Shown in pieces: positions 1-64,000 of a stretch of 64,000 nucleotides of DNA; the first letter of the stretch is position 1, and every line of letters starts with the position of its first letter. A model generated the notes under the pieces. The model worked only from the letters and a program-made list of their open reading frames with translations, ran no database searches and was not told the DNA's origin. This DNA comes from Podarcis filfolensis (taxonomy: Eukaryota): assembly GCA_964270895.1 (NCBI GenBank), contig OZ185444.1, one strand, 5' to 3'. The position numbers and the translations under genes are program-made.

Positions 1-254
1 GGTTGTGCTTAACCAGCTGAAGCCTTGCAGTATCTGAACATGTGCAGTATTGAGGATTTTTTCATGAATCTAACAGCTCCCCTTGGCCAGAGGATACAAA
101 TTTACCATACACAAAATCAAAAGATGCTGGAAATCCTAGACTCCTCATTGCCTCAGGAATAAGTCTGACTACAATGAAAATTTCCATGTCAAAAACCAAG
201 TATTGTAGGAACTGCACATCTCTTCCCAACTTGAGCTGAGATTTCCCAGCTTAC

Positions 255-338
255 CACTACTGCAGAGGAACACATGCCGAATGACAGGACCCAGCGCATA
301 TTCAGGCGATCCCCAACAATACCGCTGATAAAAAGACC
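255..338 (-). CDS. SLC37A3: SLC37A3 coding exon 4
   Basis: TTAAG|GLFISGIVGDRLNMRWVLSFGMCSSAVV|GTAAGC, 84 bp, containing the MFS motif A-like segment GIVGDRLN. Confidence 0.95.
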
Positions 339-3300
339 CTTAAAAAAAGAGAGGAAAATGTTACCATTTAACAATATGATGTAGTCTTTGAACTATGAAT
401 GCTTTCAACACAGTAGGCTTTAAGGTACCGCACTATTCTTTGTGGTTTGTATTCTAGAAGAGGCTATCTTGTATTCTAGATTTCTATATTGTATTCTAGA
501 AGAGTTCAAACCTCTGAAGGGCACCAAGTTAGGGAAGGCAGGAATCCATCCATGCCCTGGCTTCTGCAAAGCCACACAAGCATTTGGTGGATCCAGAGCT
601 TAATTCACTGGGAAGGATTGTAGATGGGTGGTGGAGCATCAGCCTTATCCACAGAATGTCCCAGCATCAACCCCGGCATCTTGAGGAAGGGCAGGTGGAC
701 TCCTGTCTGAAACCATGGCAGTCTACTGTCAGTCCATGTAGGCAATACTGAGTCAGATGGACCAAAGATGTCACTCAGGGTAAGGCTAGGTTCTTAAGAT
801 CCTACAAATGTACACACACCCCACACCAGACCTGAGGGGGTTGTGATCTTCTTTCTCTCTCTCTTGACAGGCTTTTAGAGTTTGATGGGGGAAAAGGTTT
901 CACTCACCACAGCGTACGAGAACAGGAAGATGGTGTCCAAAGTTCCAAGGAAGAGTGTGGCTTTCCTAGTATCGGGAAATATATGGCTATTGTTCCAGAG
1001 CTGCAGAGAGAAGCAAAAATTACCCCCAAATAGGGATCTCAAATATGCTGATGGGATAACCTAGCCTAACACCAACTTAAAAATGACCAGGAATAACCAG
1101 TACGACGCATCTTCAATGCCCCAGCCTTCATCAGAAGCACGAAGCAATCCCAGTACTGTAACACTGACTCCAACCACTAGAGGTCAGTCCCTTTTGCACT
1201 TTAGATAAAGATGTTAATGTTTTCATTCCTAAGGGCTATACTGAAGAGGCCCTATACTGTCTTACTTTTCAAAGTACAAACACACCCCACCCGGAATTAC
1301 CCAGAAAGGGCTGCTTCACATTTGACACTTACTCTTAACTTTTTTTTTGTTGGGGGGACATTGACACCATGATTCTGGTGCAGTTCTCCACTGAATGTCG
1401 ATTGGTTGGCAGACCCAGATCTGTGCCATGTCATGATGTTAAGCAACTTTTTACTTTGAACACAACTTTTTGAATGTAACCATCAACTCTTTGGGGGCAC
1501 GGGGCACATATGTAAACTGGAGAAGCTATTGCAGACACCATGCATGCAAAGCTGCCATACGCACGTACACAATACAATGCACACTCTCTTCCCCCCTCCA
1601 TACCAGTAATTAAAATGGGGGGGGGTGTTGGGATCCCCCCTAGGCCTACTGTGTGGGCTGAGAGGTCCCACTGGAGAGATCAGCTTTTCTCCCCACCTGA
1701 AATCTGTAGGAAGACACACATATACACTGCAACCATTAGGCTTGGGGGGAAGCACTTCTTTCAAGATGAACTTAAGCAGGGAAAGAGGAAGGAGCTTTTA
1801 AGGCACAAAGGAAGCTCTCTGTGGGCACATCTCTGCCCAGAGGCACCATGTTTGTGACCCTTACTGTGCCATCACAAACAGAACAATGTGCAATGACAGA
1901 TTATATTGCTGCTTCCAAGTGACAATTTGCAAACAGCCAAGCCATTTTCCATATGGTTATCTGGAGCACAAATCTCTAAAAGCGAGGGATACATTAGTCT
2001 TCTGACACTACCTGAAGGCATGAACCAAGAGCGCTGATGATTGTATTGTTACCACACACACAGCCTTTTGAAAGGACTAAGGGACAAGGGTATAGGTTAA
2101 GTGTGGAGCTGTGTGTACTTGCCCTGAATCAGAAAGGGAGGCAACCTGAGCTACTGCATGCCAGTGTGGTGTAGTGGTTAAGAGTGGTAGACTCGTAATC
2201 TGGGGAACCAGGTTCGCGTCCCCGCTCCTCCACATGCAGCTGCTGGGTGACCTTGGGCTAGTCGCACGTCTCTGAAGTCTCTCAGCCCCACTCACCTCAC
2301 AGAGTGTTTGTTGTGGGGGAGGAAGGGAAAGGAGAATGTTAGCCGCTTTGAAACTCCTTCGGGTAGTGATAAAGCGAGATATCAAATCCAAACTCTTCTT
2401 CTTCTTCTTAAGAATCACTGAATGCAATTGCTTTACTCCAGAGTAAGAATGCAGAGGATCGCAGCCTTATGGCAACTTGCAGACAGCCAACTTTAGTTTT
2501 ATGTCGAGTTAGGTGTGGCCAACTGTTGGCCCATAAGTAAAATCTAGGCCCCCAGAGCAATTTGATCTGGTTCTTGGCAGCCCGACTCACTTCTATTATA
2601 AGCATGCTAAAAATGTTCCCCCACCATTTCATGTGCATGGAAGAGAAAAATGTCTCCCTCCACCTTGTAAGCAAGGGAGCGATTCCACCGTGTTAATCCT
2701 CCTTTTATAGATTTTGTTTTGTGGCACCCCAGCTATTCCTGAGCACTTGTTCTCCACAGCTCCGACACCATGATTGGAAGACAGTACTTGTCTGCTTCTG
2801 AGAAAGGAGCCCATTTGGGCAGCAAAATACACATCTGCCACTGTCTCACTCACAGTCTGGGGGAAAGGGAGCAACCCAAGAATACAGAAGCTGGCACAAA
2901 AAAATTATAGTGTTATCCTATTCAGGTTTATCTGGAGGCAAGTCCCACCCATTTCTATAGGATCTTCCTTAAGAGCCATTGCTGCTGCAGCTGCTAAAGG
3001 ACGACAGTCATTTCCCTCTCTTGCTTCCATTAAAGGAAAATTCCAGACGTTACAGAGCTGGGTGAAATCTTAGAAAGCCTACAGTGCTGAAAAAGAGAAC
3101 GTCACAGAGTCTCCCTTTCTCTTGCTTTTGGCGGTTTGGATGAATACATCCAACACTGTCCAAAGTCAATATTTAATGGAGTCAAGATTACCTACGTCAG
3201 AAATCTTGTGCATTCTGCTTATTGAGAAACCAGGCTGGACTCGCACAAGCAGGAGAGCAAGGTGTGCCCCCCCTGAGCCATTCTTTCACATCACTGCTCC

Positions 3301-4431
3301 TATACAGAGGTCACGTGGGACACAATGCAGTGAAATCAGCCCCATGGAAGCTTCCTCCAATAGATCACTCTCCTGTGACAACAGGATGTAGTGCTTGGAC
3401 GTTACCCAAAGAAAGCACAGATTATTTGTTTTGGCTCCCACAATGGAGAAGGGAGCTTCCCCTTCCAGGTGACCAACTTTGTGAGATGACCTACCACTTC
3501 ACAAGTAATAGCTGTTGGGCCCACCCTTCCCTGGTGGACAGAAAAGCATCCCTTTTGGGGGCAACCTGCAGACCTGTAATATGAATTTTATATCTTAGGT
3601 TAGCCCTATTCAAACTAAACCCATTGAAATGAATGGATATGACTAACTTACCTCATTTGGCTGGAGGCTGGGGGAGGTGTTGTTATGGGGAAAGGGGGTC
3701 CACTGGTTGGATATGCTGACCTTGACATTGCTAAACGTCTTCCGGGAGGCATGAAGCAAAGAGTAGCTGGGAAATTTAAGGGGGTGGGGAAGAGGGGAGA
3801 GACAGAGAGAGAAAGAAGGAATATCACACACAGGTTATTTTCTCATACCTACAAGAATTGCTATCTGGTGTCCTGAGAGGTGCTGCCCTTGTCAGTGGCA
3901 AGTGCAATATTGGTTAGAGTGGGGAAGGATTTTAAAAACTCGGGAAGACTGCTTTTTGCATCACACTGTAGAAGAACAGAACCTCCCAAAAGCCAAACCA
4001 GAAACTAAAATGAATAGAAGATGAATTGGGGCAGGGATTGGGAACCTGTAGCCCCCCTGCTGTTGTTAAGAGTACTACTCCCATTGGCCCCAGCCAGCAT
4101 AGTCAGTGGTCAAGAATGACTGGAGTTGTAGCCCAGCAACTTCTAGAGCGCCACTAGTTTCTCACCAAAGGCAAGGAGGAGAACACCTGTTCTAGAATAA
4201 GAACATCCAAGCAAATATCAAGCAAGCATCTCCATCCAGAATCAGCTTCTTAACTGTCTCTCCACCTTCAACTTGCTCAACCGTCCACAAACCCCACAAA
4301 AATGGCTATCGTACAGACTCCGTTGCAACAACCTACCTGAAGAACGTGAGCAGGAACACGGCGACATGATGGTGTGTGCACTGCGACGTGAGGGTCCTGT
4401 TTGCAGGCGGCCTCCTCCGAACTCCAGGCAT
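255..4431 (-). CDS. SLC37A3: SLC37A3 (MFS sugar-phosphate exchanger 3), 5' coding part; gene continues beyond the left edge
   Basis: Exons 4337-4431, 3652-3766, 908-1000 and 255-338 join in frame with GT-AG sites to MPGVRRRPPANRTLTSQCTHHHVAVFLLTFFSYSLLHASRKTFSNVKVSIS...LFLGTLDTIFLFSYAVGLFISGIVGDRLNMRWVLSFGMCSSAVV, which matches the remembered human SLC37A3 N-terminus. Neighbours RAB19 and MKRN1 as at human 7q34. Confidence 0.95.
908..1000 (-). CDS. SLC37A3: SLC37A3 coding exon 3
   Basis: TGCAG|LWNNSHIFPDTRKATLFLGTLDTIFLFSYAV|GTGAGT, 93 bp. Not in the ORF track; read by hand. Confidence 0.95.
2160..2409 (+). mobile_element. tRNA-derived squamate SINE (Squam3/MIR-like) with (CTT)n tail
   Basis: A box tggtgtagtggtt, B-box-like ggttcgcgtccc, ctgggtgaccttgggc core, agccgctttga 3' block. 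Confidence 0.75.
3652..3766 (-). CDS. SLC37A3: SLC37A3 coding exon 2
   Basis: CCCAG|C TAC; YSLLHASRKTFSNVKVSISNQW...PNE|GTAAGT, 115 bp. Confidence 0.95.
4337..4431 (-). CDS. SLC37A3: SLC37A3 first coding exon
   Basis: ATG at 4431; ...HHHVAVFLLTFF-AG|GTAGGT, phase 2. Upstream acceptor at 4520-4521, so the exon probably begins at 4519. Confidence 0.9.
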
Positions 4432-4999
4432 AGCTCTCCTTCTGGCTTCCCCAACTCCCCTCCCCAACCCCCTTTCGCCCTTTCAGGGTAGAACGTAGAT
4501 TAGGTCATTTCTCTTCTCCCTTAATAATAAAAAAGAGGAAAAAGTAAGCAAAGGCAACATAATCAAAATCATTTTATTATTGCAATCCTCAGAGTCTTTG
4601 GACATTCCCAGAGTTGGATGGTCTGGTTTGTTTGACAATGAGAAATCAAACCTTTTGTGTTATCGGCCCATTCTGCCAATAGACATTCAATGGGCGCCTT
4701 TTGTGCCAATTTCTACTGAAAACTTTTCTGTTCTGCCAGGCCTTTGCAGGCCATTAAGAATACATTCCCCACAATGGTCTGTTGCTGTTTGTTTCCAATT
4801 TCTTTTTGCATTTAACTTGCTTTTAACTTTTTGTGATTTTATTGTCTGGTTTTATGTTTCCATTTTGTTGTAAATCAGTGTGAGATTTTTTATGATGCAG
4901 TGTCATATAAACTGTTTTATGAATAAAATTAAAAAGTTTCATAGAACTCAGTGGAATTTACTTATGAGAAAACTGGCTTAGAAATTTTTTTTTCCATTG

Positions 5000-5290
5000 A
5001 TGAGTCCCTTTGCACACAGCAGTGTGTCCAAATAACTTGCAAAACTTTAAGTGCATAAAGGATAATGAAAAACTGGAGAATACAATAAAAATCATGCATA
5101 AAACAGATGCAATAAAATTGAATAGCAGAGAAAATAACAGCAATAGACAGCAAAATCATCATAACCCATCAAATGCCTGGAAGAAGTTTTCATCTGGCAC
5201 CAAGAGAATGTTAACTGATGGTGCTACATGGATCTCACAAGGGAGAGCATTCCACAAGCAGGGAAACACAACTGTAAAGGCCCTGTCTCT
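5000..5290 (-). mobile_element. Degenerate L2 3' fragment
   Basis: RDRAFTVVFPCLWNALPCEI peptide. Confidence 0.6.
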
Positions 5291-6168
5291 TGCTGCAACC
5301 CTTGGAACCATAGAACTGTAGAGCTGGAAGGGACCCCAAGTGTCATGTAGCCCAATCTCCTGCAATGCAGGAATCTCAACTAAAGGAACCTGGAGGACAG
5401 CCTCAAATGAAGATTTAAAAATCTGGGTAGTTTCATATAGGGAGAGGCACGCTGAAAGATTAATGAACTTAGGGTCCTGTCCCACCACTATAAGAGGCCA
5501 AATACATTTATGTATATTTGTATGAAAGCAATGGACTCACTAGTAATATGTCTTTCCCAAGACCTGCCACCCCGAGTCTCAACATCTGCCCGAAAGTCCT
5601 AATGCAAGATGGCGATATGAGACAAGACATGGTTGGTAGCTGTGCTCTGTTTATGGAGGTCCCTCCCATTTGAGATACTAGCTATTTCTACACAAGAGAT
5701 GAAAACTTATTTGCCTTTGGAATCCGATGTTGGGGCTGGTTAAAGTAAAGGCTTTGTACTGCTGTTTTTATACTGGATGAGTGAATTTCTTCTGCTTTAT
5801 AGTTTATATTACTGATTATAGGAAGAACAGAGTATAAAAACTCTGAAATAAATGCAGCCACAATACCGAAGCAGAGCACACAGGAGCACTGGCCCACATG
5901 CTGTATTCTGTTTCCAAAAGCAAGCAGATGCAACTAGCCCGTCCAGGCATTCTGCTTGAATGTATAACCCAGATAAGGATGAGTGCGCTGTCCCACTGCC
6001 ATCCCCATTACATTTCAATTCTTAGAGGCTGAAGGTTTGAAGCAGGAAGATTCAAGAACTCATGGAGGCTCCGGACAGGCAGGGCTCTAAATCATGCAGG
6101 GAATCTCCATGAGTTTAGGAGGCTCCCCCCGATCAGAAACACCTTCCATGATCTTGAGGACAACAGAG

Positions 6169-6770
6169 CAGGGTGGATTTGATTTAAATTTAAATCACTA
6201 GTCAGTAAGACTTGATTTAAATCATTTTTTAAACAGACTCAATTTTGCTGGTATAATCTTAATATTTACAACCAGATGAAGGTTTCATTTTTGGCATAAT
6301 AAATTTTCAAAGACAATTTTGGTTATACTATTAGAAATACATAGATAATTATGAAATTATTGTGAGGTTTAATAAGTTAACTGTTTATATTTGGAGAACT
6401 TTTCTGCTGTACTTTATTGGAAGGAGAAGAATAATCATTTCTTTAATAACAATTTAAACAATTTATTTAACTAAAACAATAACATTATAGCACATGTATC
6501 CATGTTTGTTAACTGATGTGGTTAAACTTAAAAAAACAAAACTTAGACTGAGTTTTAGCACACATGAAAAACTTAAAACAAATCCTTATTTCCTGATGAA
6601 TAGGCTTTGGACTATAATATAACTTAAATAGAAAACTATCTTTAGAAATATTTTTCCTCCAAAAACATTTTATTTTAAAAATCCGATTTAAATAAAAAAA
6701 ATCTGATTTAAATAAAAAAACACCATTTAATATTTTTTTTTAAAAAAGCATTGATTTTTATCCACCCTTG
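6169..6770. mobile_element. Possible AT-rich hAT-like non-autonomous element
   Basis: Ends cagggtggat / atccaccctt with repeated gatttaaat subterminal motifs; no TSD found. Confidence 0.45.
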
Positions 6771-7558
6771 TCCCCACTCTCTGTTTTGCATGTATGTTGT
6801 ACTGTACACAGAAACAGAACTCCCAAATTGGAATACATCTGTGTCTCTGACTACAGATTACATTCATTGCTTGAGACGCAGCAGCTTCAAAACCACCCCC
6901 TGCCCTATGGCTGGAGTCTCCTAGAGAGAGACAGACAGGGAGAAAGCTGGAGGAGGCAACTGTTATTTGTCTAGGCTTATCTTATCTGTCCTTTAGTTGG
7001 CTATTTTTTCCTAGAAGTTGGGAGGGGGAGAAGGAAAATGAGCTGCTAGGAAGAGATCTTGGAGGAGATAAGCCACAGACTGCCCCTAGATCTGTGGCCC
7101 TCCAGATGTTGGATTATATCACCTTTAATGGTCAGAGATGATGGGGGTTGTAGTCCAGCAACATCTGGAAGGCCAAAGGTCAGCCACCTCTGCCTTAGGC
7201 AAACTACTGTTCTTTCAACCTCATTGTGCCCCCTCAAATCATTAATCCGGAAATAACACAATCATCCTACCTTACAGAGCTCTTGTTAAAGATTCACCAT
7301 CTTGCCCAATATTCTTAAGGATTACTGAGGTGACATGTGCTGTTCAGGTCTGAGCTACTCTTTAGGGCTATCATGGGACAAATCCAGAGCTTCTAAGCTT
7401 CCCTTCTTCTGAGCCAAGGGCCATAAAGGAGAGAGAAAGAGCCTCAACAGATCGGGGTGGAGAAAGAAGGCTCAGCTTCTGAAGCATGGGCTAGATAGTC
7501 ACCACTAATTATAACGTGAAGGTTGGCTTCACTCTAAAAGATGGGGGTGGTCCTTAGA

Positions 7559-7742
7559 AGAGGAGCTATGGCTCAGTGGTAAAGCATATTCCTTACATAC
7601 AGAAGGTCTCAGGTTCAGTTCTTGGCATCACCAGGTAGGGCTGGGAGAGACCCCTGCCTGAGAGCTGCTGCCAGTTTGTGTAGACAATACTGAGCTAGAT
7701 GGGCCAATGGTCTGATTGAGTTCGATAGCTTCCTGTGTTCCT
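7559..7742 (+). mobile_element. tRNA-derived squamate SINE with CR1-like tail; related copies near 620-805(+), 23010-23210(+), 29860-29995(-), 49130-49262(-), 56080-56225(+), 63620-63800(+)
   Basis: gctcagtggtaaagcat...ggttcagttc head; tagacaatactgagctagatgg..caatggtctga and gcttcctgtgttcct 3' blocks recur in the listed copies. Confidence 0.75.
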
Positions 7743-9289
7743 TCTCTTGCTAGTCAACAGAGGAACCTTGCTGAAATCAGTTCTACTCCAGTAACATTGA
7801 CAGAAAAACTGTAAAAGCAAAGAATACCAAGGAGTTAGGTAGGACTGATTAAAGGAGTTCCATTTTGCTTCCTACTCACTTTGGCAGCAGGACGCTGCGG
7901 GAATTAGCTATATTTGACACAGGAGCATTTGGAAACAACCAGCTAAGAGCAGTCAAGACGCAGAAGGCCTCAGCGGCTCTGGCGATCACAAAGCACTTAC
8001 TGGGTTAGGCTTGGATTTTCTCAAGCACACAAAGCTTGCAGGAGGCAAAAATTCTGCCAGGAACCAACAGCTGAAGAATATCCCCTTCATTACTTATATG
8101 GAAAGCTACTATATACTTTTCTGAGAATTGTACGGCACCAAACATTATCAAACACAGAGTCACATTTGCACGACTCCACTACAGCATGTTGCTCCACAGC
8201 CCATGAAATTGGGAAGGGTTCATAAGAGCTTGAAGGTTTTGCCTTCCATCTCATCACACACTGCCTTATTAACTTGATTAAGACATCAAATATTTATCCA
8301 GTAGATGCTCCCCTGCAACTCATTTTTCCTCCTCCCTTCCAGAGATTGCTGTAACCATATTTCCATGTTATGGCCGCATCAAGGTTAACTGAGGTTAAAG
8401 CTAACAGGATTGCTTCCAATCCATTAAGTAAAATAATGGTTTGGTATCAGCTTGCAAACCAATGTCTCAGGTTGTCTTCACTGCAGTTAGCCCCCAATGC
8501 AGAACTTAACTATTAAATCCACAGTGTGGCATTACCTTTATTGGAAACTACCAAAAAGTTTTTTGTTTCTTTAAGGTGGCAAGTTCTTCATCAGACAAAA
8601 TACTACACAAGACAAGGGGTGACTGTGCATGAAAAAATAAGAAAAGAACAAAACTATGGTTACAGCAAGCCGAAGAAGGGAGGCAAGAATTCATACAAAA
8701 GAGGGAAGTTGGCAGCCGGAAGGAACCACAAAGGCCTGCGGTGCACCTCCAATCTCCAATCTATGTACTATTACTTGAACCAGATTGGTGCCAGCAAGTA
8801 GCTAATATCCCCAAAATGTTCCTGGTCCCATCTGGGAACAAAGATAAGACTGACTGCACATGTCTTAAAACACCCCAAGAATTAGCTGCCCCGTTTTGCC
8901 AAGAAAGCCTTGAGGTACTCTTGCTTCCTCGCCACCCCAAATAACAGAAAACATTCCCTTGAAATAAATGCCCAACACCAACCGAAACACTTGCAAATTG
9001 CTGGCGGGATTACAACCTGACCAGGCTTAAACTAAAAACCCCCTTTTGTCTGTTTAATTCGAGAATAAATACAGAAATCCCGGACTTGTTTACTTTCCTC
9101 CGGCTTTTAACTCACATGCCTCCAGAGCAGCATTCCCTCCTTAACCTTAACAACATGCCTTGCAAACCTTGTCCCGACAAGGAAATAGGACTCCACCTGC
9201 TCAAACAGCTACGTGGCAGCAGGCTGCTGTTAAAAGGCACCCAGGGCCAGCACAACAAGCAGCAGCAGCTTCGGGCCATTTCCCGCTGA

Positions 9290-10070
9290 AGCCACGGCAA
9301 GGCGGACCCGCGTGTCCCAGGGCACGTCTGAATCCGGCCTGACCCGAAAGCCGGAGTCTTTCCTCCTTGCTTTCGAATAAGAATAATAATTTTAAAAAAT
9401 CACATTCAAGGACAATGACTCAAGAAACCTCACAAACCCGGCCGTGAGCGTGGGCTTGAGCGGCAGTGGAGCCGCCCCTGCCTCCCTCGCCTTCCCCAGC
9501 CCTCGTCCCCCGACCACGCCGGGGTTCCTTCCCTTCCCTCCTCGCAGCCCCCGGGAGCCTCCACGTAAACACCGCTCACCTGCCCGCATTTCCAAGGCAA
9601 CTTCCAGGAAGTCACGTGAGAGCCTCCTCTTCCGAGCCGGCGCCGCTCGCGCGCCACCTCTCCCGCTCCCTCGCCACCTCGGGCCGCGGCCCCGCCCACC
9701 TCGCCCTCGCGGTGCACTCTGGGAGTCGTAGTCCTCCTCCTCCTCCTCCTCCTCCCTGCTGCCCCGCGCTTCTTCAGCTCGCGAGGGCGACGGTGAGGCT
9801 GCGGTCGCCGGAGCCGGCAGCTCACCACGTTGCTTTCGACGGGCTGCGTTGTGGCGTCGTGGGATCGGGCCGCGCAGCGCCCCTGCGAGGCTGGAAAAGC
9901 CTTTGCCTGTTTCCTTCGGGGAGCAAAGCAGCGATTAACTACAAAACAACCACCACCATCTCAAACCCCGTTGAACTGAAGGGGACTGACTTCAGAGTAA
10001 ACGTGCATAGGATCGGGCCGTCATTTTGCCACTGTCCAGAAGCTGGGAGGGCGAGGGCGCCTCTCCAAAT
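9290..10070. promoter_or_regulatory. CpG island / SLC37A3 promoter with non-coding first exon(s)
   Basis: GC- and CpG-rich. Minus-strand donors CAG|GTGAGC (exon end 9580) and TG|GTGAGC (exon end 9826). GGAAGTCACGTGAG (ETS + E-box) at 9607-9620, GC box at 9691-9697, ACTACGACTCCCAGA (minus) at 9718-9732. Confidence 0.8.
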
Positions 10071-13000
10071 CTTGCTCATTTACCCGGGAGTAAGAATAGG
10101 CATTTAACAAGAGATATATTTCCAACAAACTTTTAAAAACTCCTGTGCTTTTTAACAGCTGCCTATCACTTAGAAATCCACCAAGTTGTTATTGTTATTA
10201 TTTATTGAATTTATATACCGCCCTATACCCGGAGGTTTCATTCAGGGCGGTTCACAAAATACGATAAAAATATAAAACCACAAAATACATAATTAAAATA
10301 AAAACAACAACCCAATAACCCCCCCCCCCAATTTAAGAGCATAGGATCCTCACAACATTTAAAGTAAGTTGTCTCCATCTCTGCATCTCTACCTGTAGAA
10401 TGCCTGCCTTCTGCTATGCATCTCTGAGAGGTGCAAACTTTCCAGTTGCTCAGAAATCTTTACCAATAGGAATGGAAATGGAGCCAGTGAATGGACTGTT
10501 AAAACAACACACACAAAAAAAAAACCTCTTACTCTTGCTGCAGTTATTGTGCTAGAAGGGATTTTACCTTTTGAGATTAAACAGCTCATCCTAGGGGGAT
10601 ACCACAGTCCCATTCCCCCACCCCTGCAAGGCTTCTGTGCTTCTAACAGTGATATATGAAAGGCAGAATTTCAACTAGCACAGTTTTTTCCTGACATGGA
10701 CATGCAGCAAAAGGAATGGCTCCAGCCTCCACCTGACAGAGCTTCAGTCCATTTTTAGATAGTGAGAACCTCAGTAGGCATCGCCCATAGGTTTATGTGC
10801 TGGCATGAGAAAAAACCCGCAGAATGTGCAGAGCAGGAAGAAAAGGTGGATATCATAGTTTCTTTCTGTTGCTAGATTTGAACGATGGTTTCTGGATAAC
10901 TTATTAATTATTTGACAGCTTGCTTCTCTCCTGGAGTCTAGAGACCTGTATCAGTTACTTGACTGCTGTGTGAGAAAAATTCTCAGTGCAGTTTGTAGGG
11001 GGAATATTGTTATTCTGAAATGTATAGCTAAACCAGATGCATATTTGATGTTAGTAGTAAATTAGGCTTAATAATGCAAGCAGCATCGTTACCAAAGCAA
11101 GGCTCTATGGACCTGAAAGCACATGCTACTGACTACAATAGCAATTCTGACTCAACATGTATAGGATTGGACTCGTAAATTAATGAGGAAGTTAAGTTTT
11201 TTTCTTTTAGGATATCAGGCCTGTGCTTTACTTCTCTGTACTTTCAACACAAGTGACTTCTCACTTTTGATCCTGTTTGAGAAAGTTGTGCAGACTTAAA
11301 CTCTTTGTGTAGTGCAATCCTGCGAATGCCCAAGGCTGCAGTCCTATACGGGATCCACTTACCTAGGGGTAAGCTCCCCCATCCCTTGGAAAACAGTGGC
11401 ACTTACCTCTTAGTGGCCAAGCGCAGAATGTTGCTGCTGGTTTCTTTATGACTGCCTGACAATGATTCACTTTTCAGCATTCATGCCATTCAGAGAAATA
11501 CAACACTTCCTTTGCACTGAGCTAGGAAGTGGCTTTCATATACAGCTGTATAGGAGTGCCTCTCTGGGGGTTGGTGCTTCAAGTAAGTAGTTAAAGAAAA
11601 GCTCAAGGATTGAGTTGGGTAAGATTTATTTTATAAACAGAATAGCCTGAAGACGTTGAACTTGTAGGACTACATTTCCCATCAGGCTGCAAGCAAGCCC
11701 AGGAAAGGTGGGAGGGGAATACAAAGAGAGCTATACCTGGCTGTGCAGGTAAGAGAAAAGGGTGAACAACAGGTGAACAAAAGTTGGTGTCGAGGTTTAC
11801 TACTGCTTTAAGATATTGTGGAGGGTTTTAATGTTTTACTGCATTGAGCAATGGCTGTCCCTTCTGTGGTCTGAGGAAGGGAAATTTTTGCTGGAGCAAG
11901 AGTTGGAAGGAGGAATTGTGGAAAGGGGAACTGATGGTGGCTTCGATGTTACGCTTGCTGTGATAACGAGGAAGCAGTTCTGCAAGGGGGCAGGCGCTGG
12001 AAAGAAAGGTTTCTCTTTGTTACTGATAAACCTACGAAGGGAAAATACAGGAGTGTGTGGGCTGGAAAAACTGCTCTTTCTCTCTGCCGCTCATACCGGT
12101 CCTAATGACTTATAAATGCACACTTTCTACCTGTTGTCCTTGGGTGTAAAAAGATATCTGCTCACCATGAGAGAATAGCTTCTTTGTGACAGTAGTGCTG
12201 ACAAGACAGTGCCTACTTGTTCTAATTTTTCTCCCAGCAAAAGCTGACCTCTCTCTTAGTACTGTGGATTATATGAATCGTGCTTTCTCAAGAGTGTCAT
12301 GATAAAGAGGTTGCTTCATGCGATCGGGTGATTCATCCAGCATAGGTAGAAGTAGATCTCAGGCTTGTGTGATCTTTGTTAGTTTTTACTATAAAAAAAC
12401 CCTGAGGTGAAGCAACTGTGAGGGTGCAAAATGGCGGTTTGGGGTCAGCTAGGGCGACTAGGTATAAAGTGATTTAGGGGGATGAGCTACCTACCAAGTG
12501 CATCCAATCCTCAAATTATTTGGTGGTGGGGAGAAGTAGAGGGGTTTTTATGAAATCCACAACCCTCAACCCTGATCACCACAACTTCTGCCCAATTCCC
12601 CGCTTGTACACAGTACCTAAGAGAGTGGGACCCCCATCTGCCTACCCCAACCCAGTAATTTGAAAACTAGCTGCATTTTAACATCCTTGTGCTAGAATGA
12701 CCTGCATATAAAAGAAAAGAAAAAAAGACACGGCATTTTAGACCTTTGATTGCCATTGCTAAACAACTGGGAGACAGAAACCCTTGCAAATCCACTGCAT
12801 ATCACTCTGTTTTGTCCTGGCCCCAGATTTATGTGGGCACATCATGCAGAACACCCAACACCTCCAGTTCAAAAGATAACAGGCAGCAGGATTAAAGTTT
12901 ACCCTGCCAATGCAGATGATGTCTGTTGTTATTATTATACCCATATTGGAGCTGTGGGCCAACAGCAAATTCACACCATCCCTTGTAAGCCCATTCAACA

Positions 13001-14372
13001 CACGTATCAACTGTATGGATTCCCCCAAAGCATCTTGGGGAGTGTAGTTTTTGGGAAAGGCATGTGTTTTAAATGTGTGTTGAATGGGCTTTAAATGGAG
13101 AGTGTGGGTTGCCCAATGCTGCTACTCCCACTTTGTTGCAGGGCAGGGGCGAGTTAGAGTAGTGTACGACAACCCTGAAGTGTAGTCCAGTGTTATGCTG
13201 GTGTTTTGCTTTTTGTTCAGTAAGTGGGTAGGAAATGCTGAAAAGTTGGGCGTAATTAATTAAGGGTTAGAGGGGGACATGGGAGCTAGGGAAATTAAGG
13301 TCTTCAGCCATGGATGGAAAGATGTCTGAATGAGAAACAATGGAGAAAGCAAGTTTTTTTCTGATTTTGACAAAGAGGAATGGCTGAGGGGCTCAGAATG
13401 AAGCTAGCGGGGCAGGCTGCCTTCTGCTGTCCATCAGCATTTACTGCCTGAGATGATTGCCTCCCTCTGCCTAATGGCAGGGCCAGCCCTGATAGGATTG
13501 CAGGCTACATTGCCAGCTTTAGCTTTAAACCTAAAAAGGTATGATTTCCCTGTTACGCTGCTGCAGTGGCCTATACAAGTTTATTACTAAACAAGATGGG
13601 GCTGAACTGGACAGAGCCAGGCTGCCACTTGAAACCCTGTCATTATGAAAACCTGACCTGCTGGAGGTAGAATTAAAGCCCTCTAGCAAACTCCACACAC
13701 TCCTTTGCCACTCAGTAGTTAGGCGAATTTTTCCATTGTCTTTAACAGTAGCTGCAAATAACAATAACAACTAGGGACCAAAGTACTTTAAGGGCTGTCT
13801 CCTTATGCTCCATCTTGATCAGTGATCTCTCTGTTGGGGCACTCCAGGTGCTTCCTCACGCTCCTCTGGTTTGGTTGACTGAGCCTTTAGTGCGGAAGGC
13901 CCTGTGGGACTCCCTGCCACTGGAGGTTTGGCAGCAACCATTGCTCTCTTCTTGCAGATGTCTTTTGAATAATATATTACTTCCAAAGGACTTTGCAATA
14001 TGAATTTTCCCTTTTCAACCGATTGGTATTTGTTCATGTTTTTATGGAGGCTTTCTGTTGATTTTATTTTCATATGCTGCATACTGCCTTGATATTTATT
14101 AATTTTTTAATGAAAGTGCAGCGTATAAATACATAAACAGCCAAGCAAATAGTAGGAAGAGGGAGTGCAGCGATGAAATGTTGCAGTGCGAAGTACTTCC
14201 GCCAGCAGACTGACACTCTTTGGGCCCAGTATCTCTGCTGAGTGGTACAACATGATCAGGAAGAACATAAGCTCCTACTACTAGTTAAATGGTATTTGGA
14301 GTCTGGCTGTTCTTTGCACTCATTCTTGCTCACACTATTCTAGGGCCAAGTCGCTCAGGGCTCCAGAAGATC

Positions 14373-14567
14373 ATGGCTTTCTCCAGTTCTGACATGGATG
14401 AGGCTTTTGACTACTTGTTCAAGATCATTCTGATTGGAGACTCTAACGTGGGGAAGACGTGTGTGGTCCATCGCTTCAAGTCTGGGCAATACTACGCAAA
14501 GCAGCAGAACACTATTGGAGTGGACTTCACGGTACGTTCGCTGGAGATTGACGGCAAGAAAGTGAAG
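14373..14567 (+). CDS. RAB19: RAB19 coding exon 1
   Basis: Acceptor TAG at 14341-14343; ATG 14373; ...DGKKVK|GTTAGT, phase 0. Confidence 0.95.
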
Positions 14568-16943
14568 GTTAGTGACACAGTCTCCTTTCTCCACTGGTGG
14601 GCGTGGGCAGGTGGGCATGGCTTGCCCAAAATAGCCTCACAGGCCAAACAGGAGGCTTGGTGGGTCTCAATAGACTTGTGGTAAACAGTGTTTCCATGCG
14701 CTGCTCTGGTTCACCAGAAGCGGCTTAGTCATGCTGGCCACATGACCCGGAAGCTGTACGCCGGCTCTCTTGGCCAGTAAAGCGAGATGAGCGCCGCAAC
14801 CCCAGAGTCGGCCATGACTGGACCTAATGGTCAGGGGTCCCTTTACCTTTTTACCTGCTTACCTGAGAGCAAGTCCTTTTGAGCGCACAGGGGGCTTACT
14901 TCTGATTAGACCCACAGGATTGCACTGTGTAAATAGATTAAAGAGGTGATCAACTGGAGATTTTGATGGCAATTCTTGCAAGTTGACTGTGGGCTAAATG
15001 TGTTTGTGGATAAATATGACTGCAGTCTGGAGACTGTATTTCAACTCACTGCTCTTTCTGTTCAGTAAACTTAGGTTGACTTGAAGGATCAGTCTCTGGG
15101 AGAAAGTTAATTTTATTTCCTTGTCTCTTTCCCAACCTCCACTCTGCCTTTCAGATACAGGTGTGGGACACAGCAGGTCAAGAACGCTTCCAGACTATAA
15201 CCCAGAGTTATTATCGCAGTGCCCATGGGGCTATTCTTGCCTACGATATGACCAGGAGGTCTACTTTTGAGTCAATTCCTCACTGGATTCATGAGATTGA
15301 AAAATATGGTGCTGCCAACCTGGTCCTGATGTTGATTGGTAGGTGATAAATTCTACCACCAATAGCATGAGTTTAAACTTATCTGCTTTTTCTTGGTCAT
15401 TAATTTTGAAATTTATTTTTAAAGCTGAAGCAAGCATGCATAGTCCTTTTTTCTGAACTAGGAAGAGAGAACCAAGAGAAATGGATGAGCTCAGAGGGAT
15501 AATACTACTAAGGGACATGGGTGGCACGGTGGTCTAAACCACTGAGCTTCTTGGGCTTGCTGATTGGAAGGTTGGTGGTTCGAATCCCCGTGATGGGGTG
15601 AGCACCCATTGCTCTGTCCCAGCTTCTGCCAATCTAGCAGTTTGAAAGCACACCAGTGCAAGTAGATTAACAGGTACCACTGCGGCAGAAAGGTAAAAGG
15701 TGTTTCCGTGCACTCTGGTTTCCGTCATGGTGTCCCATTGCGCCAGAAGTGGTTTATAGCCATGCTGGCAACATGACCTGGAAAGCTCTCTGTGTACAAA
15801 AACCAGATCCCTCGGCCTGAAAGTGAGATGAGTGCCGCAACACCGTAGTTGCCTTTGACTGGACTTAACCGTCCAGGGGTCCTTTACCTTTACCTACTAC
15901 TATAATTTATTACTTATACCCCACCCATCTAGCTGGGTTGCCCCAGCCACTCTGGGTGGCTTCCAACATAATAAAAACACAGCAAAACGTCAAACATTAA
16001 AAACTTCCCAATACAGGGCTGCCTTTTGATGTCTTCGGAAAGTTGTGTAGTTGTTAATTTGTTTGACATCTGATGGGTGGGCGTTTCATAGGACGGGCAC
16101 GACTACAAAAAAGGCCCTCTGCTTGGTTCCCTGTGACCTTACTTCTTGCAGTGAGGGAACCACCAGAAGGGCCTCAGAACTGGACCTCAGGCTGAACGAT
16201 GAGGGTGGAGATGCTCCTTCAAGTAGACAGGGCTGAGGCCATGTAGGGATTTAAGGGTCAGCATAATCACTGTGCTCAAAAATGTCCTGGCAGCCAATGC
16301 AGATCTTTTATGACCAGAGATATTTGGCCCCGGTGATCACTTCTGGCTTTCCCATTTGTCAGAATAGACTCAACTGACTGCATTAAGGATCCAGTTATAA
16401 GTTAGGAGATAATACTTGCGAGTAGGTAAATGGGAACCCTGCAGCAGCTCCCCACTTGTCACTTCTTTCCAGGATGACAAGAAATCATTAATGAGTCCTA
16501 TTTGGGTTCAAACCACTACAAATCCACCTAACAGTTACCTCGTTCAACTCACATTTTACCAGCTTCCTCACAAGGATATAATGGGGGACTGACTTTGATT
16601 TGATAGTCGTAACTCAGTTTGGGTTTTTTGAATTATTTTTTATTCATTTTACAATACAAAAATATAAAAACACATAACACAATTTTTCACAAATACATTT
16701 TTTGGAGTTCCCTCAGCTCTTCTGCAAATCTTCCATTTTAGTCCTTCTTCCGCATTTCTTAATCTAATATTGCCTTTTATTAAAAACCTCCTCCCTCTTA
16801 TTTCCTTTTTTACAATATTTCTGATATTATTTTCACAGAGCCTCTTGCAAACCTACAAACAACTCAGTTTTAATCTTGTTGTAGCATGTCTCCTTTACGC
16901 CGCCTAGAGACAGCTGTGGTTGAGTGGCACGCAAATGGTTGAC

Positions 16944-16987
<44 letters not shown>

Positions 16988-17738
16988 GTTTATTATTTGT
17001 ACCCTGCCCATCTGGCTGGATTTCCCCAGCCACTCTGGGCAGCTTCCACAAAGACCAAAAATACACTAAGATGTCGCACATTAAAAACTTCCCTGAACAG
17101 GGCTGCCTTCAGATGTCTTCTGAATGTCAGGTAGTTGTTTATCTCTTTGACATCTGATGGGAGGGCGTTCCACAGGGCGGGCGCCACTACCGAGAAGGCC
17201 CTCTGCCTGGTTCCCTCTAGCTTTGCTTCTCGCAATGAGGGAACTGTCAGAAGGCCCTCGGCGCTGGACCTTAGCATCCGGGCTGAACGATGGCGGTGGA
17301 GACGCTCCTTCAGGTATACTGGGCCGAGGCCGTTTAGGGCTTTAAAGGTCAACACCAACACTTTGAATTGTGCTCGGAAACATACTGAAGTACATAAATA
17401 AACCATGACCCACGCTGCTTGATGTATGTATCCAAAATGTCACTGAAACCTTCTTAATCCATTTCAAAGGGAACAAGTCAGATGAAGCAGAGAAGCGCCA
17501 AGTCCTGTTTGAAGATGCTTGCACTCTAGCGGAGAAGCATGGCATCCTTGCTGTATTGGAGACATCCGCCAAAGAGGCCCAGAATGTTGACGAAGTCTTC
17601 ATCCTCATGGCTAAAGAGCTGATGGCCAGGAATACCTTGCAGCTGCATGGCGAGGCTGCCTATTCAGATACCATCCATCTGGACAGCAGGCCAGTGGTTT
17701 CTAATTGGGATGATGAGAAGTCCAACTGCTCATGTTGA
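14373..17738 (+). CDS. RAB19: Ras-related protein Rab-19 (215 aa, 3 coding exons)
   Basis: Exons 14373-14567, 15155-15338 and 17470-17738 total 648 nt. G-boxes [20 protein letters not shown] and ETSAK, effector loop QQNTIGVDF (RAB19-type), C-terminal CSC prenylation motif. Lies between SLC37A3 and MKRN1. Confidence 0.95.
14680..14856 (+). mobile_element. Sauria SINE, 5'-truncated
   Basis: Matches the 3' half of 15512-15895, ending ggggtccctttacctttttacc. Confidence 0.8.
15155..15338 (+). CDS. RAB19: RAB19 coding exon 2
   Basis: TTCAG|[12 protein letters not shown]...NLVLMLI-G|GTAGGT, 184 bp. Confidence 0.95.
15512..15895 (+). mobile_element. Sauria SINE, full length
   Basis: tRNA-like head (ggtggc..tggtctaaacc; ggttcgaatccc), 3' ggggtcctttacctttacc tail, possible TSD tactacta (15503-15510 and 15895-15902). 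Confidence 0.85.
15900..16300 (-). mobile_element. L2-clade LINE 3' fragment (same family as 16946-17389)
   Basis: Shares cccaccc..ctgggttgccccagccactctggg and agggctgcc..gatgtcttc blocks with the neighbouring copy. Confidence 0.75.
16946..17389 (-). mobile_element. L2-clade LINE 3' end with (TAT)n tail
   Basis: [19 protein letters not shown]...[15 protein letters not shown] is typical of the L2 ORF2 C-terminus; the (AAT)n run at about 16946-16988 is its tail. Confidence 0.85.
17470..17738 (+). CDS. RAB19: RAB19 coding exon 3 (terminal)
   Basis: CAAAG|GG AAC AAG TCA GAT (GNKSD)...[14 protein letters not shown]...KSNCSC TGA. Confidence 0.95.
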
Positions 17739-20700
17739 TGAGGTGCTTTCAAGGAGAAGAAGCAACCAGGGGTGATTCCTGGGGCCTGCTTTGTTATGAG
17801 AATCCCTCTGCTAGCCTCATTTTGCCAGCCTGATAACATTTCAGCCAGGCAACTTCGACTTCGTGTCGTTCTTCAGAAGCGGAGGCCACCCTTTGTTCTG
17901 ACGGGTTGCAGTGGCTGAGACTGGCAGTGCTACCTTTCAGCTGAAGAGAAGGAAGGTCTATTGGAAACCATTTGCTTAAGTGGACAGTTAACTATTTTTT
18001 GCCCAGTCAGGTGTCTGTTTGTTTCTACCAATGGCTGTGGAAAATAATGGTGAGTTTACTTGCCAGTCACTACAATCTCTTCTTGTATATGTTAGCTTCT
18101 AATTGGTGGTGCCATTGACAGCCATTGGCAGCCCGTGTAGTGAAATGTTAAAAAGAATGGCTTTGAATGGTTGCATCCCAGACGCCTCCTTTACCAAGCG
18201 GCCCAGTGCTTTTGTAGCAATCTCAGAAACTTGATTAATCGAGGGCAGTTGACTGGTCTTTTTGTCAGTTTTCTTAGGATTCTCCCCACCTCTCCTTGCC
18301 ATCAATGGCTAGCCTTTATGAAGATGTTTTAAGGGGGGATTTTTGTGTGCCTGTTTCCTTTACTCACTCCAACTGATGGCAAACAATTCAAAGTAAAAAG
18401 CGTTTATATGATGTTCCCTTTTGGAAATTTGAATCGACTGAAGTTGTTACACCAGAGTTTTCCAACTATGTGTAATATTGTTTTACATCTACTACAAGTT
18501 TTATCAAAGAAATCCCTGGTTTTAGCCTAAGGGGGCATCTGGTCCATAGGCCTCTTTTTAGGCCTTGTGGCACATTTGGAGTTTTTAGGGAGTGCGGTGG
18601 GTGTCGTTTCTCTCTCCCCCCACCCCCCACCCCACCCCACCAAAAGCCAGTGGAAGAGAGCACATCTGCACACAATTCACTTTTCGTGGGATATGGGTGA
18701 AAATTGGTTTCAGTAGAATTTGAGTCATGGAAAACCCACAGATCTGAAATAGGAAGTGGCAAAGAGCACGACTCTTCCAACTTCCTCCTATGCACTTACT
18801 AAGGGAGAAAATGGTAATCGCCCTGAGCCCCTCATGACCAAGGGGGGAGGGCTTTGTGGGTTCCACAGAAGCCACATTGGTGACCTGTGATGTAGTCTAA
18901 CATTCTCTTGCCAGGCAGTTGCCTCAAGCAAGTTTGCCCATAGGGCCTGAAATACAGCAGCCATTGTCCTCCTTATGCCCCGAGCATCTGCATGCAATAA
19001 TGTAGGAGGATAAAAATCTAAGACAGGAGCCACAACCACATCCTGTGGCAGTGGATTCTATACAGTGACGTGTTAAATAGTACTTCCCTTTCTTTCTGTC
19101 TGTCTGTCTGGAAGCAATGGAGTCTCAACTTCATGCTGTGACCTTGAGGTCTCTTCTTATGAGGAACGGAAATCTCTGTCCATTATCAGTGCATGATGTT
19201 GGCTCAGGAATAAATAAGTATATAGAAAGGAGAATTCCTGGATTGCAAGATCCAAGTTTGGGGCTCATTGGTGAGAGAACCCCAGCAGAGATTTAAAACC
19301 ACAAAGCAATGCAGCAACATAAGGCATGGAAATATAGGCTGTTAAGACTTTTAAAATATGCCTTTCTATGTGAGTTCCAAAATAGCTGCCTCTTCTCCCA
19401 GCATAGGAAAAGACCATGTTTAGTATGTTAAAAATGGTTTACTTACAAACTCTCCAAAGGTCAGATTCACATGCTTTTGCATACATCAGTCAGAAAGGCT
19501 GCACAGGCCTTTCTTAGTTTAGTTCCAAGGTGGTGAAAGTTATTATTGGTAATAATTATTGGTTTAGGAACTCAAGAGTGGCTTGAGAGAGCCACGCGGT
19601 CTGAACTGGAGAAACCAGTTCGGACCTCACACATTGAGCTTCTCAGGTAGACCTCCTCCCAAGGTGAAGGGGAACGACCTAGGCTAAGCCTGACAGGATA
19701 TCTTGCTCTATGGTCTTAACCCCTTCATGCATCACTTAAGACTTAAGCATGTTGGTTAAATAAGAATGAGACTGGTTATCCCACACGTGAAGGGAGCCCC
19801 ACACAGAATTGCTGGAGTAGCTCAAGGCCCTCCTAGCCAGCAACAGTGACAGCCACTTGTATCCACCTAATTATTTCCACATTAACAAAGTCCACAAATA
19901 AACAGGACAGCTAGCTCATGCTTCTGCCTCTATAGTTTATGCATGTGCATAATGCTTGGGCTACAGTGGATATGAAAATCTGTGAACTGGCAAAAAAATT
20001 AGTTTTTACTGTTGCTGATAAGTTGTAAAAAGTGCTGCCAACATCAATGGGGGCGGGGAGAGAAAAGAAATAAATTAGGCAATTGCTGTTCACCCCACCA
20101 CCACTTCTCATGACCCAGTTTGTGCATACACGTGAACTGAATTGCAACCACTTTGACTGTTTTCAGCCTGAGGGTAGAGCGAGTCTTTTTTTAGCAATCT
20201 GTATGCTGTTCTGGGAGTGTTTTTTGGGTTAACGCCTGAAATAAGGCTGTTTCTCTCATCCTTCCAAGGCACTCTCATGCAACTACTACGGATGACCACA
20301 TAATCTGAAAGGTGTACTGAGGCACAAAATGCCTATGAAAAGGGATACAGCATGTCAACAGATAGCACTGTACTAATTTCAATAGTTTATACCGCCATAT
20401 TTATCTCTGAATACTTGTGTGTCTGAACACATGCCTCAACCTAGGGGAAACATTTTACCCGACATCTTCACGAATCTCACTCATTTTGATAGTAGCACCT
20501 GCCTTTGAAACACAGATTAGGTCAGCATTTTCTGATTTAAGGCAGTTAGGTCTCATTGACTACAACGTGACAACCTGACATTACACATTTTACTCCCAAT
20601 TCAGTGGCAAGGATTAAAGCATAGGACTCATGCCATTACTCAAAAAAATGTTTTTGTCTCTCTCATACAAAGCTTCTCTCTTCTCTATAACATTGCAATT

Positions 20701-22535
20701 AGTTGAATCTATATGCTGCTATTAAGCATGAAGGGGATGGAAATATCCAGATGACCAATTGCTACTGGTGACTCAAAACTGGATGCAGAGGTCAGGAAAC
20801 ACATTTTCATCCTAAATTTTGCAGGTTTTTTGCAGCCCACATTTGAGAAAACTGCTATTACGACAAAATCGAGAGCACATGGGAACGTAACTAAAATATA
20901 GGATTTCCAAAAGTTGAAAACGAATTTGCTTTTCGGTTGTTTTTTTATTATCATTTGGGAAAAGTGCTTCTTACAAAAGGCAGCTGCAAAGTAACACAGA
21001 CTTCAGCAACAGTTTCCGATTCCATTTAAAAGTGAAAGGAGACGCAATCCAAAGGACATAAGCAGCAGAACAGTTTTAGGACAATCCAGCAGCATTAAAT
21101 GTAAATGGGAAGTTAAAATTCCATTAAAGAGACAGTGGGAAGAGGGAGAAAAAGGGTAGAGGGGCTGGGGGCATCTGGAGTTTTTTCTTGGCAGAACTGG
21201 AGCCTGATTGTGTGGCTGCTTGTTTGATGGGAACAGCCAAGAGGTAATGTGGGTTCTTTTAAACAGAGAGAGAGAGAGAAAGAGATAGAAGTGTTTTCCT
21301 GGATAAAACTCTTCAGTGATTGCTAATGATGATCTCAAACATGTCTAAGAGGAAGGAAATACAGGGATTCTAAGATGCTGGTGCCCTAACTGGGTATTAG
21401 GCTGGTCAGAACCCTCTTTGGCTAACCATATCCCTGTGCCTGTGCAGCCCAAAAGGAGTGTAAAGGTGGCTGGGAAGATATAAGAGTGCTGGTGTCATTA
21501 AGGAGATGCCTATCACCAAGTTAAATGAGCTGGTTTCAAGACCACTTCCAAAAAAAAAAACTTGGTTGAGACCACGACTGCTTCAAAGCTCGCAGGGACT
21601 TCAGACTTCATGCGCCAAGTAAAGGGGTGGTGGTGGGGTCTAAAGTGGGTGATGGTGAAAGAGAAAAGAAGAGAGAAGCGAAAGGGTTTAATACACACAT
21701 ATACTAAGTTGCCCAGCCCTTGGGATACAACTCTGCATTTTATTTGTATATACATACATAGAAAGTTCTCCTTTCACACACAAAAAAACCACATTTCCCT
21801 CTCATGCCGAACAGTAAAAACCCGGAACATTCGCGCCTGGTTCTGGTTACACAGTAGTAAATAGTAATGTGCAAGTAAACAAGTGACCAAAACCACAAAT
21901 GAACACGTGTACATGGGGTGGGAGTCGGGTCTGGAATGGAACTGAAGCCGGCCAAGGGAAAAGAACGAACAGACGACACCGCTGGCCCGAAATCTGAAGT
22001 AGTAAAAAATAAATGTTTCCGAAGTCCGTAATGGAAAGAGGCCATTGGCCAACTCCTGCCCATCCCTGCCCCTGCCGCACAACCGCCGCTCTCACATTTG
22101 TCTCTGGGCTCTTCAAGATGAGTGTGGAAGTCCTGTAAACACTTGAACCTTGGAACTGGGTGAATCCCCGACAGGAACACAGATATGAAGCAACAAGTCT
22201 AATCTAACTGTCTGACAGTTAAATTCCTTTTTTTTTTACAAAAAAAAAACCCTAACGTTTTAAAGGTTTATTACATGTCATTTGTTTAACAGAGAAGAAA
22301 AAAACACACACTCCTGGGGTTGGGGGAGCTTTGAGGCCGGGAGAAAGGAGGGCGGGGTGGGGTTCAGGGAGAGGAGGAGACAGACCCTGGGTAAAAAGTT
22401 ATTACAACAGCAGCACCTGGAATGGATAGGCCTGCCTAGGAGGAGAAAAAAACACAGGCACTGCCACAACACCACAGGAAAAAGAGCTACTGCCTGAAAA
22501 CTGGAGCAGGCAGTCCAAAACTCCACAAAGAGGTG

Positions 22536-22748
22536 CTATAGAGCCAAGTCGTAATAGTCTTCCAGCTCATCGTGAAACAAGTCCCATTCGTCCTCTGAGT
22601 CTGTCAGGTCATCGTCGCCTCCTGCTGCCAACAGCATGAGAAGCATCTCGCCCAGCTCAAAGGTCACCACCTCGTCCTCGTCGTTCTCAAAGGGATCGCT
22701 GCCCTCCCTGTCCTCGATGAACTCCCAAAACCGGTTTCTCCGTTGGGC
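22536..22748 (-). CDS. MKRN1: MKRN1 exon 8 (terminal)
   Basis: TGCAG|[10 protein letters not shown]...[21 protein letters not shown]. Minus-strand AATAAA at 21739-21744 in the 3' UTR. Confidence 0.95.
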   Translation of the reverse strand, partial: AQRRNRFWEFIEDREGSDPFENDEDEVVTFELGEMLLMLLAAGGDDDLTDSEDEWDLFHDELEDYYDLAL

Positions 22749-23560
22749 CTGCAAGGGAAGCATAAGAGATTGCCCTCAGGTGTCTCACATTTCCCATACT
22801 CTTTCTTGTAAGGCAGCGCAAAGGCACATCTCTCTCTCTCTCCCATGTTCCGTGTTCCTCTACTAAACACTGGGCAAAACTGGTAACATTCAGGGCACCT
22901 CTAGGCAGAGAGATTTTGGGTGCCTGGTATGCCGACTGAGCGCTACTGATCCCGCAAGCCGCAGAGGGCAGACTGTTGTGCTGATCCCAGCCAGCACACA
23001 ATGGCAGTCTGAGGGACATGGGGAAGGCAATAGCTCGGTGACAGAGTGCATGCTGTATTTGCAAATGCTCCCAAGTTCAGTCCCTGGCATCTCCAGATAT
23101 GGCTCGGAAAGACGCCTGCACGAAACATGGGAGAGACGCTGGCAGTCGGTGTTGAGAATAATGGCGTTAGATAGACCCACAATCTGGCTCAGTGTGAGGC
23201 AGCTTGACTGAGCAGCTTTGTACCATCTTTTCTTATTGGATGTTATTATTATTGATTAATTATTGATCTGAGGATTAAAGGGCACTTTACAATATTCCTT
23301 GCGCCTCTTCAACATCAAATTGTTTAAGTAGTGTGGACAGTTAGACCAGTGTTTCCCAACCTTGGGTCCCCAGCTGTTTTTGGACTACAATTCCCATCAT
23401 CCCTGACCAATGGTATTGCTAGCTAGGGATGATGGGAGTTGTAGTCCAAAACCAGCTGGAGACCCAAGGTTGGGAAACACTGAGTTAGACAAAGTCTTCG
23501 CAGGAATGCCACCAGTTGCAACAGGCCTGCAAAACCTGTGATCCACCAAGCAGACGACAC

Positions 23561-23610
<50 letters not shown>

Positions 23611-26600
23611 GTGATGATGATGTTATCATCACTCCAAAGGCAGCAATAAAACAGTGAACGATACACAGCAGGTTGGCTGCAGTTTGGCTCGATGGATCAC
23701 CAGTAGTTCAGATCTGCATAATGTATTTCTGATGGAGGAACCAACTCAGCATTTCCAACTCAGGAAGGAAGGATGTGCTCCATCTGTATACAAGTGTGAT
23801 TATGTTTAAGGCAGTAGGACTACCATGTCAACACACCCCTTCTCTTCCCAAATCAGATGGAGTTTTGCATTATTTTCTTTCCGCTGCTTTAAAATAACTC
23901 AGTTGAAGCTGCTCCCTGGGCATAGGAAATCTGAAATAGTATTTTGGTTAGGGTTAAAAAGGAGATTGCAGTAGGAAGTTGCACAAAAAACCTCTCTCCC
24001 AGCAAACTGCATCAACTCTCATCGCCATCCCATTTTACAATTTTTCATGGATGCTCATTTAGAGGCAGGAAGCACTGGGCCTTATTCCAATTTGGCTTTG
24101 GGCTATCAAATAGCCAAGTCTGATTGGCTATGTGATGCCATTATGTGGTCTAAATGATGCCTGATTGGCTGGGATCATGTCAGGAAGAAGTCCAATTTTA
24201 AAAAATAGCACCCAAGTTGCAGATTGGAAAAAGCAGCATCCATTAGTGTGCATTTGTGCGTGCACACACATTAATTAATTATTATTATTATTATTTCAAC
24301 TTATATATCGCCCTATACCTAGAGGCCTCAGGGTGGTTCACAACAAGACCACAACATATAAAATCAAACAAAAAGCAGTAACCCAATAACACCCCCCACC
24401 CAAAGCCACATTCTAAAAGGGTGTTGGATGTCTATCAGATCAAAGGCCTGGTTAAAAAGGAATCTTTTTGCCTGGCACCTAAATGTGTATAATGAAGGCA
24501 CCCGGCGAATTTCCCTGGGGAGAGCATTCCACAGATGGGGAGCCACTGCAGAGAAGGCCCGTTCTCGTGTTGCCACCCTCCGGACCTCTCGAGGAGGAGG
24601 CACACAAAGGAGGGCCTCAGAAGATGATCTCAGGGACCAGGTAGGTTCATATGCATATATTTGATCTTGCCTCCCCCAACCTTGCCCTTTTGATCCCCAA
24701 CATTTTCTGAGTGAAAAGAAGGCGATGTCCTAATTTTCCTGCACTTTTGCTGAACACCTTAACACACATCCTTCAACATCTTTTTTAAAAAATGAATCAT
24801 CAAAAGCTGTGGGACTTACTCTGTATCTACTTGAAGTTCCCACTTTCTGCCTCTGGGGCTCCTCTCGGCGGCCATCGGGATATGCGTGTTTGTAAAAACA
24901 GTTCCCTCCAAATGGGCAGCTCCCACGGCCTTCATCAAAATACCTGCATGGCTTGTTGCTGGAAAGGAAAATATCGCAACCCTTACTCACAGCATAGCCA
25001 ATCAGAATTCAGTACTGCATTTGCTTTATAATCCAGGTGATTTTGTTTTCTTTTCTTTAAACGAAAGAAGAAGAGGTATTGCTTGCCGCCAAAGCCATTT
25101 AAAACCAATTAACACATGTACACAACGGATTACATTGATGTGCATACTCAAAGGGTGTGCGCATGGGTAGGTGCATGCAGAGGAGAACATCTGTATTAGC
25201 CTGTGCTGTCATTTTAAGGCAAGGTTGTGGTTGGGTAGACAAGGGAAGAGCACGTGAGGTTGTCTGGCGCAAAAGAGTGACCAAGTAGCTTGTGTGGTCT
25301 GCATGCATCTACCAGTGGTTAGATAAAGATGCATTTCACACACAGAAAGGGGTAGGAAGGAGGTATGAGGGCTTTAGGTAACACCGTGCTTTTCTCCGTG
25401 TACGCCCTTAATGTCTGCAGTCAAACTTGGCCNNNNNNNNNNNNNNNNNNNNNNNNNNNNNNNNNNNNNNNNNNNNNNNNNNNNNNNNNNNNNNNNNNNN
25501 NNNNNNNNNNNNNNNNNNNNNNNNNNNNNNNNNNNNNNNNNNNNNNNNNNNNNNNNNNNNNNNNNNNNNNNCGAACAGACTGCACTGCAAAATTCCACAT
25601 GACAGGGGCGCTATCTCCAGCTACAGACATACCATGGTATATGCCCCCCTTTTAAAAGCAGTCTATCGCACCTCAGAATCTTTGCACCACGGTTCTTTCA
25701 CAACCTAAAAGCTCTCCCCACCCCCCAAACCCCACCATTTCCTGAGGTTCTAAATTTTGCAGCTTGTCCATTTCTTAAGAGCAATGGGGGGTAAAAAAAA
25801 ACATTTCACACACAGACTCATTTTTCTTTAGATATAAATAAATTTATTTTTGTAACTTTGCTTTCTTGGAAGTCCATATTGGTTTGGGTTTGATTTTTCC
25901 AAGCAGACTTTAAAGAGGGATGGGTCACTGGCTCAGTAATGAACTAGAAGAGCGAAGGCTTAGGAAACACACATTTGGAACTGATCGGTCTCTTTTCACC
26001 ATCTGAACCCAAATGATTTTGTATGGTAACCAATAGGACAGCATGTTGCTACCATTCAACAAAAAGAAGTTATGACTTAACATTCAAACTAAATGGATCT
26101 TGCTGACCAGTCACGAGTACCAAGGTCAGAAGAATATCCAATAAAACCCTCAATTCTGAATAACGTTACTTATGTATTAAACGCAGTCTTAGGACGAAAG
26201 AGGGGCGATGTTGCAAGTTCACACAACATACTAACATCTTCCCAAGAAACAAAGCACAACGGACATGGGGAAGTGCCTCACTTTATGATCTTGCTCTCAA
26301 ATTGTTTAGCGCTCCTCCACTTGCGGATGCACTTGAGACAGTAAGTGTGATTGCAGTTGGAGAGGATCCCAAAGCGACGCTCGCTGGGGTTGGCTTTTTC
26401 ATACACCACCTCCATGCAGATGCCACACACCATGTCTTTGCTACGCTGGACGGCAAAGGAGAGCTCCATGTCCTTCTCGTGAGCCTCGATGCAAGACTGC
26501 AAGGGAAAGAGGAAGAAAATGACAGACAACGTCTTCCAAATACAAGGTTAACTTTGGAGGACCAACCTTGCCTTGTTCCCGTCAATGGGAACTCAATGCA

Positions 26601-29600
26601 ACAAACTCTTCTGCTTGAAAACTCGAAAATATAATATATACATGATCTTCCAGGGGTTAAGCAAGGTGTGAAAGTTATGGGAGATAAGTTTTTCTCCCTC
26701 TTATAATACTAGAAACCAGGGCTACTCAATGAAGCAAAAAATGGGAAGATTCAGGATAGACAAAATTACTTCTTCCCGCAACACACAGTTAAACTCTGGA
26801 ATATGCTACTGCAAGATGTTGTAACTACCACCAACCCTGATGGCTTTGAAACAGGTTCGGACAAATTCATGGAAGGTACAGGCTATTGGTGGCTAAGTTT
26901 TCCCTCCACTGTTGGAGAGAGAATGGTGCCCCTGGTACTGGAACCTTAAAGCAAGGATGGGGAACCTGGTGCCCTCCAGATATAGTGGGAGTCCCAACTA
27001 TGTACAAGGCCAACAGTCATGGACAGCAGGAGTTGCAGTCCTACACTGGGAGGGTTACAAGCTTCCCATCCCTGCTTTAAAACTTGCCATGGTGCCATAC
27101 ATCTCCCCTCACTCACATCGTGCTCCTTGATCTACTTTCCATCTTGGCTGGAAGGTAAGAACTGCCAAGGTGTCTGGTTGCCTTCTTGCCTTGGGGAGAC
27201 TCACAAAGAACCCAAAGACAGAAGGAAGCCTAATCTAACATTATGGTACATTCTGCTACATTTATTTTTTAAACTTTATATATTGTTTCTGAAAACTGCA
27301 CATTTTAGCCATTCTCTTGGGCAAAGTCTGTTACCACTTGGCTGTTCTGAACAAGGTCCATATAGTAGCACACCCAGGCCATCAGCCAACAGTCTGGACC
27401 TGTAACAACTTGTTTGAAGGACTTGTGGAGACAAGCAAGCTTGCAAGGGCTTAAAAGTTCGATCTTTTTGTTGGGTCAGCTAGTTATTTTGCCCATTTTT
27501 CCCACCTTACCTTTATGTGCAAAGATCTCTGTGCGGCATCAGCGGGATGGAGGACCTGCAAGCCACACATGTCACACACATCTCCATGGATATATACACA
27601 GTTTTCTCCATAGCGGCATTCTCCCACTGCGGCATAGGGACATAATTGTTTCTTCATCTCCAGGTTGGTGTGCTGTTTTTCATATTCCTCTTCAATTACC
27701 ATTCTCTGCATGGGAGTTTCAGTGCAGGATGGAGCAGCTGGAAAACATCAGAATGCAGAATGCTACTCTTAAAGTTTGCATGTAATCATCTGCGCAACTA
27801 AGGAAAACAATTGCAGATGGTTAAGACTGTTGCCTTGATGCTGCTTGTCCCCAACATAAAACTGCTACCATCTTGCCATTATTTTGCACCAGAAAATACT
27901 TAACTCAAAACTATGAAGGCCACCAGAAACCAAGTACACCTCTGTTTTCAAACATAATCCGTTCTAGAAGAATGAGTTCCGAAAAATTCAAAAACCAAAA
28001 ACTCAAAATGGAAGCCTCAAAACAGAAATCTCAATATGGAAACCACATTTCTGTTTCGACTTCCAAGGCGCTCTGAAAAACCAAAGCATTTGCTTCCGGG
28101 TTTAAGGCGTTTGAGTTTCGAAACATTCGTCAACTGACACGTTCGAAAGCCAAGGTACCACTATACTTATTTTGTTACAACTCATTTTGTTGCTCTATGC
28201 AACAGGTGAAACCCTTGTAAGGGAACTCACCACGTCTGCCAGCATGTGGCCACAAATGTTGCATGAACACAAGCTGGCATGCCAAGTTACAGCTGACACA
28301 TGGAGCACTGCCATGGCTAGACGTATTTTGGTGGCTTCTATAGAATATGGGGACTGCCACTGCAAGGCCATCTTCAGAACTCAGAATCAGGTACTGGTGG
28401 ACCGGCCGACAAAGCTCATTCTAGACGTTGCAGCCACCTCTTCCCAGCCATCAAATGCTGACATGCGGCACCTCGATCACAATGATCCCTAGAAAAATAA
28501 GGGCTGTTTCACTATGCTGATTCTGTCACATGATTGTGGCTGTTGATCCATGGCCATGTGAGAACAGGTCAGCATGAACAGGGCTGCACAACAGCACTTT
28601 CAGCAGCTACAAGCACAGAAATGGCTGCTGGCTCACATCAGGTCTATAGTGCAGGCCACACTCATGTTTAGCTAGACAGTCATGCACAGTTTAGTACTGT
28701 GAACGGTAATTTCATTTACTGGGTTAGGCACATCTGGCTGGCTGTACCCTTTAAAAAATCGTGTTACATGTTGACTTCATCAGAACTCTCTTAGAAGGAA
28801 ATCATGTACTTGGGAACAGAGTGGCAGTTACTAATCAAGCACTTGGATGGAATGGGGATTGGAGTCACTCGAGCAAAGGGCATTCAACAAGATCTGCAGA
28901 CCAGTGGCAAGGAAAATGAGTCTGCACATCTGGGCTGTTGTATATTACCCTTCCAGCCCAACCTGAAATGTAGCAGTAACAGCTTTGGAGAGCTTTACAG
29001 GGCAGTTGCATGCAGCAATATTAGCTTCAACGCAACCCTCAAACTGACTGCAATGGGTTCAATTCCTGTGGACAAGACTAAAGAGTTGTTGTAAACTCTG
29101 AGAACCATCATAAACCACTCTCTCCTGGCCACAGTTCCCTCCAGCCTGCCAAATGAGGACAATAAACTGAATTTGCTTTGGATCCTGCATTAGGAGGACT
29201 ATTTTTAAAATGTTTTAAATTAAACAAGTCCTGAATTAGAAAAACTCTTATCTTTGCTGCTGCCTTGGGGGTTCTTCTCTCGGAGGTGGAGTTGACACAG
29301 TGCTGCCCAATCCCACATATGTTATTTTTTTTTAATTTCCCCACTGATACTCATGGGCAGTTTTCATTTCCATCTCCGGGGACATTTAAAAATAACTTTT
29401 CAATGCAAACCAGCAAATTACTTATCCAGACAGAAAGATTGTTCTGTGTCCTTTTTATATCTATTTGTCTCTAACCCCATCCCCCCTTTGCTCCATTTCC
29501 CATGGAGAAGAAAAGAGAAGAGAAACCGAGTGAAGGGCAAATGATGGAAAGAAAGTCCTAGCTAAGAACTTTGATAGTTGCTGCAAAAAGTGTAGCAGCA

Positions 29601-32600
29601 CAATGGAAGTTGTCAAGCTCTCTGTTATTTGCAGAATGCTTAAGAAAAACACAACCACATAAATCAATACATTGGGCTCATAGGTCTTCTAAATGGACCT
29701 GGAAGTTGAGATGATCCCATTTTATTGACACTGGATAGCTACTAGAGTCTTGCAGCTATTATTTTGCCAGATAAATTCCCTACAGCATGATCACACACTT
29801 CCTCAGCCTGATTGCACCCATGTTTACTTGGAAGTAAGCCTCAATGACTTCAGTGGACTCTGCTCCCAGGTGACTAGCTGTGCCTCTCCAGGGTTTCGGA
29901 CAGGGGACATTTCCAGCCCTGCCTGGAGATGCCAGGGATTGAAACCAGACCTCCTGCAAGGAAAGAAGATGCTTTACCGCTAAACTATGACTCTTCTCCA
30001 CTCACTGTAAGGCAGTTTCCTATGTTCCTAGCATTAAAGAACAATGTTCACATCAATATAGTTCTTTACTGAAACACTACTCTTAATGAGACAATAAGAA
30101 CATGAAGCGTTAGTGCTGACGACTGACGTTTATCACTATTGTAGTAAGTCCACTTACCACGGCCACAGTATGGCTGCCCAGGGACAAACTCCACAGCATT
30201 CACCCAATCTTCAGCCCTAGCTCCGGCGGCTGCCAGGTCTTTGTCTTCAACTTCAGTTTCACCAGTGCTCACTTCAAGTGTTCCAGGGGACGGGCTCACA
30301 TCTGTAGAAGCTGAAGGGTAGGTTTTTATAGCTGGACTCACAGTAGTCACTTCTTCCCTTTTCAATGGCTTGGTATGTTCGTATCTGGTAAGGAAAGTCA
30401 GAATTTTACTTTCCTCCTTGAGGAAGAATAATGACATACATAGACATTGCACTAGATGTGGACCTTTTCCTAAGAAACTGCTGGCAACAGGAGCGCGATA
30501 TGGAATGGGAAGCGATTCCTATACATGAGGAATTTGTGGTTGAAAATTTTTGCCATGCAGAGCCCACAGCATCTTTGTCAAGTGTGTGCCTATCTGTTAA
30601 GTTTGAGAAGGCTAAGTATTTTGTACCTCTGGCACAAGCATGAGATCCAAGGTCCCTTTCAAAAAAAAACAAGGTAGCAGAAAGTCTGTCTGCTTCCCTG
30701 TTCCCAATAGCTTCATTTTAAGCACACTTACAAATGTAACTCATTATCAAATGGCTGACGACCAACTCACCTTTCACACGTGTATCCCATCGTTCAGCCA
30801 AAGAGCACAGAGTGGCAAACATGGGATCATCACATTTTATCCTCACAACTTGCCCACAGCAGCCTGTCAGCTTCATAGCTGGTCTGGGCGGAGTTTTTGA
30901 ACCAAAGTCTTCCTGGCCCAAGGCTAACATTCTATTTGCTACACCACACCGGTACTCTAATCTCACTAAAATAATATTCAATCCGAGGCATTCAAAGTCA
31001 ACTGGAGGATATAGCTGTCGTCTAGTTGGTCTAAAATCCCACACACTACGGCTCAAGTTCTTTAGTGCAGGACATCCAACACCATGCAGAACAGGAATGC
31101 AGCTAGTTCTCATAAGGTGGTTGAGGTTATTTTCCCCTGTAGCTTTTTAGAATTAACCGCATGATAAAACTTACACTTGATATACACACATTTGTTACAT
31201 TTACACCTTGTCTTTCTTTTGAGGAGTTAAAGGCAGTGACCATGACTCCCTGCCCATTTTATCCTCACAATCCTGTGAGGTAAATTAGGCTGAGCGACGG
31301 AGAGTGGTCCAAGGCCAACCAGGGAGTTTTGTGGCCTGAGCCATGAACCAGGGTCTCCCTGTACCAGGATTGGCCTTCCAGTCACTACAGTACATCTCCC
31401 TGACATCAGATCTACCCTGTACACGTTACTGTGCTTTAATGTCAAGACTTCTGTTCAAGAACACACCCTATGCATTAAGGTATTTAAATTCTTAAAAGGC
31501 AGGTTTGTTTTTAGGGTGAAAAAAAATCAGGAATGACTATGCTGGCAGAATAAGCTCATTTACAGGTTACAAGATTGAAGTGGAGGGGTTTGGCTGATGA
31601 TCATGCTCCATATAAATTCTTATATGAACTTAAACAATAGCCTCAGCCACACATTCCCATTTCCCTACATCACTATTCCCTATTAAAACCCCTCATAAAT
31701 TGGCTCTGCACATCAGCCATTACCATTTTTCCTGAAAATTGCCCTTTTTCTGATAATTTGAGCCAATTCATGTTCCTAGACCATAGAGAGCTATGAGCTA
31801 TGTAAGAAAGATGTCTCAGCCCTATCCACCTCTTTAGGCAATCCACAGTATTTCTACAACTTGAATGACACCTCAATGGATAAAAATCATGAAGAGGAAA
31901 CTACCGTATTTTTTTGCTCTATAAGACGCACCAGACCATAAGACGCACCTAGTTTTTGGAGGAGGAAAACAAGAAAAAAAATATTCTGAATCCCAGAAGC
32001 CAGAACAGCAAGATGGATCTGGCTTCTGGGATAGCCGCGCGCAGCCTCTCCCAGGCAGTGGGAGGAAGGCTCCCCCAAGAGCCGCACTCCCTTTAAAGAG
32101 CGCACGGAGCGTGGGTGTGGCTCTTGGGGGCTTTTCCCCCGAGGAGGGAGAAGGGCTGCCCTTCTCCTTCCTCTAGGAGGAGGATCTTTAAAGGGAGCGC
32201 TGAGCAGAGCCTCCTGCCTGCATTCGCTCCATAAGATGCACACACATTTCCCCTTACTTTTTAGAAGGGGAAAAGTGCGTCTTACAGAGCGAAAAATACG
32301 GTACCTTCCATGCATCAGAGCTCTGTTTTTTTAACCTACATGTGCCCCAATATGTATGGATTTCATTCACCTTACAGAACATAATATTTTGTATGATCCC
32401 CTCCCCACACCTTTCACATATAGACCAATTAGCTCATACGGACAAGTGGCTCATAGCTTGCCATGAACAAGTATATTGCTCCTGTAGTCTGAGCAACAAT
32501 CCACAATCCTTGGCTTAGTGTTACATCTGAACTGAGGATCATGGTATGTTTTGTCCCAAACAAACTATGACCTGAAGCCACACCACAATTTCTAGTTCTG

Positions 32601-35600
32601 ACGTAATGCTAAGCTAAGGACTGTGGCTCGTTGCTCCTGCTGAAGGAGGTGCAAAGAAGGAGTGATAAACTTAGTCTTGCTGAGCCATGAGCACGGTGAT
32701 TATTACATCCACAACGGTGTTTGACAACTGTAGAAAGGAGAGTGTCCAAGATGCGAGTGCCCCACGGATGATCACATCCATTGGATTGAGACCTCCCCAA
32801 TCATATAAGAGACAGGGAGGGAAGTCACTGAGGGTAATGGTCACGAAGAAATGGAATTGGCTGTTAGTTCAAGGCTAAAGCATTCAGCAGCATTTCTATA
32901 CCTGCAACGATCTCCGTAAGCACAGCATCCTCGCTGAAAATACCTGCACACCATGGCAGACTGACTAGTGTAGAGATCATGGGAGTAACGGCAGTTGTCT
33001 CCCTCCTTGCAAACGCCATGCATGAAATACCTGAAAGACAGAGCATTGCAAATATGGCTTAAGCAGAAACATCAACATCCTGTAAGAGTTCTAAAGGCAT
33101 TTCATTCTGCTTGATGCAAATAAATAATAAACCAATGCTGAATAATCCTCTTAAAAGTTCTAAAGCATCATACTAATACTAGTACTAACAGCCATTAATA
33201 AACTCGTCCTTTTCTTCCATCAATTTATATAATCCCATTTTAAATCCATCTAAACCAATGACCATCACTACGTTTTGTGACTGCAAATTCCACAAATACA
33301 CATCATGTGAATAAGTATTTTCTTTTTTCTATCCTGAACCTGCTGCCTTTAAATTTCACTGGATAATTTCCTCCCCCAACTTTGTAAAGTAAAATAAAAA
33401 AACAGTTAACACATTAAGATGCCAGACATGGAAAAGATGGCAGAGAAGGACGATCAAAATGATCAAGCCGCAACACCAATGAGCACCAGCCATCATGGCA
33501 AATGGGCAGTCCCTGCAAATATTAAATTATGCAGTTTCTCTACTGTGTAAGGAGAGATACCTTTCTCCCTCTTCCATAATTCTAGAACTCGAGACCATTC
33601 AACAAAATTGATGAGCCGTAGATTAAGCACTATTTATAGAATTCATTGCCACAAGATTTGGTAATAGCCGCTGACACAGACGGTCTTGAAATGAGATTAG
33701 ACAAATTAATGGAGAAGAACAGACCCACCAGCAACTACTGGCTATGGCAACCTAAAAGTCTCTGTGTTCAATGAATTCCTAACCAGCAGCTTGGGGGCAA
33801 CTGTGGGGGGAGACTTTTGCCTTTATGACCTGAATATGGACTTCCTGGAAGCATCTAGTTGGCTACTGTTGGAAACAAGAAGCTGAACTATATAGGTTGT
33901 TGGTCTGACCTGGCAGGGCTCATCTTATATTCTTATTTTAACATCTTATTCATCTCTGGAAAAGGCCAGTTTAATGTTTTAATTTTCTTTGCCAGTTAAG
34001 TGCAGAGATCCCACTTGTCTTCAGACAAAAAGATGTGAAAGAGGATGCAAACAGGGTGTTATATCTGTTCTCTTTTTTTGCACTGCTCCACAGTGCTGGG
34101 AAGAACCTGGACTATTTAAGCAAAGGGTGCAACTGGAGCACTAATTCACTTACTATCCCAATCTCAAACGCATACAGTCCCAGTTTGCAACCAAAACTGC
34201 CTTCGTGAATGACCTACACCAGGAACTAGAGGGAGAGCTGTTGGTTCTGGTGTGCCTCTTAGCGGCTTTCAGTTTATTGTCTTGATGCCAAGAAAGCAGT
34301 GGAAGTTTTAGACCAGTGTTTGAGTGCAGTAGCATATTTTTTTACGTGGGCTAATAAGATGAAATTTAATCCAGACAAGACAAATGTGCCATTAGTCAGC
34401 AGGAGAACAGAACCTGGAGTACTGAAAAGTCCTGTTCTGGACAGGGTTGCACTCCCCTTGAAAGACCAAGTTTGCAACTTGGAAATGTTCCTGGATGCTC
34501 TGGTGGTGCCTGTGAAGGAGTGTTTTGTACAACTTCGGGTAATTCCCTGGAATAAAGCAGACAGAGGTGGAATCTACACACATGTGAAAATGCTTTTTTG
34601 AAAAATCGTTTTGAAAAATGCATTGAATTTGCTGTAGCTCACAATTGTATACTGCACTTTACAACACATTCAAAGTGTTTTATTTGCAGCTGTATAGCTG
34701 AGCCCCTGGTCACAGTACCACAAGTCCTGGCCACATCCAGACAAATCACTGTAACATGCTTCTCTGCAAAATGTTTGCCAATTTAGCTTGTGCAAAATGT
34801 GGCAACCAGACTAATTTCTGGAGCCTGCTTTGCTGATCATACTCCTACAATGCCTTTTAATTCTGCCCAAGCTTTTGGGTAGGTTCTGGGACCTTACTTT
34901 TATGCTGATCTGTTTTATCATTCTCTTGATTTTACTGCATGAAACTGATTTTAGTCATCTGTTGTTGTTGTTTATAACATTTCTGCAAGCTGCATTGAGT
35001 TTATTTTATAAAGAAGGTTTAATTTTTTAAAAAAATAGCAAAAAAAGAAGCACTTAAAGGGGCCGTGGCATTCTAAGCATGTTGACTTAAAGGGAAGTTC
35101 TGTGGAAATCAAACAGGACTCGTGTTTTAATCAGGGCTGCAAGCTTTGATTGGTTTACTGAATGATTAATCTACCTAAAGCTTTAGCTGCCCCCTTCCCC
35201 AACCTGGTGCCCTCCGCCAAAAGCTGTTAGACTCCAGCTCCCATCAGCTCCAGTCACAGCATGGCCAATGTTCAGAGATGAAAAGAGCTTTAGCCTAAAA
35301 CATCTGAAGAGCAGCAAGTTGGTGAAGGCTGCTTTAGTTGATTAATGGTGGCACCACATTTTAATTTGGGGCTATAAATTAAGAACACATTTGCTTACTA
35401 TTGAAGCCATTTTGATTCCAGCATATTATTGTAACAGGAAACAAAAAAAGATGTTGAAGTTGTGTTTTCCAGCTAAAATGAATTAACAGCTTTTGTTTAT
35501 TAAATGCTAAGTTGTGCCTTCAACTGCTTTCAGCATTTCATACCCTCGTTGTTGTTTTTTTACAATGCATTTTCTTAAACTCAAATCCATTGCCACTGGA

Positions 35601-38600
35601 AGAAAAACAATTTAACTAAAAACACTACTACTGTAACGCTAGAATGAAAGCTTCAAGTACAAGAGTGAGTTCTTTGTCAGAAGAAGTCTAGCCTGAAGCA
35701 AAAAATAAAATAAAATAAAAATGATACAAATCATTAAAGGAAAGGAAAATAATGTTCTCCTAATGAAAATCATGCTATCGGCACCCAATGACCTCAAAAG
35801 CTTTATCCCTCTAAAAATAGAAGAAAAACAGAAGATTTGCTCATTTCAGCCAGTAAGCGTTTCATGAATTAAAGCCTTTCTGTCATCATACGATCTTAAG
35901 AGCAGAGTCTGACATGCTGAATATTCCTCAGACATATTCTAGTAATTTTAGAATCAAAGTAAATTAGTCTTTAAAAATACAAACATTTCTTCAAATACAC
36001 CCAATGCCCCAATGTTACAATTCCTAGACCTTTACCCCTGTTGCACCACCTGGTTTTATTTTACACTATTAATCTGGCTCTCAATAGAGCATGAGGAATG
36101 CTGCTATGTGATAAACTTGAAAAATGAACTTGACGTCTCCTATGTGCCCTAGACTGGGTTTAGATATCGGTTCAACTGAATTGGAAGCATCAGTCAGCTT
36201 GGCCAGCCTTAGACTATAATGGTTACATAGACTTTCTACTCAGAGAAGACAGACTGAAATTAATGTACTCACTTACAGTAGATCCATTAATGGACATGAC
36301 TGAGTACGCCTAATACTAGATACAACCCCTAAGCCTTCCAAGTTTGAACTACATCACCATTAATGGTGCCAAAAGCAGCAGGGGTGCCCCACAAATACCT
36401 ACTATGATAGTGGAAAATCAATAAATCCATTTAAAAAATAGCATTTGCCAACCCAGTGCCCTCCAGATGTTTAAAAGACAACTCCCATCGGCATAGGACT
36501 GATAGGATCTGTCAGCCAAAACATCTGGAGGGCACAAGGTCAGCAAATGCCAATCTAGCAGCATATGACCTACACCTTTCTTTTTGTGTGGAAAAGAGCT
36601 GTTCACACACAGAGAGAAAAAGAACCAGACCACTTTAGTCCAGGGGTGAATGTATCTCACATGTACTCAAGACAAAATATTTTTCTGTAGGAATCTCTTT
36701 TGCAAGCTCATCCTTACACATGCCCAAACTGCTACTTTCAAATTTGGAAATGAAGTCCTAAATTTAGTAAGCTTCTAACACAAGAGTTCATGTGTGTGTG
36801 TGTGCGCACGCGCGCGCACACACACACACACACGTGCGACAGAACTGCCACCACCACCCCACTAGAATACAGATGCAAGTTCAGTTTATGTAGAGAAAGG
36901 GGGGGGGGGGAGAGCAGAACACACAATATACTGCTCCTGGACCTGACCATGAAATGCAGTTCAGTGTAACAAGTGCATAGCAATAGATAAAGGGCAAAAA
37001 ATATATATCTTAATTTAATGTGAAAGCTCATGTGGTCTGATCTAGTGGAGTGTCTGACAAAGAATGAGAGCTTGGGGTGAAGATGCTGACCCACTGCGTG
37101 GGAGTTGTGAATAAGGAAATTCCATGCTTGGGTTCATTAAAACTGCTGATATCATAATACCATTGTACAAATTTATGGTGCAACCACATTTGGAATACAT
37201 ACTGTGTACAATTCTGGCCACCTCATCTCACAAAAACATATTGTTAAGTTGGAAAGGTTCAAAAAGCTCAAGCAAAATAAATGATCAAGGGGATGGAGCA
37301 ACTTCCCAATGGAGACAGGCTGCAGTATTTGGGGCTTTGAAGTTTAGAGAAAATGTGAATAAGAGACAATATAGAATCACAAATGCCACATAGAAAGTGG
37401 ATAGAGAAAAGGTTTTCTCCTTCTCCCATAAAACTAGAACTCAGGGACATCCCATGAAGCAGAATGCTGCAAGATTCAGGACAGATGAAAGAAAGTTCTT
37501 CTTCACTCAGTACATAGTTAACAACTGAATTCACTTCCACAGACACAGTAATTGCCACCATTCGGGATGCCTTTAAAAGACAATTAGACCAATGCATGGA
37601 AGATAAGGCTATCAATGGCTAATGGTCACAATGGCTATGCTCTAACTCCACAGTTGCAAGCTGTATGCTTCTGAACACCAATTTCTGGAAACTGCATCAA
37701 GGGAGCATGCTCTTGTTCTTGGGTCCGGGTGGGATTCCCACGGGCACCTGACTGGCCACCAAAAGAACAGGATGCTGAACTAGATGGGTCATTGGCCTGA
37801 TCCAACAGGCACTTCTTATGGTCTTAAAAGAGCCATGGAAGCACATTGTATGGTACTGCAAGGAGGGTTAATCACTTATAACTGTTTGTAAATTGGACAG
37901 CATCTCATTTCCCAAATATAAAAAGGCATCATTCATTTCACAATGGAGCTGGAGCCGTAGTTGTCATTCTTTTATAGAGCACCTGGATCCATCTCACATT
38001 CTAGAAGGTAAATTGAAGCCCTAAACCCATACAAACAGCCAGATGCCTTACTTAAGAGTACATTTTGGCATCAGTAAGAAACGTGTCAGTGCTTGAAGTA
38101 GCAGGTGTGAGAAACACCAATACAGTGTGCAACTCAATATTAAAATACCTCTACAGCTTTTTCTAAATTTAGGTACTTCAATACCACCTTCATACTGGAG
38201 TACCCTGGTATCCTATTAAGCACAGTACATACAACTCCCCACTTGAGTGCAGCACTAGGAACCCAGTGGGTAGCTCACAAGGACATCCTCTTCGGGCTGC
38301 GGGAAGGGTCTCCTTGCGAGCTGCAGGCTGCTCAGCTGACATGCGGGAAAGCAGCAGTGGTAGCGGCTGCTGCTGCTGCGCTACCCTGCATGTCAGTTGT
38401 TCGGCAGGGAGACTGAACAGCCTCAACAATGCCCTGTTGTACCTCTGGCTTGCAAGTAGACCCTCCCTGAAGAATGTCCTCTTCAGGCTCTGAGGAGGGT
38501 CTCCTTACAAGCCACAAGGACTCTCCAGGGTGCTCCTCACTTATGTGCATTTCTCTTATGCATACAGGGGCCCAGAATGCAACCCCCGTGTAAGTGGGGA

Positions 38601-41600
38601 GTTGCCTGTACTGCAATTTGGCACCAATTTATATCAGGGATAAACAACACAAAGACCGACCACCTAGGTCAACAATATCACTATCAAATTCATTATTGAA
38701 TCTTTTGAAACTGTGTCGTCTATGCAATACCATATAATCTGCACGATTTTCACTTCAACACCCCCACACAAAATTTGATCATGTATTCAGAGAAGATGCT
38801 TTCAGCCAGCTGGGTAAATCCAATTCAATTTAGTAATAACCTGGAATGAACCCATAATATAGCCAAGCCTGAAGTTTTTAGCAATTTCATAGTTTGGAAC
38901 ATCCTCGGCCTAAGGCTGTATACCCTAATTAACCTGTCTCTCATCCTCTCTGTATTTGCTTAACCCATTCTGTTCATTATGTGAAATCGTTTTTCCAAAG
39001 TAAATAAATAGTACACATTCTGCCTGACATTCTCTTTTTAAAATTGGCAGGTTTGAAGAGTTTACGAGTGATATCAAGTGGATTCTACAGTACCCACACC
39101 CTTTAATTAGCTGTTGCTATTTTAGATAACATGACTGTCACTCAACTGTTCACTCTTCAGAATTAAGAAAAGCACAAATGACTGAGAATATCTTTGCTGT
39201 GAGGCCCCAGAAGAGGAAAGACTGCATTGTTACCTACTCTAAAGAACTGTGCCCCATTTGCTCTGCAACAAACAACACTATGGGCTTTTGTTCAAGGATC
39301 ATATGTGAAACCTTATGTGAAACCTCATGACTTTTCTGCTACATTCTGTTGCAGATTCACACTCCAACTCAGATGGCATCATTCAAGTTCAACAAACTAC
39401 TAGCAAGCACCTGAGGACAACTTGTGAGGAATCAACACAATAGGGAGAATAAGCTTCAGAGGTTAGAAGATTATTGCTACCTGGTGGGCACACCATGGCT
39501 TCGTTCTTATGTGATCCAGCAGTATGGAGGGGAGATAATTAATCTATCATGCCAGTCAAGGGTTACTCATAACAGGGGAAACTATAATGTTCCTTCAGAA
39601 TGAACTGGGCAGGCATAAACCTGGAGGTGCCCATTTCCAGAAAACTTTATTAGCATCTGTCTGTCTCAAGAGACAAAGGAGTGCGCCTCCAGGGGTGAAG
39701 TCAAACCGCTGAATTAGCAGCACCGAAGTGACCTCCCTGGGGCGCAAGCCTGGGCAGTGAGTATGGAGGTCCTGTGCTACCCAGATGACTAGACCTCACC
39801 GTGGCTGATATGGTCCAAAGGAAAGCAGAGCAAAATGTTCCACACCAGCCTGGCTGCAGGAGTTGCCAGAGGGAGGTGTACAAGATGCTATCCAACAGTC
39901 ATAGGATTTGTATAGGGTTTACTCCTCAGTCTCCCACAGATATCCCAAAAGGCAGTGGAGGTTTAGAATCAGAGTTTCCCTAGATGGACTACGTTCCCAG
40001 GCTGACAACTCCATCTCCCTCTCACTTTCCTCTACAGCACATGCAGAAACCACCTTCTTGACCATTGGACCCACTATTGGTCTTGTCCACTCAAACTGCC
40101 AGAGGTTGTCTTTGCATGCAGGGAAAGTCCCTAAATCACAACCGAGGGTGAGGACAAACATGCCACTGAAGGAGCTTAGTATCACCTCTTTTATTAGATT
40201 CAATTATTTTGCTAGTTTGCTGTGGTGCTTGCTATTTTCCAAAATAGTCAACTTTTATTTCTCAGCTTGACATTTTAAAAATGTAGTTTACATAAAAGCT
40301 GGAATGAGAAAATTCCTAATGCTTTGCCTGGCTGCCCAAGCTCCTATAAGTTAGTGTATGTTCCTATGAATTGGAAATGGCTTTCTAGCTGCACATAGCA
40401 CTGAAAAAACCAGATATTACTCTTCTGTGCATGTCCCACACCTCAAACTAAGAAGGATACATGTGAAGCATCTGTTGTCTCTTACATTCCAAAGAACAAT
40501 ATGAAACCTTGATAAGCATTGAAAGTTTTGTTGTGACACAGTACTGCGCAAATCATCACTGATTATACAGACTTTTTACTTGGCGTAGGTACATGGTATG
40601 CACAAATTGCATGAAAATGCATAAATAGAAGAGAGGGCTATGAAGTTTTCTGAACTACATATTTCAGCAGCAGGATGATCTTTTATTTCTATGCATCACT
40701 GGTGAAAGGTGTTTGGAACAGGTGCAAGATCAATTAAAGCCTTGCATCTTCTGTGACAGTCTGCATACAATCATAATACTGTTTACTATTTTTTCAAATT
40801 AAGGAGACACTGTTGTGTTCATTCCATATCATCATCTTACATGGATGCTAATTTCCAGATGGCCTTCCTATCATAATTATTTTATTTTAAATATGTATAT
40901 ACCACCCATGCAACAAAGTCCTCTGGATGGACAAAAGCACACTGATTGTTGTTATTCGCTAGTTGTGGACGTAAACCACCAGAGTAGCAGTTCAAAAGCA
41001 TAATTATATTAACGGATAGACTGACATCCTCTAACTTACATAAATATGTAGCAAGAACGTATACAGTAGTACCTCGGGTTAAGTATTTAATTGGTTCTGG
41101 AGGTCCGTTCTTAATCTGAAACTGTTTTTAACCTGAAGCACCACTTTAGCTAATGGGGCCTCCTGCTGCTGCCGCGCTGCTGCTGCACGATTTCTGTTCT
41201 CATCCTGAAGCAAAGTTCTTAACCCGAGGTACTACTTCTGGGTTAGCGGAGTCTGTAACCTGAAGCGTCTGTAACCCGAGGTACCACTGTATTAACTAGA
41301 AATTGTTTCCTATCCACTTTTCTACCCTGCTCTCCAAAGTTCTGCACTTCCCAGGCAATCTCTTGTCTCTGTTCCCTTATGTTCTCAGAAGCTACAGGTT
41401 ACATCTCTCAAACTGCCCTAGATTTCCTGCAACAAGAAAATAATCGTAAAAACTACCAATAAGCTCTGATATAGAGAGGAAAACAATAACTGGGTAATTC
41501 TTAGGTTTGACTGAGAACAATCTGACCGATAGGTAGGCAAGAAGAAAGTCCAAGTTACATTGGTCCAAGAATGATCTAAAGGACTGCAAATGAAAGGACC

Positions 41601-44293
41601 CAGGGAAATAAAGCCATTTTCAAATAATGAGGACTCAATCTTGTTCCCTTATATAGGGAACAAAAGATGAGAACTCATACTTCACTGACTGGAAGATGGT
41701 GCAGTGGGTACTAAATACACCCACTTTGGGAGATGCCAACTACATTCATGCCTCCTGCGCACCAGTGGGCATTTTCTTAGATAACTTGAGGACAACTGTG
41801 AATCTCAGGAACTTGCACTGCATGAAAATAATTTAAGATATAGGTATGGTGTTATGATACATCTCCAACGACAAAAGATTACCGTATGATTCAAACTGCA
41901 AATAATTAAGGGAAACACGACAGGCTCAGTATCTGTTGTTTTTCTTTGTACTCAAAGCTATGATCGGTTTTTTTTATCTAGCCCTTGAAAACTTGGAAGC
42001 CATCAGTGCTGTCCTGTCACACATTTCACTACACCATACACAATGCTTGTTACCCAAAGATGTCAATGTGTTTTACAAGCTCCATGTACCTCTTAGGATT
42101 AAAAGGGGGGGGTGTCTTTGTTTATACAGATGGATTAATGGTATCTGTCCACATCTCCCCACTGCTTTCCCCCTCTATTTTTGATTGTATAATCCTTGGG
42201 AAACAAAGACCTATTTCAATTGCCTACACACCTCTATAAAGGTGCAATGTGCAGCAACACACACACAATCAATCAATCAGGTGTGTCCAAGATTACACAG
42301 ATACCTCTTTGGATAACCAAAACCTAAACGCTAGACTTAATTCAAGGACTGAAAGTACTAAAGCTATTTCTACTGTCCCACACATTTATTTCTAAGCATG
42401 CCACTTAAATGATTATAACTACAGCTATCACTATTATAACTACAGTACTCTTCCATTTGCAAAAGAGAACAGACCAGGATAGAGTAGTTTCAAGGTAAAG
42501 GAAGAGCTGGAACTCTGAAAGCACTCAACATTACCTTGTAACAGAACTGAGAATAATGCTAAAATTCAAGTTCTACAAATTTACAGAAGCCACTCAAGTT
42601 CAAAACTCACAAAAATTCATTGTTTTGAGAATTATTTATGTTAGGACCTGTAAAGTGACCAGAAACAAAACGAAGACCTCTGGACAAGAACTATGGCACT
42701 TCTATGTGTTCACTACAGCATCTGGCACAGAACACAGCATTAAGAATTAAAACAGTGATCACATTTACTTGATCTGATTAGAGATGGTCAACTTGAATCG
42801 CTCCCAAATGGGATGGGAAATTTTTATCCAGCTTCACTCATGAGAAAACTGTTTCCAAAACACATGAACAAGAAAAATATCCTGTACTAATAAAACACAT
42901 GGGGTTTGTATGCAATGCCCCATGTTTGCCCAAACGCGTGTGCTTCCTACTTATTTACAATGCCCTATATTTATTCTAAAACTTGCTATCCCAACAAGGT
43001 GCCTACACAAATTGTGGGGCTACAATTAGCATCATCCCTGACCATTAATTATGCTGGCTTGGGCTGAAGGGAGTTGCAATCAAACAACCTCTGAAATGTC
43101 CAATGTTGGGGAAGGCTGTTCTAATGTCTCAGCAGCTGTAAAAGGGGCTCAGGGCCTATGCAACGAAATACACTTCCATCCCAGACCACTGCTGAAGAAT
43201 TAAGTAAACTAATCTAGCAAAGAATTACAGTAGATCAAACCAGAAGACATGCAGTGTAGCCCTAATTAAGTTTACTTCAAAGCAACTCCCTAGTAAAGGA
43301 CTGCAATCTAAGTTTGTTTCAGCCTAGGACTTCAAACACTGCTGCCAGAGAATCCTTTTCATTTTGCTCCCACATACACATCTTATGTTCTCAGTCTGCA
43401 GTTAAGCAGGACTCGGAAGGCTTACGTGTACATACAGATCAGTGCCACCTTTAGTCACAGGCGAGCATCACCAAGGGGAACAAGCAAGTGAAGTGAACCC
43501 GGTGAGCAGAAAGGGTTGCGTTGGGTGTTAATTGGGAAGCACACGGAGGAATACATTGCTGTCACCATACTGGGTGGGTGGGGGCGAGAGAGAAAGAGAT
43601 CTGCGTCTAGGAAAATGAAAACTAATAGTACTTAGGATGGATGTGGAGCGAGTAGTAAACAAAGGATCCAGGCAGCATTTTACAAAGGGCGCATGGAGGA
43701 CTAGCGGCGGAGGAGCCGGAAAAACCCCCAAAACCAAAACATCTCGGAGGACACGTGACAAGAAACCCTACCCGGCTTCTAAAAAAAGAAGATAAGAGAC
43801 CGACGGGGGCAGTGGGCAACAATGGTGACATACCGACACACACACACAAACCACCACCACCCCGACCCCTGTTTCTGCTTCGGAAGAAGGAAGGATCCTG
43901 GCCAGGATCGGGGGGCGCTTGTTCTGCCAGTGGAGGATAAAGGACCCGAGGGAGGCAGGGGGGCTCGAAGGTCCGAGGAGCACGAGCGGGGCTCCGAGGG
44001 CGGTTAGGGACGGGAGGGAGGGGGGAGGCACGGGCGCCATCACCCGCCAGCGCCTCTGCACGTTACCTGCAGGCGACTTGCTTAGTCCAACCGCCGCTGC
44101 TTCCCCCTCCGGCTCCGGCCGGCGGCGGCTGAGGCTCGGCTGTGGGGAGGCTGGGGGCCGTGGCGGTGGCGGCGGAGATGGTGGCGGCGGCGGCGGCGGA
44201 GGGGCTGGGGGCCGCGACAGCCGCTGCTCCAGCTGCCGCGGCTGTCGCTGCCGCTGCTCCGCCACCACCGGGGGCCACCGCAGCCTCCGCCAT
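22536..44293 (-). CDS. MKRN1: Makorin-1 RING/C3H zinc-finger E3 ubiquitin ligase
   Basis: Exons 44067-44293, 32902-33030, 30158-30384, 27511-27737, 26282-26496, [exon 6 not visible], 24820-24958 and 22536-22748. C3H fingers, PAM2-like [14 protein letters not shown], Makorin Cys-His motif, RING start CGICMEVV...CNHTYCLKC, acidic C-terminus. Confidence 0.95.
23347..23482. mobile_element. hAT (Charlie-like) MITE, 136 bp, palindromic
   Basis: TIR cagtgtttcccaacct/aggttgggaaacactg; perfect 8-bp TSD agttagac. Confidence 0.9.
23562..23609. repeat. (AAT)n microsatellite
   Basis: About 16 AAT units seen directly. Confidence 0.95.
24281..24650 (-). mobile_element. L2-clade LINE 3' fragment
   Basis: [23 protein letters not shown] peptide; (TTA)n tail near 24281-24295. 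Confidence 0.8.
24820..24958 (-). CDS. MKRN1: MKRN1 exon 7 (C3H finger 4)
   Basis: CCAG|[30 protein letters not shown]...SSRYR|GTAAGT, 139 bp. Confidence 0.95.
25433..25571. other. Assembly gap (139 N) at the expected position of MKRN1 exon 6
   Basis: Run of N seen directly between MKRN1 exons 5 and 7. Confidence 0.98.
26282..26496 (-). CDS. MKRN1: MKRN1 exon 5 (RING N-terminal part)
   Basis: [31 protein letters not shown]...[21 protein letters not shown]|GTGAGG, 215 bp. Confidence 0.95.
26650..26895 (+). mobile_element. CR1 LINE 3' fragment
   Basis: agattcaggatagacaaa..tacttcttc..cagttaaactctggaa..ggacaaattcatgga, similar to 37440-37620. Confidence 0.65.
27511..27737 (-). CDS. MKRN1: MKRN1 exon 4 (C3H finger 3, Cys-His motif)
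   Basis: [36 protein letters not shown]...HIK|GTAAGG. Confidence 0.95.
27933..28163. mobile_element. Degenerate Tigger-like MITE
   Basis: Right end ccaaggtaccactata; decayed left end agtacacctctgttttc. Confidence 0.5.
30158..30384 (-). CDS. MKRN1: MKRN1 exon 3 (PAM2-like motif)
   Basis: [11 protein letters not shown]...[19 protein letters not shown]|GTAAGT. Confidence 0.95.
31904..32301. mobile_element. Tc2-type (MER104/Kanga-like TIR) non-autonomous DNA transposon
   Basis: TIR ccgtatttttttgctctataagacgcac / gtgcgtcttacagagcgaaaaatacgg; TA TSD. Confidence 0.85.
32902..33030 (-). CDS. MKRN1: MKRN1 exon 2 (C3H fingers 1-2)
   Basis: [19 protein letters not shown]...[16 protein letters not shown], 129 bp, GT-AG. 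Confidence 0.95.
33540..33935 (+). mobile_element. CR1 LINE 3' fragment (degenerate)
   Basis: gagattagacaaattaatgga...ggtctgacctggcagggctcatcttatattctta. Confidence 0.6.
34300..34500 (+). mobile_element. Old L2 reverse-transcriptase remnant
   Basis: [12 protein letters not shown]...[22 protein letters not shown]. Confidence 0.65.
36789..36838. repeat. (TG)n-(CG)n-(CA)n alternating purine-pyrimidine tract
   Basis: 50 bp of unbroken Y/R alternation. Confidence 0.9.
37050..37830 (+). mobile_element. CR1 LINE 3' fragment
   Basis: [15 protein letters not shown] peptide; CR1-type 3' UTR ending ggcctgatccaacagg..cttcttatggtctta. Confidence 0.75.
41064..41289. mobile_element. Tigger/pogo-like Tc1-mariner MITE
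   Basis: TIR cagtagtacctcgggtta/taacccgaggtaccactg; TA TSD. Confidence 0.88.
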
Positions 44294-44800
44294 TACTGTT
44301 TACCCCACACAGCGACGGCCCCGCCGGAACTTCCGGGAGCTCATTCTTCCGGCCTGCTGGACAGGAGGGCGGGGCAAAAGCTGATGGACGGGGGAGGAGG
44401 AGGGGGAGGGAGGAGAAAGGAAGAGGGATGGGCGTGGCTTACCTTACCCCCTCCCTACCCCGCTTCGCTTTGGGAGAAGAGGACAAGCGGGCCGACAGAG
44501 AAAGGGAGAGAATGGGGTGGGAGGGGGGAAGCACGAGGTCGGGAGCGAAGGTTCTGATTGGCGTAGCCGTTCGTGAAGCCGCGCCCACTGGGTTAGACGG
44601 ACGTGGGGGAGTTGTGACGCCAGATGTGGAGGCGGGGCTTGGGCGGGGGAACCACCTGCAAACGGGCTTTGGGCTTCACTTCGCGCGAGCGGCGGTTGGG
44701 GACAGAGGGCTCTGGAGTTATGGGTGCTTTTTCTCTGTCGCGGCTACATGGGGCGCTCGCTCGGTTACGGGGGCGAAGCTTTGGGGTCTCAAAGCCCAGA
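43900..44800. promoter_or_regulatory. CpG island; probable bidirectional promoter of MKRN1 and the pseudouridine-catabolism gene
   Basis: CpG-rich. Inverted ETS pair CCGGAACTTCCGG at 44324-44336, GC boxes, ATTGG (CCAAT) near 44557. No other CpG island lies between here and the ATG at 49594. Confidence 0.75.
44067..44293 (-). CDS. MKRN1: MKRN1 exon 1 (Ala/Gly-rich N-terminus)
   Basis: AGTAATGGCG start; MAEAA...[11 protein letters not shown]|GTAACG. Confidence 0.93.
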
Positions 44801-44949
44801 TACACACCGGGAACATGGACGAGTTTTTTGTGGCATCCTAAAGACGAACATAATTTAATTTGGCATAAGAAGAACCCACTTCAGTTAGAGGCCTAAAGCG
44901 TTCTCTTCAGCTTACAATTGTTACTATCACAATACATTTCTTGATTTAC

Positions 44950-45330
44950 TTTTATTTATTTCAGATTTATACGCTTGCTTGATTGTAATAAAATCTCAAA
45001 GCGGTTTACACAAAACAATAAATTATTGGAAAAAAGCTTAGGAACCACTATATAAAACATTAAAAGAAATTTTAAAAATCAGCGCTAAAAATCGGATTGC
45101 AATGCATGTTGACATTGTCTGGATACGCTTGTCTAAACATAGGTGTTTTGAGCAGGCACCTGAAATTGTACGGTGAAGGCACCTCCCTGACACCTATAGA
45201 CAGCAAGTTCCAAAGTATGGAACAAAGGTGGCATTCTTTAACAATGCTGTTTCCTCAGACTGAAGCAGTCAGCGGGTAAGAAGATATTGCAAGTAATCTG
45301 GTCCCAAACTGTTACGGGCTTTGCATACTA
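44950..45330 (-). mobile_element. Degenerate L2 3' fragment
   Basis: tttatttatt tail, gcaagttccaaagtatgg (LWNLL-like) and caaagcggtttacac blocks. Confidence 0.55.
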
Positions 45331-46722
45331 ATAGTGTTGTGGGAAATCTCACATCCTAACACAGTGTGTGTTATCCAAGTGGGACTATACAAATAGAGAC
45401 CAAATCTAAATGCAAAAGTACCTGGGAGGGTGATCTGATGGCCAAGAAAGATGGAGCCAAGAATTGCCCTGGCAATGTATACTGAACTTCCTCAAACAAA
45501 GAACTTTAAGCTATTTCATTACAGTTTGTTGCCGTTTTCATACATTGCTCATGTACACTTATCAGCAGCTACATTCCTAGTCTATCAGGGTTCCTTTGAA
45601 GTAGACTCTGTTCCATGGCCTTGAGAGCAGCTCCTGCTTATCTTCAAGCCTCCCTTCCCATCCTTCTCGCAACTATCAGGTCGCATAAACATTAGGCATT
45701 CCACATGTCCGCCTGTGGCCTTGCTCAGATTGCAAGCTACATAGTTTCACATCATTTCTTCACAATAGTAATGCCTAGAACTTGGCCTGGTAGCAAATCA
45801 GCAACCAATGCAAACTCTTACCAGAGATATTATATGTTAACAGGGTTAGAAGCTGATTTACATGCAAGTATATAGAGAAGGTTTGGGGGAACAGAGTCTT
45901 TCTGTGTAAAGTTTTAACGTGCACAGAATAACGCACAATCACCATTCACATCAGTGATAATGGAAGATTAAACAACCAACCTAGCTTTACTATACAACTG
46001 AACATCTATAGTGGGAGAAGAAAGCATTTTCACATTTAATGCCAAATTGATAGACTCAAACTTATTAGTAAAATTCTTGCTTGCTTTTTTTTAATTTTAA
46101 AAATATAATTTTACTTTTTTGTTTTCAAACATAAAATATACACCACCACTATAGCAAACTTATTTACAGTAAGAGGTCAGATACAAAACAAAAGCTAGGT
46201 CAAGATTATGTAAGCAGTACATTGTTTGGTCATATTTTCAGTAAAAACGCTTCTTTTATTTTCATTAAAGAAGTTTCCTGGTAGTATAGAAAATTAACCT
46301 AAAGCATTGTCCCATTAGAGGCCATGCATGTTTAGAGGACGCAATGCATTTTCATTATATGTTATATGTTTAATAAGGCAAAACCAAGTTGTTTTAATGC
46401 ATTCTTAGAACATGGATTATGCAATGGTCCTTATTTGTTTTGTTTTATTTTTAATACTTTTGCAGGTAGCACTATTCCATCATGTTGACACCAGATTTTT
46501 CTAGTGTCTTGCAATGGTTTGGTGGGCAGCTTCCAAGAAGAATCTCAAGAAATATTTATGTAACTTTTCTTCCCCATTTCCATTGAAAATAGAAAGAAGA
46601 GCCTTTTGTGGTATTTATCTTATTTTTCTGTTTTATTTTTCTTCTTTTAATAAGCTGTATAAGACTCTAGGCAATGCACATCACTAATTAAAAAAATCCC
46701 AAGATCTAAAAAGACATCAATA

Positions 46723-46964
46723 CAGTGGTACCTCGGGTTAAGTACTTAATTCGTTCCAGAGGTCCGTTCTTAACTTGAAACTGTTCTTAACCTGAAGCAC
46801 CACTTTAGCTAATGGGGCCTCCTGCTGCTGCCGCGCTGCCGGAGCACGATTTCTGTTCTCATCCTGAAGCAAAGTTCTTAACCCGAAGTAATATTTCTGG
46901 GTTAGCGGAGTCTGTAACCTGAAGCGTATGTAACCTGAAGCGTATGTAACCCAAGGTACCACTG
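46723..46964. mobile_element. Tigger/pogo-like Tc1-mariner MITE (same family and orientation as 41064-41289)
   Basis: TIR cagtggtacctcgggtta/taacccaaggtaccactg; TA TSD; near-identical interior. Confidence 0.88.
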
Positions 46965-49593
46965 TAAACAGATAATTCATACTAATAACTAAGCCAAGCT
47001 GCAAAAAATAAATAAATAAAAGATTCGCAGCAGTAATGATCACAAGTCAGTAATTTCTTTGAAGTCTCTTTGTTGAAAAATGGCAACTTTCAGTTCAGCA
47101 GCAGAGTGTCCTGGGGTACCACAATGTTCTGTCCCTGGTTTCTGAATGTTGCCATTTTTTAATATATTTGTGCCCACTTATTCTTTCTCACACCGACCTG
47201 CTGTATAAGAAACACAGTAATGAGTGAGGGGAACAGCATAACAAAAAACAAAAAAACACAGGTGAGTGATCCTTACATATGTTTTCAAATACATGTTCAT
47301 TTCAGTAACCTTTTACATGTTTAGGTGTGCTTAATGTGTGAGGAGATTCATCATTCACTCCATGGCTCCTCCATGTGTTGTCATCATTTGTTAGTATTTC
47401 ACTTATCAGGCTCTATCACAATCAAAACTGGGCAATCTGCGGCCTTGTTCAATCCAAGGAACTGTTATTGTAACATTGGAGTCTTAATTTTCTGTTGTAA
47501 TACAGAACGTATTGACAATGGAGGGCAGCAATCCAGCGTGGCTGATTAATTTTAAAACGTACCCCACCCTTTTAAAGTTGCACAGCTAGGAAGAGAAGTA
47601 TAACAACAGGACAGTATAACTGGAGACCTACAAACATTTGCAGATGTGAATTGTGTGTAAAATGGCTTCTGTCAATCCACTCCTCCCACTGTCACACTTA
47701 TTCATTCACATCCATATAAGTACATCTACACTATTTGCATACAAAAGTTAATTCAAAGGTTACTCTCACCATTTAACACATACACACAGCCTAACAACTG
47801 AACAGTGCTTTCTACCTATTCTGAATTGTGACCCTTGAACACAACACAGCCCCATCTGTCCCTGAGACTTAGGCATGCACAGTTTGTTTGTTTTTTCATG
47901 AAACAAAACTGAGGAGTTCATAAACATTGCATAACAGCTCAGCAGCTGAGCAATGTTTAGGGGAAAGGGGCTCATTTCAATCAGAGCTAGTACAGCTGAT
48001 AGCTATGGCAGTTTCAAAGAGTGCAGCCTGTGTTAATCTCATATTCCACCCCCTCCCCTTTTGTCAAATTTACCTGATTTTGGGTGGCAAATGGCAAAAC
48101 CAGTATTTTTCTGCTGTATTGCATGTTTTGTGCTCTTGCCTAAAAACACCATAGGAACTCTGAAATATTATCCAAAACTGGCTTTGACTTCTCCAGAGAG
48201 ATACATGAAATCGACAGTGCTGAGCATGGAAAAGCACCAAAAGTCATGGAGATCACAGATGTTTTCTCCAATTTGACAACAGCCTTCCCTTTCCCCAAGG
48301 CAGAGAGTGGTTCCAGAATGCCAGCTGCTTTATCTTGTTAATGATAAATGGACTTGCTTGGCGTGGAGTCCATGGCTGGAATGCAGGACAGCTGGAGCCA
48401 AGATCAGTCTGTTGCAATTCTCAACAGGCTCATCTTCTTGCAGCGCTGGTCATATGGAAAGTTCAGCCAGCATATGGTGGAAAGAAGGAGCGCTCGTAGA
48501 GGTAAGGAACCAGACACATTGCCACCTTCTGTCAAAGGCCAGTGCTAATTAAATACCAGATTGCTAAGAGGGTGGGAAGAATCAGAGGTGCAGCTGGGTG
48601 AAACCTGAAATAAAAATGAGGGTCCTATCATTAAGAATGCAGGGTTTGCTCAGGAGAGTAGCGTAAGATAATTTTTAAAAATACATTGGTGACTCTTGCT
48701 TAGTTTCAACAAAGTGTAGACAGTTTTTAAAAGGACTCATAGTGAAACCAAACTGCATTTGCCTGAAAGGTAAACTTAGTTGATATTTAGTTTTTAGTAT
48801 TTCACATCAGGGTGGCTAGCACACAAAATTTCCTGTGTGCAATGCCAGCAACAATTTGTATGCCTTTAAAACGATATACGTAAATAGTATACTTGGTGCT
48901 GAGCTAACTAAGCTGAGCAGTATAAACCTCACCATGTAACTCAGTCCTTAACTCGAATGGAGAAATCACTCTAATTTTGGATAAATTGTTCTAGGAACTC
49001 TAATTATAGTGATCCTGTAATGCAAGGCCGAGAGCACTAAATTGTGTGGTTGGTCCTGGACTAGTTACCTGAATATTTAGCTTGTGTCTTTTGTAATTCT
49101 ATTATAGTTAGAAATGTAGGAAGCTGCCTTATACTCTGTCAGACCACTGTCAGCAGCTCTTGAGGATTCTAGCTAGGAACCTCTCCCAGGCCTCCTATGA
49201 GATGCTGAGGGTAGGACCAGAGACCTTCTGCATGCCAGGCAGATGCTCTTCCCGTGAGCTTCCATTTGGGCTGGAAAACTTTGTAAAGGAAAATGTGAGG
49301 TTTAATCTGAGGTTCTCTGTTTCATTTCCATTCTCCCTTAGTTTCCCTTTTATCATGAATATTATGCAGTTTTATAAACTGATGGGTTGATTTGTGGTCT
49401 TTGACTACACATTGGAAACCACTTTTGAGGGGCATCGTGATGATACAACGAAATAAATGCCTAAATAAATGATAAGGAAGGGACCAGCTTGCAAGTCAAT
49501 GAAAGTCTGAGAACAGACGCAAACTTTGCTCCTTTCAGACCCACTTTTTGACAGCGTTGGTTTTCATGAATTGGCCTTCTCTTCAATCAAAGA

Positions 49594-49678
49594 ATGATTT
49601 TGAAACCTGCCTTTACCTCGGGAGGCCGTGTGGCTTCTGTGGCTTGTCGTGTTCTCCAAATAAGAAGATACTTGAACA
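49594..49678 (+). CDS. PsuG-PsuK gene, putative first coding exon (targeting peptide)
   Basis: Acceptor TTTCAG ending at 49538; ATG with A at -3; [29 protein letters not shown]|GTGAGT, phase 1, matching the next exon. Confidence 0.7.
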
Positions 49679-52600
49679 GTGAGTGTTTCTTGAAGAGATT
49701 GCACTCTCTTTTTTATGCCACCCTTGTGTGCGGTATTAAGGCTGGTTCATGCATACATGTACATCACCTGATAGCTCATTATCAGTCAGGGTTCCTTCAG
49801 ACTGCCATTATTTTGCAGGGCGGATTCAAGTGCACACCGGAGCATTTAATTTGTGCATTAGTAGTGGATTGGTGCTCTCTGTCACCCTAGCTCAGAGGCA
49901 GTGTTAGGGTAGCGCGACTAGTTTGGCCGCATGGAGCACCGCACTGCAGGGGGCGCCACAACAGTGCTGCAGAACGGAGCACGAGAAGGGGAAGCACACA
50001 CCAAATTTTAGTGTTGCACAGGGTGCTACTTGAATTTGAGAGTCCAAAGTCTGCCACTGTCCTAATGCAACAAATCTGCTTTCAAAACAAAACAAACCCA
50101 GGCTTTATGTAGTTCAGAATACACATCATGAGCAGTTGTACAGTTAAGTATTTTTAAATCTACTGCACTGGAGGGGGTTTGGATGAGGCCACAGTGTCCC
50201 TCTGTCCCCCTCTGTTTGGCTGTGCTGGGCTCTGCCAGTGGAGTAGCTCTGCTGCCTCAGAAGCCCCAACTGCACCTGCACAAAACTGTTAGAATTCCTG
50301 ATCTATGATTGCAGTCATAGGATTGTTGTCTTTCACATGACGGTATATGTTTTGACTCCACAGAGTGGGAAGTGATGGAGACAGGATGTTTGTGTTACTG
50401 TGTTCCGTGAAGTGGGACTATTGTCCTTTGTTCTTTTTCTCTTGGCTGTCTGATGCTAGAGAGAGAGGGAGCCATGTTGCAGTGCTCTGTGTGTGTTTAT
50501 ATGTAAATAAAGTAGATTAGCCAAAATGCTGAGTTGCTGAGGTCTGTTATGCAAAGCTGAGAAGACTCTGCAGATCCCTAATTGTGCTGATGTCTGTTGG
50601 CATCGGTCGCTGTGATGTTTGGGCTGAAGAAAGCTTATGAAGCTCCCGAACGATCGACCAGGAGGGAGGGAACATGCCAGTCGGGTGTGTGTCTCTGCCA
50701 GGGTCCTACTCCAGTGTAGGCTGAACTCCTGACAAAAACAACACATTGACAGCAGCTGCCACTGAGGTTTTCCACAGGAGGTAGCTGGTGCATGTGTCCC
50801 CCCCCATGGGGCATTTCAGGAGTGGGTGGAGGGCAGGGGGTGGATCTCAGCTAGCCAAGAATCCACTGGATCCCAAGCTATTGGCAAGTTGTAGCAATGG
50901 CCCCAATCTAGAGTTTTCTGCTATGGCAGCCTTGCGCAGGTGTAGTAAAAATACAAAATTTTCCACTCCTCCCCCACCTTGCCTTCTGTTTTGGATGGCG
51001 CAAGCGGTGGGGGCTACAGATGTGGCAGTGGTTCCCACATTCCATTAAGCCCAGCTGCTGTTCACCAGAGTTTGGACTGAACCCTTAATGGCCTTACAGG
51101 GGCTCCCTTTTTAAATGATCATGTGTGTCACTTCACTTACATTTCAAAATGCAAGCAAAGCCCTGCTGTGTTTGGAGCCCTTCTCCTCTTTGAGGCCCTG
51201 GACTCCTGCCCCAAAGTCCTGCCCTGATTGTCACACTTTCCCATTAGATATCGACAGTGTTTATATTTTGTTCTAGGCAGCGACTTCTGCATCCATCCTT
51301 TGGTGAGGGAGGCCCTGGACAGCAGGAGGCCTGTCGTTGCCTTGGAGAGCACCATCATTACACACGGCATGCCATATCCCCAGAATCTGAGGTAGGCAGA
51401 GACTGTAATTTTCTTGCACAGTGAAAGCTGCAAGCTGGACTAGGCCAGAGACTGATGCACACATTCACACACCTCTCCTGACATCTCATTGCTTGTTGAT
51501 CTGCAGCTAAACTGAACTCATGAACTGCCTTCATTGAAAAGGACTATTTCTGGGGTAACCAGGTCAGGGGCATTGCTAGGTATTTAAAGGACTTGGAGCA
51601 GAGGCTCCTGACACAAATCTACATAGAATTTGCATGTGCTAATTTATGTAGACAGCCCTGGGAAGTTGAGGGGGTGGCTGAGTGGCAGGGGTCTTCACCA
51701 GTAATGCATTTTGCATTGTACCCAGCCACTGGGTGAGTGGCTTTTGGGGAAAATTTTAAGAAAATGGAAGTGGCAGAAAATATGGGACCCACCACAAGAG
51801 CCTTCCCCGCCGGGCCACACCATAACAATGCTGAGGTCATCAGGAAAAATGACAGCTCTGTCAATTACATTTGACCTTCAATGGCTGCTTCACAAGTTCT
51901 AGCTATTGCCTGAAGTTGCAGTCACCAAGTAATAAACATATGCTTGAAGGTAGGATCCACTTAAGCCTGTTTCATATTCCTATAACCATACATTTTTGAT
52001 GGTAGTGAAGCTTGATAAGCCTATCTGGGGCAGTCTTTGCACAGCAAATGAACAGATGGCACAGTCTCTTTAGGATTAAGGTACCACTGCAGATTGCAAG
52101 TGCGGGAATTGCATTCTTGAACACTCCTCTGGGTGGAAAAAATTCATTGACATTAGAAAAGCAGCGCATCAGGGAATGTGTAGAATCTGAGGAAGGATAC
52201 ACCAAATGATTTATCTTTATGTAGATTGCCATTCAGAATAGATAAAACCAGGACATTTTTTTTCAGCCGGAGCTCACCAGAACTCAGTCCTGGCACCTCT
52301 CAGGTGGGCTCCATTGCCATCATAAGAGAACAGGGGAGGGGGTCATGGTGAGTTCCAGCACCTCTTTTTCTAGAAAAATAGCACTGGTCAATAACCTTGA
52401 CATACTAGAGAATAGGTTTTATGTTGGCTAAAGGCAGGGCTATTAGGACAGTGGGGATCCCAGATTGCTACCTACATTTTTGAGCAGGGATTGGGGAACC
52501 TATGGCACTCTAGATGTTGTTGGACTCCCATCAGCCTCTGTCAGCATTGCAGAATGGTCAGAGGTGATGGAAACTGTACTCCCAACAACACCTGAAAGGC

Positions 52601-53771
52601 CAAGGGGTTCCCCATATCTGATTTTTCCCTGTGCTGGCAATCTGGCCGTAAATTGATAGCGCAAGAACCTCGTTGCCATTAAAAACTAACCCAAGATTTG
52701 TTAGGCATCAGATTATGTAGCCACAGGGGAAGGAAATGAAATGTAAATAAGGGTGTGGTGAGGGATTGGGTGATGGAGTACAGCTTTTAATACCATGGCA
52801 ACTTATTTTGCCTTCTTTTTCTTTTGCGTTGCTCGCAATGCACCAGCATGGCCAGAGAGGTAGAAGAAATAATAAGAGCAAATGGGTCTGTGCCAGCAAC
52901 TATCGGCATTTTAAGCGGTCGCATCCACGTGGGCCTCCAGAATGAACAGCTTGAGTCCTTGGCCAAGAGCAAAAACGCAATAAAGGTGTCTCGGAGAGAT
53001 CTTCCCTACATTCTCAGTCAGGTATTGGACTAAACTCTCGGGGTGGTGGTGGTTTGATTTCTTTTATGTTCCCATGGTTCAAATCTCTATAGAGCACACA
53101 TAATCTCTGAACATAACATAAGAACATGAGAAGAGCCTGCTGGATCAGTAGGACTGGAACCACTTCAAAGCAGTGCCACCTACCCACAGCTCAGACAGCC
53201 ACTCCAGAAAGATATGGTGCTTGATAGTATTGAAAGCTGCTGAGAGGTTGAGGAGAATTAACAGACATATTTCCCCTGAATCTCTCCCAGCAGAGGTCAT
53301 GCAGGGTGACCAAAGCAGTTACTTGCAGGCCAAATGGGGTGACCTAGTAAGCTTAATTAGGTCCAGGTTCCCCACCTCTGTAGTTTACAGTTCTTATGAC
53401 CAGTAGCCATGGATAGCCTTGTCTCCATTAATTTGCCTAGTCTCCTTTTTGAGCCACCCAGGTTGGCTTACATTGCTGTATTTTGCCCAGTGGTGGAACG
53501 ATGTGAGAGGGTTGGAATCTAAGCACTCCTTGCTGAGGGTCTTGTGCAATCTAGATTATGACTGGCTGTTCCACACAGGGCTTGTCTGGTGGTACAACTG
53601 TGGCTGGAACCATGATTGTGGCACACAAAGCAAAGATCCCTGTATTTGTGACGGGAGGAATTGGAGGGGTTCACCGCGGAGGAGAGAAGAGTAAGAGAAT
53701 TAATTTTATAACTAGAAATTAAATTCCAAATGCTGTTTTAATTTTGTAACCAGAGGTTAAATGCTAAATGC

Positions 53772-53810
<39 letters not shown>

Positions 53811-56800
53811 ATTCTAGGCTTATAACCACCTATCATTTTATGGATCTCCTCTAGGAATGGAAAACTTGGGGCCTTTCAGATACTTTTGCATGCTAATTCC
53901 CATAAGCTCAGCCTACAAGGATCATGGGAGTTATAGTCCATCAGCATCTGCAGGGCACCACATGGGCTACATCTGAGTTAATGGCATTTCTCCACATTCT
54001 TCCCTCCCTACCCTGCTTCCTCTCTGTTCTAGAGGTGAGAACCAGGACACCCTCCCCAATTCATATACAGCACAGTCTCAAAACTGATCCACCCCACACA
54101 CCTTGCAGTTGCTACTTAGAAACACATTGAGTTAAACGCATTCACTCGTTTAGCGCTACAATCCTATACACACTTGCCATGGGGTACACTCAGTGGTTTT
54201 TTTTTTTCTTAAAAAATGTTTAGGGGTACTCTCATTTTGACTCAAGAAAGTCACCATTTTATAGTTCAGACTGGGAAAAATAAATACAGTAAATGGACAA
54301 AAGTACAAAGATTCACAAAACGTTTAATGGTGTGTGCACCCCTGCGTCCCCCCAGAAAAAAGCAGTGGGTGCACTTCACTGAAACCAACACGACTTATTT
54401 TGGAGTAGCCATGTATAGGATTAATCCAGGGCCAGCCAGCTCATGAGGTGGGCTGAGGCAGCCGCCTCAGGCAGCAGAAGCCCATGAGGCAGTGCCTCTG
54501 CAGGCATGCTGCCCACCCCACCCCACCACCTCTGCCACCGATGGAGAAGCAGCAGTGCCGAGATCTCACCGAAATCCCACAACATCTCTTGAATTCTCAT
54601 TTGGTCCATGGGATCTCGCCACTGCCATTTTGTGGATGCTGCCAAACAACCCGGGTAAGGGAGGCTTCCGCAGGGACGGTGGCAGCGAAAGGTCAGGGTG
54701 GCACTTTCCTGTTTCACCTCTGGTGGCAACATGGAATGCACCACTCTTGGATTCTTCTGCTGAAGTTGCATCTTGTTTGACCCTCAGACCGTAGAAAGCC
54801 ACAGCCATTTAGAGTGGATGGTACTGGCAAGATGAGCCAACGGTCTGACTCATTATAAGGCAACTTCATATGTTACTTTAATACAGAATTATGATGGTTC
54901 CCACCCTACCAGTTTGCCCATTTGGTGGCTATGAGATTTGGCAGGGCAACTGTCTTTTCAGTCTTTTCTCCCTGTCCTTTTCAGCTTTGGATGTGAGTGC
55001 AGACCTGACAGAATTAGGCCGTACTCCGGTTGCCGTGATTTCCGCAGGTGTGAAGTCTATACTGGATATTGGCAGGACATTGGAATATCTGGTAAGGAGC
55101 CACAAATGCAGTGCAGAGGGAAGGAACAAGAGACAGAAGGCTGGTTAATCTGGCCTTTCTCAGTACTGTCGTTCCAGCTTCAAGTAGAATTTACTCCCAT
55201 ATTTCAATGGATAGTTGTACTGTCATGGTTGTCCTGCTCAGAACTCTGATAGGGATAGTGGGATAGTAGGGATAGTGGAGAATTTGATAAAGTTCACACT
55301 GAAAGGCAAGTCTCCATAATTTATACTTTCCAAAGCGATATGCAAACCAAAACACAGCCAGCTTTCAGAATTTTCACTTCTCTGAATTTTGCAATGCGGT
55401 TCTCTGGCCAAGTATTGTGTACAAAAAAAAGCATATGCTGGGGCAAAGTATGCATATGCTAGTGAAAATAACTTACAAAAGTGTTAGGGAACATTGCTTT
55501 GCAAAAAATTCTATATTAGGCAAAATTGCATGTGAATGTAATGTGCACTAAAATGCTTAGTAACTTTCATGAGAACTTTAAAAAGTCCAAACTTATGTGG
55601 AAATGTGGAAAACTGAACTTAACATTGGGAAAAGGAGAAACTGAAACTGACAAATATGCCTATTCCTCTTTTGAGCGTAGTGGAGGTGAAGGAGGCAAAT
55701 TATCTGTTTTTACGAATGTTTCTGTGCAACCAAATTATTAATCAAATTGATTTGAAACTGGCTTAAGTTTCTAACACAGAAACATTCCTACCTAATTTAT
55801 TTTAAAAGTAGTTGGGTGGCTTGTGCACCCACAGTGGGCTACAAGGAATACATAGGCAGCCCACATGCATTATAGAGATTATAGCAATTAAAATGTATAT
55901 ACTTTGAGGTTGTAGACACAGTTCAAAGACAAAACAAGAAAGAGATTTGTTGGGCTTGCTGCATCTAGTTCATGAGATCGGATTCTATCAAGTCCATGGA
56001 GCTGGAGGAAAGGGCATGTATTTTATCCTTTTGTGTGAGAGTAGTAAGGGTTTCCTGTTTGGGGAGGGGCTGTACCTCAGTGATACAGCTTGTGTCGTGG
56101 GTGCAAAAGTCCCTAAGTCCTGACATCTCCAGGCAGCAGGGCCCTCAGCTAGTCAATCTAAGAAAGATACCTGCACATTGCAGCAGACAGTGAAGAGCTA
56201 GCTGGACCAATGGTCTGACCTGGGATCATGGAAATTCCCTTTGATTCTGTAGTGTGGCAAGTGATTTGGTCCATAACCCAGAAAGATGGCTTTTGCTTTC
56301 ATATCATGTATAGTATTTTCACTTTGCCCCTGCTCTTCACCTCTGCAGGAGACTCAAGGTGTCTGTGTGGCCACCTTTGGAGACTCCAGAGAGTTCCCAG
56401 CCTTCTTCTGCCATCAAAGCGGCTTCCAGGCCCCATATCATGTGCAGAACGAGGAGGATGCTGCACAGCTGATTGGTGAGCTGTCCGTGGAACAAAGCGC
56501 TTTTTGAGAATGGAGGGTTTGAGTTTCAACCAATGAGCTTCTCAGTTTCCCTGAGGTGGCAGTTCATTGCCCACGTAGTGGGGAACAAAGCCCATTGTAG
56601 TCCGTTGGGTTTACTTTTGAAGAAATGCGCATGGGATCAGGACAAATCTGTCCCACGTGCTCCTTTCCATCCTTGGATATCTTCTCTTGTTTTCAGTATC
56701 CTGTTCTTAACAGCAGGGCTGGTGTTGAGGCTTGGCAGGGGCAAGCTTTCACACCCCAGGTGACAAGAGCCCCCGAACCCAGGGCTTTTTTTCTGCTGAA

Positions 56801-59800
56801 AGAAGCTCAGCAACTTAGGGTTGTCTGTCCAAAAATGGTGGGGGTTCCTGCACCTCTTCTTCCAGAAAAAAAAGCACTGCCTGGACCTACTGAAGTTAAT
56901 GGTGGGTGGCCACCTTGTTTCAACCTGCTCTTTAGAGTGAATATTCCTGTTTCACTGTCTTGGCTCTGCGCGTGGATTGGAATGTAACGTAAGCGAAATA
57001 ATTATTATTTATAATTATTTCTCTTTTAAACATTCTGTTGTGACTTGGAGCTGCTAAGTAGCAGGATGCTACGCTGGTAAAATCTCTTTCAGAATGGTCC
57101 AGGAAGTGACTGAATGTCATAACGTGCCACCCGTTTCCAGGGAAATTGTACAGAAAAAAAGGGTGGCTGCCCCCACGTATCTATGCACTCACTGGGGCTG
57201 ATGGGAGTTGTAGTCCAAAACGTCTGGACGGCAGCAAGTTAGTGACGGCTGCATTAAACTTCGTTGGGTGCAAAGCAGTTGACACCAGAGGCTACTGGGA
57301 CGAAGAAACAAATTGCAAGCACATGCATATACATCTATAAGCGATGAAATTTGTGATGCCACCTTTGCCACCTGTTTCAGCAGAGAAACACAGTTAATGA
57401 CCTTTCTTCCTCAGCCAGGTCCCTGAATTTGCAGCTGGGCAGTGGAGTGCTGATTGCAGTGCCCTGCCCTGAGGATCAAGCTGCTTCAGGACAGCTTATT
57501 GAAGAAGCAATCCAGCAGGCTTTGAGAGAGGCTCGGTAAGCTGCTGCTGCTGAAATCCCGTAGCTTTTCATAACACAAATGTTCTGGGTTTGTTTGGTTT
57601 GTCTTCCATAGCCCTGCCAGAGCACCAGCCAAAGGGGGGGGGGGAGGCAGTTGTCCACAGATCCCTGCAGCCTCTGACACCCAAGTTCCAGCCAGTGGGT
57701 GCCCTCTAGGGGCAGGTTTTCTCCAATCAAGTCCCTCCACTTAAAAGCCTGAGCTGAGCTCACCTTGGATAATCAATGCATATATTTATTAAGTTTGTAG
57801 CATAGATAGGGCTACCTGATGCATTTCCCCCTTTGTATGGATAGAAAGATGATTTATTTGTGCTCTTCTCATATACAAATATAAAATGACTGGTTCTCAT
57901 CCAGATTGCTCTTCTTACATTTGCAGGGAAAAAGGGATTACAGGAAAGGAGCTTACACCTTTCTTGCTGCAGAAGCTAAACAAGTTATCTAGTGGGGAGT
58001 CACTTAGATCCAGTATCCTTTCCTGAAAATGCTCGCTTCTTACTTCCCCTCCTCAAAATCCAATTGCATAATTTTTTCCCATGTTCTCCATACTTTCTGG
58101 GAATCTTACACTGCCCCAGCGCAACATTACATTGACAGCATTCTGAGAAATTAAAATAGAGGGGGATCTTTGCACCAGTTTTTTACACCTACTTTTCTTT
58201 TAGCTCTTGGGTTCTTCTGCTTTTATTTTCCTTTCATCATACCCTTCCCCATTATCAGATATTGCCTTGATCAAGAACAACGCCAAGGTGGGCAGCCGCA
58301 TAGCTGTGGCCCTGAACAAGATCCAAAGAGCCCAGGGCTGGGGAGACGACTTGGCTCAAAATGAAAATGTATCTCCTGTACCAAGACCGGTGAGTGGCCT
58401 GCTCCGTAAGGGTCGCCACTCTCTCAGAGAGAAACAGCTTGGCTGCTGCAGCTCATTTGCACATTGCCTTAACCTTGTGGTCTTGGCCTCGGGTTCCTCC
58501 AGGCAATGTGATGATTGAGCATTTATCCAGATTTCTTTGCACAAAGCTTACCTGGTGGTTAGACTATGTTAAATGAGGGTCTTTAGGTCAGCCACCACTT
58601 TTGCCTTCTCTAAGACTAGCAGTGCTTCCCTGCAAAATATTTTTTCTCAAATGGAGATAATCTCAGTGTAGGTAAAACAACACAAAAAGTCACAAATGTG
58701 GAGCTGAAATGAAGAGATCTTAAAAGTCATCTAGTCAAACTCCTCACTGATGCCAGTTTATAATGTATGTACACCAATCGTGCATGAAAACAGAATGTCT
58801 CTTTTGTCACAATGATGCTTGCTTGGAAATGCAAATGTTGCAGTCATCGAACAAGAAGAGCAAGGAGGCATGCCTCAAGGAAGTGCTTTTAAAAGCAGTA
58901 ACTTATTTTGGTAGGAATGACTAATGCATTTTCAACCACAGTCCATCCACAGGGGCACTAACACAAACTATTTTTTGAATGCTCAATCAACACATCCTTT
59001 TTAAAATGGATACTCAAACATAACCTCCAGCAAACATGTTGAGTTGTTTATCAGCTGTCTAATGTTGCATGAATGTTGGACAGTGACTATCTTGAGAGTT
59101 TTTAAAAATGCAATTTGACAATAATTTTGTACTTTCTCTCTGGAGGTTGTTTATTTACAAGTTGCATTAGGGCTTTGCATTTATTTACTTTTTTCAATAT
59201 GTACTTTGTTTTACTGCTCCTAAGGAAAACCTTTTGGTTGAAAAGCACTGACCATTCTTCTGTGGACAAAGTTGATTTATTTGCTCCCACTGCCTTTCAG
59301 GGAACCATCTCTTTTTTTTTTTTTTATAATATATTTATTGAAGTTTTCAAATAAAGCATATATTAGATAAGCACAACTTATCATTGTCCATTTAACATCT
59401 CTCAATTGTTACATGGGACTCCCCCACACCTCCCGCATACACTTACATCATTATTAAATTAATTTCAAACAAATTATCATTTAACTCATCTTAATTAATA
59501 ATCTTAATTTGGTTTGACATATAATTCAGCCTTAAATCTAATTTAATGGTAGACAATTGTCTGCACTGGCATCCAATTCAACACTCAGCCAAATTACAAT
59601 ATTTTTGTAAATAAATCTTAAATTTCCTCCAGTCTTCTTCCATCCTTTCTTCTCCCTGGTCTCGAATTCTGCCGGTCATCTCGGCTAATTGCATATAGTC
59701 CATCAGTTGCATCTGCCATTCTTCCACAGTGGGTAGCTCCTGAGTTTTCCAATTCTTGGCAATTAATATTCTTGCTGCTGTTGTTGCGTACAAAAAGAAT

Positions 59801-62800
59801 GTTCTGTCCTTTTTTAACACGCTCTGGCCGACAATACCCAGGAGAAAGGCCTCTGGTTTCTTAGTAAAGGTGTATTTAAACACCTTTTTTAATTCATTAT
59901 ATATCTTCTCCCAAAAGGCCTTCACTCTAGGGCAGGTCCACCAGAGGTGAAAAAAAGTTCCTTCATTTTCCTTACATTTCCAACATTTGCTATCAGACGA
60001 ATGGTATATTTTAGCCAGTTTAACAGGGGTCATGTACCATCTATACATCATTTTCATCACATTTTCCTTCAACGCATTACATGCAGTGAAGTTCAGCCCA
60101 GAGGTCCACAACCTTTCCCAATCTTCAAACATAATATTATACCCAATATCCTGCGCCCATTTTATCATTGTTGATTTTACCATTTCGTCATGTGTGTTCC
60201 ATTTCAGCAGCAAGTTATACATTCTTGAAAGTACCTTAGTCTTAGGTTCTAACAGTTCAGTTTCTAACTTTGACTTTTCCACTTGGAATCCTAACTTTTT
60301 GTCATTTTTAAACACTTCTTTAATCTGAGCATAGTGTAACCAGTCTCGCACTTTGTCTCTCATCTTTTCTAAACTCTGCAATTTCCAGTTGTCACCATCC
60401 TTTTCTATTATCTCCCAATATTTTGGCCAGTTGGCCTCCATATTGGCTCTTTTCCGAGCCTTAGCCTCCAGGGGTGACAGCCACCTCGGAGTTTTATTCT
60501 CCAATAAGTCTTTATATTTTGTCCAGACATTAAAAACTGATTTTCTGACAATATGGTTCTTGAAGGCCTTATTTATCTTAGCTTTATCATACCATAAATA
60601 TGCATGCCATCCAAACGCATTATTAACAGGGGGAACCATCTCAAGGTGGCCTATGGAAGACTTTGAAAAGGCAATGTAATGTGAGGCACATATAGATAAC
60701 AAGGTCCCCCATGTTATGGACTACAACTCCCACCAACCTTTACCATTGGTCATGTTGGCTGAGGCTGATGAAAGTTGTAGTCCACAATATATACAACAGA
60801 TGCCACCACATTGCCTGTCCTTGCTGTGAATTTACTACTTTCAAGCATTGCTTGAAACATGCCTCCTCCTTCTCTTGTCTGATAACTGCACACCAAGCTT
60901 TCATTAATATGAGGGGGCGTATCTAGATCAGCTTCTGCGCAACTTCTGATCCACTAAGCCAAGTGTTGATCATTATTAGCCCACCAAGGACTCAATAACC
61001 CTCCTTTGTTTCTACTGCCTCGGTGGCACTGCAAAAACTGTGGTTGTCTTCTGCTTTGAGCAGGGCTGGGGAGACTGTGGCCCTCCAGATGGTGCTACAC
61101 CCCAGCACCCCTAAGGACCAATCCCCATGGCCAAAGGTCAGAGTTGATGGAAGCTGGTGTTCAACGATGTCTGGACAGTTGCAGGTTCCTCAGCCTTGGC
61201 TTTGTGGGCATGTCTTGGAAGAAGGGCTCTGGAAGAAAGCTCTGCTGATGGCTTTCTTCCTCTCACCCACCCACCCACCTCTTGTTTTCCTTTCAGGTGG
61301 TCATTGGTGGCATCAACGTTGATTTCATAGCCAAGGCAAGAGATGCAACAATAGTGGTAATTGCACCTAGCAATATTTAAGCTGCATTTTCCTTACCCTA
61401 ACCTGTTGCTGTAAAGCTCATCGGATGCAAGGAGCTCACATGTCATCTTTCCAGACTATTAGGAAGTATAAGGGCTGGCAGTCTGGAGGCAGGCAGGTAC
61501 TACCCAGGCAGGTAACCAAGCCTAAAAGGTGTTAGGCAAGCAAACATGTGTATAGGTGGTTAGAAATGGGCTGATCTGGGCAGATAGAAATGGGCCATCT
61601 GAGGATTTATACCAGGCATAGGCAAACTCAGCCCTCCAGATGTTTTGAGACTACAATTCCCATCATCCCTGACCACTGGTCCCGTTAGCTAGGGATGATG
61701 GGAGTTGTAGTCCCAAAACATCTGGAGGGCCGAGTTTGCCTATGCCTGATTTATACAGATGTTGATGATGTTGATGTGAAGGTTGAATTTGTGTCATCAG
61801 AGAAATGAAGGCGGGGGAAAGCAGTCTTCAGGGTGCAATAGAAAAGCCCTAGCTCACTACTTTTTCCAGGTATGTCTGTCTGCCCCACGAGAGCAGCTCA
61901 ATAATTCATTTATTTAACAAGATTTATAACCCACCTAATCAACAAAAACCTCTAAGTGGTTTACATAAAACAATATGAAATATCCATAAGAAGCATACCA
62001 TTAAAATATAGCTTTAGAAAAGTAGATCTAAGATTTATTGAAATATACCGTATTTTTTGCTCTATAGGACGCACCGTCCCATAAGGCGCACCTAGTTTTT
62101 TGGGGGGGAAATAAAGGGGGGGAAATTATTTCCCCCCCCCAGGGGGAAGCTTCCCCCAACCCCAGCCCCCAAACAGGCAGCTCTCTGCAAGCCGTGGGAG
62201 CCCAGCGCCTGGCTCCCGCTGCTTGCGGAGAGGTCCGCGAAGCCTGGACGCTCTGAGCTCAGGGCGCGCAGGCTTCAGCATTCAGGCAACTCTCTGCAAG
62301 CCGCGGGAGCCCAGCGCCTGGCTCCCGCAGCTTGCGGAGAGGTCTGCGAAGCCTGGACGCGCTGAGCTCAGGGCGCGCAGGCTTCAGCATGCAGGCAACT
62401 CTCCGCAAGCCACGGGAGCTCAGCGCCGGGCTCCCGCGGCTTGCGGAGAGGTCCGCGAAGCCTGGAGAGCGAGAGGGGTCAGTGCGCACCGACCCCTCTC
62501 GCTCTCCGGGCTTCAGCGAAAGCCTGCATTCACCCCATAGGACGCACACACATTTCCCCTTCATTTTTGGAGGGGGAAAAGTGCGTCCTATAGGGCGAAA
62601 AATACGGTAAGTAAAACCAGCAGTTTTGGAACACATGCCTAATAAGTTGGTGTTTGGGAATATGTACTTGAGTGAAACGTTGCTTAGACTAGCCTTCACC
62701 AATCTGGTGCCCTCCAGATGTTTTGGACTACATGGCCATGTTGGTGAGGACTGATGGGAATTGTAGTCCAAAACATCTGGAGGACACCAGATTGGTGAAG

Positions 62801-64000
62801 GCTGGATTAGACTGAGAAACTGGTTCAGAAACAAAAGGTTTACAGGATCAGGCAAAAGCCTATTGGTCCCTTTTTCCCACCTGATTTGTGCTAAGCTGCA
62901 ATACCACCCTTTGGCCACATGTAGCAGTGTCACTGTAATGCAGTAGTTTGGCAATTTACCACAGTGGTGCAGAGAGTAAGCTACTTGTTTCCTGCTGCCA
63001 GAGATGCCAGCGCCCTACAGGAGAAAAGAAGGGAGCATTCTTCCATAGGCAGGTAGCAGCAGCAGCAGCTTAACACTGCCTTATGGTGCCTAGGTGTGGT
63101 ACAACTTGCCTCCCAGCCACTTCTTATGGGTCACAGGTGTTGCTATGATAAAAATGATGGTTTTCATTATTGTACACATGGACCCATGAGCTAAGAGAAA
63201 TAAAAACGTTCCATAATAAGTGATGAAAACTCTGCGGAGTGCGGAAAAAGAAGAGGGTTTAAAGCCCTATGTCATCTAGTGGAACATTTGATGCCAAGTG
63301 ATGCGACACACCTCTTTGGTAAAAGTGAGCAGAGTTCCCTAGCCAAATGTCTGGCCACTTTTCTGATTAGCTGACAAGTGGATGAAGACAGAAATGGAAG
63401 AGTGTGATGGTTGTTTAATTAACAATTAACTAAAAAAACACTTCTTAATCCTTGGAGACAGAGAAGAAAAAAGTACAAACCATGATGAATGTTGGCCTAG
63501 TAGACGACTGGATTTTATAGATTTTCCATTTTTAGAAGAAATATGGGAACCTCAGCAGATGACAGAAATAAGTTTATTGTAAGGGATGGCTGTAGCCTAG
63601 CTCATTTTGGATGGGGAAGGACCATAGGTGATTGTCAGAGCACCTGCCTTGCATGCAGAAGTTTTGAGGCTCAATCCCTAGTGTCTTCTTATGGGGTGGA
63701 AAAAGCTCCTTTCCGAAATCCTTAAGAGCTGCTGCCAGTCCGAGTAGACAATGCTAACTAGATGGATCAATAGTCTAAACTTGGCAGCTTCCTGTGTTCC
63801 AGTCCCATGAGATCACATAAAGTAGAATAGTCTCCAGAGAACTTGGGTTTAACTGGAGCCAGTGTTGACAGCAGTAGCTTTACGGTACCAGCTGGGAAAA
63901 TCAAGGCATATCTAATTTTTGCCCTGTTCTGTTGATTTCTCTGCATTTGCAGGGCGGAGGACAGACAAATCCATCAATAGTGAGACAGTCGTTTGGTGGT
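49594..64000 (+). CDS. Bifunctional pseudouridine-5'-phosphate glycosidase (PsuG/YeiN/IndA) + PfkB-family pseudouridine kinase (PsuK/YeiC); S. pombe C1861.05-like; 3' end beyond the window
   Basis: Eleven phase-compatible exons: 49594-49678, 51277-51391, 52847-53021, 53579-53690, 54985-55091, 56349-56475, 57415-57535, 57927-58012, 58259-58389, 61297-61356, 63953-64000. PsuG motifs [70 protein letters not shown], followed by the PfkB start [10 protein letters not shown]...TNP...RQSFGG. Confidence 0.92.
51277..51391 (+). CDS. PsuG-PsuK exon 2
   Basis: TTCTAG|..[39 protein letters not shown]|GTAGGC. Not in the ORF track. Confidence 0.92.
52847..53021 (+). CDS. PsuG-PsuK exon 3
   Basis: [30 protein letters not shown]...[13 protein letters not shown]|GTATTG. 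Confidence 0.93.
53105..53560 (-). mobile_element. CR1 LINE 3' fragment
   Basis: acataagaacatgagaagagcctgctggatcag is the reverse complement of the CR1 tail. Confidence 0.55.
53579..53690 (+). CDS. PsuG-PsuK exon 4
   Basis: [38 protein letters not shown]|GTAAGA. Confidence 0.93.
53771..53809. repeat. Compound (TG)n(AG)n microsatellite
   Basis: Seen directly. Confidence 0.9.
54985..55091 (+). CDS. PsuG-PsuK exon 5
   Basis: [35 protein letters not shown]|GTAAGG. Confidence 0.95.
56349..56475 (+). CDS. PsuG-PsuK exon 6
   Basis: [43 protein letters not shown]|GTGAGC. Confidence 0.93.
57415..57535 (+). CDS. PsuG-PsuK exon 7
   Basis: [41 protein letters not shown]|GTAAGC. Confidence 0.92.
57927..58012 (+). 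CDS. PsuG-PsuK exon 8
   Basis: [29 protein letters not shown]|GTATCCTTT. Confidence 0.92.
58259..58389 (+). CDS. PsuG-PsuK exon 9 (end of glycosidase domain and linker)
   Basis: ATCAG|[20 protein letters not shown]...SPVPRP|GTGAGT. Confidence 0.92.
59312..60630 (-). mobile_element. 5'-truncated L1-clade LINE (ORF2 C-terminus, 3' UTR, polyA) with 12-bp TSD
   Basis: Uninterrupted ORF with the Cys-rich knuckle CWKC...TFFHLWWTC and KPEAFLLG; T14 at 59312-59325; GGGAACCATCTC at 59300-59311 and 60631-60642. Confidence 0.9.
61297..61356 (+). CDS. PsuG-PsuK exon 10 (start of PfkB kinase domain)
   Basis: TTTCAG|[20 protein letters not shown]|GTAATT. Confidence 0.9.
61613..61748. mobile_element. hAT (Charlie-like) MITE, 136 bp, palindromic
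   Basis: TIR caggcataggcaaact/agtttgcctatgcctg; perfect 8-bp TSD atttatac. Confidence 0.9.
62048..62607. mobile_element. Tc2-type non-autonomous DNA transposon with an internal 109-bp tandem repeat
   Basis: TIR ccgtattttttgctctataggacgcac / gtgcgtcctatagggcgaaaaatacgg; TA TSD; repeat units start at 62175, 62284 and 62393. Confidence 0.85.
62690..62804. mobile_element. hAT MITE, 115 bp
   Basis: TIR agccttcaccaatctggtg/caccagattggtgaaggct; TSD gcttagac/gattagac (7 of 8). Confidence 0.8.
63953..64000 (+). CDS. PsuG-PsuK exon 11 (partial, cut by window end)
   Basis: TTGCAG|[16 protein letters not shown], leading into PfkB signature 1 (GG..N). Confidence 0.85.

Follow-up and report, generated by a model that had tools for sequence, protein, structure and literature searches.

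Introduction

The closest described systems for pseudouridine breakdown are the pseudouridine kinase PsuK (YeiC) and the pseudouridine-5'-phosphate glycosidase PsuG (YeiN; structures 4GIJ/4GIM) of E. coli, together with their Arabidopsis counterparts PUKI and PUMY (structures 8K05-8K07). PsuK and PUKI are PfkB pseudouridine kinases; PsuG and PUMY are members of the same family, PF04227. In PsuG, Glu31 serves as proton donor, Lys166 as the Schiff-base or covalent lysine and Asp145 as metal ligand; Lys93 binds phosphate, and Asp145, Ser147 and Asp149 make up a metal and phosphate site (PMC10761123). Fish, birds, invertebrates and fungi are reported to carry a fused enzyme (PMC12212127, PMC9247573). 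According to PMC9247573, which cites Chen & Witte 2020, it is absent from mammals except platypus. Our literature searches returned no characterised vertebrate fusion enzyme, in agreement with an earlier remark that no amniote enzyme had been characterised. The vertebrate fusion gene goes under the names S. pombe C1861.05 and zebrafish zgc:136858, and is called 'PsuKG' in some papers.

The window analysed here is a stretch of 64,000 nucleotides from Podarcis filfolensis (assembly GCA_964270895.1, contig OZ185444.1). A previous reading of its letters alone, referred to below as the sequence-only reading, had proposed a lizard gene in which PsuG is fused to PsuK. We rebuilt the gene model independently and compared it with its relatives.

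Gene model

The rebuilt gene lies on the + strand at 49594-64000 and comprises 11 exons with a total of 1167 nt, corresponding to 389 codons with zero stops. The eleven stop-free exons of the sequence-only reading were thereby recovered in frame. All ten introns are of the GT...AG type (10/10) and their acceptors are pyrimidine-rich. The exons are:

Exon 1: 49594..49678, + strand; ATG plus 28 codons plus 1 nt; basic N-terminal extension without an acidic residue; donor GTGAGT
Exon 2: 51277..51391, + strand; start of PsuG; LESTI with Glu52; PF04227 E 1.4e-11, profile positions 2-30
Exon 3: 52847..53021, + strand; PsuG; KVSRRD with Lys113; PF04227 E 2e-20; PDB 4GIJ/4GIM E 7e-12
Exon 4: 53579..53690, + strand; PsuG; Thr150 and His157; PF04227 E 3.9e-15
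Exon 5: 54985..55091, + strand; PsuG; DVSAD (Asp165, Ser167, Asp169) and GVKSILD (Lys186); PF04227 E 1.8e-15
Exon 6: 56349..56475, + strand; PsuG; PF04227 E 2.3e-10; fusion proteins of shark and invertebrates matched by tblastn
Exon 7: 57415..57535, + strand; PsuG; PF04227 E 1.7e-6
Exon 8: 57927..58012, + strand; PsuG; Thr291 and Leu295; PF04227 E 4.5e-6
Exon 9: 58259..58389, + strand; end of PsuG (Asn310) and variable linker, placed by tblastn and alignment; donor GTGAGT
Exon 10: 61297..61356, + strand; first PfkB kinase exon, 20 residues; aligns to the PfkB start of full-length orthologues
Exon 11: 63953..64000, + strand; kinase substrate loop and GG motif, 16 residues; truncated by the window end; acceptor ...TTTGCAG

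For exon 7 two acceptors are candidates, and only the one before 57415 is in frame and fits the spacing of homologues. Exon 9, carrying the end of PsuG and the linker, continues into the kinase start of exon 10 in one frame and without a stop; the order PsuG N-terminal, kinase C-terminal is common to all listed orthologues. In total the window holds the complete PsuG domain, the linker and, from the beginning of the PfkB kinase, 36 residues (354-389), which amounts to the 5' 55% of the gene (389 of about 705 codons).

We considered whether the exons might be a chance or mis-spliced reading, the true product differing for instance in first exon or frame. The annotation of P. lilfordi does use an upstream ATG, which corresponds to window positions 48372-48500. 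However, every RefSeq isoform of P. muralis and of P. raffonei begins with MILKPAFT... and matches residues 1-389 without a gap, and Met1 of the model is aligned with Met1 of the 702-705-aa bird and lacertid proteins as well as of the alligator and gar proteins. A product that differs from our model is in our view hardly credible. The window contains the well-preserved front half of a lizard PsuG-PsuK gene, an observation that we regard as confirmed.

Glycosidase domain and active site

A profile comparison of the peptide with PF04227 (Indigoidine_A/PsuG), as suggested by the sequence-only reading, gave a family match over the domain. Seven exon pieces (exons 2-8) match in order and cover profile positions 2-274 of 291, with E-values from 2e-20 to 4.5e-6 and every piece above the gathering score of 25.2 bits. 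Against E. coli PsuG the spliced peptide shows 51% identity across 308 alignment columns (E 3e-98).

The four motifs that had been picked out by eye, LESTI, KVSRRD, DVSAD and GVKSILD, are all found and align to residues of the E. coli enzyme. In this alignment Glu52 corresponds to E. coli Glu31, Lys113 to Lys93, Asp165, Ser167 and Asp169 to Asp145, Ser147 and Asp149, and Lys186 to Lys166. Thr150 and His157 occupy the positions of Thr130 and His137, and Thr291, Leu295 and Asn310 those of Thr270, Leu274 and Asn289. These active-site and ligand residues are kept 11/11, both in the lizard protein and in seven further orthologues from vertebrates. Whereas the bacterial and plant PsuG enzymes are stand-alone proteins, the lizard PsuG carries a basic N-terminal extension of ~30 residues and, beyond a linker of ~25 residues, a fused kinase.

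Since PF04227 also includes enzymes of the IndA/AlnA type, the domain could in principle act on another C-glycoside or in the synthetic direction, similar to IndA, AlnA or SdmA-like proteins of bacterial natural-product pathways, and AlnA (PDB 4EX8) is indeed matched with E 3e-7. This match is weaker than those to the best solved structures, which are the E. coli and Arabidopsis pseudouridine-5'-phosphate glycosidases. All residues binding pseudouridine 5'-phosphate are kept, the identity to E. coli PsuG is 51%, and the fusion partner of the domain is a PsuK/PUKI-type kinase. All this makes a different substrate or direction highly improbable.

A reaction sequence may be proposed from the homologous enzymes of E. 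coli (PsuK/PsuG) and Arabidopsis (PUKI/PUMY). Free pseudouridine from the turnover of RNA would first be phosphorylated by the C-terminal PfkB kinase, giving pseudouridine 5'-phosphate. In the N-terminal PsuG domain, Glu52 would then act as proton donor for the opening of the ribose ring, and a covalent adduct would form via Lys186; with a divalent metal at Asp165 the C-C glycosidic bond would be cleaved, yielding uracil and ribose 5-phosphate. That the lizard gene is expressed and its product active is inferred.

Orthology and selection

Residues 1-389 of the model align without a gap to the P. raffonei protein XP_053261895.1 (LOC128422208 isoform X1, 705 aa) with 99.2% identity. The three amino-acid differences between the two (S303R, N344S, N346K) do not affect catalytic positions. 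Against P. muralis LOC114605551 (XP_028602773), which is annotated as 'pseudouridine-metabolizing bifunctional protein C1861.05-like', the alignment is again ungapped from Met1, with 97.7-98.2% identity. Start codon, exon layout and the neighbouring gene MKRN1 are shared with both species. At the DNA level the locus is ~96% identical to that of P. raffonei, and the window therefore represents a different species; in addition, intron 9 contains an insertion of ~1.3 kb in the window that is absent from P. raffonei. In the gene tree, which agrees with the species tree, the window sequence groups within Squamata (support 100/100). Together with the identity to P. raffonei this upholds the proposal of a lizard PsuG-PsuK fusion gene.

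The ratio dN/dS is 0.13-0.15 in comparison to turtle and 0.11-0.12 in comparison to ostrich (351-361 codons); the gene is under purifying selection. Overall we put the probability that it is the lacertid orthologue of the vertebrate bifunctional pseudouridine-catabolism gene at roughly 90%.

Which relatives are retrieved depends on the query. Among the 120 matches listed for a protein search with the shark sequence, filled by birds and fish, there was no squamate; with the turtle protein cut down to its N-terminal half, a query whose length left out proteins of ~700 aa, squamate, tuatara and echidna entries surfaced. Taken over the protein searches, annotated copies of the fused gene, named 'pseudouridine-metabolizing bifunctional protein C1861.05-like', come from many squamates, turtles, crocodilians, birds and monotremes. 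The platypus and echidna orthologues (708 and 663 aa) have the same domain order as the lizard gene and are about 66% identical to it, the echidna being on a long tree branch (0.58).

Kinase half

The part of the kinase inside the window is short. Exon 10 alone gave no Pfam match, the piece being too short, and the identity to E. coli PsuK (~25%) is calculated over the 36 in-window residues and is not significant (E 0.59). The visible start shows an N-terminal VVIGG-N-V-D strand and a GG dipeptide, and a TNP loop stands where the E. coli kinase has its Ser30-Asn-Pro loop. Following the last residue of exon 11 in the window, the congener sequence continues with VGRNLADC. In the P. raffonei protein PF04227 is matched at 38-327 (444 bits, profile 2-291) and PF00294 at 354-676 (E 4e-32), and the motif NVSGAGD is located at residue 634; this position and the ATP site fall beyond the window end here. 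The P. raffonei gene extends over 25.4 kb, which places the remaining exons in the ~11 kb that follow the window. The full-length ostrich protein matches residues 8-302 of E. coli PsuK with E 1.6e-25.

The sequence-only reading had called the gene intact. This holds for the 389 visible codons, but not as a statement on the whole gene, as the window stops short of the catalytic region of the kinase. With the window ending at codon 389 and ~45% of the coding sequence outside it, and with shorter isoforms annotated in related species, one could imagine that the kinase half is broken further downstream, the locus then encoding a glycosidase-only protein or being a young pseudogene. However, the visible half is free of defects with dN/dS near 0.12, in congeners at 96% DNA identity the product is complete (705 aa) and its PfkB domain intact, and the fusion is kept throughout sauropsids. 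A broken kinase is very unlikely on this evidence, and by extension from the congeners, in which it is seen, the kinase half is probably intact in P. filfolensis as well.

Synteny and loss in therian mammals

The upstream neighbour of the fusion gene in the window is:

MKRN1: 24730..44293, - strand; MKRN1_C, zf-CCCH and RING Pfam matches on the minus-strand exons

Its ATG at 44293 is separated by 5.3 kb from the ATG of the fusion gene, the two genes being arranged head-to-head. Exon 1 was identified by comparison with exon 1 of ostrich MKRN1 (tblastx, E 1.8e-24); the tblastx search with the ostrich upstream flank gave nothing with the low-complexity filter and found this match with the filter off. 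This head-to-head arrangement of MKRN1 and the fusion gene is shared by the window with P. raffonei, an agamid, ostrich, gar and platypus. Downstream of the fusion gene a DENN-domain gene is located in P. raffonei, frog and platypus. The complete order MKRN1 - fusion gene - DENN-domain gene is seen in P. raffonei and platypus, with the name DENND2A assigned by size and position.

In lizard and platypus alike, these arrangements agree with the position between MKRN1 and DENND2A that had been predicted earlier for the mammalian loss. The accompanying prediction of a loss in mammals holds for therians, for which no counterpart was found among the matches listed; it fails for monotremes, since platypus and echidna retain the fused gene. 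As the platypus gene is kept between MKRN1 and the DENN-domain gene, the loss is therian and not pan-mammalian. Our data pin the therian loss to the MKRN1/DENN-domain interval.

N-terminus

From sharks to lizards and platypus, the short basic first exon keeps its position. In vertebrate orthologues from shark to platypus the first 30 amino acids contain 3-9 Lys/Arg and almost no acidic residue. For peroxisomal targeting, inspection by eye of lizard, bird, turtle, shark and lungfish N-termini revealed no PTS2 nonapeptide of the form R-[LVIQ]-x5-[HQ]-[LAF]; the sauropsid C-termini, ending in ...KMD, ...KMN or ...KLT, likewise led us to discard PTS1. Helical amphipathicity of the N-terminus was not above that of shuffled controls, so a mitochondrial reading draws on composition only. 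We tentatively raise the possibility, which we consider doubtful at present, that the short basic N-terminus may be a mitochondrial presequence and that vertebrate pseudouridine catabolism would in that case take place in mitochondria, not in peroxisomes as in Arabidopsis.

Discussion

The sequence-only reading implied that the gene was new. It is already annotated across squamates, turtles, crocodilians, birds and monotremes, the lizard fusion gene is in RefSeq for sister Podarcis species, and the distribution has been published (PMC12212127, PMC9247573). As the gene family, the animal fusion and its distribution, with birds and fish having it and mammals other than platypus lacking it, are on record, the discovery value is small. 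Two modest additions are made here: the full conservation of the active site together with purifying selection was checked in a squamate, and direct evidence is given that platypus has kept the gene, flanked by MKRN1 and a DENN-domain gene.

If the presequence reading were true, the therian loss at MKRN1-DENND2A would have removed an organellar salvage route. The biochemistry and cell location of the vertebrate fusion enzyme have some bearing on the fate of pseudouridine and N1-methylpseudouridine in animals.

Gene structure

PsuG-like peptides (PsuG being pseudouridine-5'-phosphate glycosidase) were found in the window in a series of short open segments when the three forward frames were read from stop to stop, and in the ORF list. 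They belong to a multi-exon gene on the + strand that runs from 49594 to the window end. The gene model was built by tblastn with full-length fused homologues, themselves found from exon 3, together with direct reading of each junction.

Exons of the pseudouridine gene in the window
49594-49678, + strand, exon 1
51277-51391, + strand, exon 2
52847-53021, + strand, exon 3
53579-53690, + strand, exon 4
54985-55091, + strand, exon 5
56349-56475, + strand, exon 6
57415-57535, + strand, exon 7
57927-58012, + strand, exon 8
58259-58389, + strand, exon 9
61297-61356, + strand, exon 10
63953-64000, + strand, exon 11, cut by the window end

Together the exons make 1167 nt and encode 389 codons free of stops, exactly the eleven exons and stop-free length counted in the sequence-only reading. 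All ten introns start with GT and end with AG after a pyrimidine tract. The model aligns end to end, residue 1 on residue 1, with bird proteins of 702 aa (~73% identity); turtle proteins share 75% identity with it, and the turtle and ostrich loci show the same eleven exons in the same order. The P. lilfordi annotation (745 aa) begins at an upstream ATG, its 43 residues being 95% conserved at window 48372-48500, and the P. raffonei gene range starts at about window position 48460. This start and this range suggest that a 5' exon lies some 1.1 kb ahead of the main ATG.

The position of the start codon is conserved among the vertebrates examined, and every one of them begins with a basic stretch, with 3-9 Lys/Arg and hardly any acidic residue among the first 30 amino acids. 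Amphipathicity of the N-terminus was not above that of shuffled controls, and neither a PTS2 nonapeptide nor a C-terminal PTS1 was seen in the sequences inspected. The N-terminus may be a mitochondrial presequence.

Intron 9 carries a block of ~1.3 kb (59312-60630) that is missing at the orthologous P. raffonei site and is a lineage-specific insertion. It carries an uninterrupted ORF of 374 codons (59578-60702, minus strand), for which a Pfam search gave no match. The flanks of the block overlap by ~12 bp in P. raffonei, which could be a target-site duplication; the insertion is presumably a retroelement fragment. Intron 10 contains a tandem repeat at 62174-62466 (GC-rich 109-bp unit, 2.7 copies, 93% match), with related open frames on both strands at roughly 62100-62600.

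Glycosidase domain and active site

Seven open segments matched the Pfam family Indigoidine_A (PF04227) in strict order, covering profile positions 2-30, 27-90, 87-128, 128-163, 164-205, 198-244 and 244-274 of 291 (E 2e-20 to 4.5e-6). All seven exceed the curated cut-off of 25.2 bits. Among solved glycosidases the largest exon matched E. coli 4GIJ/4GIM (E 7e-12) as well as Arabidopsis 8K05-8K07.

Our alignment comprised E. coli PsuG, taken from the K-12 record, the model and seven orthologues from vertebrates. The lizard domain is 51% identical to the E. coli enzyme over 308 columns (E 3e-98), and all residues called catalytic or ligand-binding in E. coli or Arabidopsis (PMC10761123) are kept.

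Lizard residues, E. coli equivalents and roles (PMC10761123)
Glu52, Glu31: proton donor
Lys113, Lys93: phosphate binding
Thr150, Thr130: hydrogen bond to uracil N1
His157, His137: no role stated in this source
Asp165, Ser167, Asp169; Asp145, Ser147, Asp149: metal (Asp145), phosphate (Ser147)
Lys186, Lys166: covalent adduct
Thr291, Leu295, Asn310; Thr270, Leu274, Asn289: uracil binding (Leu274); Thr270 mutant inactive

Since all of these residues are conserved, the four active-site motifs named earlier are correct.

Kinase part and functional constraint

Exons 10 and 11 encode residues 354-389, which in the alignment fall where the PfkB kinase domain begins in all full-length orthologues. This peptide is too short for significance by itself (no Pfam match; E 0.59 against E. 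coli PsuK). Because the window ends within exon 11, ~316 codons lie beyond it, those of the catalytic GAGD motif among them. In the P. raffonei protein PF04227 spans residues 38-327 (E 2e-133) and PF00294 residues 354-676 (E 4e-32), with an NVSGAGD motif at residue 634, so the full gene is intact in this congener. The claim of an intact fused PsuG-PfkB gene stands directly for the 389 codons seen, the remainder of the kinase being seen in P. raffonei.

Codon-by-codon comparison over orthologous exons (351-361 codons, dS near saturation) gave dN/dS values of 0.13-0.15 against turtle and 0.11-0.12 against ostrich, values that mark a functional gene. The observation made in the sequence-only reading is fully confirmed. 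A role in pseudouridine catabolism is almost certainly the right reading for the glycosidase half, and for the kinase half it holds by homology. A literature search for a characterised vertebrate enzyme found none; according to PMC9247573 the fused enzymes are not experimentally defined.

Relatives and phylogeny

Bifunctional proteins with an N-terminal glycosylase and a C-terminal kinase are described from fish, birds, invertebrates and most fungi (PMC12212127), and their absence from mammals is likewise published (PMC12212127, PMC9247573). When a shark orthologue served as protein query, hundreds of annotated vertebrate proteins came up, all with PF04227 and PF00294, named 'pseudouridine-metabolizing bifunctional protein C1861.05(-like)' or 'zgc:136858'. 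Two further protein searches found squamate entries (Podarcis, Lacerta, Zootoca, Anolis, Pogona, Varanus, Elgaria, Rhineura, snakes, geckos) and likewise tuatara, echidna and platypus. The closest relatives of the model are lacertids: P. raffonei XP_053261895.1 (705 aa) is 99.2% identical and ungapped from Met1, followed by P. muralis (97.7-98.2%), P. lilfordi (97.9%) and Lacerta and Zootoca (95-96%). At the DNA level the locus, introns included, is ~96% identical to P. raffonei, so the window belongs to a lacertid that is related to this species but distinct from it.

In the maximum-likelihood tree, whose branching follows the vertebrate species tree, the window sequence falls within Squamata (support 100/100). 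The monotreme branch (echidna) measures 0.58, far above the other terminal branches (median 0.16); constraint on the gene may have been relaxed or altered in monotremes, or the choice of isoform may have produced an artefact.

Synteny and mammalian loss

Neighbouring genes in the window
24730-44293 (ATG at 44293), - strand, MKRN1 (Pfam MKRN1_C, CCCH, RING; exon 1 matches that of ostrich MKRN1)
14289-14684, + strand, exon for a Rab GTPase N-terminus (Ras family, E 5e-13), further upstream beyond MKRN1

MKRN1 lies head-to-head with the pseudouridine gene at a distance of 5.3 kb. The only N run of the window (25433-25571, 139 bases) falls inside the MKRN1 span, between coding exons 24730-24990 and 26278-26529. 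The Rab exon looks RAB19-like to us and would fit a RAB19-MKRN1 neighbourhood; we take the human order to be SLC37A3-RAB19-MKRN1-DENND2A-ADCK2. MKRN1 was also called as a neighbour in ostrich, gar, an agamid lizard, P. raffonei and platypus. Downstream, on the opposite strand, a DENN-domain gene follows in P. raffonei, the frog Spea and platypus, a putative DENND2A named from size and position only. On its other side Spea has an ADCK2-like ABC1 gene (626 aa). In P. raffonei the pseudouridine and DENN-domain genes are separated by a 209-aa gene call (L008:37350-39999) that matched no Pfam family, and the agamid locus has a similar 182-aa call (L007:48922-53400).

The place predicted for the missing mammalian gene, between MKRN1 and DENND2A, is where platypus, which still carries the gene, has it. 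The loss itself, earlier ascribed to mammals, holds for therians, while the monotremes platypus and echidna keep the gene. When the echidna protein was used as query, turtles (69%) were the best matches after monotremes, and neither marsupials nor eutherians were among the 120 matches listed. A statement in PMC9247573, citing Chen & Witte 2020, has mammals without these enzymes 'except for platypus'. The listed matches agree with the literature, and the gene loss is therian. The lizard gene is ordinary: it has been annotated already, and it is the orthologue of an enzyme known along with its phylogenetic distribution.
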